A DNA stretch of 33,898 nt, taken from positions 1 through 33,898 of the forward strand of contig JBDRPL010000018.1 in the NCBI GenBank assembly GCA_043827025.1, read 5' to 3'. Source of the stretch: Candidatus Micrarchaeota archaeon. GTDB lineage: Archaea > Micrarchaeota > Micrarchaeia > Anstonellales > Bilamarchaeaceae. A model generated the notes under the pieces. That model searched no databases. It was not told the origin of the DNA and worked only from the letters and a program-made list of their open reading frames with translations. Shown in pieces: positions 1 to 33,898 of this stretch. How positions within the stretch are numbered: position 1 is the first letter of the stretch; every line of letters starts with the position of its first letter. The position numbers and the translations under genes were made by a program.

Positions 1-599
1 AGTGATCCAATTGAGAATATCTTTGTTATGTAGTAGTTGTCGAATCCCTTTCTCATGAGTTCGCTTACTGCATCTGTTGCCAGAATATCCTCATGGATTA
101 TGGCATCGACCTTCTTTGGAATAACTGGGTTCTCAGCCTGTCTGAATGATTTTAAAGGTGCAGATGCTCCCATTGGCTGAACAAGCGAAGAAAATGCCAT
201 GTCGAATTTCGGAGTTTTGGTGAAATGCTCTTCAACATCAATAGCTTTTGTGGAAAGTGCGACTTCAGCTATTTCGGTTTCGATTCTCGCCCTTACATTT
301 GTCTTTTTATTCCCGCGAACAAGCATTGATCTTTGCCTGATTATTTCATCATAACTCAGCGTATAGAGTTCTCTGGTTGGAGTTATGGTGTCGTCAACAG
401 ATGCAAGTGGGCCTACAAATACATCGGGATAGCCGAATGAGCCTATAAACACATCCGCTGAAGGGCCAAAAACATGATCTGTGACCTTTCCACCAAGGAA
501 TTGGGATATATCTATCTTCTTCAGAACAGGGCAGAATTGCAGCCCGCAGAGTCGCTTGGTGCCTTTGCATTTGACACAAATCTCTGCTGGTGGTTTCAT
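1..599 (-). CDS. nreA: Nre-family archaeal DNA repair protein (5' part; runs off the window start)
   Basis: Not in the ORF track. Manual translation from ATG at 599 gives MKPPAEICVKCKGTKRLCGLQFCPVL...VFIGSFGYPDVFVGPL; the CxxC-x6-C-x4-CP cluster and FIGxxGYPxVxVGP match the Nre N-terminus. Confidence 0.85.
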   Translation of the reverse strand, partial: MKPPAEICVKCKGTKRLCGLQFCPVLKKIDISQFLGGKVTDHVFGPSADVFIGSFGYPDVFVGPLASVDDTITPTRELYTLSYDEIIRQRSMLVRGNKKTNVRARIETEIAEVALSTKAIDVEEHFTKTPKFDMAFSSLVQPMGASAPLKSFRQAENPVIPKKVDAIIHEDILATDAVSELMRKGFDNYYITKIFSIGS

Positions 600-666
600 A
601 ATTAGATATTGTTGGAATTGGATTAAGAAATTATCTTAGCCTTCTTATTGTTTAGCTGCCATGTCT

Positions 667-1425
667 TTACCTTTGCTTAGCTCCTTCCCTGACTGCCTTT
701 ACCATTTCCCTTATCTTTGAAACAGCACCGTCTTTTTCAAATGCAGTTCCAACTTGGATTATCTTTGCACCTGCTCTGATAACTTCACGTGCCTGTTCTG
801 GTGTTTTTATTCCACCAGCAACTATGTATGGAATGTCAATTGCTGAAGAAACAGCCTTAATCATCTCCAAAGGAACATGGCCGTCTTTTGGATTGCTTCC
901 TGTATCAGTTATAACAAAATGAAAGCCCATGAACTGGGCTGCAAGTGCCATTGCTGCAGCCCTTTGTGGATCATTTCTTTTTATCAGGTCTACCTCTGCC
1001 ACTTTGCCAACAGTTCCGCCTGGTTCCACTACTAAATAAGCAGTTGAAATTGGTTCAATACCTATCTTTTTTATGATTGGAGCTCCTTTTGCCTGAGCAC
1101 CGCTTATCCAGTATGAGTTTTTCGAATTCAAAAGGCTCATAAAATAGGTTGCATCAGCGTATTTAGTGAGCCAGCTTACATTTCCTGGAAATACTACAAG
1201 AGGTACCTTGATGCTTTCCTTTATTCGTCTTGCTACGTTGTCCAGCTTTTCCTGGGAGCTTAGGGTGCTTCCCCCAATGAGGATCAAATCAGAACCTGCT
1301 TCATCCGCATTCTTTGCAGTTTCTACTGCACTTTCCTCAGTATGGTCATCAGGATCAACAAGCGTGAAGAGTAGAGCCCCTTTTTTCTCGAGCTCGGAAT
1401 GAATGTATTTCTCGACTTTTCCCAT
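667..1425 (-). CDS. Geranylgeranylglyceryl phosphate synthase (GGGPS/PcrB family)
   Basis: TLVDPD, ILIGGS, VFPGN, FMSLLNS, YLVVEPG, IVAGGI motifs. Start placed at MGKVEK (1425); the ORF track extends to 1458. Confidence 0.93.
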   Translation of the reverse strand: MGKVEKYIHSELEKKGALLFTLVDPDDHTEESAVETAKNADEAGSDLILIGGSTLSSQEKLDNVARRIKESIKVPLVVFPGNVSWLTKYADATYFMSLLNSKNSYWISGAQAKGAPIIKKIGIEPISTAYLVVEPGGTVGKVAEVDLIKRNDPQRAAAMALAAQFMGFHFVITDTGSNPKDGHVPLEMIKAVSSAIDIPYIVAGGIKTPEQAREVIRAGAKIIQVGTAFEKDGAVSKIREMVKAVREGAKQR

Positions 1426-1520
1426 GGGAAGGATAAGATAGGATGTTTTTATAAACAATGGTTAAGGTGTAAATAAACGGAAACATCTGTTTAAATACAT
1501 GTGCTTACGTATGAATAATC

Positions 1521-2201
1521 ATGACAAGACATTTAGCATTATCAAGATTCTCAGCCTTAAAGGCTTCCCTTCCAACACAGCATCCTAGTTATCGCCAGGC
1601 GGTGTCACAATTTCCAAAGGTTGAACAATTAATCGATAGCGTCTATGATCCGCGGTTGCCTTCATTCCTAAAAAGAATGGAACCTGTTAGCGCACTTCTT
1701 GATCCAAAGAATGGGTTTTCCATATTGGTTCATTTTAGGGGATTGGAGGCTGTCAAGGCTGCATCTAAGGCGTTGGTCGATCATCTATTTTCTCATCTTC
1801 ATGAACTTGGCTATCGCCCATTGACGTTAGTACTAACGCCACAGGAGCACCTTTTAGCAGGTAGCTCTTTTCAGGATATTCCAGAGTCTGAAAAATATAC
1901 TGCCATGAGTCTCATTAGACAACAAGCCTCTCTTTCTGTCGAAGAAATACGCACAGCAAGGCAGTTACTTGCAATATTTCAGGCAACTGCATATTGTTTT
2001 GATGCAGATTGGGATTCTGGAGCCCTGGACCATCTTTCTCCAGATGGGTTTCAGATTTGGGCAACTCTTGAACCTATTGATAATAGGGGGAGGACAATTC
2101 GGGATCCAAGAATTGTGCAACTCACTGATAACAGGTTTGAATTAGCCACACCTGAAATCTCCTTATGTCCTGAACACGCAAGACCCCAGCAAAAGGATTA
2201 A
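1521..2201 (+). CDS. Hypothetical protein
   Basis: 226-aa ORF filling the gap, with a TTTAAATA box ~25-30 nt upstream; no motif recognised. Confidence 0.65.
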   Translation: MTRHLALSRFSALKASLPTQHPSYRQAVSQFPKVEQLIDSVYDPRLPSFLKRMEPVSALLDPKNGFSILVHFRGLEAVKAASKALVDHLFSHLHELGYRPLTLVLTPQEHLLAGSSFQDIPESEKYTAMSLIRQQASLSVEEIRTARQLLAIFQATAYCFDADWDSGALDHLSPDGFQIWATLEPIDNRGRTIRDPRIVQLTDNRFELATPEISLCPEHARPQQKD

Positions 2202-2226
2202 AACTATCACTTTCTAATTTCAATCC

Positions 2227-3270
2227 ATGAGATTCATCGACCTTTTGCTAGTTTTCATACCTATCACGCTTATCCTAGGATTTTTCGTAACCCAAGATCC
2301 ACTGATTCTTTTTGTATCTTCAGTTCTTGCCATAGTCCCATTGGCAGCAAAGATGGGCGAGGCAACCGAGGAATTGGGAAAGCATTATGGAGGCCATATT
2401 GGAGGTTTGTTGAATGCAACATTTGGCAATTCGGCTGAACTTATAATTGCCCTTATAGCAATAAACAGCGGTCTTATTGATTTGGTGAAAGCATCCCTTA
2501 CAGGTGCAATAATCGGCAACCTCTTGTTTGTTTTGGGGTTCAGCATGCTTGTTGCAGGCTTCAAGTACAAGGAACAAAAGGTATCACAGTCCCTTGCAGG
2601 TATGAACTCAACAATGCTTTTGATAGCATTCATGTGCATAATGATCCCTTCTGTCTTTCACCTTTTTCCAGGTCATACGCTTACAAAGGAATACAATTTC
2701 TCGATAATCGTCTCCATTCTTCTTTTGCTTGTTTATGTGGCAAGCCTTGGATTCTCTTTGATAACTCATAAGCATCTTTTCATGGCAGAGCACAAGAAAG
2801 AGAAGCCAAAATGGTCTAAGAGAAAGGCAATGAGCATGCTTGCATTGGCTACAATTGCCCTTGTATTGATGTCTGAAGTGCTTGTAGGCCAGGTGGAGCA
2901 GGTTGCAAAGAACTTTGGCCTGAGCGAGATATTTATCGGTGCTGTAATAATCGCAATAATCGGCAATGCAGCGGAACATCTGGCAGCCATATTCTTCGCA
3001 TTAAAGAATGACATTGATGTTGCAATAAACATCACAGTTGGCTCGTCATTGCAGATAGCAATGTTCGTTGCTCCTGTTTGCGTACTTGTTGGCGAGCTTC
3101 TGATGAATCAGCCCATGGATCTTGTTTTTACTCCATTGGAAATAATTGCTGTCTTTTCATCAGTTTTGATAGTGAACGAGATATCCAATGACGGAAAATT
3201 CAACTGGTTCGAAGGACTGCAATTGATAGTAATGTATGCGATAATCGCAGCACTGTTCTTCTTTATCTGA
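2227..3270 (+). CDS. Ca2+/H+ antiporter (CaCA family, ChaA/CAX-like)
   Basis: About 11 hydrophobic segments; alpha repeats LLNATFGNSAE and IIGNAAEH; GSSLQIA. Confidence 0.95.
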   Translation: MRFIDLLLVFIPITLILGFFVTQDPLILFVSSVLAIVPLAAKMGEATEELGKHYGGHIGGLLNATFGNSAELIIALIAINSGLIDLVKASLTGAIIGNLLFVLGFSMLVAGFKYKEQKVSQSLAGMNSTMLLIAFMCIMIPSVFHLFPGHTLTKEYNFSIIVSILLLLVYVASLGFSLITHKHLFMAEHKKEKPKWSKRKAMSMLALATIALVLMSEVLVGQVEQVAKNFGLSEIFIGAVIIAIIGNAAEHLAAIFFALKNDIDVAINITVGSSLQIAMFVAPVCVLVGELLMNQPMDLVFTPLEIIAVFSSVLIVNEISNDGKFNWFEGLQLIVMYAIIAALFFFI

Positions 3271-3393
3271 TGCTTAGCGAACCAGACTACGTTGTTTAGC
3301 CAGTATTCTGCAGCTCTGGTGAAAACCTGGTTCGCTTTCAACAAAGGCACAAGATCCGTTGTTATTTCAAACGGTCTTATTACCAGTTCCTGT

Positions 3394-3512
3394 TTGATTT
3401 GATGAACTGGGTCCATACCCCGCTGCTTGCAGCGAAATCCAGTTCATCAAAGCTGTGACCGAATGGGGCATACCCTATCAGCTTGCTGTGGGGTCCCTTC
3501 GGTCACATTGAT
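3394..3512. mobile_element. REP/MITE-like double-hairpin element bounded by TTGAT direct repeats
   Basis: Inverted repeats TTTGATGAACTGG/CCAGTTCATCAAA (3398-3410/3439-3451) and TGTGACCGAA/TTCGGTCACA (3454-3463/3498-3507), each enclosing an ATACCC...GCTTGC core; 3393-3424 is identical to 33818-33849. Confidence 0.7.
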
Positions 3513-3585
3513 TCTTGTTTCAATCGAGATTGCAGGCTCTTTGTTTGTTGGCATACGTTTTTGGCGTTTTACATATCAAAAGAGG

Positions 3586-4197
3586 TTAAACAATCTGTTT
3601 CAGGAAATGCCTGTGAAACAAAGTATCTTTCGTTAATTCGGGATGAAAAGTAGCAACAAGATAATATTTGTTTCCTGATTTTTCCTCTGCAACAATCAAT
3701 TCGCCATTCAATTCTGCGATTGCCTTGACTTTTTTGCCTATTGTCTTAATCTTTGGCGCCCTTATGAAAACTGCATGCGCCTTTATCTTCTTTCCATCAA
3801 GTTTGGCCTCGATTTTCGTTTCAAAGGATTCAGTCTGCGGGCCGTAGGCGTTTCTATCTGCTTCAATATCCATCAATTCAAGTGTTTGTTGTCCTTCGAT
3901 AAGGCCTTTCACCTGCTTTGCAAGCATTATCGCGCCTGCACAGGTTCCGAATATCGCATGAACTTTTTTGATTTCTTCGGCTATACCTTCGCGTTCAATC
4001 AGCTTCCATAATGTAGTCGATTCTCCACCTGGAATGATGAGCCCATCGAGACCTTCAAAATCTTTTTTATGCTTGACTGGTACGACTTCGCATTTTATTT
4101 TTAGTTCATTCGCAGCCTTTTCCGTTGTATGAATATGCTCAACCACTCCGCCTTGGAATGAGAGGATTCCTATCCTGATGGGATTCATAAGTTGCAT
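3586..4197 (-). CDS. pdxT: PLP synthase glutaminase subunit
   Basis: QGGVVEH, LIIPGGESTT, FGTCAG, RNAYG, FIRAP, TFHPEL. Confidence 0.96.
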   Translation of the reverse strand: MQLMNPIRIGILSFQGGVVEHIHTTEKAANELKIKCEVVPVKHKKDFEGLDGLIIPGGESTTLWKLIEREGIAEEIKKVHAIFGTCAGAIMLAKQVKGLIEGQQTLELMDIEADRNAYGPQTESFETKIEAKLDGKKIKAHAVFIRAPKIKTIGKKVKAIAELNGELIVAEEKSGNKYYLVATFHPELTKDTLFHRHFLKQIV

Positions 4198-4514
4198 TTA
4201 CACCCTTTTCTTTTTATCCTATTCCTTTGCTCTTCAATCGTGTCAATCTTTTCAAGTTGGATCGGTTTGCCAGTTGCAAGCCTTTTGTCCAAAGGACTCC
4301 TGTGGCAATAGCCTCGTTTTTCCATCTCGCCAACCAGCTTTTCATGCCTGAGATAAAGCGCTTTCAGTTTTCCTTTCCATCTTAGGGTTTCTGGATGCTG
4401 AGAGTAACCTTTCTTGCTTTTCGTGATTATGCTCCAAATAGCATGCAACTCTCTGTGCTCGCCAAGAAGATGCTCTCTGCAAAGTTTGCCAGGTTTAACA
4501 TCCCAGATTCTCAT
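4185..4514 (-). CDS. Pyrimidine dimer DNA glycosylase / endonuclease V-like protein
   Basis: MRIW...LCREHLLGEHRELHA, HPETLRW, EMEKRGY. Confidence 0.85.
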   Translation of the reverse strand: MRIWDVKPGKLCREHLLGEHRELHAIWSIITKSKKGYSQHPETLRWKGKLKALYLRHEKLVGEMEKRGYCHRSPLDKRLATGKPIQLEKIDTIEEQRNRIKRKGCKCNL

Positions 4515-4574
4515 AACTAGTTTATACTCCTCGTTTGGCCATCTTATTGGACTGCGTTCAATTTTGTCATTTCG

Positions 4575-5441
4575 TTACCTCAATGCCATCCTCTGTTCTT
4601 CTGGAATAGTTCCAATCTCGATTCCTTTCATCGGTTCTCCCAATCCTTCGGAAACCTTTGCAAGGAACTTCGCATCATTGAAATGAGCAACAGCATCAAC
4701 AATTGCCTTTGCCCTTTTGGAAGGGTCAGATGACTTGAATATTCCTGAGCCCACAAATACACCATCGCAACCAAGTTGCATACATAATGCGGCATCTGCA
4801 GGTGTTGCAATGCCTCCAGCTGCGAAATTAACAACAGGCAATCGCTTGAGCTCCATTGTCTTCTTGACAATTTCAACTGGAACTCGATATTCATTTGCCT
4901 TTTCTTTCAGATTTTCAGGACATAATGCTGCAATTTCATTATTGATTGTTCTGATGTGCTTGACAGCTTCAACAATGTTTCCAGTGCCTGCCTCGCCCTT
5001 TGTTCGGATCATTGCAGCGCCTTCATTTATTCTTCTAAGCGCTTCGCCTAAATTGCGTGCACCGCAGACAAAAGGTGCTTTGAATTTGCTTTTGTCAACA
5101 TGATTGTCATAATCAGCTGGTGTCAACACTTCACTTTCGTCAATGAAATCCACGCCAATTGCTTCAAGTATCTGGGCTTCTACGAAATGGCCAATCCTGC
5201 ACTTTGCCATAACTGGAATGGAAACTGCTTTCTTGATTTCAATAATCATTTTTGGATCAGACATCCTTGCAACCCCGCCCTGTGCTCGAATATCTGCTGG
5301 CACTCTTTCCAATGCCATGACTGACACTGCGCCTGCCTTTTCTGCGATGCGTGCATGTTCAACATTAACTACATCCATTATGACCCCTCCCTTGAGCATC
5401 TGAGCAAGCCCGCTTTTGACTGTGAATGTTCCTTTTTCCAT
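4575..5441 (-). CDS. pdxS: PLP synthase lyase subunit
   Basis: [52 protein letters not shown]. Confidence 0.98.
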
Positions 5442-5566
5442 TAGACCACCTGTTGAACTTTAATAAGAATATATTTGTTAGTATAAGATAAGGTATTTAA
5501 ACGATTATAACTCACGCCCTACAGGATTTGGTAGGTTGCTGGCGCTCTTATACAAGCCATTTTGCA

Positions 5567-5992
5567 TCATTCAGTAAAAATAGTTGCTTTGACAACATTC
5601 GGATCATCCGTCCTTTCAAACATTATTCTGTCTGTATTATCCTTTAGAATAACATAATGCCCGAATTTGGCAGCGCCTCTTATTGTACCAAGAGAGCCCT
5701 CGTATATATAACCCACATACTCTTCCCCCATCGTCCCAGTAACTCTTATCGAAGTGCCTATTTCTGGAAAGAATGCCCTATTTCCGATCCTGATTTTGTC
5801 TGTTTGCGTTTGCTCTATTTGTTGTGTTTGGGCTGGCGCCTGCACAGGATCGCATGCTGTGAAAAAATACGTGAATAATGGAACACTGACTACCAGGGCG
5901 GTTACAATCGGAAGCATTTTTTCTCCGACCCTATGGGACAATTGGCTTAAACGGCGAAGTTTAAGTAGTTTTCCTTGTGCAGGTTCAGCCAT
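5567..5992 (-). CDS. Hypothetical membrane-anchored protein
   Basis: One hydrophobic segment ending FTAC followed by a Q/T-rich linker. Start at 5992 (MAEP) is a guess; the ORF track starts at 6115. Confidence 0.55.
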   Translation of the reverse strand: MAEPAQGKLLKLRRLSQLSHRVGEKMLPIVTALVVSVPLFTYFFTACDPVQAPAQTQQIEQTQTDKIRIGNRAFFPEIGTSIRVTGTMGEEYVGYIYEGSLGTIRGAAKFGHYVILKDNTDRIMFERTDDPNVVKATIFTE

Positions 5993-6169
5993 TGGCAAAA
6001 CGCCGAATCCCTTTTTTTGGGCACGAAAATCAACGAGGAATATATTATTGTATCTTTCAAGTATAAAATCCTTGCCTGATTTGTATCTAGTTGTCCTTTT
6101 CATTCGATTCTCCATTCTTGCGGAGAAAGTTATTTAACCCTTTATGAGCCCTATATCCTAGGTATACCT

Positions 6170-6955
6170 ATGGTCTGGGACGAGTTGGAAAAGGCATTGG
6201 ATGTGGAATTGAAAGATTACAAGAATGCCAAGAATCTTTTGAGTTTCTTCAGGAAGGATAAGCAGGTCAACCATCTGCAGGAGATGTCCAACTGTATCAC
6301 TGTCCATAGGCTTGGCTTTAGCGACCATGGAAGGATACATGCAAGGATCGTTGCATTGAATGCACTCAAATCACTCCATCTTCTGAAGAATAGGGGAATC
6401 GTGCCAAATATTGTAGCAGAGCATAGGAAAGCAAAGTTCGAAGATTCCATAGAAATAGTGCTTGTGGCATCATTTTTGCATGATATTGGCAATTCCATAA
6501 ACAGGCAGAACCATGAGCTTCTTGGAATGACGCTTGCAAGAGATATATTGGCTAGACTGTACCCTGCTTCTGATGAGATAACTGAAAGAAAAAAATTGAT
6601 GGTGATGGAAGCAATACTGTGCCACATGGGAAACTATGTTCCTACTTCGATAGAATCCAAACTTGTTGCTCTTGCAGATGGCTGTGACATGCAAAGCGGA
6701 AGGGCAAGACTGCCATATGATTCTGGAAGGAAAGATATCTATAACTTGAGCGCACTTGCAATTGATAAGGTCAGAATACGCGATGGGGAAAAGAAGCCTA
6801 TAAAAGTAGAGCTTGAACTGAATTCATCCGCAGGAATATTCCAGGTTGAAGAAATATTGCTGAAGAAAATAAAAGGAGTGCAATTCGAGAAATATGTGGA
6901 AGTGTCTGCATTCATAAACAGCAGGAATGAGACAATTTCTTATCTTACTGATTAG
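6170..6955 (+). CDS. HD-superfamily metal-dependent phosphohydrolase
   Basis: RLGFSDHGRIH, FLHDIGN, ILCH, LADGCDM. Confidence 0.92.
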   Translation: MVWDELEKALDVELKDYKNAKNLLSFFRKDKQVNHLQEMSNCITVHRLGFSDHGRIHARIVALNALKSLHLLKNRGIVPNIVAEHRKAKFEDSIEIVLVASFLHDIGNSINRQNHELLGMTLARDILARLYPASDEITERKKLMVMEAILCHMGNYVPTSIESKLVALADGCDMQSGRARLPYDSGRKDIYNLSALAIDKVRIRDGEKKPIKVELELNSSAGIFQVEEILLKKIKGVQFEKYVEVSAFINSRNETISYLTD

Positions 6956-9266
6956 GTGCCTTTCCACTGACTTTTGTTGGAGAATTTCCACCTCCCTTTT
7001 TTCCCTCTTCCCTTAGCCTTGACTCTTCCTTCAACAGTTCCTTGAACAAGATATTCCATTTCTTAGCTACTGCCCCAAAATCTATGGTGCCATCTTCCTT
7101 TTCCATCGTTGTAAGCAATCTGTTTGCAGCTGTGTTGGCTTCTACTACGAAATCTATATCTGCAATCAGTGGGTCCTTGAGCGCCATGCTTGCGCGATAG
7201 ATGTCATCATATATCTTTCCCTTGAAGAATGCCTGTAGTATATACTGTTCAGGTGAGATTCCGGTTTCTTCGCACCTTCTTGCAAGTGCAGGGGGAATTG
7301 TAATTATTTCAAGCTCTTTCTCAAGTTTCGCTATGTCCAATTTTTCGAATGAATTCATGCTTGCCTCTGGATTCCTTATGAATTTGCATTCCCACTTGCA
7401 ATCATCTATATTCATGCCTCTTCTGAACCTGAATACTTCTACGAATTTCTTTTCTTCAAGGTCGCTTTCGTATTCATAACCTATTACCCTATATACCCTT
7501 CCTTTCCTTCCGAACCTTATCTTTTTCAGGAAGGTGTACCTGTCGGTTGCGAACATTGAGGCTGCAGGTATTCCAAACACTAATTCGAGTCTATCCTGCA
7601 CATCTTTCAAAGATTCTGCATGCAGGTTGTAAAGCAAGAAGACACCTGGCTGAGTGTTCAGTAAATTGATTATTCCCTGAACTGCAGTACGGGAACGAAC
7701 TTCGTTTATTATAAGCGCGGCATCACCCATTCTTAGAAGGGCATTTGCCATTGACACAAGGTCAAGCTCCTTGGATTCTGTGCCTTCTACATCAGAGCTC
7801 TGCACTCTTGCTGCTCCTATGTGAAATCCTCTTTTCCTGAATGCACGTACAGGTATTTCCTCTATGTCCTGGATTGGGATGATTCTTCTTCTTGTTCCGA
7901 TTGCTGTTATCTTTGCAGCAGTGAATGCTGTTTTTCCCACACCTTTCAATCCAAGAACTGCTTCGCTGCACCCAAGCGTCACCAACACATCATCATATCC
8001 CACAAGGAAAGGGCTCATAGATTTATAGTAAAGATATTGCGGATAGGTGAATGGCTTTTCCTTCATTATCCTCAGTGCACCCTGCAATTCTCCAAATGTT
8101 GCAGGAGGCCTCTGCAGGTGGCATCTCATTGACAATCTCTTCAACACAACATCTGCAATTGGATTTGTTTCATCGAACTTTCTTACTCCATGCATTAGAT
8201 ATGCAATATTACGGAATGCCCTTTCAAGCAATTCTCGGTTGTATCTGTAGAGCGTGTGGCACAATCCGAATTTTGCATGCTCGATATACAATGGCGAGTT
8301 TTCGCTGTCAATATAAACATCAGTTATGTTGTCCTTATCCAGAGCCATGTTTTCAATCGGCGCACCCAACCCCACAACCCAGGCAGCAGCTTCCCTTCCC
8401 ATCACAAGTGCTTCCTGGGGTGTGATCTTTATGTTATTCATTATCGCTTCATCCATGAACCTTTGCCTGTACTCCCTTGTCTTTGTTTCCATTAGTATTT
8501 CGAAATCAACATTTTCGAATACCTCTTTCATCTGCTCGTTTATTGTTTTCTTAAGCATTTCCTGAAGTTCTTTGCTTAGGTTTGAAATGCCTGGATTTTC
8601 CTGAATATATAAGTAAGCTTCATCTCCAGGGACTTCATAAATCTGGGCCGTAACTCCGAATGGCAGAACATACCTCGCATCCTTTGTTTCAAGAGGCTTT
8701 GCGCCAGCAGGAATGTCAAGCACTATTGACTCGACAAAATAAAGGCTCTTCAACTCTATCAATGAAAGGAACGCAGCCCTAAAATCCCCAGTCTTTTTCA
8801 CCAAATCATACATCTTGGTTTTCCTGAATGTCTTTAGTATGCCATTGACCCATGCCTTGAACTGCTGGAATCCCTTGAAAAACACATTTTTCGTTGGCTG
8901 GTCTTCCTGATAATCTGCAAGTTCCCTTTCTGCAAGAAGAGGGTTCACGAACATGAGCTCATAGAATTTTCTTATGAGCATCCTTCTTTTTTGGAATGCA
9001 GGATCCTGATTCATTCCATAGACATCTCCTCGTAATAGAAGATTCTCTATCTGCTTTATGACGCTTGCATATTCTGTCAGTATTGCAGTCTTTTCTTCGT
9101 TAAGCTCTATAACCATCTCTTCTTCGTACCTTATGGTCTTTATCGGAGCTTCTATGGTCGACAGGTCTTTCAGATGGAGGTTTATGAATTCCGGCGAGGC
9201 GAATTCGTAAGGGCATTTAGAAAGGTCTACGATTCCTCTTGTTCCTTCAATGGAAATATTGCACAT
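6945..9266 (-). CDS. Type II/IV secretion system ATPase (VirB11/CpaF/FlaI-like)
   Basis: Walker A GLKGVGKT, Asp box IQDIEE, ALLRM, Walker B-like LIINEVR, His box YNLHA. Confidence 0.85.
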   Translation of the reverse strand: MCNISIEGTRGIVDLSKCPYEFASPEFINLHLKDLSTIEAPIKTIRYEEEMVIELNEEKTAILTEYASVIKQIENLLLRGDVYGMNQDPAFQKRRMLIRKFYELMFVNPLLAERELADYQEDQPTKNVFFKGFQQFKAWVNGILKTFRKTKMYDLVKKTGDFRAAFLSLIELKSLYFVESIVLDIPAGAKPLETKDARYVLPFGVTAQIYEVPGDEAYLYIQENPGISNLSKELQEMLKKTINEQMKEVFENVDFEILMETKTREYRQRFMDEAIMNNIKITPQEALVMGREAAAWVVGLGAPIENMALDKDNITDVYIDSENSPLYIEHAKFGLCHTLYRYNRELLERAFRNIAYLMHGVRKFDETNPIADVVLKRLSMRCHLQRPPATFGELQGALRIMKEKPFTYPQYLYYKSMSPFLVGYDDVLVTLGCSEAVLGLKGVGKTAFTAAKITAIGTRRRIIPIQDIEEIPVRAFRKRGFHIGAARVQSSDVEGTESKELDLVSMANALLRMGDAALIINEVRSRTAVQGIINLLNTQPGVFLLYNLHAESLKDVQDRLELVFGIPAASMFATDRYTFLKKIRFGRKGRVYRVIGYEYESDLEEKKFVEVFRFRRGMNIDDCKWECKFIRNPEASMNSFEKLDIAKLEKELEIITIPPALARRCEETGISPEQYILQAFFKGKIYDDIYRASMALKDPLIADIDFVVEANTAANRLLTTMEKEDGTIDFGAVAKKWNILFKELLKEESRLREEGKKGGGNSPTKVSGKAPNQ

Positions 9267-9297
9267 ACTACCTATTCGAACTTATCTTTTTTAAACA

Positions 9298-10140
9298 TTG
9301 ATTAACCATATGATTCTAATGAAAGCACGTTTTCTTCTGTTTCTGGCGCTTGTTCTTGTCATATCTCTCTTTGGATGCGTCCAGCCTGAGAAAGAAGAAT
9401 CAATATCTTTTGAACAGCAGGACATTAGAATAATCCAGCAAATCCAGAATAATCTTTCTCTCAAAGTTCGAACTGTTCGGGGAGACCATTTCCTTGACAT
9501 TGGGTTGCTGAATGACAAAAATGTCCCTATGATGGCTGAGAATGTGAGCATCGCAGTGAAGATAAGCGATGCAGAAGGTGGGCTTTATTTTGAAAAGAGA
9601 TTTGTACCCAGCATTGAAAACAACTACACTTTTGAGATAAAGCGCGATAAGGTGAAGAAATCCTTCTATTCTTCCGGCACCCTAAATGTAACTGTGTTTG
9701 GAAAGAAGAACCTTTCGATTTCTTCCAATCTTTTGCTCAACAAATTCTCTGCTGACGAGGCAAGGTTTGTAGAGAATGACGCGTACATGAAAACATCAAA
9801 AGTGGTGAATGAGACTGTGTTTACAGAATGCCTGGAGATCTATGTTGAGAGGGCAGGCTATTCAGCGTGGCACAATCTTGATCAAAGAGACCAGCATTTT
9901 CGTGTGGATGTCAGCATACGCAATACCTGTCATTACAATGTTCTTTTCTCTCCGGAAAGTTTGTGGCTAAAAGATGAGGCAAGGAATTTTTTCCCTCCTA
10001 CTTCAAAGGGAACTCTCAATTCATTCTATTTGGGATATGACAACTCGAAATCAGGAACTCTTCTATATAACATAATAAGGCCAAGGGCAAACATCTATCT
10101 TTATTACAAGGATCTGAAGCTTGTGGATTTTTCTAATTAA
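9298..10140 (+). CDS. Hypothetical secreted lipoprotein-like protein
   Basis: MKARFLLFLALVLVISLFGC signal with lipobox-like LFGC; beta-rich C-terminus. Confidence 0.7.
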   Translation: MINHMILMKARFLLFLALVLVISLFGCVQPEKEESISFEQQDIRIIQQIQNNLSLKVRTVRGDHFLDIGLLNDKNVPMMAENVSIAVKISDAEGGLYFEKRFVPSIENNYTFEIKRDKVKKSFYSSGTLNVTVFGKKNLSISSNLLLNKFSADEARFVENDAYMKTSKVVNETVFTECLEIYVERAGYSAWHNLDQRDQHFRVDVSIRNTCHYNVLFSPESLWLKDEARNFFPPTSKGTLNSFYLGYDNSKSGTLLYNIIRPRANIYLYYKDLKLVDFSN

Positions 10141-10143
10141 TCC

Positions 10144-11757
10144 TCATTCTTTTGCACAAGCCTTCATGAATGCCAAAAACAAAGGAGATGGCCTTTCTAG
10201 TCTTGAAACGAATTCTGGATGGAACTGCCCTCCCATGAAGAAAGGGTGATCTTTAATTTCAGTAATCTGCATTATGTTTCCTTTCGGTGCTTTGCCTGAG
10301 AACACCAGCCCTGCATTTTCCAGCTTTTTTATGTATTCTGGATTTATTTCGTATCTGTGCCTGAACCTTTCCCTTGCAATTTCTGAATTGTAAATTTTGT
10401 GAGCATGTGTTCCAGGTTTAATTATGACGTCTTGCCCTCCGAGTCTGAGGGTTCCGCCCATCTCAAGCATTGATTCTTTTTCAGGAAGTATCTTGACAAC
10501 AGGGTTTTCTGTTTCGGGTTCGAATTCAGTTGAATTCGCATTCTTGAAACCGCAGACATTTCTTGCATATTCAATTACCATAAGTTGCATTCCAAGACAC
10601 AGGCCAAGATATGGCATCTTGTTTTTCCTTGAATACTCAACAGCTCTTATTTTTCCTTCAACACCTCTTTTTCCGAATCCTCCCGGAACAACCAATCCAT
10701 CCAGAGGCTTCAATATCTTTTCAACGTCTTTTTCTTCCAGGTCAGCTGACTCTATGAAATGTATATTCAATTTGTGATCAATTGCAGCTGCTGCATGCGT
10801 CAAAGCCTCATTCGCGCTGACATATGCATCTTTGACAGCGGTGTATTTTCCGATCATTCCTATGTTCAGTTCTTTCTTTGAGGGTCCTGTTATTTTTTGC
10901 ACGAGCTTTTTCCATGCCTCTATCCCTCCTCTTCTTTTTTCCAATCCCAGTTTTTCCACGATTATGTTGTATAAATTTTGCTTCTCAAGAGCAAGCGGAA
11001 GCTCGTAGACTGTTCTTACGAACGGGTCATCAATAACTGCCTTTTCAGGAATGCTGCAGTACAATGCTATTTTTTTCTTAGTGTCTTCAGTTATTTTTTC
11101 CTGTTCTCGGCATATGATCATGTCTGGCTGAATGCCAAGACTCTGGAGGAGGCGGGTTGCATGTTGCGTTGGCTTTGTTTTCTGCTCGCCTTCTGACAGG
11201 CTTGGAACGTATGTCAGTTGGATGAACATTCCTTTTTCTTCTGTCAACAGCTGTCGCATTGCTTCCAAGAAATAGCCATTTTCAAGGTCTCCTGCAGTTC
11301 CACCAACTTCGACAAGGATTATGTCTGCTTTGCTTTCTTTTCCTACTTTTCTCACCCATTCCTTGATTTCATCAGTTAAATGAGGGATGAATTGCACATC
11401 TCTTCCAAGATAATCTCCTTTTCTTTCCTTTTGAATTATCCTCTGGAATAATTTTCCTCCAGTTATGCTGCATATCCCAGGAAGGTCTATGTTGAGGAAT
11501 CTTTCATAAGTGCCGAAGTCCATGTCAACTTCTGTTCCATCATCCAAAACAAAGACTTCACCGTGCCTATAGGGGTTCATGGTTCCACAATCTACATTGA
11601 GGTAACCATCGAATTTAATAGGTATCACAGAATAGCCTGTTGAGCTAAGGAGTTTTCCGATGGAAGAAGAGAGTATTCCCTTACCAAGACCGGACATGAT
11701 TGATCCAGCCACTACTATGAATTTAGGTTTTTTAGTCATAAGGAATATTACGTACAA
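10144..11757 (-). CDS. pyrG: CTP synthase
   Basis: MSGLGKG, YLNVDCGTMNPYRHGEVFV, KTKPTQH, LGLCLGMQ, ERFRHRYE, QFHPEF. Confidence 0.98.
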   Translation of the reverse strand: MYVIFLMTKKPKFIVVAGSIMSGLGKGILSSSIGKLLSSTGYSVIPIKFDGYLNVDCGTMNPYRHGEVFVLDDGTEVDMDFGTYERFLNIDLPGICSITGGKLFQRIIQKERKGDYLGRDVQFIPHLTDEIKEWVRKVGKESKADIILVEVGGTAGDLENGYFLEAMRQLLTEEKGMFIQLTYVPSLSEGEQKTKPTQHATRLLQSLGIQPDMIICREQEKITEDTKKKIALYCSIPEKAVIDDPFVRTVYELPLALEKQNLYNIIVEKLGLEKRRGGIEAWKKLVQKITGPSKKELNIGMIGKYTAVKDAYVSANEALTHAAAAIDHKLNIHFIESADLEEKDVEKILKPLDGLVVPGGFGKRGVEGKIRAVEYSRKNKMPYLGLCLGMQLMVIEYARNVCGFKNANSTEFEPETENPVVKILPEKESMLEMGGTLRLGGQDVIIKPGTHAHKIYNSEIARERFRHRYEINPEYIKKLENAGLVFSGKAPKGNIMQITEIKDHPFFMGGQFHPEFVSRLERPSPLFLAFMKACAKE

Positions 11758-11831
11758 AAAAACATTATAAAAAACCTGCGGTTGATCTGCAGTTCGGAAC
11801 GATTAAAAAATAATCTCTGCAATATCCTGAA

Positions 11832-13358
11832 ATGCTTATTGACATTGGTTTTGATACAAAGAAGTACGTGGAGGAACAGGCGAGATTCATCATTGAAAGA
11901 GCTGCTAAGTTTGACAAGAAGCTCTATCTTGAATTCGGTGGCAAACTGCTTTTCGATTTCCATGCAATGCGCGTCCTTCCTGGATATGAGCCGAATGCCA
12001 AGATGGAAATCCTTTTGAAACTCAAGAAACAGCTTGAAATAGTTTTCTGTGTCAGCGCAAAAGATATTCAGGAAGGCAGGATTGCAGGTACTTTTGGAAT
12101 AACCTATCGTGATTTCACCTTGAAATGCATTGACGATCTGAAGGGGCTTGGCCTTGAGGTTTCAACAGTTGTGATAAATCTTTTTTCTGGCGAACCTTCT
12201 GCAAAACAGCTTGGTGATCATCTTAAGTCAAAGGGCTTCAAGGTTTATTTCAGGAAAATGATTTCAGGTTATCCGAATGATACTGAAAAAATAGCGAGTG
12301 AGGAAGGTTTTGGAGCAAAGCCTTATTTTGAAACTGAAAAGCCAATTGTGATTGTTACTGGTGCAGGTCCTGGTTCAGGTAAGATGGCAACCTGCCTTGC
12401 AATGGTTTATCAAGATACTATTCGTGGCAAGGACTCAGGCTATGCCAAATTCGAGACATTTCCGATCTGGAACCTTTCATTGAAGCATCCGGTAAATGTT
12501 GCCTATGAGGCTGCAACTGCCAATATAAGCGATTACAATATGGTTGACCCTTACCATCTCAAGGCATACGGCAAGGAATCAATAAATTACAATAGAGATG
12601 TTGAGAACTTTGCCATAATCCAGAAAATACTCCAGGCAATAATCAGCAAGGATAATCACATGCACACCTATAAATCTCCGACAGATATGGGGGTGAATAT
12701 GGCCAAATTGGGCATAGTAAATGAAGCTTTATGTGCTGAAGCATCAAAACAGGAGATTGTTTGCAGGTATTTCAAGTACAAAGCAGATTTCATTCGTGGA
12801 ATAGAGAAGAAGAATACTCTTGATTTGATGGAAAAGATAATGGCTGAAGTCAATTTGGGTGAAACCTATAGGAAGCCTGTTCTTTTTGCAAGGGAATCTG
12901 CAAAAGAGGCTGAGGCAAAAGGAAAGGGCCATGACTCTGTTTTCTGCGGTTCAGCAATCCAATTGGCAGATGGAAGGGTTGTGAGTGGAAAGAACAGCCC
13001 ATTATTTCATTCTGAATCAGCAATGCTGTTGAATGCATTGAAGGTGCTTGGGGACATTCCAGACGAAGCACCATTGATTTCGAAGGAAGTCATTGATGAA
13101 ATCAAGAACATGAAAAAGACAATGCTTTCGGAAAAGTCGGCAAACCTTAGTCTTGAAGAGACCTTGATGGCATTGGCGATAAGCGCTGCAAAGGACAAGG
13201 TTGCAAAGCATGCACTTGAACAGCTGAAGAAGTTGAAAGGAACAGAAATGCATTCGACTTGCATGTTAGACAGAAGGGATGAAGGACCTTTGAGAAAGTT
13301 AGGTGTCAATACAACTACAGATGGATTGGTTCCGATTACTAAACTTTATTTGGATTGA
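11832..13358 (+). CDS. DUF1846 (UPF0371) family P-loop protein
   Basis: KLYLEFGGKL, GPGSGKMATCL, GYAKFETFPIWNL, HPVNVAYEAAT, YKSPTDMGVN. Confidence 0.92.
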   Translation: MLIDIGFDTKKYVEEQARFIIERAAKFDKKLYLEFGGKLLFDFHAMRVLPGYEPNAKMEILLKLKKQLEIVFCVSAKDIQEGRIAGTFGITYRDFTLKCIDDLKGLGLEVSTVVINLFSGEPSAKQLGDHLKSKGFKVYFRKMISGYPNDTEKIASEEGFGAKPYFETEKPIVIVTGAGPGSGKMATCLAMVYQDTIRGKDSGYAKFETFPIWNLSLKHPVNVAYEAATANISDYNMVDPYHLKAYGKESINYNRDVENFAIIQKILQAIISKDNHMHTYKSPTDMGVNMAKLGIVNEALCAEASKQEIVCRYFKYKADFIRGIEKKNTLDLMEKIMAEVNLGETYRKPVLFARESAKEAEAKGKGHDSVFCGSAIQLADGRVVSGKNSPLFHSESAMLLNALKVLGDIPDEAPLISKEVIDEIKNMKKTMLSEKSANLSLEETLMALAISAAKDKVAKHALEQLKKLKGTEMHSTCMLDRRDEGPLRKLGVNTTTDGLVPITKLYLD

Positions 13359-13401
13359 ATCAATCAGTATCTTTTTTAATTGTAATATAAAAAAGCATGA
13401 C

Positions 13402-14091
13402 CTAAATCTTATTCAGCGCCTCTTTTATTTTGTCTATTCCCAATTTTGTTATAATGAGCGGAATCCTTTCCTTTTCTGAGATCTTGTATGCTAGTTTGTC
13501 CAGCTTCTCGATTTCGAGGCCGTGCATCACAACTGCAGATGGCCTTGAAGGGCTGACTCTTAAAACAACCATAGGGCTTCTGCCTGTGGAAACTCCTGTA
13601 AAGATAAACACTCTTTCATTTATGTTTCCGTAAAGGTTCTGAAAATAGGTAAAAGGCATCTCAAGAATCACTTTCATGCTGTCAATAAGTGTATATCCAT
13701 ATATTTTCTTAGTCTCAAGAAGGTCTGCATTTGAAATTGCCTGGCCTTTTATCAGGTTGACAAAATCAAGCAGTGTAATGCCTCTTGCGAATTCGTGGAC
13801 TTCAAAATATTCGTTTGTTGGCTTTTGGCTGCCTGTTAATTTCTGTGAAATAGTGCCTCCTTTTGCAACATCTATGTTAAACAATGCCATGACGAACCTT
13901 TTGATAACATGGCTTCCAGGCGACTTTCTTCTATTGCCTTCGTAATCGCTGATCGTAGATACAGTGATGGACAAATGACGGGCTAATTCAACCTGGCTTA
14001 TGCCGAAGATCTCTCTCCATTTGCGCATGGTTGCTCCTGGGTCTTCAGAAAAGGCAATTTCACCGGCTATTTCCATTTTGATCTTATCCAT
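13402..14091 (-). CDS. XRE-family HTH transcriptional regulator (archaeal COG1709-like)
   Basis: IAGEI...PGATMRKWREIF, ISDYEGNRRKSPG, FTGVSTGRSPMV. Confidence 0.9.
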   Translation of the reverse strand: MDKIKMEIAGEIAFSEDPGATMRKWREIFGISQVELARHLSITVSTISDYEGNRRKSPGSHVIKRFVMALFNIDVAKGGTISQKLTGSQKPTNEYFEVHEFARGITLLDFVNLIKGQAISNADLLETKKIYGYTLIDSMKVILEMPFTYFQNLYGNINERVFIFTGVSTGRSPMVVLRVSPSRPSAVVMHGLEIEKLDKLAYKISEKERIPLIITKLGIDKIKEALNKI

Positions 14092-14172
14092 GCTTTACAC
14101 CTGCAAAATGGAGAGACTTGAACCGCAGTTCAAGCGGATTTCCATTTTGATTTTATCCATCGTTTACACCTG
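14069..14172 (-). repeat. 35-bp direct repeat of the regulator's RBS and start codons, with an intervening hairpin
   Basis: 14069-14103 vs 14138-14172, 32/35 identical; hairpin CTTGAAC-N4-GTTCAAG between the copies. Confidence 0.9.
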
Positions 14173-14262
14173 TTTCAAAACGAGTTCTTCGTCCTTAATT
14201 AGTTATAATTCAGACAACTGTTTAAATAGGTTTCGTCAATCCCCGAAATGCAGGACGACACA

Positions 14263-15021
14263 TTATCCTTGCTTTGCAAGATATTCAACAGCATTCCTGA
14301 ATATCGAGAGCCCATGCGCTTTCTTTAGTCCAAAGATCCAGCTTGGGCAATTCTCTACGAAGCAAAATGATTCAGGATGAGGCATCATTCCAAAGACATG
14401 CCCTGTTTTATCACAGAGTCCTGCTATGTTTTCAACAGAACCGCTTGCATGTGGAGTATCATTGCCATTTGCATCCACGTATTGCATCACATTCAGGTCA
14501 TTCTGTATTATATCATTCAGGTTTTTGCCATTGCAATGGAATCTGCTGCTATGGTTCCTAATAGGCAATGTGATGCATTCAATTCCTTTTGTGAAAATAC
14601 AAGGCGATCTTTTATTTATCTTAAACAGCGCCCAGTTGTTTATGTAGATGCCATTCTTATTCTGCATCATGGTTGCCTTCTGTTCAAGGTCTGTTGAAGG
14701 AAGCAGTCCCATCTTAACAAGTGCCTGAAATCCATTGGCTATCCCTAACACCAGATTCTTTCTTTTTATGAATTCTACCAATTCATTTCCAATCTTGGAT
14801 TTGAGTTTGTTTGCAAGTATTTTTCCTGCGCCCATGTGGTCCCCGAATGAAGAACCTCCAGGTATTATAAGAAGGTTGAAGTCACCAAGCTGGCTCTTCT
14901 GAGCTATGAGTTCATTTATGTGGACTATTTTTGCATTTCCACCTACAGTTTCAATTGCATACTTTGTTTCATGTTCTGTGTTTAGGCCATAGCCGGAAAG
15001 TATGATTGCTTTTGTTTCCAT
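14263..15021 (-). CDS. purQ: Phosphoribosylformylglycinamidine synthase PurQ-like protein (catalytic Cys replaced by Ala)
   Basis: IIPGGSSFGD, LGIANGFQ, GSVENIAG, GMMPHPE. Start placed at METK (15021) behind a GGTG RBS. Confidence 0.88.
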   Translation of the reverse strand: METKAIILSGYGLNTEHETKYAIETVGGNAKIVHINELIAQKSQLGDFNLLIIPGGSSFGDHMGAGKILANKLKSKIGNELVEFIKRKNLVLGIANGFQALVKMGLLPSTDLEQKATMMQNKNGIYINNWALFKINKRSPCIFTKGIECITLPIRNHSSRFHCNGKNLNDIIQNDLNVMQYVDANGNDTPHASGSVENIAGLCDKTGHVFGMMPHPESFCFVENCPSWIFGLKKAHGLSIFRNAVEYLAKQG

Positions 15022-15029
15022 TTTCACAC

Positions 15030-15305
15030 CTAGTACTCTATCTCGACATTTCCTTTCATTATTTGAATTTGGCATGCAAGTCGACTTCCATTAGGAAGAC
15101 CTAATTTGTTTATTGTCAGCTCTTCCTTCTGCGTTTTCTTGTTGACATTCTGCTCTCCTTTTATTATGGAGCAGATGCATGTGCCGCAATTTCCACGTTG
15201 GCATCCGAACAGCATGGCGGTTTCACCATTTGCGTAATCCTTTAGGAATCCTCCATCAGGAATCTCGAATTCGACATTGTCATTCCTTATCTTTACCGTT
15301 GCCAT
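15030..15305 (-). CDS. [2Fe-2S] ferredoxin
   Basis: FGCQRGNCGTC...RLACQ. Start placed at MATVK (15305). Confidence 0.92.
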   Translation of the reverse strand: MATVKIRNDNVEFEIPDGGFLKDYANGETAMLFGCQRGNCGTCICSIIKGEQNVNKKTQKEELTINKLGLPNGSRLACQIQIMKGNVEIEY

Positions 15306-15972
15306 TTGCTTCCACCTTTTTATCTTGTCCGCTTGCTTCAGGTTCAAACAGTTTTGTTTGCTTTATTGTCTCAAGTGTCTTCCACCTGTGTCTTATATGC
15401 TCTTTTAATTCCTTGAAATTGCGTCTTAGTGCTTCTCTTGTTTTTTCATCTGAAGGATATCCTGATCCGAAATTCACCTGGGTCTGCTGTTTTATCTCTT
15501 CTATTTTCCTGTCTCGGATTACCTTTGCACATATTGATGCTGCTGCGACTATTGGATAGTTCTCATCTGCCTTGTGTTGCGCCTGGAATTTTGTTACCCC
15601 GAAACGTTCCATCCTTTCCTTGAATGTCCAGGAATACCTGTCAGGAAGGTCTATCATTATGTCTCCAGTAAGGTTCTTCAGCAGAAGCGCCATTTTCTTT
15701 GCTTCTATGTCATTCAGGCTCATTGTTGCCATCATTTGATTAAGTTCAGTTGCAGGTATCTCGCATACCTTGAATCTGCAGAATTTTTTGAGTTCATTGT
15801 AAGTGGCTTCTCTTTGCTGAGCTGTAAGTTGTTTGGAATCTTTTTTGCCCAATGCATTTAGCAATTTTTCATCTTCGCGTGAGCATATTGCACAAGATAT
15901 GATCATGTGGCCGATGACACTGCCTCTTCCAGCCTCATCAATGCCTATAAGAACACTACCCAAAAAATTCAC
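15280..15972 (-). CDS. rnhB: Ribonuclease HII
   Basis: GIDEAGRG, KDSKQL, HKAD, VAAASICAKV, FGSGYPSD. Confidence 0.97.
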   Translation of the reverse strand: MNFLGSVLIGIDEAGRGSVIGHMIISCAICSREDEKLLNALGKKDSKQLTAQQREATYNELKKFCRFKVCEIPATELNQMMATMSLNDIEAKKMALLLKNLTGDIMIDLPDRYSWTFKERMERFGVTKFQAQHKADENYPIVAAASICAKVIRDRKIEEIKQQTQVNFGSGYPSDEKTREALRRNFKELKEHIRHRWKTLETIKQTKLFEPEASGQDKKVEANGNGKDKE

Positions 15973-16062
15973 CTAACATATATTATGCCTAAAATTTTAT
16001 AATCCTAAGAGTAAGGCAATTATTTGTATAGAATAAGAAATATAAAGTATTAAAAGAAAAGA

Positions 16063-16320
16063 CTAGTAGATGAGGTTTCTTTTTTCTACGATGATGTAAT
16101 CGCTGACTGCAAGAACGCTTTCATACGGAACAACGACCATGCCATCCTCTTTCCTCATTTTTTCTGCAAGCATGCTGTCAGGGTTTGGTTCGACTACAAG
16201 CATTTCTATTTTGCCAGTTACCTCGTTTACATTGATGTCCACCATGCGCCCAAATTCTTCCCCTTCATTAGTAATTATCTTTTTGCCAGAAAGTTGCCTT
16301 GCAATAATGTATTTTGCCAT
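16063..16320 (-). CDS. PRC-barrel domain protein (possibly CdpB-like cell division factor)
   Basis: LSGKKIITNEGEEFGRMVDI...VPYESVLAVSDYIIV. Confidence 0.88.
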   Translation of the reverse strand: MAKYIIARQLSGKKIITNEGEEFGRMVDINVNEVTGKIEMLVVEPNPDSMLAEKMRKEDGMVVVPYESVLAVSDYIIVEKRNLIY

Positions 16321-16426
16321 TCAATCACCAAAATTTGTTTCGAATACTAGTTTGTGGTCTAAAGTTTTTAAACCTATTTGAATTCTGCTTAAACAAATTT
16401 TTAAATTGCTTGTGTGTATTCATTGC

Positions 16427-16906
16427 ATGGAATTTTTAAGTCTCTCGTGGGAACAGATGGAAAAGTTGTGTGAGAATATTGCAAATAAAGTGAAAAAATA
16501 CGAGCCAGACATTCTTATTGGGGTATCGCGAGGAGGCCTTGTACCTGTCAGGATACTTTCAGATGTTCTTGACAACAGGAATGTGGCAATAATCAAGATA
16601 GAATTCTACAAAACAATAAATGAAACGCATGGTTTTCCCAAGGTGACGCAGCCTTTGGCATTGGATGTGAAGGGGAAGAAAGTGCTTGTTGTTGACGATG
16701 TTTCCGATACTGGACGCAGTTTGGCAGTTGCAAAAGATTATTTGGCTCGTCATGGTGCCAAGGAGATCAGGTTTGCAACGCTTCATTATAAACCTAAATC
16801 TATTTTCAAGCCAGATTACTTCATTGATACGACAGACAAGTGGATCGTTTATCCATGGGAAGTCAGGGAGACAGAAAGGGAGTTGAAGAAAAAGAAGAAG
16901 GAGTAG
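16427..16906 (+). CDS. Purine phosphoribosyltransferase (type I PRT)
   Basis: GVSRGG, PRPP loop VLVVDDVSDTGRS, WIVYPWE. Start placed at MEFLS. Confidence 0.92.
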   Translation: MEFLSLSWEQMEKLCENIANKVKKYEPDILIGVSRGGLVPVRILSDVLDNRNVAIIKIEFYKTINETHGFPKVTQPLALDVKGKKVLVVDDVSDTGRSLAVAKDYLARHGAKEIRFATLHYKPKSIFKPDYFIDTTDKWIVYPWEVRETERELKKKKKE

Positions 16907-16919
16907 GTTTAGTGATGCT

Positions 16920-17090
16920 ATGAAGTTTTCAATTGGCAAAATACTCATGATTGTAGGGGTTGCATTGATAATTTACAGTTTCATAACCTCGCCATTTAAT
17001 ATCTACCTAGATGTCATCGCATTTTTTCTGATACTTGGAGGTGTGATGACTTTCAAGAAAAGTTTGGATTCGAAAAAAGATGAGAAATAG
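16920..17090 (+). CDS. Small two-TM membrane protein (56 aa)
   Basis: Below the track cutoff. Manual translation MKFSIGKILMIVGVALIIYSFITSPFNIYLDVIAFFLILGGVMTFKKSLDSKKDEK, preceded by a GTGA RBS-like motif. Confidence 0.7.
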   Translation: MKFSIGKILMIVGVALIIYSFITSPFNIYLDVIAFFLILGGVMTFKKSLDSKKDEK

Positions 17091-17105
17091 AAATTTTATG
17101 AATGA

Positions 17106-17122
17106 AAATTGGGCCCGCCGAG
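17106..17122 (-). repeat. att-like duplicate of the tRNA-Ile 3' end
   Basis: AAATTGGGCCCGCCGAG identical to 19940-19956 (tRNA positions 61-73 plus 4 nt of trailer). Confidence 0.88.
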
Positions 17123-17124
17123 CA

Positions 17125-17202
17125 GAGAAGTTGCGGGTCCAGAGTTCAGAGTCCTGGGTTTAACGTCTTGAGTTTCGTGGTTTTCTGTTCCGAGTTCAGC
17201 GT
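17125..17202 (-). repeat. Degenerate heptamer tandem repeat (AC-N5 units on the minus strand)
   Basis: Plus strand gagaagt tgcgggt ccagagt tcagagt cctgggt ttaacgt cttgagt ttcgtggt tttctgt tccgagt tcagcgt. Confidence 0.8.
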
Positions 17203-17241
17203 TTTTTAGATGCTGCTTTCCGAACTTGTTTTTGTTCAAAC

Positions 17242-18627
17242 TCATACGATTTCACCTTTTTTGTTTCTTAGAATATAATATACGCCCCTATATCTCCCAA
17301 TTTTTTCTAAATAACCAAATTTGAGCATCTCATTTATTTCAGCCACTGCAGTTCCAAAGGAAATCTTATTCAGTTTCATGTACATTTTTGTCTTTATTGA
17401 TTTGTTTTTCTGGAGGAATTCAATGCTTCGTATCTGCCTTTCATTCAAATCAGCATATGATTGTATTGCCTTAAGTTTGCCTTTTTTATTTCGCAAGATT
17501 ACTCTAAAGAATAGTTCATAAATGCCAAATTCCGGATCCTGTAATCCGTATTCTCTCATGCCATTAATCATGCGTGGCACTCCTGATCCCAATCCTTCTA
17601 CATAACCATAATCTCTCAATAGCCTATATGTTATTGGGTTCCTTCTTACAGATATTGTTCCAAAAAGTTCCTTTGTTAATCCTTGAGGTAAAGAACCAGG
17701 GTTTGTTATTTCTATCCTGTCATCAAAAAGATATATCTGGATAGAATCTTTGCTGAAATAATCCCTGTGAGCAACTGCATTTACTATCGCTTCTCGGACT
17801 ACCTCTATGGGATATTGATATTTTTCTTCTCTTTTAGCATCACCCTTAATCTCTATGCTTCTTGGCAGATTGGACTTTATGAAGGCCAGCGACCTTTCTA
17901 TGGATTCAATTAAATCTGCCTGAACGAGTTCATGTGAGACAATTTTTACCGGTTCAATTCCTTCAAATCTCACAAGTTTGATTTCTATTTGTGGATACAA
18001 CATAACTGGATTTTTAGCAAAGAACAGGAGTGTTGCATTTTTTATCCTAAGTTCTCCATCTTTTGTAGCAAGTTGCATGCTTACCAGGAAGTCTTCCAAG
18101 GAATGCACATCCAGAAACTCCTGCTGTCTTCTGATCTTCAGATATTGCCTTACCTTTTCAATATCTATCTCCTCAATTGTTCTGCTGTTGGGGGTTTCGT
18201 CAAAACATAGGATCTGTTTTGCCCTGAGAAAATCAACCATCTGGTTTCCTTCTATTTTTTTCAGCGTGCTGCCAACCTTAACATATATGACTCCTTGAAA
18301 AGTATGGAACGTATTATCTATCGCTTTTTGTATAGTTACAGCGATAATATCCTTGCCGTCAACTTGAACTACTTCTACTGTTGGTATAACCGGAGAGGAG
18401 ACAGCCTGTGCAGATGCTGAAATTTTTTGTTGGACGGCATCAACGTCTTCTTGGATGCCAATAATTGTTTTTACGGAATTTACGCCAACAAGGATTACTC
18501 CTCCGTAGGTATTGGCCAGTGCGCACATGATTTTTGAAAACTCCTGAGAACTGTGAAATGATTGCTTGAGTTCAACTTCCTGGGATTCGCCACTTTCGAT
18601 TATTCTCATCAATCTTTCCTTTTCCAT
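17242..18627 (-). CDS. AlbA_2 (Schlafen-like) + HATPase_c_4 + C-terminal HTH protein
   Basis: GESQEVELK, CALANTYGGVILVGV; REAIVNAVAHRDY, IEITNPG, RRNP, YVEGLGSG; C-terminal winged-HTH-like region. Confidence 0.92.
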   Translation of the reverse strand: MEKERLMRIIESGESQEVELKQSFHSSQEFSKIMCALANTYGGVILVGVNSVKTIIGIQEDVDAVQQKISASAQAVSSPVIPTVEVVQVDGKDIIAVTIQKAIDNTFHTFQGVIYVKVGSTLKKIEGNQMVDFLRAKQILCFDETPNSRTIEEIDIEKVRQYLKIRRQQEFLDVHSLEDFLVSMQLATKDGELRIKNATLLFFAKNPVMLYPQIEIKLVRFEGIEPVKIVSHELVQADLIESIERSLAFIKSNLPRSIEIKGDAKREEKYQYPIEVVREAIVNAVAHRDYFSKDSIQIYLFDDRIEITNPGSLPQGLTKELFGTISVRRNPITYRLLRDYGYVEGLGSGVPRMINGMREYGLQDPEFGIYELFFRVILRNKKGKLKAIQSYADLNERQIRSIEFLQKNKSIKTKMYMKLNKISFGTAVAEINEMLKFGYLEKIGRYRGVYYILRNKKGEIV

Positions 18628-18635
18628 ATTATCAC

Positions 18636-18729
18636 TTTACTATCAATTTACACTAATAGTAATTGATAGTATTTATAAACTTTCCTCCTGTGCCTGGCAA
18701 AATATTCATGAGTTTTACTATCAATTTAC
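18636..18729. promoter_or_regulatory. Putative operator: inverted repeat plus third half-site around a TATA box
   Basis: TACTATCAATT (18638-18648) N12 AATTGATAGTA (18661-18671), TTTATAAA at 18672-18679, and TTTACTATCAATTTAC repeated at 18636-18651 and 18714-18729. Confidence 0.65.
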
Positions 18730-18905
18730 TGTATACTTTACTGTATATTTTCGAGATATACAGTTAGTATATACTTATTTTACGTTTTATTTTTTTATAA
18801 TACTTGAATAAACTCAAAACAATCTTAAGGTGGAGCGAGGGCTGGGTGAGGGGATACCTACGGATTTAAATCTCTTAAAGATCAGATCATGAAGTTGATA
18901 GTTTT

Positions 18906-19679
18906 ATGGATATTGGCATGTATGACAAGAAATTAGTCTGTAATTACAAAAGCAAATCACAGATTGCAAGAGTTCTCACGGAAAATTGGTTCTTGCGACA
19001 AATGTATTGTCCTAATTGTCTGGCTTCTCCAGTGAACAAAGAAAAAGATAATTCTAAAGTTGTTGATTTTTCCTGTTTTTACTGCAGACGTTTCTTTCAA
19101 CTTAAAGGCCAGAATAAGAAATTTGGTCTAAAAATGAATGATGGAGCATACTCTCCAATGATTGAACGAATTGAAGCAGGTAAGTCTCCAGATTTTTTCT
19201 TTATGGAATATACTCCGGAGGAATATGTCGTTAAGAATCTTTTGTTAGTCCCATCTTTTTTTGTGACTTCTTCTGTAATTGAGAAAAGAACTCCTTTGTC
19301 AAAGCATGCCGTAAGGGCAGGATGGACTGGTTGTAATATTTTGCTTTCCAAGCTTCCGGAAGAAGGAAAAATAACTGTAATAAAGAACGAAAGAGAAATA
19401 GAAAAGGAAGAAGTAAAACGAGTTTATCATAAGTTGATTTTCTTAGAAGCAGAGAAACCTACTCAGAGAAGTTGGATTACAGATGTCTTAAGATGTGTTC
19501 AAAACTTGGACAAAGAAAACTTTGTACTTGATGAAGTTTACTGTTTTGAAAATGAACTGAAGCAGTTATATCCAAATAATCTGCACATTAAGGATAAAAT
19601 ACGTCAGCAGTTGCAGATTCTAAGAGATAAAGGAATTTTGGAGTTTGAAGGACAAGGAAAATATAAACTTAGAAGGTGA
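18906..19679 (+). CDS. DpnI-family (Dam-replacing) methyl-directed restriction endonuclease
   Basis: YKSKSQIARVLTE, YCPNC, DFxCxxC, FQLK, DGAY, RAGWTGCNI, and C-terminal wH motif KDKIRQQLQILRD. Confidence 0.93.
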   Translation: MDIGMYDKKLVCNYKSKSQIARVLTENWFLRQMYCPNCLASPVNKEKDNSKVVDFSCFYCRRFFQLKGQNKKFGLKMNDGAYSPMIERIEAGKSPDFFFMEYTPEEYVVKNLLLVPSFFVTSSVIEKRTPLSKHAVRAGWTGCNILLSKLPEEGKITVIKNEREIEKEEVKRVYHKLIFLEAEKPTQRSWITDVLRCVQNLDKENFVLDEVYCFENELKQLYPNNLHIKDKIRQQLQILRDKGILEFEGQGKYKLRR

Positions 19680-19683
19680 TTTT

Positions 19684-19893
19684 TTGTCAAAATATCTTGT
19701 GTTGGAAATAGGAGGATCTGTAAGGACTGAGTTTCTTATGAAGAATGGCGAATATGAAGAGACAGAGGATGCTGTTCTGATCGGACACGTAGATGCTGAA
19801 TCCGAATCTGAAGCTTTGGATGCCATACTAAACCAGCCTGATTTTGAGGAAAGGAAATTCGATCATCTGATAGCATACAAGATACTTAGGTAG
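19684..19893 (+). CDS. Small acidic hypothetical protein (~69 aa)
   Basis: TTG start just after AAGGTGA, which overlaps the nuclease stop codon; the ORF track starts at 19645. Confidence 0.6.
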   Translation: MSKYLVLEIGGSVRTEFLMKNGEYEETEDAVLIGHVDAESESEALDAILNQPDFEERKFDHLIAYKILR

Positions 19894-19935
19894 ATTGAAG
19901 ATCCAAGACTCAAGACGCTGTACACTAGACCAAAA
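19894..19935 (+). repeat. Short heptamer repeat tract
   Basis: ATTGAAG ATCCAAG ACTCAAG ACGCTGT ACACTAG ACCAAAA. Confidence 0.55.
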
Positions 19936-19943
19936 AGATAAAT

Positions 19944-20205
19944 TGGGCCCGCCGAGATACTCATTGTTCTCAGTTTTCCGTATGGTGTTTCGAAATCTGA
20001 AAACACTTTGAATTCCCGAAACTTTTGGACTGATTGTTTTTGATGAAACTTTTTCCAAAAAGTTTCCTCGGGACCTACGGCTGCCCTAGACCGTATTAGA
20101 AACTCATTTTTAGGAAGTTTTTGATGAAACTTTTTCCTAAAAAGTTTCTTGTATTAGACGGGGTCATATAAGACCGTCGCTCTAACCGGGCTGAGCTACG
20201 GGCCC
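19944..20205 (-). tRNA. tRNA-Ile(UAU) with three introns (37/38, 53/54, 59/60)
   Basis: Exons 20205-20167, 20082-20067, 20012-20007 and 19957-19944 join to GGGCCCG TA GCTC AGCCCGGTTA GAGC G ACGGT CT TAT AA GCCGT AGGTC CCGAG TTCAAAT CTCGG CGGGCCC A (75 nt, complete cloverleaf, no encoded CCA). Each junction lies in a BHB or BHB-like motif. Confidence 0.92.
20036..20148. repeat. Palindromic element shared by tRNA introns 1 and 2
   Basis: GTTTTTGATGAAACTTTTTCC(T)AAAAAGTTTC at 20036-20066 and 20117-20148. Confidence 0.9.
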
Positions 20206-20232
20206 AACTATTGTTTATTGCTGTTAACAAAG

Positions 20233-20240
20233 ATTTTTAA
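20233..20240 (-). promoter_or_regulatory. Putative TATA box of the tRNA gene
   Basis: TTAAAAAT on the minus strand, 28-35 nt upstream of tRNA position 1. Confidence 0.5.
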
Positions 20241-20248
20241 TGCTGATT

Positions 20249-21289
20249 CTAGAGCCTTAGCTTTCCCCTGAACTTTATGTATGTCGAATACTCGATATAC
20301 TGCTTCTTGGCGATAAAGTCCTGCACAGTTGGCGCAAGCTTCTGCACAGAGGTTATCCTGTCTGTGACAGTTATTGCAAATGAATCGCTTCCTGCACCGC
20401 TTCCGAAAGAAGTGACCAATATCTTATCCTTTGGCTTTGCAACATCAAGAACTGCTGCCAATCCAAGCATAGCTGCTCCTGAATAGGTATTTCCAATAAC
20501 AGGGGTCAAAAGACCTGTTTTTAATTTCTCAGGAGGAATGCCAAGCTGTTTTGCCATTGCCAATGGGAATTTTGCATTTGGCTGATGAAAAACAAAGTAA
20601 TCGTAATCTTTCACAGTTGTCCCTGTTTTTTTGAGCAGAGCTTCAGTTGCACTGCCTACATGTTTGAAATAAGCTGGTTCGCCTGTGAACCTTCCCCCAT
20701 GCGACGGATAGTGGGCATGTTGCCTTCTCCAGAAATCAGGCGTATCTGTTGTAAATGAAACTGTTGCATCAATGGTTGCAACGGATTCTGAATCCTTGCC
20801 CATTATGAAAGCAGCTGCACCGCTTCCTGCTGAATACTCAAGCGCATCCCCAGGCCTTCCCTGTGCAGTGTCTGAACCAATACTCATGCCATAATCTATC
20901 ATACCTGAATCTACCATTCCACAGGCTATTTGTATGCCTGCTGTCCCTGCCTTGCATGCAAACTCAAGATCAGCTACAGTTAGATTAGGGGTGGCCCCAA
21001 TTGCCTCAGCAACGATTGTTGCAGTTGGCTTCACAGCATAGGGGTGACTTTCGCTTCCAACATAAAGGGCACCTATTTTCTGTGGATCGATCTGAGCGCG
21101 TTTCAAGGCATTTCGTGCAGCTTCAACTCCAAGCGTTGCCGCATCTTCGTCTATGCCTCCAACTGCCTTTTCAATTATCCCAAGGCCCTTCTCTATTCGT
21201 TCCCTTTCCTCTCCCCAGACCCTTGCAATTTCTTCTGTCTTTATTCTGTAAGTTGGAACATGAACTCCATAACCTATTATTCCTGCCAT
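20249..21289 (-). CDS. Archaeal hydroxymethylglutaryl-CoA synthase
   Basis: [59 protein letters not shown]. Confidence 0.96.
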
Positions 21290-21345
21290 ATACTAACCTC
21301 GTAACTAAGTTGTAAGTTTGATGAAAAAGGTGTAAACTACCCTTC

Positions 21346-22083
21346 TTAAATCTTCTTCTTGTTTGTTCGTTTCTTATCGTAGTCCTTGTTTTGGCCTCTT
21401 GTGCGGTTATAATGGAGGGTGCTTACGATTATGAAGACTATACAAATGAGTATAATTATAAGCGCAAAGTTGACCTGCGTGGTTTCAACAACGAGTGGCG
21501 CAGAATCTTTCGAGACTTCCATAATGTCAAAGGTTGCCTTTGACCCGTTTATTATTGCCCTGTATTCTCCTGAATAGGCATTGGATATGCTTCCTGGAGC
21601 ATCTAATGTATAAGTAATTTTGACCCCTGCACCTTTCTGCAATTCATAGTTTTTCTTGTTTGTTTCTTTGTCAGAAAGATCTATTGGCAGATGTACCTGG
21701 TTGCTGAATTTGTCTCTGGGCAGGGCTTCTGAAAAGACATTGATAGGTATCTTATTTACAGTTATCCTGTAACTAGTGACAAATACGTTGCTGTCCTTTT
21801 CAATCGTGTAATACTGCCCTTCTCCGAATTCCTTTGTTATTGAAAGCACAAGGCCATCTGCAGTGCATTTGAATGAAGGGTCCATACCTGTACATGCTTG
21901 CCTGAAAAGTTCTTCCATCCTAGGCGCAAGGGTTTTGTCATTTGTCTTTTTTGCGAAATCAGAAATATATTTCATCATGTCTGTTGTTTGCGTAATCATA
22001 TTGTCTTTCTGGTAATATGTCTGGGTGATGCTTCCGGTCAGCAGGATGATTGCCAATATAACGATTGGAAAGAGGTTTTTCAT
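21346..22083 (-). CDS. Hypothetical secreted protein with C-terminal membrane anchor
   Basis: N-terminal signal peptide, C-terminal TM and basic tail. Confidence 0.75.
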   Translation of the reverse strand: MKNLFPIVILAIILLTGSITQTYYQKDNMITQTTDMMKYISDFAKKTNDKTLAPRMEELFRQACTGMDPSFKCTADGLVLSITKEFGEGQYYTIEKDSNVFVTSYRITVNKIPINVFSEALPRDKFSNQVHLPIDLSDKETNKKNYELQKGAGVKITYTLDAPGSISNAYSGEYRAIINGSKATFDIMEVSKDSAPLVVETTQVNFALIIILICIVFIIVSTLHYNRTRGQNKDYDKKRTNKKKI

Positions 22084-22108
22084 GCTTTACACTGTATTTG
22101 AATGTTTT

Positions 22109-22474
22109 TTAATCTTGTTGTTGCCTGGAAATCAGTCCTTCCTTTCTTTTTTTCAGTCCAATCCATATCAATCCTATTCCGACATGGGTTGCCATTAATA
22201 AAGAGAATGTCCCGATTCCGATAATGAAGAAGCTTGAAATTTGGGTTTCGATTAAACTTCCCATCACTCCTGCCATGACTGAAACAGGGATATATTCAGG
22301 TACAAACGTCTGCACTTTGGTTTCCTTGATGAGCGCATGCTTGTCGTCCAGGAAATCAGATACGTTGTCGCTTCCTATCCTGAACCGAGCATCCATTAAT
22401 CTTGAGAAGCCTATGCCAGCTCTTTCCATGTCACTGCAAAGCGCTAGCCTTTTTCTTTTGTCCCTTTCATTCAA
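22109..22474 (-). CDS. Hypothetical membrane protein with shared C-terminal motif
   Basis: ATGA overlap with the upstream gene; hydrophobic C-terminal half. Confidence 0.7.
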   Translation of the reverse strand: MNERDKRKRLALCSDMERAGIGFSRLMDARFRIGSDNVSDFLDDKHALIKETKVQTFVPEYIPVSVMAGVMGSLIETQISSFFIIGIGTFSLLMATHVGIGLIWIGLKKRKEGLISRQQQD

Positions 22475-23829
22475 TCGCCTGGCTCATCGAAGAATTCCTT
22501 TTCTTTGCCATTCTTTATCGCCAGCCCTGCCTGTATCAGCCTTTTTCCAATATACAATGCTGTAAGAGGTATGAATGTGGCAAATCCAACCCAGAAGAAT
22601 CCTGCTGTCATTTCCCACAATCCGGTTCCTACTGATGAATTCAAATGCGAAGCGCATTGAGCGCAGCTGTTTATGGTTCCAATCAATCCTGAGACCACTC
22701 CGATATTTACAACAGTATTCCAATTAACTACTGCATTCATGTCATCATGATTAACTCTTAGTGTGTAGGCCAGACTCGAAATACTGATCCCCTGGCGTTT
22801 CATTTCAGTGAAAAGTCTTTCTCTAAATTCATTTCTTCTTAGGGCAATATCGCTTTGGGTTCCTTCATCCCATTTTTCTGAGAGTTGCCTTCTTAGTGTA
22901 TTATCTATTTCATAAAGGAGTTGTCGGATTTTGTATTCGTTTCTAGAGCCATTCAACTCCCTTCTTTCTGAAAGCAATTTATTGCACAGCCTGGATCTTT
23001 TGATTAGATCTATGGCCTCATGCCCATATAATCTTGCAAGCAAGATCATTGCCTTTATTTCTGCATCTGTTGTTTTTTGATTGAACTGTATTGCTTCTTT
23101 CAAATCACATATCTGGCCACACTTATGGTCATTATGAAAAACACAGCGTTCAAGAACTGATTCAAGCGTATAAAAATTCAAATCTCCATCAGGATCGCTT
23201 TGCATTATTCCTTGCAATTTTTGTTTTGCCTTTCCTGTTTCTTCTGAAATTAATCTTTCAAGAAATGCAGGGTGCACTTTGACAACTGCGTTTCTTGCTG
23301 TGAACTTATATCCCATCAACTGATCAATGATTTCAAATGCCTTGAATGTACCATCCCTTGCCAATGCATCTGCGAATTCAAGGATTGCTGGAGTATACTC
23401 TATATCATCAGTTGTTGTGTAGTAGTTATATTCTTGCTTTTTAAAAAAAACTGCAATAAGCCTGTCAACATCTCCTGATGCTTCTGCCTGCCTTATTCTA
23501 TTTATGAGTGTTTCGCTCACCTTTTCAATGATGCGAGCTCTGGTAACTGGACCTATTTCATGTTCTTCAGGAATCTTGCTGAACGGTATGTATCCGCCGG
23601 AACCTTCAAGGAAAGCATCAACTGCTGTCACTATAACTTCCTCAACCTGATTTCGGTCCTTTACTATTGTCCATAATCCTTCATGGTTGCCGGTCCTTTT
23701 CAAGTTCTCTATAATTCGAAGCATGGCTTTAGCCGGTGGTTCTACAATAGGCGTGGCTGTTCTTGGAATTCCATTGCCTGGTCCTCCGCCTCTGCCAGCA
23801 TTTTCAAATGTGTTTCTTTTGAATTGCAT
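22471..23829 (-). CDS. Hypothetical helical protein with shared C-terminal membrane motif
   Basis: 452-aa ORF with GTGA RBS-like motif, low-complexity N-terminus and hydrophobic C-terminus. Confidence 0.75.
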   Translation of the reverse strand: MQFKRNTFENAGRGGGPGNGIPRTATPIVEPPAKAMLRIIENLKRTGNHEGLWTIVKDRNQVEEVIVTAVDAFLEGSGGYIPFSKIPEEHEIGPVTRARIIEKVSETLINRIRQAEASGDVDRLIAVFFKKQEYNYYTTTDDIEYTPAILEFADALARDGTFKAFEIIDQLMGYKFTARNAVVKVHPAFLERLISEETGKAKQKLQGIMQSDPDGDLNFYTLESVLERCVFHNDHKCGQICDLKEAIQFNQKTTDAEIKAMILLARLYGHEAIDLIKRSRLCNKLLSERRELNGSRNEYKIRQLLYEIDNTLRRQLSEKWDEGTQSDIALRRNEFRERLFTEMKRQGISISSLAYTLRVNHDDMNAVVNWNTVVNIGVVSGLIGTINSCAQCASHLNSSVGTGLWEMTAGFFWVGFATFIPLTALYIGKRLIQAGLAIKNGKEKEFFDEPGD

Positions 23830-23833
23830 GATT

Positions 23834-26674
23834 TCACTTCTTTTCCTGTTCCTTCTTCATTTCCAATCCTGTAAGTATCATTCCTGCGCCAATCAGGGTT
23901 GCAATGAAACCAACTGCCGTACCAATTATTCCGAATACCATGAATTTTCCAATTGCAAATGTAGTTTCCTGGCTTGCCACATAAACCCACGCAGGTATGT
24001 TCAGAAGCCCAGCTCCAAGAGATCCTATTATTGCAACTGTGGATCCCCTTGCCTTGTTGAACATTGCAGTTGCATCCTCTGCCAGGAATTTCGCTTTCAG
24101 GAAAATCTTTCCCACGCCGCTGATCATCTTTGCTTCAATTGCAATTTCAGTAAGTTCTCTTTTCGTTGCACTGTTTTTTTCATTCCTTATTGCTGATAAT
24201 GCTCTGACTTTTGATGATTCACGTTCCCCTTCGTTCAACTGAGGTATAATCGCACAGAGTTTCCTTGTCACTCTTAATCTAGTTGCAGATGAAATTGATC
24301 CAGAATCAAGTGCATTTCTATATGCGATTGCCTTTACTCTTTCTTTGAACTGTTCTCTGTTTTGGGTCAGGGCCCTTGCCTTCATAAGGAATTGTCCAGT
24401 ACCAACCAATGTATTTGTGTCATTCAATGAAATGAATGTTTCGCAGTTTGTATCTTCTCCGTATACTGCCACATCATCTTCATGCGATGTCACTTCATTT
24501 ATTATCTCGTTTATTTTCAATATTTCGCGCTTTCCCAATATTTCGAGGATCAATTTTTTTGGTGTTTCAGCAAGATTCGGCAGGTTGAGCATCCTCTCTA
24601 ATGTAGTATGTGCTCCTTCTGTTCCAAGTGCATCAACCTGTTGGATTATCCAAGGCTGGTCTTCTTCTGCAAACATTCCAAATGATCGCAATAATCTGCC
24701 ACTGCAGATCATTTCATCTAATTTCTGCAAAACTGTTTCTTTAGCCTTTTTCTTTGCATATTCCTTTGTCCCTTTGTCTCTCACACGCGGTTCATTTGCA
24801 ATCCCTGCAAGCTGTTCAACTGCCCCTAGTTCTACCAATGCATTCATTGCCCCAATTGCAATATCTTCGTATTGATAAGTAAAGATAAATTTCATGAGCC
24901 TGCTGCAATCCTTTTCTTGTTTTAACTTTGCTATTGTCTCAAGTTCATTTCCGACTTTTGCAGCAATGCATGTCCTGTCGTCGTTTTTCCCACCATTGTC
25001 ATTTGCAATTGCAAATCTTATTCTTCTTTCTGCATGTATGACTGGGTCAACTGTTCCTGTAAATTCAGGAACGCCATGTGCTTTGGTAATATCCGTTATT
25101 CCGTCTGTTTCCAGAACCACAAGCCCAAGAAGAAGCTCAGTTCTATGTACTGAAGGGATGGCTTTAGCTGGGTTTCCGTCAAGTGTTCTTACAATTACGC
25201 TTTTTGCATCTGCAACCGTCAAAAACCGTTTGGGGCTATATGGGCTTGAGTGAACTCCGCCGTTTGGCCCCCTCATGATTTCCATGCCTTCGCGTATCTC
25301 TGGCCACTTGTGGCTCATATTATTTTGCATCTCCCGAGTTACAATCACGGGTTTCCATTCCGTGTTTGTTAACTCAACATACAAACTATGCTCAGTAGTT
25401 ATTGGAACAGCTGTACTGTCAAACGAAAGTGCATGCCCATTGCTGTCACCAACATTTGCTGAATCTATGATTGTAATTCCTGCTGCGTTTCGAGTCAGTT
25501 TTGCAATTGCAATTGTGGTTCCGCCTTTTTCAAGCGAATTATCGCCTTCGGAAGTTCTCTGTACCTTGTTTTCTTTCAGCTTTTGGTTTGCACCTGCTAT
25601 TATTTGGGCAAGGTCTTCTTCAACTCCTGCGTTAATTCTTGAGGCCACTTCATTCAATACGAGTTCGTTGCATTCGCCTCCCCCTCCGTGTCCGCCCACT
25701 CCATCTCCAACTACAAAATAACTAGCTCCATATCTGTTGGGCCATGCGACCCCATCTTCGTTTTCTCCAGGTTGGAATTTATTCCCGTCCTTCATGTTTC
25801 GCACACTTACTGAATAACTTCCGTCATTAAAATCATAGTACCTGTATGAGCCAATTTCTCTTTTTTGCTTCGCCCAAGGGAGGGAGTCGCTGTGTTCCTG
25901 TGAAATTGCATAGCATGCTAGAGACACCCATCTGATTGGAGGTAATCCTGCCTCAGCTTGAATCTGATCTACCCTGTAAGCAAGTTCAACCATGCATGAC
26001 CTGAACAATTCGAATTGCTTCCATTTGTTCCTTGGCATTGACTCTAACGAGAGGATCCATTTTTTTATCCGTTCAGGCGTTTTTGTCCCCTGCTGGAAAT
26101 TGAACTGCAATGTTAATTGTGTTATTTCTGGAGCAGTACTACGGTCACGTATGTGTTCCCATTCTCCCTGGTGCAGAGATCTGGCAGGCATACTTACTCC
26201 TTCTTGAGCGCTTGCACAATCGTTCATTTCACGTATTATCTCACCAACTGCACGTGGTGTTGTTCCTGTGAGTGTAACTAGGATTGATTCTTCTCCAGAA
26301 GCAGTTCCTGAACCGACTATATTTAAATTTCCCAATTTGCAATCATCTATCTTAACCTCTCCAGTCCTGAATCTTCCATGTGTTTCATAGCTTGCTTCAA
26401 CAAGTTTCCTGAGCTCTTGAGTCGACTCTCTGCCCAGTGCAAGTTCTGCAATGAATCCCTCAACACTTTGGTGTTTTCCTGTTGCCAACTGTTGAACAAC
26501 GCTATGAAAATAAGGATCATTTATTTTTATCCCTTCAACCATCCTTGCAGCCCGCCTTTGGACTTCAATTTGCTGTTCAGTCCGCGTGTCCAGGGGAGCT
26601 GTTGGTCTTGGCGGTGAAGATGATCTAGCTTCTGGTGCATGGTTAGGTCTACGAAGTCGTCTGTCGGGATTCAT
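23834..26674 (-). CDS. Multidomain PPM/PP2C-family Ser/Thr phosphatase with helical repeats and C-terminal TMs
   Basis: ENED, VVGDGVGGH, GGTT, ANVGDS, TEHS, ETDGITD and NDDRT in the PPM motif order (~24960-25800). Confidence 0.85.
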   Translation of the reverse strand: MNPDRRLRRPNHAPEARSSSPPRPTAPLDTRTEQQIEVQRRAARMVEGIKINDPYFHSVVQQLATGKHQSVEGFIAELALGRESTQELRKLVEASYETHGRFRTGEVKIDDCKLGNLNIVGSGTASGEESILVTLTGTTPRAVGEIIREMNDCASAQEGVSMPARSLHQGEWEHIRDRSTAPEITQLTLQFNFQQGTKTPERIKKWILSLESMPRNKWKQFELFRSCMVELAYRVDQIQAEAGLPPIRWVSLACYAISQEHSDSLPWAKQKREIGSYRYYDFNDGSYSVSVRNMKDGNKFQPGENEDGVAWPNRYGASYFVVGDGVGGHGGGGECNELVLNEVASRINAGVEEDLAQIIAGANQKLKENKVQRTSEGDNSLEKGGTTIAIAKLTRNAAGITIIDSANVGDSNGHALSFDSTAVPITTEHSLYVELTNTEWKPVIVTREMQNNMSHKWPEIREGMEIMRGPNGGVHSSPYSPKRFLTVADAKSVIVRTLDGNPAKAIPSVHRTELLLGLVVLETDGITDITKAHGVPEFTGTVDPVIHAERRIRFAIANDNGGKNDDRTCIAAKVGNELETIAKLKQEKDCSRLMKFIFTYQYEDIAIGAMNALVELGAVEQLAGIANEPRVRDKGTKEYAKKKAKETVLQKLDEMICSGRLLRSFGMFAEEDQPWIIQQVDALGTEGAHTTLERMLNLPNLAETPKKLILEILGKREILKINEIINEVTSHEDDVAVYGEDTNCETFISLNDTNTLVGTGQFLMKARALTQNREQFKERVKAIAYRNALDSGSISSATRLRVTRKLCAIIPQLNEGERESSKVRALSAIRNEKNSATKRELTEIAIEAKMISGVGKIFLKAKFLAEDATAMFNKARGSTVAIIGSLGAGLLNIPAWVYVASQETTFAIGKFMVFGIIGTAVGFIATLIGAGMILTGLEMKKEQEKK

Positions 26675-26748
26675 ATTGATAGATTATGTATAACTATCTT
26701 TATAAACCCTTGTTTTACACTTTTTGCAACACACAATTACGCTTGAGA

Positions 26749-27903
26749 CTATTTCATGAACCTCTCTATCCTGTCCAGTGCAGCATTCAATGTACCTGTA
26801 TCGGCAAGGAAGACAAGCCTGAAGTATTGGCCAGGCAATATTGAAGTAAATCCTGCGCCTGGAACAACCACAACGCCTTCCTTCAGCAATTCACGCACAA
26901 AAGTCCAGTCGTCCTTGAACTTCTTTTTCTCTATTTCGACAAATGCATAGAATGCGCCTTTTGGCACAGGCATCCTAAGCCCTTCGATATCATTGATTCT
27001 TTTAACAAGCAGATCCCTTCTTTTCTTGAGTTCCATGTTGAAGCCATGGATGTGGTTTTTCGGGCCATTCATTGCCGCAATCATCCCTCTTTGCTGTTCC
27101 CAATTGACTGATAGCCTTTGGTTGCACAGCCTTTGCATCGCATCCTTTATCTTTTCCCAACCCTGCCCGTGGAATGCTACATATCCGACCCTTGAACCTG
27201 GATAAACGTAATTCTTGCTCATGCTGTTTCCTGAAACAAGAGGGACGTCCTTGCACAACTCTCTCATATTGGTATATTCGCCATCCATTACTATCAATTC
27301 ATAGGCATCATCTGAAATTATCGGCAGTCCGAATTCTCCGGCCATATCAACTATTTCCTGGAGTGTTTTTCTTGGATATATTGCTCCAGTTGGATTATTG
27401 GGATTGATTATTGAAATTGCCTTTGTATTTTTTGTTATATTTTTTCTCATACTGTCAAGGTCAGGCTGCCATTCGTCATCGCATTTATAGAATTGCTCAG
27501 GCCCATATGCAAGCCTTTGTTTTGTCAAGTATAATGGGTAGGTTGGGGCTGGCAGTATTATGCTGCTTCCAGGATCAACCATTGCCTGGTAAAGGAAATC
27601 AATGCCTTCTGAAAGCCCGCTGCATACAAAAACATCTTCCGGCGCAACCTTCTCGTATTTTGCAATCACTTCTCTTAATTCCGGGTCGCCTTCGGATGGA
27701 GCATAACCTGAATAGTTTTGATCAATAGCGTCTTTCACTGCGTCAAGGATGTGCTGAGGGGGCCTGAATCCATATGGTGCAGGGTCGCCTATGTTAAGGT
27801 AAAACATCTTCGTTCCCTGTTTTTCGAGTTTCTTTGCCTCGACAACTATGTCCCTTATTGGATATGAAACAAGCTCGCTTCGTTTTGATGGCTCAAATAT
27901 CAT
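26749..27903 (-). CDS. Class I/II PLP-dependent aminotransferase (AlaT/AspC-like)
   Basis: LNIGDP, INPNNPTG, ISDDAY, SMSKNY..PGSRVG, GAFY, YFRLVF. Confidence 0.95.
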   Translation of the reverse strand: MIFEPSKRSELVSYPIRDIVVEAKKLEKQGTKMFYLNIGDPAPYGFRPPQHILDAVKDAIDQNYSGYAPSEGDPELREVIAKYEKVAPEDVFVCSGLSEGIDFLYQAMVDPGSSIILPAPTYPLYLTKQRLAYGPEQFYKCDDEWQPDLDSMRKNITKNTKAISIINPNNPTGAIYPRKTLQEIVDMAGEFGLPIISDDAYELIVMDGEYTNMRELCKDVPLVSGNSMSKNYVYPGSRVGYVAFHGQGWEKIKDAMQRLCNQRLSVNWEQQRGMIAAMNGPKNHIHGFNMELKKRRDLLVKRINDIEGLRMPVPKGAFYAFVEIEKKKFKDDWTFVRELLKEGVVVVPGAGFTSILPGQYFRLVFLADTGTLNAALDRIERFMK

Positions 27904-28016
27904 TCAGAAACCTCCAATTTCCAAAAATAGCCTTACGGCTACCTCGGGTTTATGGAAAGTTATTCATGGGTAGCCTTTATATAGATTTTGTAAGTTGGTT
28001 CGTTCTTTGACGGAAA

Positions 28017-28373
28017 TTAAAAGGACTCATGCACAATTTTCCTGATCTTGAAAAATCGTTTCGTAGCTCCAAGCGCCTTCTTTTCATCAAAGCCTTTGCA
28101 TGTGTAGATTATACATGAAATAAATTTTGCATTCGACCAAATGTATACAGAGATTCCTGAATCAATAAGCGGGACGAATGCATCGTATCCTTGATTTTCT
28201 TTCTTACCCATTCCGTTCGGAGAGAAGATTATTGGTTTTCCGTACATCTTGAGTTTTAGCTCTTTCGTAATATTCGAAAAATAGCTTTCAATCTTCTTTT
28301 TGTCCACTTTGACAGTGAAAAATCCTTCAATCAATAGTCTTTGCCTGAAGATGTCTGGAGCGATGTTTTTCAT
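28017..28373 (-). CDS. S-adenosylmethionine decarboxylase (SpeD/SpeH)-like protein
   Basis: GYDAFVPLIDSGISVYIW...IIYTCK aligns with GxTxxxxLxESHxSxHTW...DxYTC; size fits class 1B. Confidence 0.75.
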   Translation of the reverse strand: MKNIAPDIFRQRLLIEGFFTVKVDKKKIESYFSNITKELKLKMYGKPIIFSPNGMGKKENQGYDAFVPLIDSGISVYIWSNAKFISCIIYTCKGFDEKKALGATKRFFKIRKIVHESF

Positions 28374-28406
28374 AATTAGATAAATAAATGAAAAATTAAA
28401 AAGAAT

Positions 28407-28586
28407 TCACTTTACCTTTATCGCATATCTTCCAACCGAGTTTATTTCGGTTATCTTTGCGATCTCTGATTTTTCAGGGTCAAGTATGACTATGATTCCG
28501 TGGAACTTTTCTGTCAGTTCGCCTTGGCACTTTGGGCATACCTTTTCAGTTTCCACGATGTATCTGCAAGTTCTACAAGCCTTCAT
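28407..28586 (-). CDS. spt4: Transcription elongation factor Spt4 (RpoE'')
   Basis: Below the track cutoff. MKACRTCRYIVETEKVCPKCQGELTEKFHGIIVILDPEKSEIAKITEINSVGRYAIKVK; ATGA overlap with rpoE'. Confidence 0.95.
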   Translation of the reverse strand: MKACRTCRYIVETEKVCPKCQGELTEKFHGIIVILDPEKSEIAKITEINSVGRYAIKVK

Positions 28587-29188
28587 TTGCTTTCACCTTT
28601 TGCATCTTCGTTCTTGGCCTTTTTCTTTTCAACTTTTATTTCAGCCTTCTTATCCCTTTCCATCCATTCGTTTCTTCCAAGTCCATCCGGCCTCATGGTC
28701 AATCCAATCTTTGTTTCATTTGCATGTGACTTAAGACTGACTGTGGAGATTTTGACAAGTATGTCATCGCCTTTTTTCAGGTTTTTCTTTTCAGCCCTTG
28801 AGCCTAATGTCTTGGTTTTCTTGTCGTAGAAGAATTTTTCCTTTGATATCTGGGAAACATGGAGAAGTCCCTGGAACGGACCTATGCTTGCGAATGCGCC
28901 GAACTCTACAGTTTCCTTTATTTCAGCTTCATAGACTTCATTTACCTGTGGCATGAAACTCAATGCTTCCAATTCCACATCGTAATATGCGCCTGCATCT
29001 CCTGGAATGACAACTCCCTCGCTTAGTATCTTGATGCTGTTTATTGAGATTATCATTCCAATGTTTGGGTAGATTCGTCTTTCATATCGTTCACGAACTA
29101 TTTTCATGACTGCGTCGGATATCTTGCTTCCGAATAAATCTGGAGGTACCCTAATCCTGTCTTGCATTGTTTTTGAATAATACATCAT
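28583..29188 (-). CDS. rpoE: DNA-directed RNA polymerase subunit E' (Rpo7)
   Basis: IRVPPDLFG, IPGDAGAYY, EFGAF..IGPFQGLLHVSQI, KIGLTMR..GLG. Confidence 0.96.
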   Translation of the reverse strand: MMYYSKTMQDRIRVPPDLFGSKISDAVMKIVRERYERRIYPNIGMIISINSIKILSEGVVIPGDAGAYYDVELEALSFMPQVNEVYEAEIKETVEFGAFASIGPFQGLLHVSQISKEKFFYDKKTKTLGSRAEKKNLKKGDDILVKISTVSLKSHANETKIGLTMRPDGLGRNEWMERDKKAEIKVEKKKAKNEDAKGESK

Positions 29189-29200
29189 TTCACCTTATAT

Positions 29201-29270
29201 GCGCTTTTCGACAAATTGAAACTGCGTCGATCGCCTATGCGCAAAGCATAGGAGAGTCTAACTCTCGCGC
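29201..29270 (-). ncRNA. Candidate structured RNA (four-way junction) in the rpoE' leader
   Basis: GCGC [GAGAGT-TAG-ACTCTC] [CTATGC-TTTGC-GCATAG] GCGA [TCGAC-N13-GTCGA] AAA GCGC. Confidence 0.4.
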
Positions 29271-29304
29271 TTGAAGAGTAAATATTATGTGCTGTGATAG
29301 GTTT

Positions 29305-29823
29305 TTAATCCTGCACAGTGCCGAAAATCGTTGCTGCTGTGGAAAGTTGGCTCTGTTGGTAGCCTTCAGTCAATTGAGCATATTCTTTAAGTTCTTTAGA
29401 AACCAGTATTCGCGTTCTGCGTCCAAGCATTCCTGCAAGTTCAGTTGCGGTGCCATTCAATTTTCCTTCTTTATCTACGAAGATGCCTGCAATTGCATTT
29501 GCAGTTGCACTTGCGTCGATGTGTTCAGCAATCTGGACAACTACTCTTTGAGGGAGGGCGCCATTTCCTGTTTCAAGCAATCCGTTCACTACCTCTTTTC
29601 TTTGCTTTTCATTAGGGTCTTTTCTTGAAAGCCCAAACCAGATTTGTTTGGCCATCTCAAAGTTTGCAGATTCCGAAAGGGATTTTATTGCTGCCGCGAC
29701 ATCGAATTCGCGGGTAAGGCCTCCGGCTGCCATCCACTCAAGTTCCTTTGCACGAATTCTCGGTGTTTCTTTTCTAGTTTTCGGTCTTTGGCTTCCATTT
29801 TTTGTTTGCTGTACCTTTGCCAT
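29305..29823 (-). CDS. Hypothetical protein
   Basis: 172-aa ORF with a basic, disordered-looking N-terminus. Confidence 0.65.
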   Translation of the reverse strand: MAKVQQTKNGSQRPKTRKETPRIRAKELEWMAAGGLTREFDVAAAIKSLSESANFEMAKQIWFGLSRKDPNEKQRKEVVNGLLETGNGALPQRVVVQIAEHIDASATANAIAGIFVDKEGKLNGTATELAGMLGRRTRILVSKELKEYAQLTEGYQQSQLSTAATIFGTVQD

Positions 29824-29985
29824 AATATCAACATCTCAAATAGTTGCAATTTATGTATTAACATATATTTTAATACTTTTCTTTTGGTTGGCTGTTTTTA
29901 GTCGCGTTAGACAGAAGGCTAAGCAAAATAACAACTCTTTAAATCCTTTTATCTCAATCTTATTATCTCAATACGAGGTCATCAA

Positions 29986-31512
29986 ATGAAACTCTATGAG
30001 CGAATAATCGAATTGGCATTGCAGCGTTCAATATTCTTTCCAAGCAACGAGATCTACAATCCAGTCAGTGGATTCTATGATTATGGCCCCGTTGGCGTAA
30101 GAATAAAGAACAAGATTCAAGATCTATGGAGAAAGATGTTCATAAGTCGCGAAGGGTTCCATGAAATCGAAACCTCGCTAGTTACACCGGAAATCGTGCT
30201 CAAGGCTTCGGGCCATGTGGATTCTTTTGCTGATCCTATTGTTGAATGCAAATCCTGCAAAGCAAATGTAAGGGCGGATCATCTTGTCGAAGAGGTTGAG
30301 CCAAAGTACAAGTTCGATGGCAACTTTGAACGATTAAATGCACTCATATCCCAGCATAAATTGAAATGCCCATCATGCAAGAAAGGCGAACTAACAGAAG
30401 CAGCAAGCTTCAATTTGATGTTCAAGACCGGAATCGGCGGCAATAGGGATGTCGGTTTCAACAGACCAGAAACAGCACAAGGAATCTTCACAGCATTTTC
30501 AAGATTATATAGAAACCATGGAGCTAAACTTCCATTGGCAGTTGGCCAGGTTGGAAGGAGTTTTAGAAATGAGATCTCGCCAAGGCAGGGTTTAGTGAGG
30601 ATGAGGGAATTCACCCAGATGGAATTGGAATATTTCTTCAATCCTGAATTCCAGGATATAGAAGGTGCAGAAGACCTTAGCCATGTCAAGATGACATTTG
30701 AGGTAAGCGGAAAGAAAGTTCACAAGACAATGAAAGAGGCTACGCATAACAAGATTTCAGCAAACAACATAATGTCCTATTTCCTTGCAAAGGAATGGTT
30801 CTTCTATAAGATGTGCGGCATTCCAGAAGAGAAAATGTATTTCAGAGTATTGGGAAAAGATGAATTACCACATTATTCAAAAAGTAATATCGACATGGAA
30901 GTTGAGACTTCATATGGCAACATTGAAACAATTGGAAATGCCCATAGAACAGATTACGACCTTTCACAGCATGCAAAGTTCAGCAGGAAAGATTTGGCAG
31001 TTTTTGATCCTGCAAATAACAAGAAATTGGTTCCGCATGTTTTCGAAGCATCTCTTGGGGTAGACAGGCTTTTCTTTTGCATACTCGAGCATTGCTTTAG
31101 GGAGAAGAAACAAACAGCAACTGGCGACTCAAAACTCAAAACCCAGGACTCAGGACACGAAACAGGCAAGGAATGGGATTGGTTTGATTTCCCTCCAGTG
31201 ATAGCGCCATACGATGTCTGCGTTTTCCCATTGATGAAAAAAGATGGTTTAGCAGAACTTGCAAAAGAAATTTCAAACAAGCTCATGGAAGAGCTTGATG
31301 TCCTTTATTCGGAAACAGGTGCAATTGGAAAAAGATATGCAAGGGCTGATGAGATCGGATGTCCATTTGCAATCACAGTTGATTATCAGACAAAAGATGA
31401 TCAAACTGTGACGTTAAGGTATAGGAATGATGGAAAACAGGAAAGGATTAAGGTTTCTGAACTATTGGGAAAGATCAAGGAAAATATTAAGAACAACAAG
31501 GTCAATCTATAA
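29986..31512 (+). CDS. glyS: Glycine--tRNA ligase (alpha2 type)
   Basis: GFYDYGPVG, ASGHVDSFADP, RPETAQGIF, FRNEISPRQG, REFTQMELE, IGKRYARADEIG. Confidence 0.97.
   Translation: MKLYERIIELALQRSIFFPSNEIYNPVSGFYDYGPVGVRIKNKIQDLWRKMFISREGFHEIETSLVTPEIVLKASGHVDSFADPIVECKSCKANVRADHLVEEVEPKYKFDGNFERLNALISQHKLKCPSCKKGELTEAASFNLMFKTGIGGNRDVGFNRPETAQGIFTAFSRLYRNHGAKLPLAVGQVGRSFRNEISPRQGLVRMREFTQMELEYFFNPEFQDIEGAEDLSHVKMTFEVSGKKVHKTMKEATHNKISANNIMSYFLAKEWFFYKMCGIPEEKMYFRVLGKDELPHYSKSNIDMEVETSYGNIETIGNAHRTDYDLSQHAKFSRKDLAVFDPANNKKLVPHVFEASLGVDRLFFCILEHCFREKKQTATGDSKLKTQDSGHETGKEWDWFDFPPVIAPYDVCVFPLMKKDGLAELAKEISNKLMEELDVLYSETGAIGKRYARADEIGCPFAITVDYQTKDDQTVTLRYRNDGKQERIKVSELLGKIKENIKNNKVNL
31120..31168 (+). 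repeat. Heptamer repeat tract inside glyS
   Basis: ACTGGCG ACTCAAA ACTCAAA ACCCAGG ACTCAGG ACACGAA ACAGGCA. Confidence 0.75.
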
Positions 31513-31522
31513 TTATGAATGA

Positions 31523-32602
31523 ATGGGCGTGAGAGTTATGGCAATGAAAAAATTATTTATTTTAGCTTTGATGATTTTGGCATTTGGAATGCTGTTTGGC
31601 TGTCTGGATATTTTAAATCCCTCGAAAGAGAACCAGACGACTGCCGGAGATGGCTCCACAGTTGTGGGTGACAATACTGTCAAGCCTAAGGATGACGGCC
31701 TTGTAATAATTGGTTCAACAAACCAGAGCGTTGTTGACGTGAATAACAACAACGTAAACAATATTACTAATGGGAATGGAGTTGTTCCCCAGACAGATGG
31801 CATGGGTTATACTTATGCGCCTGATGAGAAAATGGCAATCTATTTCATAGATGTTGGAGATGAAGAAAGGCACGGCGATTCAATTCTCATAAAGAAAGGG
31901 GATTTTGATATGCTTGTAGATGCAGGCACTGAGGAGAATGCTGGCAGGGTAGTTGATTTCTTGAAGGCGCATAATGTGGATGATATCGATGTGTTGGTTT
32001 CAACTTCAGCAATTGCTGAAAATTACGGTGGCATGAAACAGGTCTTGGACAATTTCAAGGTTGAGGAGTTGTGGTATGGCGGCAATTCTTTCAATAATCT
32101 CACTTATGAAGGCATACTCTCAGAAGCAGAATCAAAGGGAGCTAAGATTGTAGTTGTAGAAAGGGGTGATGAGAAGGATTTCAATGGTGCTGAATTTGAT
32201 ATCTTGAATCCGAAACGTGTTCCATTTGGGGATCCTGCAAATGATGCAATTGTCATAAAAATAACGAATGGTGTAAACACCTTCCTTTTGACTTCAGACA
32301 TAAAGACTGGGGCGCAGGGCGACCTCATGAACAATTATGATTTGAGAGGCGATGTGATCATGGTGCCTTATCATGGGCTTGGGGTGGGAAATCCTCAATT
32401 CAACTTTTTCTTATCCAAGACCACGCCTTCGTATTTTGTAATTACCGGAGGCTCGAATGATGATGCAGCTCATGGCGGGGACAGGCAGCCACTTTATAGG
32501 ATACTGGATATGAACAACATTCCTTACTTCGCTACATATGAAGGCGGAACAATACGAATTATCAGTGATGGGAGCGATTATACGATTCAGTACCTTCAGT
32601 GA
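31523..32602 (+). CDS. ComEC/Rec2-like MBL-fold lipoprotein with degenerate metal site
   Basis: LFGC lipobox-like signal; FIDVG...GDSILI, MLVDAG, ND.IVIK, FLLTSD, VPYHG. True start may be 31538 or 31544. Confidence 0.85.
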   Translation: MGVRVMAMKKLFILALMILAFGMLFGCLDILNPSKENQTTAGDGSTVVGDNTVKPKDDGLVIIGSTNQSVVDVNNNNVNNITNGNGVVPQTDGMGYTYAPDEKMAIYFIDVGDEERHGDSILIKKGDFDMLVDAGTEENAGRVVDFLKAHNVDDIDVLVSTSAIAENYGGMKQVLDNFKVEELWYGGNSFNNLTYEGILSEAESKGAKIVVVERGDEKDFNGAEFDILNPKRVPFGDPANDAIVIKITNGVNTFLLTSDIKTGAQGDLMNNYDLRGDVIMVPYHGLGVGNPQFNFFLSKTTPSYFVITGGSNDDAAHGGDRQPLYRILDMNNIPYFATYEGGTIRIISDGSDYTIQYLQ

Positions 32603-32718
32603 CTTTTCTTTTTCTTCTTCATATTTTTAGAAACAATTCCATATTATTGTATTATGCATAACTTTAAGAACACAATGCTACACCATGAGCCATATAATAT
32701 AAATAAATAGGTGATCTT

Positions 32719-33768
32719 ATGTGTGTACTAATTACGATCAGAAAAAGTAGATTGGATGAAAAGGGGAGTAGATTGCTTGGAATAAAACCTATGAGTCTTC
32801 CACCTGACTTTATTTCAAGGGCTGCAGAGAAACTTCAATCTGATAGTGCAGAAATGGAGATTCATCTTCTGGATGGAGATGTTCGAAGGATGCTAAGGAG
32901 GATTGCAAGATCGCCTCATCTTGCCAGAGTGGCAGGCCATTTTCTCGAAGACCCAAGTTTTTATCATACTTATAATTCTTTCACTGTTCTTCAAAAGGCT
33001 GCAGCCAATGAACAAAGCAGGCATGACTCTCTTGTTGCGCTGGTTGGTGCCCTTTCTTCGGACATTCCATTGGCACGAGGACTTGCTACAGGTGCTCTTG
33101 GAGAGGCTTCTTTATGCGGAGTGCCTTTAAGCCGCGAGGCAATTTATGCCCTTGTAGAAACGCTTTCAGATCCTGATTCGGGAGTTTCATTACGTGCTTC
33201 AGATGCACTTGCAAAAACAGTGACATCCACAGTGAACAGCCAGATTCTTGTTCCAGTGCTTATTGCCAGGGTTACACATGAGCTGGATGAAAAAACAAGA
33301 CAACAAATTTCCATGGTGCTTGCTGAAGGTGTAAAGCGCGAGCAGGTTAGCGAATTTGTTGTGGATGTTTTGACCTCTGCCCTTTCAGATATTCATCCTT
33401 CTGTGCGTAAGTGCGTTGCACATGCATTTTTCATTGCTGCAAAAGATAGTGCAGAAACAGTGGTTCCAGCAATACCTGCGCTTGTAAGCACACTCTCCAG
33501 TACTGATCCTGCTGTACGGATGGAAATCCTCAATGCCCTTTCATGCAGTGTGGCCAGACCTCATATTGGGGCAGTTATCCCTAAGGTAGTGGAAATCCTA
33601 AATTCAGACTGTGATCTTTTGGAGAAGGAGGCTGCCATGTGGGTATTGATAAATGCAGCTAAACATGGTTTTGATATCTTCTGTTCCAGAAGCGTGCTTT
33701 TGAGGTTGAATGACCCTCATTCCAATACTAACAATATGCTTATGGTATTGGCAAAACAACTTCTGTAA
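32719..33768 (+). CDS. HEAT-repeat protein
   Basis: Repeats such as ALVETLSDPDSGVSLRASDAL, LTSALSDIHPSVRKCVAHAF, ALVSTLSSTDPAVRMEILNAL; GGTGA RBS. Confidence 0.85.
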   Translation: MCVLITIRKSRLDEKGSRLLGIKPMSLPPDFISRAAEKLQSDSAEMEIHLLDGDVRRMLRRIARSPHLARVAGHFLEDPSFYHTYNSFTVLQKAAANEQSRHDSLVALVGALSSDIPLARGLATGALGEASLCGVPLSREAIYALVETLSDPDSGVSLRASDALAKTVTSTVNSQILVPVLIARVTHELDEKTRQQISMVLAEGVKREQVSEFVVDVLTSALSDIHPSVRKCVAHAFFIAAKDSAETVVPAIPALVSTLSSTDPAVRMEILNALSCSVARPHIGAVIPKVVEILNSDCDLLEKEAAMWVLINAAKHGFDIFCSRSVLLRLNDPHSNTNNMLMVLAKQLL

Positions 33769-33791
33769 AAAATGTAATTCAAGGACCGTAT

Positions 33792-33812
33792 GGAGTTGAC
33801 GGCTCCTTTTTT
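33792..33812 (+). terminator. Possible hairpin plus oligo-T terminator
   Basis: GGAG-N7-CTCC followed by T6, 24 nt after the stop codon. Confidence 0.35.
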
Positions 33813-33817
33813 ATCTC

Positions 33818-33898
33818 TTTGATTTGATGAACTGGGTCCATACCCCGCTACTCCCGATTGTTGCGTAGCGCAACAATGGGCATCTTGTTGCATTGCAA
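33818..33898. mobile_element. Second copy of the REP/MITE-like element (probably truncated by the window end)
   Basis: 32 bp identical to 3393-3424, then a different hairpin ATTGTTGCG-TAG-CGCAACAAT. Confidence 0.65.

Follow-up and report, generated by a model that had tools for sequence, protein, structure and literature searches.

Suicidal archaeal integrases of the SSV type (class I) are known from SSV1/SSV2, pTN3/TKV4 and pT26-2 (PMC8371274, PMC7253208), in which the attachment site lies inside the integrase gene, insertion at a tRNA 3′ end divides that gene into int(N) and int(C), the reading frame is kept across att as a hallmark of the type, and integrated copies are trapped. Reviews treat these enzymes as a single PF16795 lineage, mostly of hyperthermophiles. 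The cryptic integrated elements of Thaumarchaeota, and tRNA islands generally, are small (2.6 kb upward), inserted at tRNAs, bounded by short repeats and variable in cargo, including restriction systems, and some lie in intron-containing tRNAs; the elements are defined by their integrase, which is intact in nearly all, and one of them, NitEve-E3, has an SSV1-like split enzyme (PMC6563490). Introns of tRNA genes have been proposed to shield these genes from integration (Randau and Soll, as relayed in PMC4090602).

The window analysed here is a stretch of 33,898 nt from Candidatus Micrarchaeota archaeon (GCA_043827025.1, contig JBDRPL010000018.1, positions 1 to 33,898, forward strand). It holds a 2.8-kb island that shares with the SSV-type elements the att site inside the integrase gene, the division at a tRNA, the frame kept across att and the trapped state, and resembles the Thaumarchaeota elements in size, tRNA location, short repeats and cargo, but keeps the integrase ends only. 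We consider it about 80% probable that the island is a degraded representative of a family of small Micrarchaeota integrative elements in which attP lies within the tyrosine-integrase gene. Its features are listed with the evidence for each in brackets.

17096 to 17245, minus strand: intN, N-terminal half of the split integrase, 49 codons, its open reading frame continuing through attR (homologues, ribosome-binding site)
17106 to 17122, minus strand: attR, distal attachment site, 17-bp duplicate of the tRNA 3′ end (repeat search, genome count)
17130 to 17202, minus strand: left att arm inside intN, AC dinucleotide with a ~7-bp period (alignment of elements)
17242 to 18627, minus strand: Schlafen AlbA_2, GHKL ATPase and probable HTH protein of the 'Schlatpase' type, 461 aa (Pfam SLFN_AlbA_2, HATPase_c_4)
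18628 to 18905, no strand: divergent intergenic region with a 16-bp direct repeat at 18636 and 18714 (sequence)
18906 to 19679, plus strand: DpnI homologue, type IIM methyl-directed restriction endonuclease, 257 aa (Pfam DpnI and DpnI_C; PADLOC mREase_II; PDB 4esj, E 9e-71)
19684 to 19893, plus strand: small acidic protein, 69 aa, with no Pfam match (homologue search)
19904 to 19957, minus strand: intC stub, first ~18 codons, in frame with intN and bearing the right arm, GT with a ~7-bp period (blast)
19940 to 19956, minus strand: attL, tRNA-side attachment site, tRNA 61-73 and 4 nt (repeat search)
19944 to 20205, minus strand: tRNA-Ile(UAU) with three introns (comparison with relatives)

The direct repeat (17106-17122 and 19940-19956) is a perfect 17-bp match comprising tRNA positions 61-73 and four trailer bases, and exactly two copies occur in the 1.33-Mb host genome, against a chance expectation of ~5e-5 per genome, which confirms the duplication of the tRNA 3′ end reported in the initial annotation. 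GC and tetranucleotide profiles, proposed there as a check, showed the island to be atypical (GC 36.2% vs ~41%, placing it among the lowest 1.5% of 2467 windows, and among the top 2.7% of 450 for tetranucleotide distance). It is extremely improbable that the repeat is a local duplication of the tRNA end or a chance match and that the genes came by other routes. Short degenerate att-like duplications with hairpins do lie behind several element-free tRNAs of the family, and the Schlafen-GHKL homologue of G002 sits at a non-tRNA site, but this 17-mer is confined to its two sites and its flanks are the same intN and intC-start sequences found in complete elements at other tRNAs, relatives that effectively refute a local origin.

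ARAGORN returned no tRNA in the window and Rfam none in the region; the identity of the target as tRNA-Ile(UAU) and its three introns were deduced from relatives carrying the canonical intron only (G012, G017 and G018). The exons lie at 20205-20167, 20082-20067, 20012-20008 and 19958-19944, with introns at 37/38, 53/54 and 58/59 (59/60 is an equally good fit). Insertion took place 3′ of all three introns, the att core being wholly inside the last 15-nt exon. Among tRNAs of Ca. Micrarchaeum acidiphilum ARMAN-2 a UAU anticodon and introns at 37/38 and 53/54 as well as in the T-loop also occur (PMC3239211), whereas here three introns stand together in tRNA-Ile(UAU), a gene whose final 15-nt exon makes it an integration target too.

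This tRNA gene is hit repeatedly in relatives (G000, G002, G017, G090 and G146), and an empty site, for which a search among relatives had been suggested, was found in the same-genus genome G001 (G001:C5, L019), which is 74% complete and has none of the three cargo genes. Across 175 other genomes of the order the DpnI gene was present in 3, the Schlafen-GHKL gene in 19 and the small ORF in 3, with the full set together in none. Given the empty site and this patchy cargo, the three genes are not syntenic core genes of the relatives, and their description as a reduced element holds. The accompanying label of defence hotspot is apt for the recurrent targeting of tRNA-Ile(UAU) and for 7 of 14 related elements with restriction-modification or other defence matches (8 of 14 counting reverse transcriptase), but the remaining elements carry other cargo.

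The initial annotation had called the island integrase-free. No catalytic recombinase domain lies within it, but both pieces of a split integrase are still at its ends; the three genes seen between the repeats were confirmed, and the fourth ORF (17096-17245, minus strand) and the 54-bp stub (19904-19957) had been overlooked. A Shine-Dalgarno sequence, AGGTGA, precedes intN at 17257-17252, the ribosome-binding site and ATG are conserved with all indels in frame (14 aligned), and intN homologues in related elements terminate at an att repeat. The stub, the sole part of the island that matches intC, is 80% identical over 54 nt to the start of the intact G002 intC (tblastn 60% over 20 aa, E 3e-4), which lies immediately after the same tRNA and begins with the stub sequence; similar pyrimidine-rich trailers occur behind some element-free tRNAs, so that the 54-bp stub alone is weak evidence. 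The plus strand behind the distal repeat had been considered as an integrase remnant like that of C19 and was dropped, since G002 and G003 show the minus-strand arrangement. The island is probably what is left of an element that severed its own integrase gene on entering the tRNA and later lost most of it, so that two likely antiviral genes remain between intact attachment sites.

For nine elements with this intN, the island among them, a single contig covers both ends; intC is intact in three, displaced by a single base at the junction in one and broken or absent in five, and L099, L101 and L102 are complete, with integrase halves flanking the element. The frames of intN and intC agree across att in 11 of 13 elements, which are related and not independent tests (4/5 sense-oriented, 7/8 antisense-oriented). 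In antisense-oriented elements the frame itself varies (0, 1 or 2) and intN and intC covary (permutation p = 0.002). Measured from the att core, intC is in frame in 10 of 11 tRNA-proximal copies at spacings of 231 to 456 nt, and a tandem site in G097 contains a natural in-frame intN-att-intC fusion of 150 aa. Arm symmetry in the window is centred on GGGCCCA (19/40 matches vs 5-10 at six other registers; shuffle p = 0.0004) and peaks on the same centre in 5 of 6 other sense-oriented elements, while the antisense subclade shows arm symmetry without a single centre. We infer that the 7-bp GGGCCCA at 19950-19944 is the crossover region.

On a rival view the parent integrase was a classical, unsplit enzyme with its start inside 'intC', and 'intN' is a long attP DNA arm that is open by chance. 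Gene callers do assign intC starts of its own, and the conserved intN columns follow a 7-bp DNA period, so that part of their conservation may reflect constraint on a DNA site rather than a protein. Full-length intN-intC proteins of this subclade were absent from the 120 homologues listed, three 'longer' matches from a further search had no integrase domain, and the circular form is accordingly deduced rather than observed. Such an unsplit enzyme is nevertheless quite unlikely, because a Shine-Dalgarno sequence and ATG precede intN in 16/16 elements checked, intN keeps its frame through small deletions and through two insertions, of 48 and 57 nt, frames covary across att in the antisense subclade, and the start of intC is not conserved, yet its frame from att is. 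Searches with the intN peptide gave no matches to metagenome contigs, and those with intC none to viral contigs and only weak generic ones to phages and plasmids. One protein of the antisense subclade (P0069) has an N-terminus resembling the intN of that subclade.

The enzyme of this family is unlike those of the SSV type in its domain. PF16795 (Phage_integr_3) was found in 0/4 family intC proteins at E 0.1 and in 0/99 family genomes (SSV1 control 1.5e-61), whereas the Micrarchaeota enzyme carries PF00589, with XerA as its nearest match (E 4e-12). Similarity to SSV1 Int, the SSV-type enzyme compared, was lacking (hhalign probability 0.4%, profile comparison E 0.14, BLASTP E 3.2), and as a control the SSV1 Int query did recover the pT26-2 integrase. 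Further differences are identity blocks of 11-35 bp, compared with 40-50 bp as reviewed for SSV-type elements (PMC8371274, PMC7253208), a second subclade split in antisense orientation and, in the window's island, the deletion of intC. A FastTree tree with just two distant outgroups supports the subclades, not an origin. Of 98 genomes belonging to one Micrarchaeota family, 31 have the split Xer-like enzyme, and our literature search found no paper describing a Micrarchaeota split-integrase family.

The anatomy of these elements suggests that the circular form would have intN-att-intC as one open frame, whose enzyme would act on the 7-bp core GGGCCCA, which has an array of 7-bp repeats on either side in inverted orientation, and recombine it with positions 67-73 of tRNAs ending this way (Ile-GAU, Ile-UAU and Val). 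Sequence comparison shows that integration restores the tRNA, with intC placed directly after it and intN at the opposite end of the element. The window's copy has since lost nearly all of intC, a four-helix gene and the non-coding module upstream of that gene, so that the Schlafen-GHKL gene now adjoins the intN leader and both att arms survive, but the element is no longer able to excise itself. The island may persist because of its cargo, in which the DpnI homologue would, in a Dam-less host, attack foreign DNA methylated at Gm6ATC; in G017 the same tRNA harbours a related element with the complementary DpnII-type system.

The DpnI homologue matches R.DpnI of Streptococcus pneumoniae (PMC4081073; PDB 4esj) in its full-length two-domain form with a Cys4 zinc site and winged-helix domain, and in having no cognate methylase. 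No Dam methylase scored above the cut-off in the host, although the assembly is ~92% complete and the gene could have been missed. In contrast to R.DpnI, the PD-(D/E)xK motif retains D54 and K67 with Q65 in place of the Glu of DpnI, as in two of three homologues compared. The replaced Glu is a catalytic residue of DpnI. Like the alternative DpnI/DpnII cassettes (PMC4081073), the relative G017 has a DpnII-type cassette at the same tRNA (L111), but the putative alternatives here are on separate integrative elements.

The Schlafen-GHKL protein (E14-x4-E19-x-K21, CALAN and E279-xxx-N283; PF04326 and PF13749 both present) is a candidate ATP-gated RNase or regulator, with a C-terminal HTH read from sequence, outside any Pfam match. 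Its final codons lie in the leader of intN, and its stop overlaps the start of that ORF; the G002 homologue is 6 residues shorter at this end. It has the Pfam pair and the E(x)4ExK, SAFAN-like and ExxxN motifs of stand-alone 'Schlatpase', without an Argonaute sensor, whereas the preprint tested, and showed antiviral tRNA cleavage for, the Ago fusion only, and the SLFN-GHKL pair accounts for 58.6% of 103,533 SLFN proteins, the stand-alone form being very common (bioRxiv 10.64898/2026.05.29.728809). The small acidic protein has 25 relatives, recurs as cargo of related elements, including inside one in G013, and gave an Atlas lead to AF_1447/PF27350 (score 0.90). Between the divergent genes, the 16-bp repeat at 18636/18714 is possibly an operator; the region had no blastn matches among the other loci compared, and sigma-70 promoter and terminator scans, ill-suited to an archaeon, stayed at chance level.

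Since both att arms remain, mobilisation in trans is conceivable, and the island could be a still-mobile satellite that does without intC as a stable strategy, being excised and moved when a related element arrives with an integrase that recognises the intact arms. Perfect repeats and arms fit this, as do several unrelated copies that lack intC and keep their ends (L104, L106, L103 and the window's) and the documented excision in trans of pTN3/TKV4 by a related integrase (PMC8371274). We nonetheless find it rather unlikely: the island has no replication gene, the family's four-helix gene and non-coding module are missing, its cargo set is unique to it among the genomes surveyed, and the host's sole same-family integrase belongs to another subclade and is itself split, at tRNA-Val. 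Neither an empty-site nor a circle joint was among the five joints listed from the contigs of four DNA runs, a kind of data that cannot demonstrate absence; the contigs of X1, possibly the source run, cover the region without differences, and X2-X4 contributed short identical pieces within the island and flanks, none listed bridging a junction. No RNA data set was listed as containing the island. The host genome has three PF00589 matches, all on other contigs, and its recombinases (C10, C19+C25 and C20) were unconvincing as resident helpers.

As a decayed family member, the island is by itself ordinary, and its value lies in what it reveals of its family. It shows an end state of gene capture, with the restriction gene retained and the integrase lost, and offers a small, defined substrate for testing excision in trans. 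A broader reading, tentative and on balance doubtful, is that the Micrarchaeota self-splitting design is independent and XerA-like, works in both orientations across a palindromic GGGCCC tRNA end, and leaves intC-less, two-armed copies as a pool of defence cassettes that a helper could excise, with DpnI- and DpnII-type systems replacing one another at a single tRNA. Recombination would then occur in the last seven tRNA bases, between the inverted 7-bp-repeat arms, so that three introns would give no protection. For the intron-shielding idea, a tRNA with three introns whose final 15-nt exon houses the att core is a concrete counter-case, and an Xer-like split enzyme spread this widely in one Micrarchaeota family would be a second origin of the suicidal design.

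The island is a real, decayed integrative element. The duplication that brackets it, claimed in the initial annotation as a perfect 17 bp, is exact and occurs just twice in the whole 1.33-Mb host genome (G000, from a DPANN archaeon of the Micrarchaeota; 36 contigs, with the window as complete contig C18). Pfam recovered the proposed gene content between the copies, namely Schlafen AlbA_2 + HATPase_c_4, DpnI + DpnI_C and a 69-aa ORF, the last without a Pfam match. Composition sets the island apart: its GC content ranks among the lowest 1.5% of 2467 windows, making it AT-rich, and its tetranucleotide usage is atypical (top 2.7% of 450 windows). An empty site was found in same-genus relative G001, where the phosphoribosyltransferase gene and the tRNA lie ~330 bp apart with nothing but a short degenerate duplication between them; the genome lacks DpnI, the Schlafen-GHKL protein and the small ORF in the 175-genome search. 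That search, which covered other members of the order, recovered three genomes with DpnI (E 1e-20), 19 with Schlafen-GHKL (1e-60) and three with the small ORF (1e-3). The window's cargo was behind tRNA-Ile(UAU) in 0/14 relatives' loci, 3 of which had <300 bp of downstream sequence, and an integrase lay there in one (G002).

Features of the element and of a second family element in G000
17096–17245, minus strand: intN, the front part of a split integrase gene, 49 codons; Shine-Dalgarno upstream; reads through the distal repeat
17106–17122 and 19940–19956: 17-bp repeat, distal (attR) and tRNA-side (attL)
20205–19944, minus strand: tRNA-Ile(UAU); introns at 37/38 (84 nt), 53/54 (54 nt) and 58/59 or 59/60 (49 nt), from comparison with relatives
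C25:57013–58810 and C19:790–1750: second family element in G000, antisense type, split; 15-bp shared core, matching frames

The tRNA-Ile target was borne out by comparison with relatives, while ARAGORN called no tRNA in the window. The repeat equals tRNA positions 61–73 plus 4 nt and lies entirely within the last exon. tRNA-Ile(UAU) of three relatives (G012, G017, G018) carries the canonical intron alone, and this tRNA and introns at such positions are already known from ARMAN-2 (PMC3239211). Genome-wide, ARAGORN finds 18 tRNAs in G000, each called with introns, and overlooks many multi-intron tRNAs. Two introns of the window tRNA share a hairpin module (20036–20068 and 20117–20149), also present in other tRNA introns of G000 and relatives. 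Separately, a ~45–55 bp hairpin with acceptor-stem-like ends recurs just past the 3′ ends of tRNAs or just past att sites (loci L019, L023, L034 and L036; G000 C19 near 1780 and C25 near 50400).

The description of the island as integrase-free held in part: almost all of intC, the back part of the gene, is missing, and intN at the distal repeat and an intC-start-like stretch of 54 bp behind the tRNA had been overlooked. This stretch shares 80% identity with G002:C15; there, a 329-aa tyrosine-recombinase frame starts at the att core behind the same tRNA, and its protein matches 31/98 family genomes and 0/77 other genomes of the order. intN DNA has loose matches in 27 other genomes; a protein-level check was passed by 15 of the 29 loci that the search gave outside the window. 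The window Schlafen-GHKL protein is 6 residues longer than its G002 homologue (72% identical) because the gene runs into the intN leader, and this run-on marks the other deletion junction. The cassette is reduced, as had been proposed, with almost all of intC gone and both attachment arms kept. A four-helix gene (TIGR02436/PF05635) and the non-coding stretch upstream of it, present in 14/17 and 10/17 relatives' loci tested, are both absent from the island. The four-helix protein family includes the accessory protein of diversity-generating retroelements, and the core module of the integrase family may derive from such a retroelement.

An att repeat pair was found in 7/14 loci scanned, with an 11-bp pair in an eighth. 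Counting the window's island, there are nine elements, 0.7–13.6 kb long, each beside tRNA-Ile(GAU), tRNA-Ile(UAU) or tRNA-Val. Three retain a whole intC and one has a one-base shift at the junction; in the other five, intC is internally deleted, truncated or absent. The G134 deletion spared the same short stub as in the window, which is followed there by the acetyltransferase gene found after intC in G002. The Gly-Pro frame of intC is uninterrupted from the att core onward in 10/11 tRNA-proximal copies despite variable spacing, and indels among 14 aligned intN copies all preserve frame. Frames of the two halves match in 11 of the 13 elements having both, which are kin rather than independent. 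A second, antisense group has the opposite arrangement to the sense type of the window's island: its intC reads into the element from the distal repeat, and its intN faces the tRNA end in antisense. A repeat pair was present in 8/9 large loci examined; frame varies among the group's elements yet agrees in 7/8 (permutation p = 0.002), these again being kin and not independent. A G097 tandem site holds a natural intN-att-intC fusion of 150 aa. Against the split-gene reading, homologue searches listed no sense-subclade protein of full length. Palindromic insertions of 48 and 57 nt, in frame and at two fixed positions, occur in intN copies (L072, L077, L079, L081, L082); the G128 copy has a stop within its insertion.

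intN DNA shows AC at a ~7-bp period, with a GT mirror image behind attL. Arm symmetry in the window is highest about the central base of GGGCCCA, which covers tRNA positions 67–73 (19/40 matches vs. 5–10 at six other registers; shuffle p = 0.0004). Of six further sense-oriented elements, five peak there too; the arms of the antisense group lack a single center of symmetry. Tyrosine recombinases usually act on inverted binding arrays separated by a 7-bp overlap (PMC8371274), and we infer crossover within GGGCCCA.

A resident helper integrase in G000 is unlikely, while an incoming one is possible. G000 has three PF00589 matches, and the integrase of its one family member is divided, intC lying on C19 and intN on C25 together with the four-helix gene and tRNA-Val; this integrase falls outside the sense subclade (support 1.0, 9 tips). 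Assembled contigs of four DNA runs showed no empty-site or circle junction among the joints listed. G000 C20:1–18000, with its own tyrosine recombinase, two methylases and ParA-like and helicase-like ORFs (read by eye), is probably another mobile element.

The DpnI homologue aligns with PDB 4esj along its length. DpnI cleaves Gm6ATC only (PMC4081073); in G000 no Dam scored above cut-off, and the sole D12-class methylase differs in kind from Dam. Of all 4-mers in G000, GATC is the most depleted (0.69), which suggests past GATC-directed restriction without identifying its source. In G017, the antisense element at the same tRNA-Ile(UAU) encodes two methylases (one of them D12), DpnII and Shedu; DpnI and DpnII here resemble the pneumococcal alternative cassettes. 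The DpnII-type system occupies L111 (G017:C12) 2292–4776, and the DpnI gene lies at 18906–19679 of the window. Defence-type matches occurred in 7/14 related elements, or 8/14 if a reverse transcriptase is counted (Pfam search of 69 ORFs at least 140 aa long, 64 of which also went through PADLOC). Another related element, L112 (G017:C9) 8405–10344, encodes a reverse transcriptase in two ORFs, adjoining the conserved non-coding stretch and the four-helix gene. Schlafen-GHKL-HTH proteins are a very common type with tRNA cleavage demonstrated for an Argonaute fusion only (bioRxiv 10.64898/2026.05.29.728809), and the window protein is a candidate defence protein. The small ORF belongs to a real protein family with a member inside a related element in G013.

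Elsewhere in the window, a 56-aa hydrophobic ORF just beyond the distal repeat (16920–17090), also missing at the G001 site, is possibly a separate or older insertion. Two direct copies of a 38-bp sequence, 95% alike, stand 30 kb from each other (3390–3427 and 33815–33852, the latter where the contig ends) and suggest a small repeated element. A 35-bp duplication (14069–14103 and 14138–14172) spans the start of an HTH gene (13402–14091), and two large ORFs at 22471–26674 (452 and 946 aa) have no Pfam match.

The design resembles that of suicidal integrases (PMC8371274, PMC7253208), which the former links to PF16795 and one origin. PF16795 is absent from the Micrarchaeota family integrases and family genomes tested; the integrase has no similarity to SSV1 Int, and its nearest solved structures are XerA. 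The enzyme would work in the SSV manner, yet it falls outside that integrase type, and an independent origin of the split is likely. Literature on suicidal or split integrases in DPANN/Micrarchaeota, with most subscription papers outside coverage, held no description of the family, which is apparently undescribed in print. As a fossil the island is ordinary; it is of moderate interest as a member of this split-integrase family, to which the locus contributes an intC-less end state with arms intact and an inferred 7-bp core, as well as an antisense subclade and an insertion downstream of all three tRNA introns.

Follow-up and report, generated by a model that had tools for sequence, protein, structure and literature searches.

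REP/REPIN repeats, which occur together with a RAYT transposase, are short hairpin units that form inverted doublets and are situated near stop codons. A second type of dispersed repeat, comprising BoxC, PIT and TMECO, is associated with intrastrand triplexes (Holder et al. 2015, PMC4666352; Hoyne et al. 2000 as cited there). PMC4666352 describes TMECO as a 9-base C-rich stem with G-rich arms and a second loop of 3, gives ITxF limits of 6-15 for the stem and 1-6 for the loops, reports that the TMECO triplex formed in vitro and was unseen in vivo, and holds that RNA is unable to form triplexes of the purine motif. Among archaeal introns, the closest cases are the multiple-intron tRNAs of ARMAN-2, which include a tRNA-Ile(UAU) with introns at 53/54 and 59/60, relaxed BHB motifs and a three-unit epsilon2 endonuclease (PMC3239211 and PMC3488258), and the transposed introns of the Thermoproteales (Fujishima et al. 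2010, as cited in PMC4090602, PMC3239211 and 10.64898/2026.10.13.758758).

Here, a stretch of 33,898 nucleotides from a Candidatus Micrarchaeota archaeon (the window, from source genome G000) was examined. Its tRNA-Ile(UAU) gene contains two copies of a real, dispersed and structurally unusual repeat, which joins two known kinds and is sited exactly where introns begin. Such a short dispersed repeat may be one way in which new introns arrive in tiny archaea and, since the 30-base donor also occurs outside introns and orthologous sites with and without it are available, the origin of introns becomes testable. The coordinates of the features are collected in Table 1.

Table 1. Features of the tRNA-Ile(UAU) locus and related elements, in positions of the window
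Feature	Position	Strand	Remarks
tRNA-Ile(UAU) gene, Micrarchaeota-type	19944..20205	-	three introns, 75-base mature cloverleaf; from profile alignment and fold of spliced product
Intron 1	20083..20166	-	position 37/38, 84 bases, strict BHB; central helix 4/4, outer 4/4, exon helix 3/3
Intron 2	20013..20066	-	position 53/54, 54 bases; repeat at head; central 4/4, outer 4/4, exon helix 1/3
Intron 3	19958..20006	-	position 59/60, 49 bases; central helix 4/4
Repeat copy 1 (in intron 1)	20118..20148	-	hairpin 20148-20126, linker 20125-20123, mirror A-tail 20122-20118
Repeat copy 2 (head of intron 2)	20037..20066	-	hairpin 20066-20045, linker 20044-20042, mirror A-tail 20041-20037
Distal copy of loop complement and 3' arm	20018..20028	-	partner of the 5' arm of copy 2
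Loop complement, purine arm and foot	20098..20114	-	long hairpin closed with copy 1 (MFE fold)
8-base word directly before copy 1	20151..20158	-	second occurrence 20093-20100; the former conserved family-wide in intron 1
MITE, IS200/IS605-type (element at 3398, 33823)	3399-3512 and 33824-33898		114 bases and longer forms

The tRNA-Ile(UAU) gene was missed by both ARAGORN and Rfam when run over the window. A motif-free profile alignment gave 21 of 21 stem pairs, and excision of 84, 54 and 49 bases at 37/38, 53/54 and 59/60, respectively, left a 75-base product that folds as a cloverleaf. The archaeal BHB arrangement of a 4-bp central helix and two 3-base bulges is present at all three junctions, with the exon-side helix missing from intron 2. 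Removal of the introns restores a canonical tRNA, and the source genome encodes a splicing endonuclease that matches PDB 4FZ2, which we take to be the structure of an ARMAN-2-type enzyme, along its whole length (E 1e-131). The code 4FZ2 appears two times in the paper on the ARMAN-2 structure, and the lineage is accordingly regarded as Micrarchaeota. On the basis of the BHB motifs, the three introns are predicted to be spliced out; together with the ARMAN-2-type endonuclease, these motifs fit the suggestion, made in an earlier note on this DNA, that the repeat would be rendered harmless by splicing. The tRNA, the 53/54 and 59/60 positions, the relaxed BHB and the three-unit endonuclease are all shared with ARMAN-2, for which, unlike the present gene, no repeat common to the introns is described in the accessible parts of PMC3239211 and PMC3488258.

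The segments 20036-20066 and 20117-20148 are identical in 31 of 32 letters, differing by one indel, and the longest exact repeat within the gene is 21 bases, against a maximum of 11 in shuffles (n=300). The earlier note had reported the same palindromic element in two introns, as a 31/32-bp hairpin. The match itself stands, within a gene that has three introns. The palindromic part of the repeat, however, amounts to no more than 22-23 bases (a stem of 10 bp and a loop of 2-3 bases), the remainder being a 3-base linker and a tail of five A; the mirror tract, third of the tracts and the one that defines the repeat, had been overlooked. The positions given for the two copies were borne out, with copy 1 lying 18 bases inside the 37/38 intron and base 1 of copy 2 coinciding with base 1 of the 53/54 intron, as was the claim that the element pairs with distal intron sequence to build the splice helix, since the first bases of intron 2 pair with CCAAAAGTTT (20019-20028) to give the outer BHB helix. 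The segment that closes a long hairpin with copy 1 may be the remnant of an inverted second copy; complete inverted doublets are present at loci L399, L449, L463 and L718. That the two copies stem from a one-off duplication within the gene would accord with their spacing of 81 bases and single difference, and one copy may possibly have been made from the other. As the sole explanation, however, local duplication is refuted and hardly credible, given that a copy on contig C10 is as close to the window copies as they are to each other (31/32), that exact matches to the core of each exist in other genera, and that both copies are already present in a congener (G001). The earlier note had reserved this explanation for the case that no copies existed elsewhere; the genome-wide search that it proposed returned 12 strict copies in the source genome and hundreds elsewhere, and the repeat is therefore not a one-off local duplication.

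In transcript sense, the unit opens with a 5-bp foot; a T/C tract then leads through a loop to the A/G tract with which it pairs, and the partner strand of the foot is followed by a 3-base linker and a purine tail. Of 149 Micrarchaeota copies, 106 have G-C and 38 have T-A as the outer foot pair, and units with other feet and the same layout number 96, compared with 9 in reversed DNA. The A-tail mirrors the purine arm of the hairpin and covaries with it. Indeed, when a C-G pair was fixed at stem position 2 and the tail base left free among A, G and T, this base was G in 28 of 29 matches (19 of 301 genomes). The 258 free positions of 129 distinct copies (two each) comprised 241 T-A:A, 14 C-G:G and 3 mispaired positions with no discordant triples, the copies being related, such that the counts overstate independence and the variants may stem from few events. 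Counted from the foot, G stands equally far out in the arm and in the tail, for distances 2 to 9; the relationship is therefore that of a mirror, as a fixed-period direct repeat cannot yield equal distances. A pyrimidine arm, purine arm and mirror purine tract follow one another in the 5'-3' order of class II, the opposite strand reading as the pyrimidine class, and the pattern is that of a putative class II intrastrand triplex like that of BoxC/PIT. The triplex would form in single-stranded DNA; as purine-motif triplexes are excluded from RNA according to PMC4666352, selection on DNA is indicated. The three-strand covariation is rare evolutionary evidence of selection on an intrastrand triplex, a matter left open for the BoxC/PIT repeats.

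Comparison with BoxC/PIT/TMECO, as portrayed in PMC4666352, reveals the same tract order and a short turn, together with dispersal, patchy presence among relatives and inverted doublets with partial deletions. Unlike those repeats, the archaeal unit is A/T-rich rather than G/C-rich, has 4-11 triplets and an optional pseudoknot, separates arm from tail by a 5-bp mixed foot and 3-base linker, and lies at tRNA and rRNA splice sites, the word tRNA being absent from the main text of PMC4666352. The window copies have 5 triplets, their arm and tail are 8 bases apart, and they fall outside both the TMECO consensus and the ITxF limits. In 36 long-loop archaeal units the end of the loop pairs with bases past the tail (mean 2.92 versus 1.72, reached in 0 of 500 shuffles), which is predicted to be a pseudoknot helix; the signal was not found in short-loop units, bacteria or viruses. 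With regard to the strand that folds, G-T outnumber A-C mismatches by 12 to 6, false positives included. An apparent pairing of longer feet with longer linkers, suggested by visual inspection of a small number of units, did not hold up in two automated tests, and a resemblance to hammerhead, box C/D, attC or CRISPR elements was dropped because other subfamilies lack the letters concerned. A second, GC-rich three-tract unit is common to the left flank of the IS200 on C9 and to tRNA intron heads, among them that of a tRNA-Val intron (G000:C9 about 19995-20050, C25 57048-57150; L017).

Of the 151 genomes that represent the order, 43 contain the strict pattern, and a reversed-pattern control gave 0 matches. 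All 12 copies in the source genome were classified by reading as lying at tRNA genes, 8 as intron heads (one host, on C24, was parsed by eye), 1 in the interior of an intron and 3 in leaders. The leader copies (G000:C6 11820-11910, C25 36630-36770 and C32 53540-53650, one with a second, inverted unit) are bounded on both sides by direct repeats, 12-22 bases long, of the tRNA 5' end. Among the 46 inserts found in 35 tRNA genes of the source genome, a looser detector recognised the design in 14 (2 doubtful gene calls being dropped from the set; shuffle mean 0.005), leaving 32 inserts without a call. A worn copy heads a 45-base 16S rRNA insert that has a full BHB; reads aligned to this insert derive from other organisms.

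Beyond the order, a scan of GTDB returned at least 124 loci and, among the 80 matches listed, several DPANN phyla, methanogens and bacteria were represented. Five bacterial genomes, picked for having a match, carry 27-79 copies each, often as inverted doublets, and 54 bacterial copies gave no tRNA call. Viral contigs yielded 119 loci, compared with 4 for a scrambled-linker control, and units are letter-identical across distant phyla and viruses. Viral scans for C-containing stems produced mostly chance matches and gave no support. Rfam 15 returned 0 matches in the window and none at gathering score in 20 loci, while matches in a further 20 loci were to the host tRNA or rRNA only. No description of such a repeat in archaeal introns was found in the literature covered, with most subscription papers and supplements outside that scope; it may be present among the supplementary intron sequences for ARMAN or Asgard genomes.

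The position of the repeat relative to splice sites was assessed with 264 copies from archaeal or unlabelled loci, of which 86 lie in sense orientation in a called tRNA intron, 7 lie antisense in one, 23 are beside a tRNA and 148 are without a tRNA call, the latter including rRNA and missed genes. Eighty-two of the sense copies were assignable (4 omitted), with 13 at 15/16, 62 at 37/38, 5 at 53-54 and 2 at 59/60, and 70 of them start no more than 1 base from the 5' splice site. The central helix is complete (4/4) in 54 of these 82, compared with 22 of 492 shifted controls; at least three of four outer-helix pairs form in only 47, and a remnant of the distal arm is present in 35. A stricter setup, requiring strict BHB and ARAGORN, gave 39 of 147 against 12-16 in controls. 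Of the 7 antisense copies, 6 are located no more than 5 bases from the 3' end of the intron. At both intron ends, then, it is the foot that is turned towards the exon, and the outer helix is made by the two feet of a doublet. Nine copies follow tRNA 3' ends within 10 bases, and copies away from tRNAs are placed at stop codons in 11/66, 13/38 and 32/120 cases (controls 0-8), a signal not found among bacterial copies (2/44).

Within the source genome, intron heads are shared at 15/16, 37/38, 53/54 and in the T-loop, such that related sequence recurs across tRNA types and positions. Judged by eye with regard to similarity over whole introns (80% or more), the intron bodies appear to differ past the tail. 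As far as PMC4090602 and PMC3239211 describe the intron families of the Thermoproteales, the repeat differs from them in sharing only the first ~30 bases as opposed to whole introns, in not being confined to introns but present also in rRNA, bacteria and viral contigs, and in its own three-tract design. A form of the Thermoproteales process could nevertheless be envisaged, in which whole unit-headed introns move as RNA, the excised intron (with a 5'-OH at the hairpin foot) being joined to the 3' ends that the endonuclease leaves on tRNA, or to those of other RNAs, and then returned to the genome through a reverse transcriptase or gene conversion. The exactness of the foot end and variability of the other, with the splice-site, tRNA 3' end and stop-codon placements given above, would be expected of such a route, as would the G-T pairs in examples of the loop/post-tail helix, read on the transcribed strand, and the reverse transcriptase of the source genome, albeit split in two ORFs. 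RNA-level transposition is nonetheless considered unlikely, since reverse transcriptase was not found in 4 of 5 genomes (including one with 30 copies), copy numbers are high in bacteria and viral contigs in which no BHB introns were called, antisense copies are present at the 3' ends of introns and ahead of tRNA 5' ends, and the intron bodies and 4-base exon complements vary from site to site.

Next, the comparison of orthologous tRNA-Ile introns proposed by the earlier note was carried out with 64 ortholog loci, one of which was a false match, leaving 63; most were found via the start of intron 1, and the set is consequently biased towards carrying it. Intron 1 is 24-48 bases long and without the repeat in most orthologs, and a unit was found within it in only 2 of 63, the source genome and the congener, in which the tail has been lost. 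From this comparison, intron 1 is evidently an old intron with the repeat inserted within it, and its unit a case of colonisation. The 53/54 intron was found in 10 of 63 orthologs from six genera (4 of 14 in the best-sampled genus). In eight of the ten a unit stands at the start, the feet being of at least four kinds (five cases were read by eye), and two are without one; with the genome picked through the repeat left out, seven of nine are unit-headed. A head-blind search for 53/54 introns gave 2 raw matches in 176 genomes, and a sparse tree of 14 neighbouring proteins, in which one label was wrong, did not discriminate between possible histories of gain. The 53/54 pattern would fit repeated founding, and would also be compatible with an old intron that has undergone head replacement and losses. 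Of the two roles proposed earlier for the hairpin, that of colonising BHB introns is thus upheld by intron 1, whereas that of seeding them would be consistent with intron 2. No repeat was called in intron 3 of the source genome, and the same intron is headed by a variant unit in the congener. Two further features of the orthologs are a TCTAATACA-like word (window 20150-20158, - strand) with variable flanks that begins at intron-1 base 9 in 59 of 60 (pattern-selected) family matches, and an extra variable-loop insert with a conserved 3' end in 7 of the 64 loci (L006, L012, L013 and others).

The repeat could alternatively be a structural signal kept by the host at exon and gene edges, acting in folding, pausing or end protection, and spread among tRNA genes, without moving by itself, through gene conversion or through integrative elements that have intron-bearing tRNA halves as part of their attachment sites. 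The location of all 12 copies of the source genome at tRNA genes and the retention of the layout by many different foot sequences are in keeping with this, and the island at L718, in which a tRNA 3' half is duplicated along with its intron and the repeat therein, exemplifies a route proposed in PMC3293823. Such a signal is, however, rather improbable in view of the 108 of 151 genomes of the order and the majority of orthologous introns that are without the unit, the letter-identical units of distant phyla and viruses, the tandem arrays and doublets, and the lost tail in intron 1 of the congener.

With respect to a mobilising enzyme, the repeat resembles REP/REPIN in being composed of high-copy short hairpin units, with tens of copies, inverted doublets, tandem arrays and placement near stop codons. 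It differs in its mirror tail, in having no conserved tetranucleotide outside the foot, and in that no flanked Y1 gene was found. Indeed, Y1 transposase was missing in 6 of 10 high-copy genomes, which are incomplete and in which divergent enzymes could be missed, the repeat was near only 1 of 19 Y1 loci, and no RAYT-like Y1 gene flanked by units was found in these incomplete genomes. DUF559 was detected in 6 of 251 and in 0 of 46 (incomplete) family genomes, and matches that were weak or unflanked were obtained in 2/5 and 1/5. Reverse transcriptase was found in 1 of 5 genomes, the one with 30 copies being among the incomplete genomes from which it was missing; the gene on contig C11 of the source genome (L736:1080-2184), split into two ORFs, is possibly DGR-like. 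Clustering of 1109 ORFs around units revealed no shared neighbouring protein, and none of the candidate genes looked for co-occurs with the unit. Direct repeats flank 3 of 12 copies in the source genome and 3 of 145 copies from relatives, against 1 and 6 in controls, and a general target-site duplication was rejected, as such repeats are unenriched in relatives.

The earlier note had also linked the repeat, through shared TTTGATGAA, to the element at 3398 and 33823. This element, an IS200/IS605-type MITE, has 9 starts in the source genome in short and long forms without duplication. TTGAT precedes 7 of the 9 starts and stands at 8 of 8 ends (target and right end), and a 21-base hairpin is common to the MITE and the IS200 on C6. 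The link is not supported: only a 9-mer with 89 occurrences in the genome is in common, with divergence immediately beyond it, the fixed target pentamer and fixed right end of the MITE are lacking in the intron repeat, and TTGAT, the target and right end there, is an internal linker here. Mobilisation of the unit by the IS200/IS605 transposase that serves this TTGAT-targeting MITE would be in line with the presence of TTGAT beside a hairpin in both, with the 3 Y1 genes of the source genome, and with the GC-rich three-tract unit, a different unit, common to the C9 IS200 flank and the tRNA-Val intron head. It is very improbable, given the frequency of the 9-mer, the replacement of the TTGAT linker in other subfamilies, the lack of a conserved target word before the foot and the high-copy genomes missing Y1.

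The preferred reading, to which a probability of roughly 55% is assigned, is that of a non-autonomous repeat acting at the DNA level, whose single-stranded fold would be read by an enzyme and whose insertions would survive in structural RNA genes on completing a BHB. A non-coding, REP/REPIN-like unit with a class II triplex layout in single-stranded DNA would insert at the borders of transcribed units with its foot leading, in many cases as a head-to-head doublet that subsequently collapses. In tRNA and rRNA genes the two feet would pair to give the outer helix of the BHB motif, the insert would then be excised by a broad-specificity endonuclease, and copies would be retained either at the head of an intron, as in intron 2, or as passengers within an old one, as in intron 1. 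Of this scheme, the dispersal of the unit, the covariation of its three strands, its siting at splice sites, the BHB pairing and its patchy occurrence are observed. Beyond these, the unit would move as DNA and may found introns; the four exon-pairing bases are accounted for by none of the explanations. A more far-reaching version of the preferred reading, which is put forward tentatively, would have a cross-domain, selfish, triplex-folding DNA repeat found new BHB introns, with the doublet giving the outer helix and four matching bases sufficing at a tRNA or rRNA loop, repeatedly by different subfamilies at the same positions.

Several further observations were made on units and their surroundings. 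Tandem arrays of long-loop units stand right after tRNA 3' ends at four loci of one genome (G019, L719-L722), and at G000:C30 39151-38972 and L031 another hairpin element seems to be inserted, nested, between the foot and tail of a unit. At L717:1476-4040 (G045), where an AbiE-type gene pair is enclosed by Mrr and Fic genes, an identical 17-base flank plus unit stands on either side of the pair, and these units are possible attachment sites. Identical units around an AbiE-type cassette at L718 were rejected as recombination sites, that locus being the island that duplicates a tRNA half and its intron. In the window, a 17-base duplicate of the tRNA-Ile 3' end (17106-17122 and 19940-19956) encloses 2.8 kb with an AlbA_2/RecG-C gene and a DpnI-family nuclease, a stretch that is probably an island integrated at the tRNA-Ile(UAU) gene.

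Follow-up and report, generated by a model that had tools for sequence, protein, structure and literature searches.

A three-intron tRNA-Ile(UAU) gene lies on the minus strand (positions 20205–19944) of the analysed window, a 33,898-nt stretch of DNA from Candidatus Micrarchaeota archaeon. Its sequence lets us assign it with high confidence as a functional gene and as the single UAU gene of this genome. Two of its introns carry copies of one hairpin module that also stands at the head of many other tRNA introns of this family.

The four joined exons gave a 75-nt sequence, which ARAGORN called as tRNA-Ile(tat) with anticodon UAU. A purpose-built tRNA-profile search, in which long insertions were allowed and no boundaries were supplied, was run with or without a reward for BHB motifs. 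With the BHB term it recovered the identical three introns and a cloverleaf with 21/21 stem pairs. When this term was left out, the locus reached 56.2 bits and 21 pairs, versus 24.2 bits and 13 pairs for the best match in the control (reversed genome, one strand). The original prediction had given the same three introns with the same lengths (84, 54, and 49 nt), their junction motifs, and a 75-nt product; at the level of sequence all of these were confirmed, intron 1 having a strict BHB and introns 2 and 3 relaxed motifs. Its caution that standard scanners may miss the gene holds for the two that were run, since ARAGORN reported 0 genes on the raw window and Rfam 0 matches at gathering score. 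The locus has what is found in archaeal EndA-spliced multi-intron tRNA genes: a cloverleaf, a BHB motif at every junction, and genes for EndA and a ligase in the same genome.

Table 1. Features of the tRNA-Ile(UAU) locus in window coordinates, in the direction of the minus strand.
Feature	Positions	Strand	Description
Upstream neighbour	20249..21289	-	Archaeal HMG-CoA synthase (PRK04262, E 2e-172); context only
Candidate promoter	20233..20240	-	TATA-like A/T run, 28–35 nt upstream of the tRNA; suggested by position
Exon 1	20167..20205	-	39 nt; tRNA positions 1–37, including anticodon UAU
Intron 1	20083..20166	-	84 nt, canonical site 37/38; strict hBHBh'
Module insert	20101..20150	-	About 50-nt hairpin at the tip of intron 1; fold z -4.4; 0/200 shuffles fold equally well
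Exon 2	20067..20082	-	16 nt; positions 38–53
Intron 2	20013..20066	-	54 nt, site 53/54; relaxed HBh'; hairpin module at its start
Exon 3	20007..20012	-	6 nt, TTCAAA; T-loop positions 54–59
Intron 3	19958..20006	-	49 nt, site 59/60; bulge-helix-loop motif
Exon 4	19944..19957	-	14 nt; positions 60–73, discriminator A73, CCA not encoded
Candidate terminator	19932..19943	-	T-rich tract directly 3' of the gene; putative

A/T runs similar to the candidate promoter were also present upstream of several orthologues. Just downstream of the tRNA, a DpnI-family nuclease (18906–19679) and a Schlafen/AlbA_2 protein (17242–18627) are encoded, possibly forming a small defence island.

All three introns have a central helix with 4/4 pairs, in one strict and two relaxed motifs. 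The BHB of intron 1 is composed of a 4-bp central helix, a 4-bp intron helix, and a 5-bp exon helix. In ViennaRNA folding its probability was 0.00, it was not part of the lowest-energy fold, and forcing it cost 8.2 kcal/mol; because the median cost for the 37/38 BHB over 85 orthologues was 8.0 kcal/mol, this value is typical and not special. A BHB intron nested inside intron 1 was considered and rejected, as no convincing motif was found. In intron 2 the central helix is formed by positions 48–51 and the 3' end of the intron and is followed by an 8-bp intron helix, without an exon helix. Intron 3 has a 4-bp central helix, a 3x1 internal loop, and a 9-bp intron helix; its 5-bp exon helix is the T-stem, which is available only once intron 2 has been removed. 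No relative of the intron 3 sequence was found anywhere else in the genome.

The first base of intron 2 is G, and therefore the upper bulge can slide, one base in either direction at similar folding energy. With both bulges open, the minus-one register was at 2.8 versus 4.0 kcal/mol for the correct one. Cleavage in the minus-one register would remove G53 and U54 and leave a 73-nt product with a broken T-arm. This register is impossible in six orthologues because their intron 2 begins with C or T. The correct register fits the preference of the genome for A as the first bulge base (22/39 at 5' sites and 28/39 at 3' sites). The central helix also covaries, position 50 being in a C-G pair here and in G066, a genome of the same genus, and in a G-C pair in the other six orthologues, and three of the seven orthologous 53/54 introns have just 3/4 central pairs.

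The original prediction implied that such a layout is rare. This did not hold: a triple-intron gene with a 6-nt exon is already known and not unique. The orthologue scan covered at least 120 stretches, 80 of which were analysed, with a pattern that required intron-start letters, so it cannot show the 37/38 intron to be universal; in unbiased sets this intron was present in 11/11 and 18/18 genes. Of 91 tRNA-Ile(UAU) calls, 81 distinct genes were kept after the exclusion of 8 incomplete or mis-called entries and 2 duplicates. Three or more introns were called in 17 of the 81, at least one of these calls being wrong (a spurious one at L059), and the 53/54 intron occurred in 7 of the 81. With G066 there are eight tRNA-Ile(UAU) genes with the 53/54 intron, this gene included; all eight have a second T-loop intron, and the TTCAAA hexamer of exon 3 is identical in six of the others. 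One tRNA-Ile(UAU) gene (L053) has four introns. In this genome, 35 of the 41 catalogued tRNA genes are interrupted and five of the 41 (Ile-UAU, Glu-CUC, Arg-UCU, Asp-GUC, and Pro-UGG) have three introns, in a catalogue in which some boundaries are imprecise and which does not include a Val-CAC gene seen in the genome. Its tRNA-Pro(UGG) gene has the identical 53/54 and 59/60 pair flanking TTCAAA, and in five family genes for tRNA-Pro(GGG) the T-loop arrangement is again identical. The same pair of T-loop positions was described for ARMAN-2 tRNA-Pro(GGG) (PMC3239211), three introns per gene is the maximum reported for Thermoproteales (PMC4033280), and most tRNA genes of soil Asgard archaea are interrupted (PMC11291895). 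Given these precedents, the layout is of a known kind.

ARMAN-2 shares with this organism the phylum, the enzyme type, the pair of T-loop positions (hence the 6-nt exon), the UAU anticodon, and the lack of TiaS. Unlike in ARMAN-2, a single gene here combines both T-loop introns with the canonical intron, its T-loop motifs are relaxed where those of the ARMAN-2 tRNA-Pro were described as strict, the introns are longer and bear a repeat module, and the proportion of interrupted genes is 35/41 versus 56%. In Asgard genomes, as here, tRNA genes are mostly interrupted and many introns are missed by standard tools (PMC11291895; bioRxiv 10.64898/2026.10.13.758758).

A feature absent from the original prediction is that introns 1 and 2 share a module, identical at 31 of 32 nt (20148–20117 vs. 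the start of intron 2). It consists of a hairpin that contains T and A tracts and of a ATCAAAAAC-like tail behind it, and it starts at the first base of intron 2. The copy in intron 1 has complementary ends and is flanked by two TCTAATAC 8-mers (20158–20151 and 20100–20093). The 37/38 intron is 24–48 nt long in most family orthologues and reaches 84 nt here through the inserted module; most Micrarchaeota orthologues retain its TCTAATAC-type core. Comparison with these relatives suggests that the module is a later insert in an old intron 1. In G066, intron 2 is 46 nt long and almost the same in sequence, the intron-1 module is present in shortened form, and the third intron is unrelated to that of the present gene; on a contig of a related strain, assembled from an independent run (X3), 26 nt of the intron-1 module are missing. 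Because the G066 copy is shortened and the related-strain contig is without these 26 nt, the insertion into intron 1 predates these strains. The two TCTAATAC copies were found in this gene alone among 32 Micrarchaeota rows. Their interpretation as a target-site duplication is unproven, as orthologues carry a native CTATACG-like word at this place and G066 is without the second copy. The 37/38 intron of tRNA-Ile(UAU) also has a 5' GNCC word which, like the TCTAATAC-type core, is conserved across Micrarchaeota and which can pair with positions 29–32 in an alternative hairpin. We speculate that the word or the core might serve an intron-dependent modification of U34.

Such sharing is widespread in the genome. 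Among 59 introns, 25 fall in 8 sequence families, versus 0 in 20 shuffles; the largest family has 8 members, among them introns 1 and 2. A structure descriptor of the module gave 35 matches in the genome versus 13 in the reversed control; all but one of its 11 perfect-stem matches are within or next to tRNA genes, two of these 10 being antisense. The exact module pattern was present in 41 of the 99 family genomes, with 20 copies in genome G068, and the reversed pattern had 0 matches. Copies in relatives were sampled as the first match in each of 30 genomes plus the 20 copies of G068, several rows being classed by eye. In this sample, the module occupied the first bases of a tRNA intron in 20/30 and 13/20 copies, respectively, at sites which include 15/16, 37/38, 53/54, 54/55, and 58/59 and in more than 10 tRNA types. 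Of the other 17 of the 50 copies, 3 lay within introns in antisense orientation, 6 next to tRNA genes (5 of them antisense), 2 in 16S/23S genes, and 6 away from RNA genes. One G068 copy, situated at the end of a gene, is flanked by 17-bp direct repeats. The outermost pair of the hairpin, which was left free in the search pattern, was Watson-Crick in 26 of 27 copies, with four pair types. The 3' ends of module-headed introns were tested for adaptation to their sites and gave a mean of 2.8 versus 2.1 central pairs (8/5000 shuffles); the test was motif-free and used 14 of 27 rows from a caller with visible boundary errors, so that its support is modest.

Several further arrangements were recorded. 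In G068, the tRNA-Glu(UUC) gene L191 (G068:C7:15086-15863) has introns at 15/16, 37/38, and 54/55 that are all module-headed. The 16S rRNA gene of the present genome (C24, about 22635–22590, minus strand) contains an insert of about 45 nt headed by a module variant; in relatives, module inserts are found within 23S (L161) and at a different site of 16S (L147). Three copies of the module in this genome sit behind an 11-nt duplicate of the tRNA 5' end. By raw count, 9 of the 41 tRNA genes have an 8–14 nt copy of their own 5' end a little upstream with a hairpin between (in the 190 nt upstream; C25:36758, C32:53550, C6:11822, C26:9017, C35:4298, C19:16625, C9:46935, C5:33119, and C5:116587); the module is carried by three of the nine, and an acceptor-like stem can re-form in several of the rest. 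An IS200 tnpA gene has a left flank that resembles the intron start of tRNA-Val(CAC) (C9:20000-20080 and C25:57013-57212), a module type which differs from that of introns 1 and 2 and which L186 also has in its 59/60 intron. Two contig ends hold the 3' part of tRNA-Tyr with its 98-nt 59/60 intron (C4:1-217 and C31:3988-4113), either as an assembly overlap or as an integration repeat.

Our tentative proposal is that new BHB introns in Micrarchaeota are founded by the hairpin module, acting as a small mobile element of DNA. In the equally tentative founder scheme, its first base would become the 5' splice site, its 5' arm would provide the intron helix, and its variable tail would pair with the host exon. 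The occurrence of copies in both orientations and at sites outside introns argues for movement as DNA or via a DNA copy. Hairpin repeats of the REP, PATE, and MITE types are moved by Y1 (IS200/IS605) transposases. The module resembles them as a short non-coding conserved hairpin, multi-copy and in both orientations, and Y1 transposase genes are present in the genome. Unlike in such repeats, ends common with an autonomous Y1-transposase element were not found: no module lies at the ends of the IS200 tnpA copies on contigs C6, C9, and C1, two of these copies being cut by contig ends. The flanking duplications also vary (8, 11, or 17 nt, or none at intron heads), and the copies concentrate at intron starts. 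Classical MITEs, which depend on a DDE transposase, have terminal inverted repeats and a target duplication of fixed length; of the copies here, the one in intron 1 has complementary ends. On contig C6 a module lies 400 nt upstream of tnpA, beyond a tRNA gene; tRNA-Arg(CCU) and an IS200 tnpA are about 0.8–1.5 kb from endA (C6:9124-11822). The single reverse transcriptase gene found (L211:1080-2184, contig C11) is split in two frames of 152 and 201 aa.

Alternatively, the module may have spread only inside whole introns that were copied between tRNA genes, by Thermoproteales-type intron transposition or gene conversion, and have no DNA mobility of its own. We regard this as a serious possibility: the perfect-stem copies of this genome lie almost all in or beside tRNA genes, the majority of the copies sampled in relatives begin at the first bases of tRNA introns, and no examined IS200 end bears the module. 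Against it, sharing is limited to the 5' module, whereas the 3' part depends on the host site; some copies lie antisense within introns, beside tRNA genes, in 16S/23S, or away from RNA genes; and one copy has 17-bp direct repeats around it, while three copies in this genome have an 11-nt tRNA 5'-end duplicate in front. Multi-intron tRNAs and intron transposition are known from Thermoproteales (Sugahara 2008; Fujishima 2010; as summarised in PMC4033280 and PMC4090602). As there, genes of this genome have up to three introns, and similar introns recur across tRNA genes and positions. The differences, as far as these summaries go, are in the enzyme type and in the shared unit: in this family it is a hairpin module that heads introns or lies within older ones and that also occurs antisense, in rRNA genes, and outside RNA genes. 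Copying of whole introns confined to splice-competent sites, which is how we read the reviews, was not what we found. Movement as DNA or via a DNA copy would be more than the transposition of whole introns which these summaries describe for Thermoproteales (PMC4090602, PMC4033280). Full-text literature searches, with subscription papers and bioRxiv supplements outside their scope, found no paper describing the module.

On the order of splicing, the original prediction was that intron 2 should leave first; a preference of this kind is supported in part, whereas an obligatory order is unsupported. From the folding calculations, intron 2 is probably removed before intron 3, because its central helix occupies positions 48–51 and blocks the T-stem needed by the 59/60 motif. 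With intron 2 present, the T-stem had a probability of at most 0.01 in all 8 orthologues; after its removal, the probability was 0.61–0.88 in seven of them and 0.08 in the eighth. Forcing the intron 3 motif in this gene cost 2.2 kcal/mol before and 0.5 kcal/mol after removal of intron 2, and the third-intron motif became cheaper in the same way in 7 of the 8 orthologues. The third intron of G066 occupies 58/59; since G53 takes part in its central helix, this helix is complete only after intron 2 leaves. On the folding model, the place of intron 1 in the order is unconstrained.

The folding does not make this order obligatory, because intron 2 is without an outer helix and the central helix of intron 3 is already formed in the precursor of this gene (p 0.87). 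It is possible, if rather doubtful, that the introns are spliced as described with no fixed order, the epsilon2 enzyme cutting introns 2 and 3 either way round, if a central helix and one good bulge suffice for it. Intron 2 has to be cut in any case, although it is without an outer helix, and removal of intron 3 first raises the intron 2 helix probability from 0.61 to 0.93. In a red alga, a three-intron tRNA-Ile(UAU) undergoes ordered removal, which was demonstrated and tied to BHB stability, and two of its three introns are removed either way round (PMC3728597). Unlike the motifs of the alga, which fold independently according to that report, two motifs compete here for T-stem bases. Arguing for the preferred order are the one-sided 3x1 loop of intron 3, its outer helix, which is absent until intron 2 is gone, the fall in its motif cost, and the G066 helix.

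The prediction that such a gene needs a broad-specificity EndA agrees with the gene content of the genome (1.33 Mb, 91.6% complete). It encodes on contig C6 an epsilon2-type EndA of 392 aa, a full-length match to the ARMAN-2 enzyme 4FZ2 (E 1e-131), which keeps Y160 and K161 of the ARMAN-specific loop (ASL), K224, and a D357 equivalent. By this enzyme the host belongs in Micrarchaeota. The ARMAN-2 enzyme is reported to cut strict and relaxed motifs and to depend on these residues (PMC3239211, PMC12397907). An RtcB RNA ligase gene is also present. Contig C11 (L002:1456-1893) encodes a 145-aa protein with a weak match to the C-terminal domain of tRNA intron endonuclease (E 4e-4, below the Pfam cut-off) and no significant BLAST similarity to the main EndA.

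AUA is the commonest Ile codon in the long open frames of this genome (10,572 of 24,566). The TiaS domain (PF08489) had no match in the 91.6% complete genome, whereas 4 archaeal control genomes score. The 41-gene catalogue contains no tRNA-Ile2(CAU) and only two CAU genes, whose stems suggest elongator and initiator Met. At this completeness, the absence of TiaS and tRNA-Ile2(CAU) is not proven. Since no TiaS was found, tRNA-Ile(UAU) probably reads AUA, and as no other AUA reader was found among the 41 catalogued tRNA genes, the gene is probably essential. The combination of a UAU gene with neither TiaS nor tRNA-Ile2(CAU) detected agrees with ARMAN lineages, for which tRNA-Ile(UAU) was described as paired with TiaS loss (PMC3239211).

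A pseudogene, or an artefact of assembly from tRNA pieces and repeats, is a very improbable reading of the locus: the gene was missed by scanners, and assemblers can be confused by repeats, but the spliced tRNA has all its stem pairs, G066 and six further genomes share the layout, partial matches to the locus occur in independent runs, and no second AUA reader was found. The orthologues largely refute this explanation; run X1, which covers the locus without differences, is possibly the source of the assembly itself and hence is not counted as support. An even more remote alternative is a T-loop exon TTCGAA (19994–19989) within intron 3, with introns of about 72 and 31 nt, which is favoured by the profile search without BHB terms but leaves 2/4 pairs in the intron 2 central helix, loses the outer helices of intron 3, and disagrees with the 53/54 orthologues, where TTCAAA immediately follows a CGGAA-type intron end.

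In the pathway that we propose, a precursor of at least 262 nt would be transcribed, and the epsilon2 splicing endonuclease would cut its one strict and two relaxed BHB motifs, the 53/54 intron leaving before the 59/60 intron as the preferred order. The exons would be joined by RtcB, CCA would be added afterwards, and the product would decode AUA codons, replacing the agmatidine tRNA-Ile2 system. Judged from relatives, the 37/38 intron appears to be old, and the 53/54 intron, which other Micrarchaeota also have, may have been founded by, or copied with, a hairpin module of roughly 30–50 nt. A second copy of the module would have entered the tip of intron 1 later, before the split from the same-genus species, and the 59/60 site was apparently occupied by unrelated sequences in different lineages.

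Repeat-derived introns are a variant of the known intron transposition and bear on the open question of intron origin. A 2026 preprint on Asgard archaea treats the arrival of tRNA introns as still open and, in the text available, reports no route; its main text does not mention Micrarchaeota, and it finds almost no intron families across tRNA types, which are common here (bioRxiv 10.64898/2026.10.13.758758). Standard tools undercount the tRNAs of Micrarchaeota, with 22 ARAGORN calls versus 41 catalogued genes in this genome. The gene is a clean natural substrate for asking whether two overlapping BHB motifs force a splicing order, and it also suits the question of whether a sliding bulge still lets the epsilon2 enzyme choose the correct register. 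In this family, introns at numerous sites start directly with the module, so that insertion events can be traced between strains. If the mobile-module proposal is true, the gene shows two stages, a module-founded 53/54 intron and a later passenger copy in the old 37/38 intron, and the module would be a concrete, testable route of archaeal tRNA intron gain.
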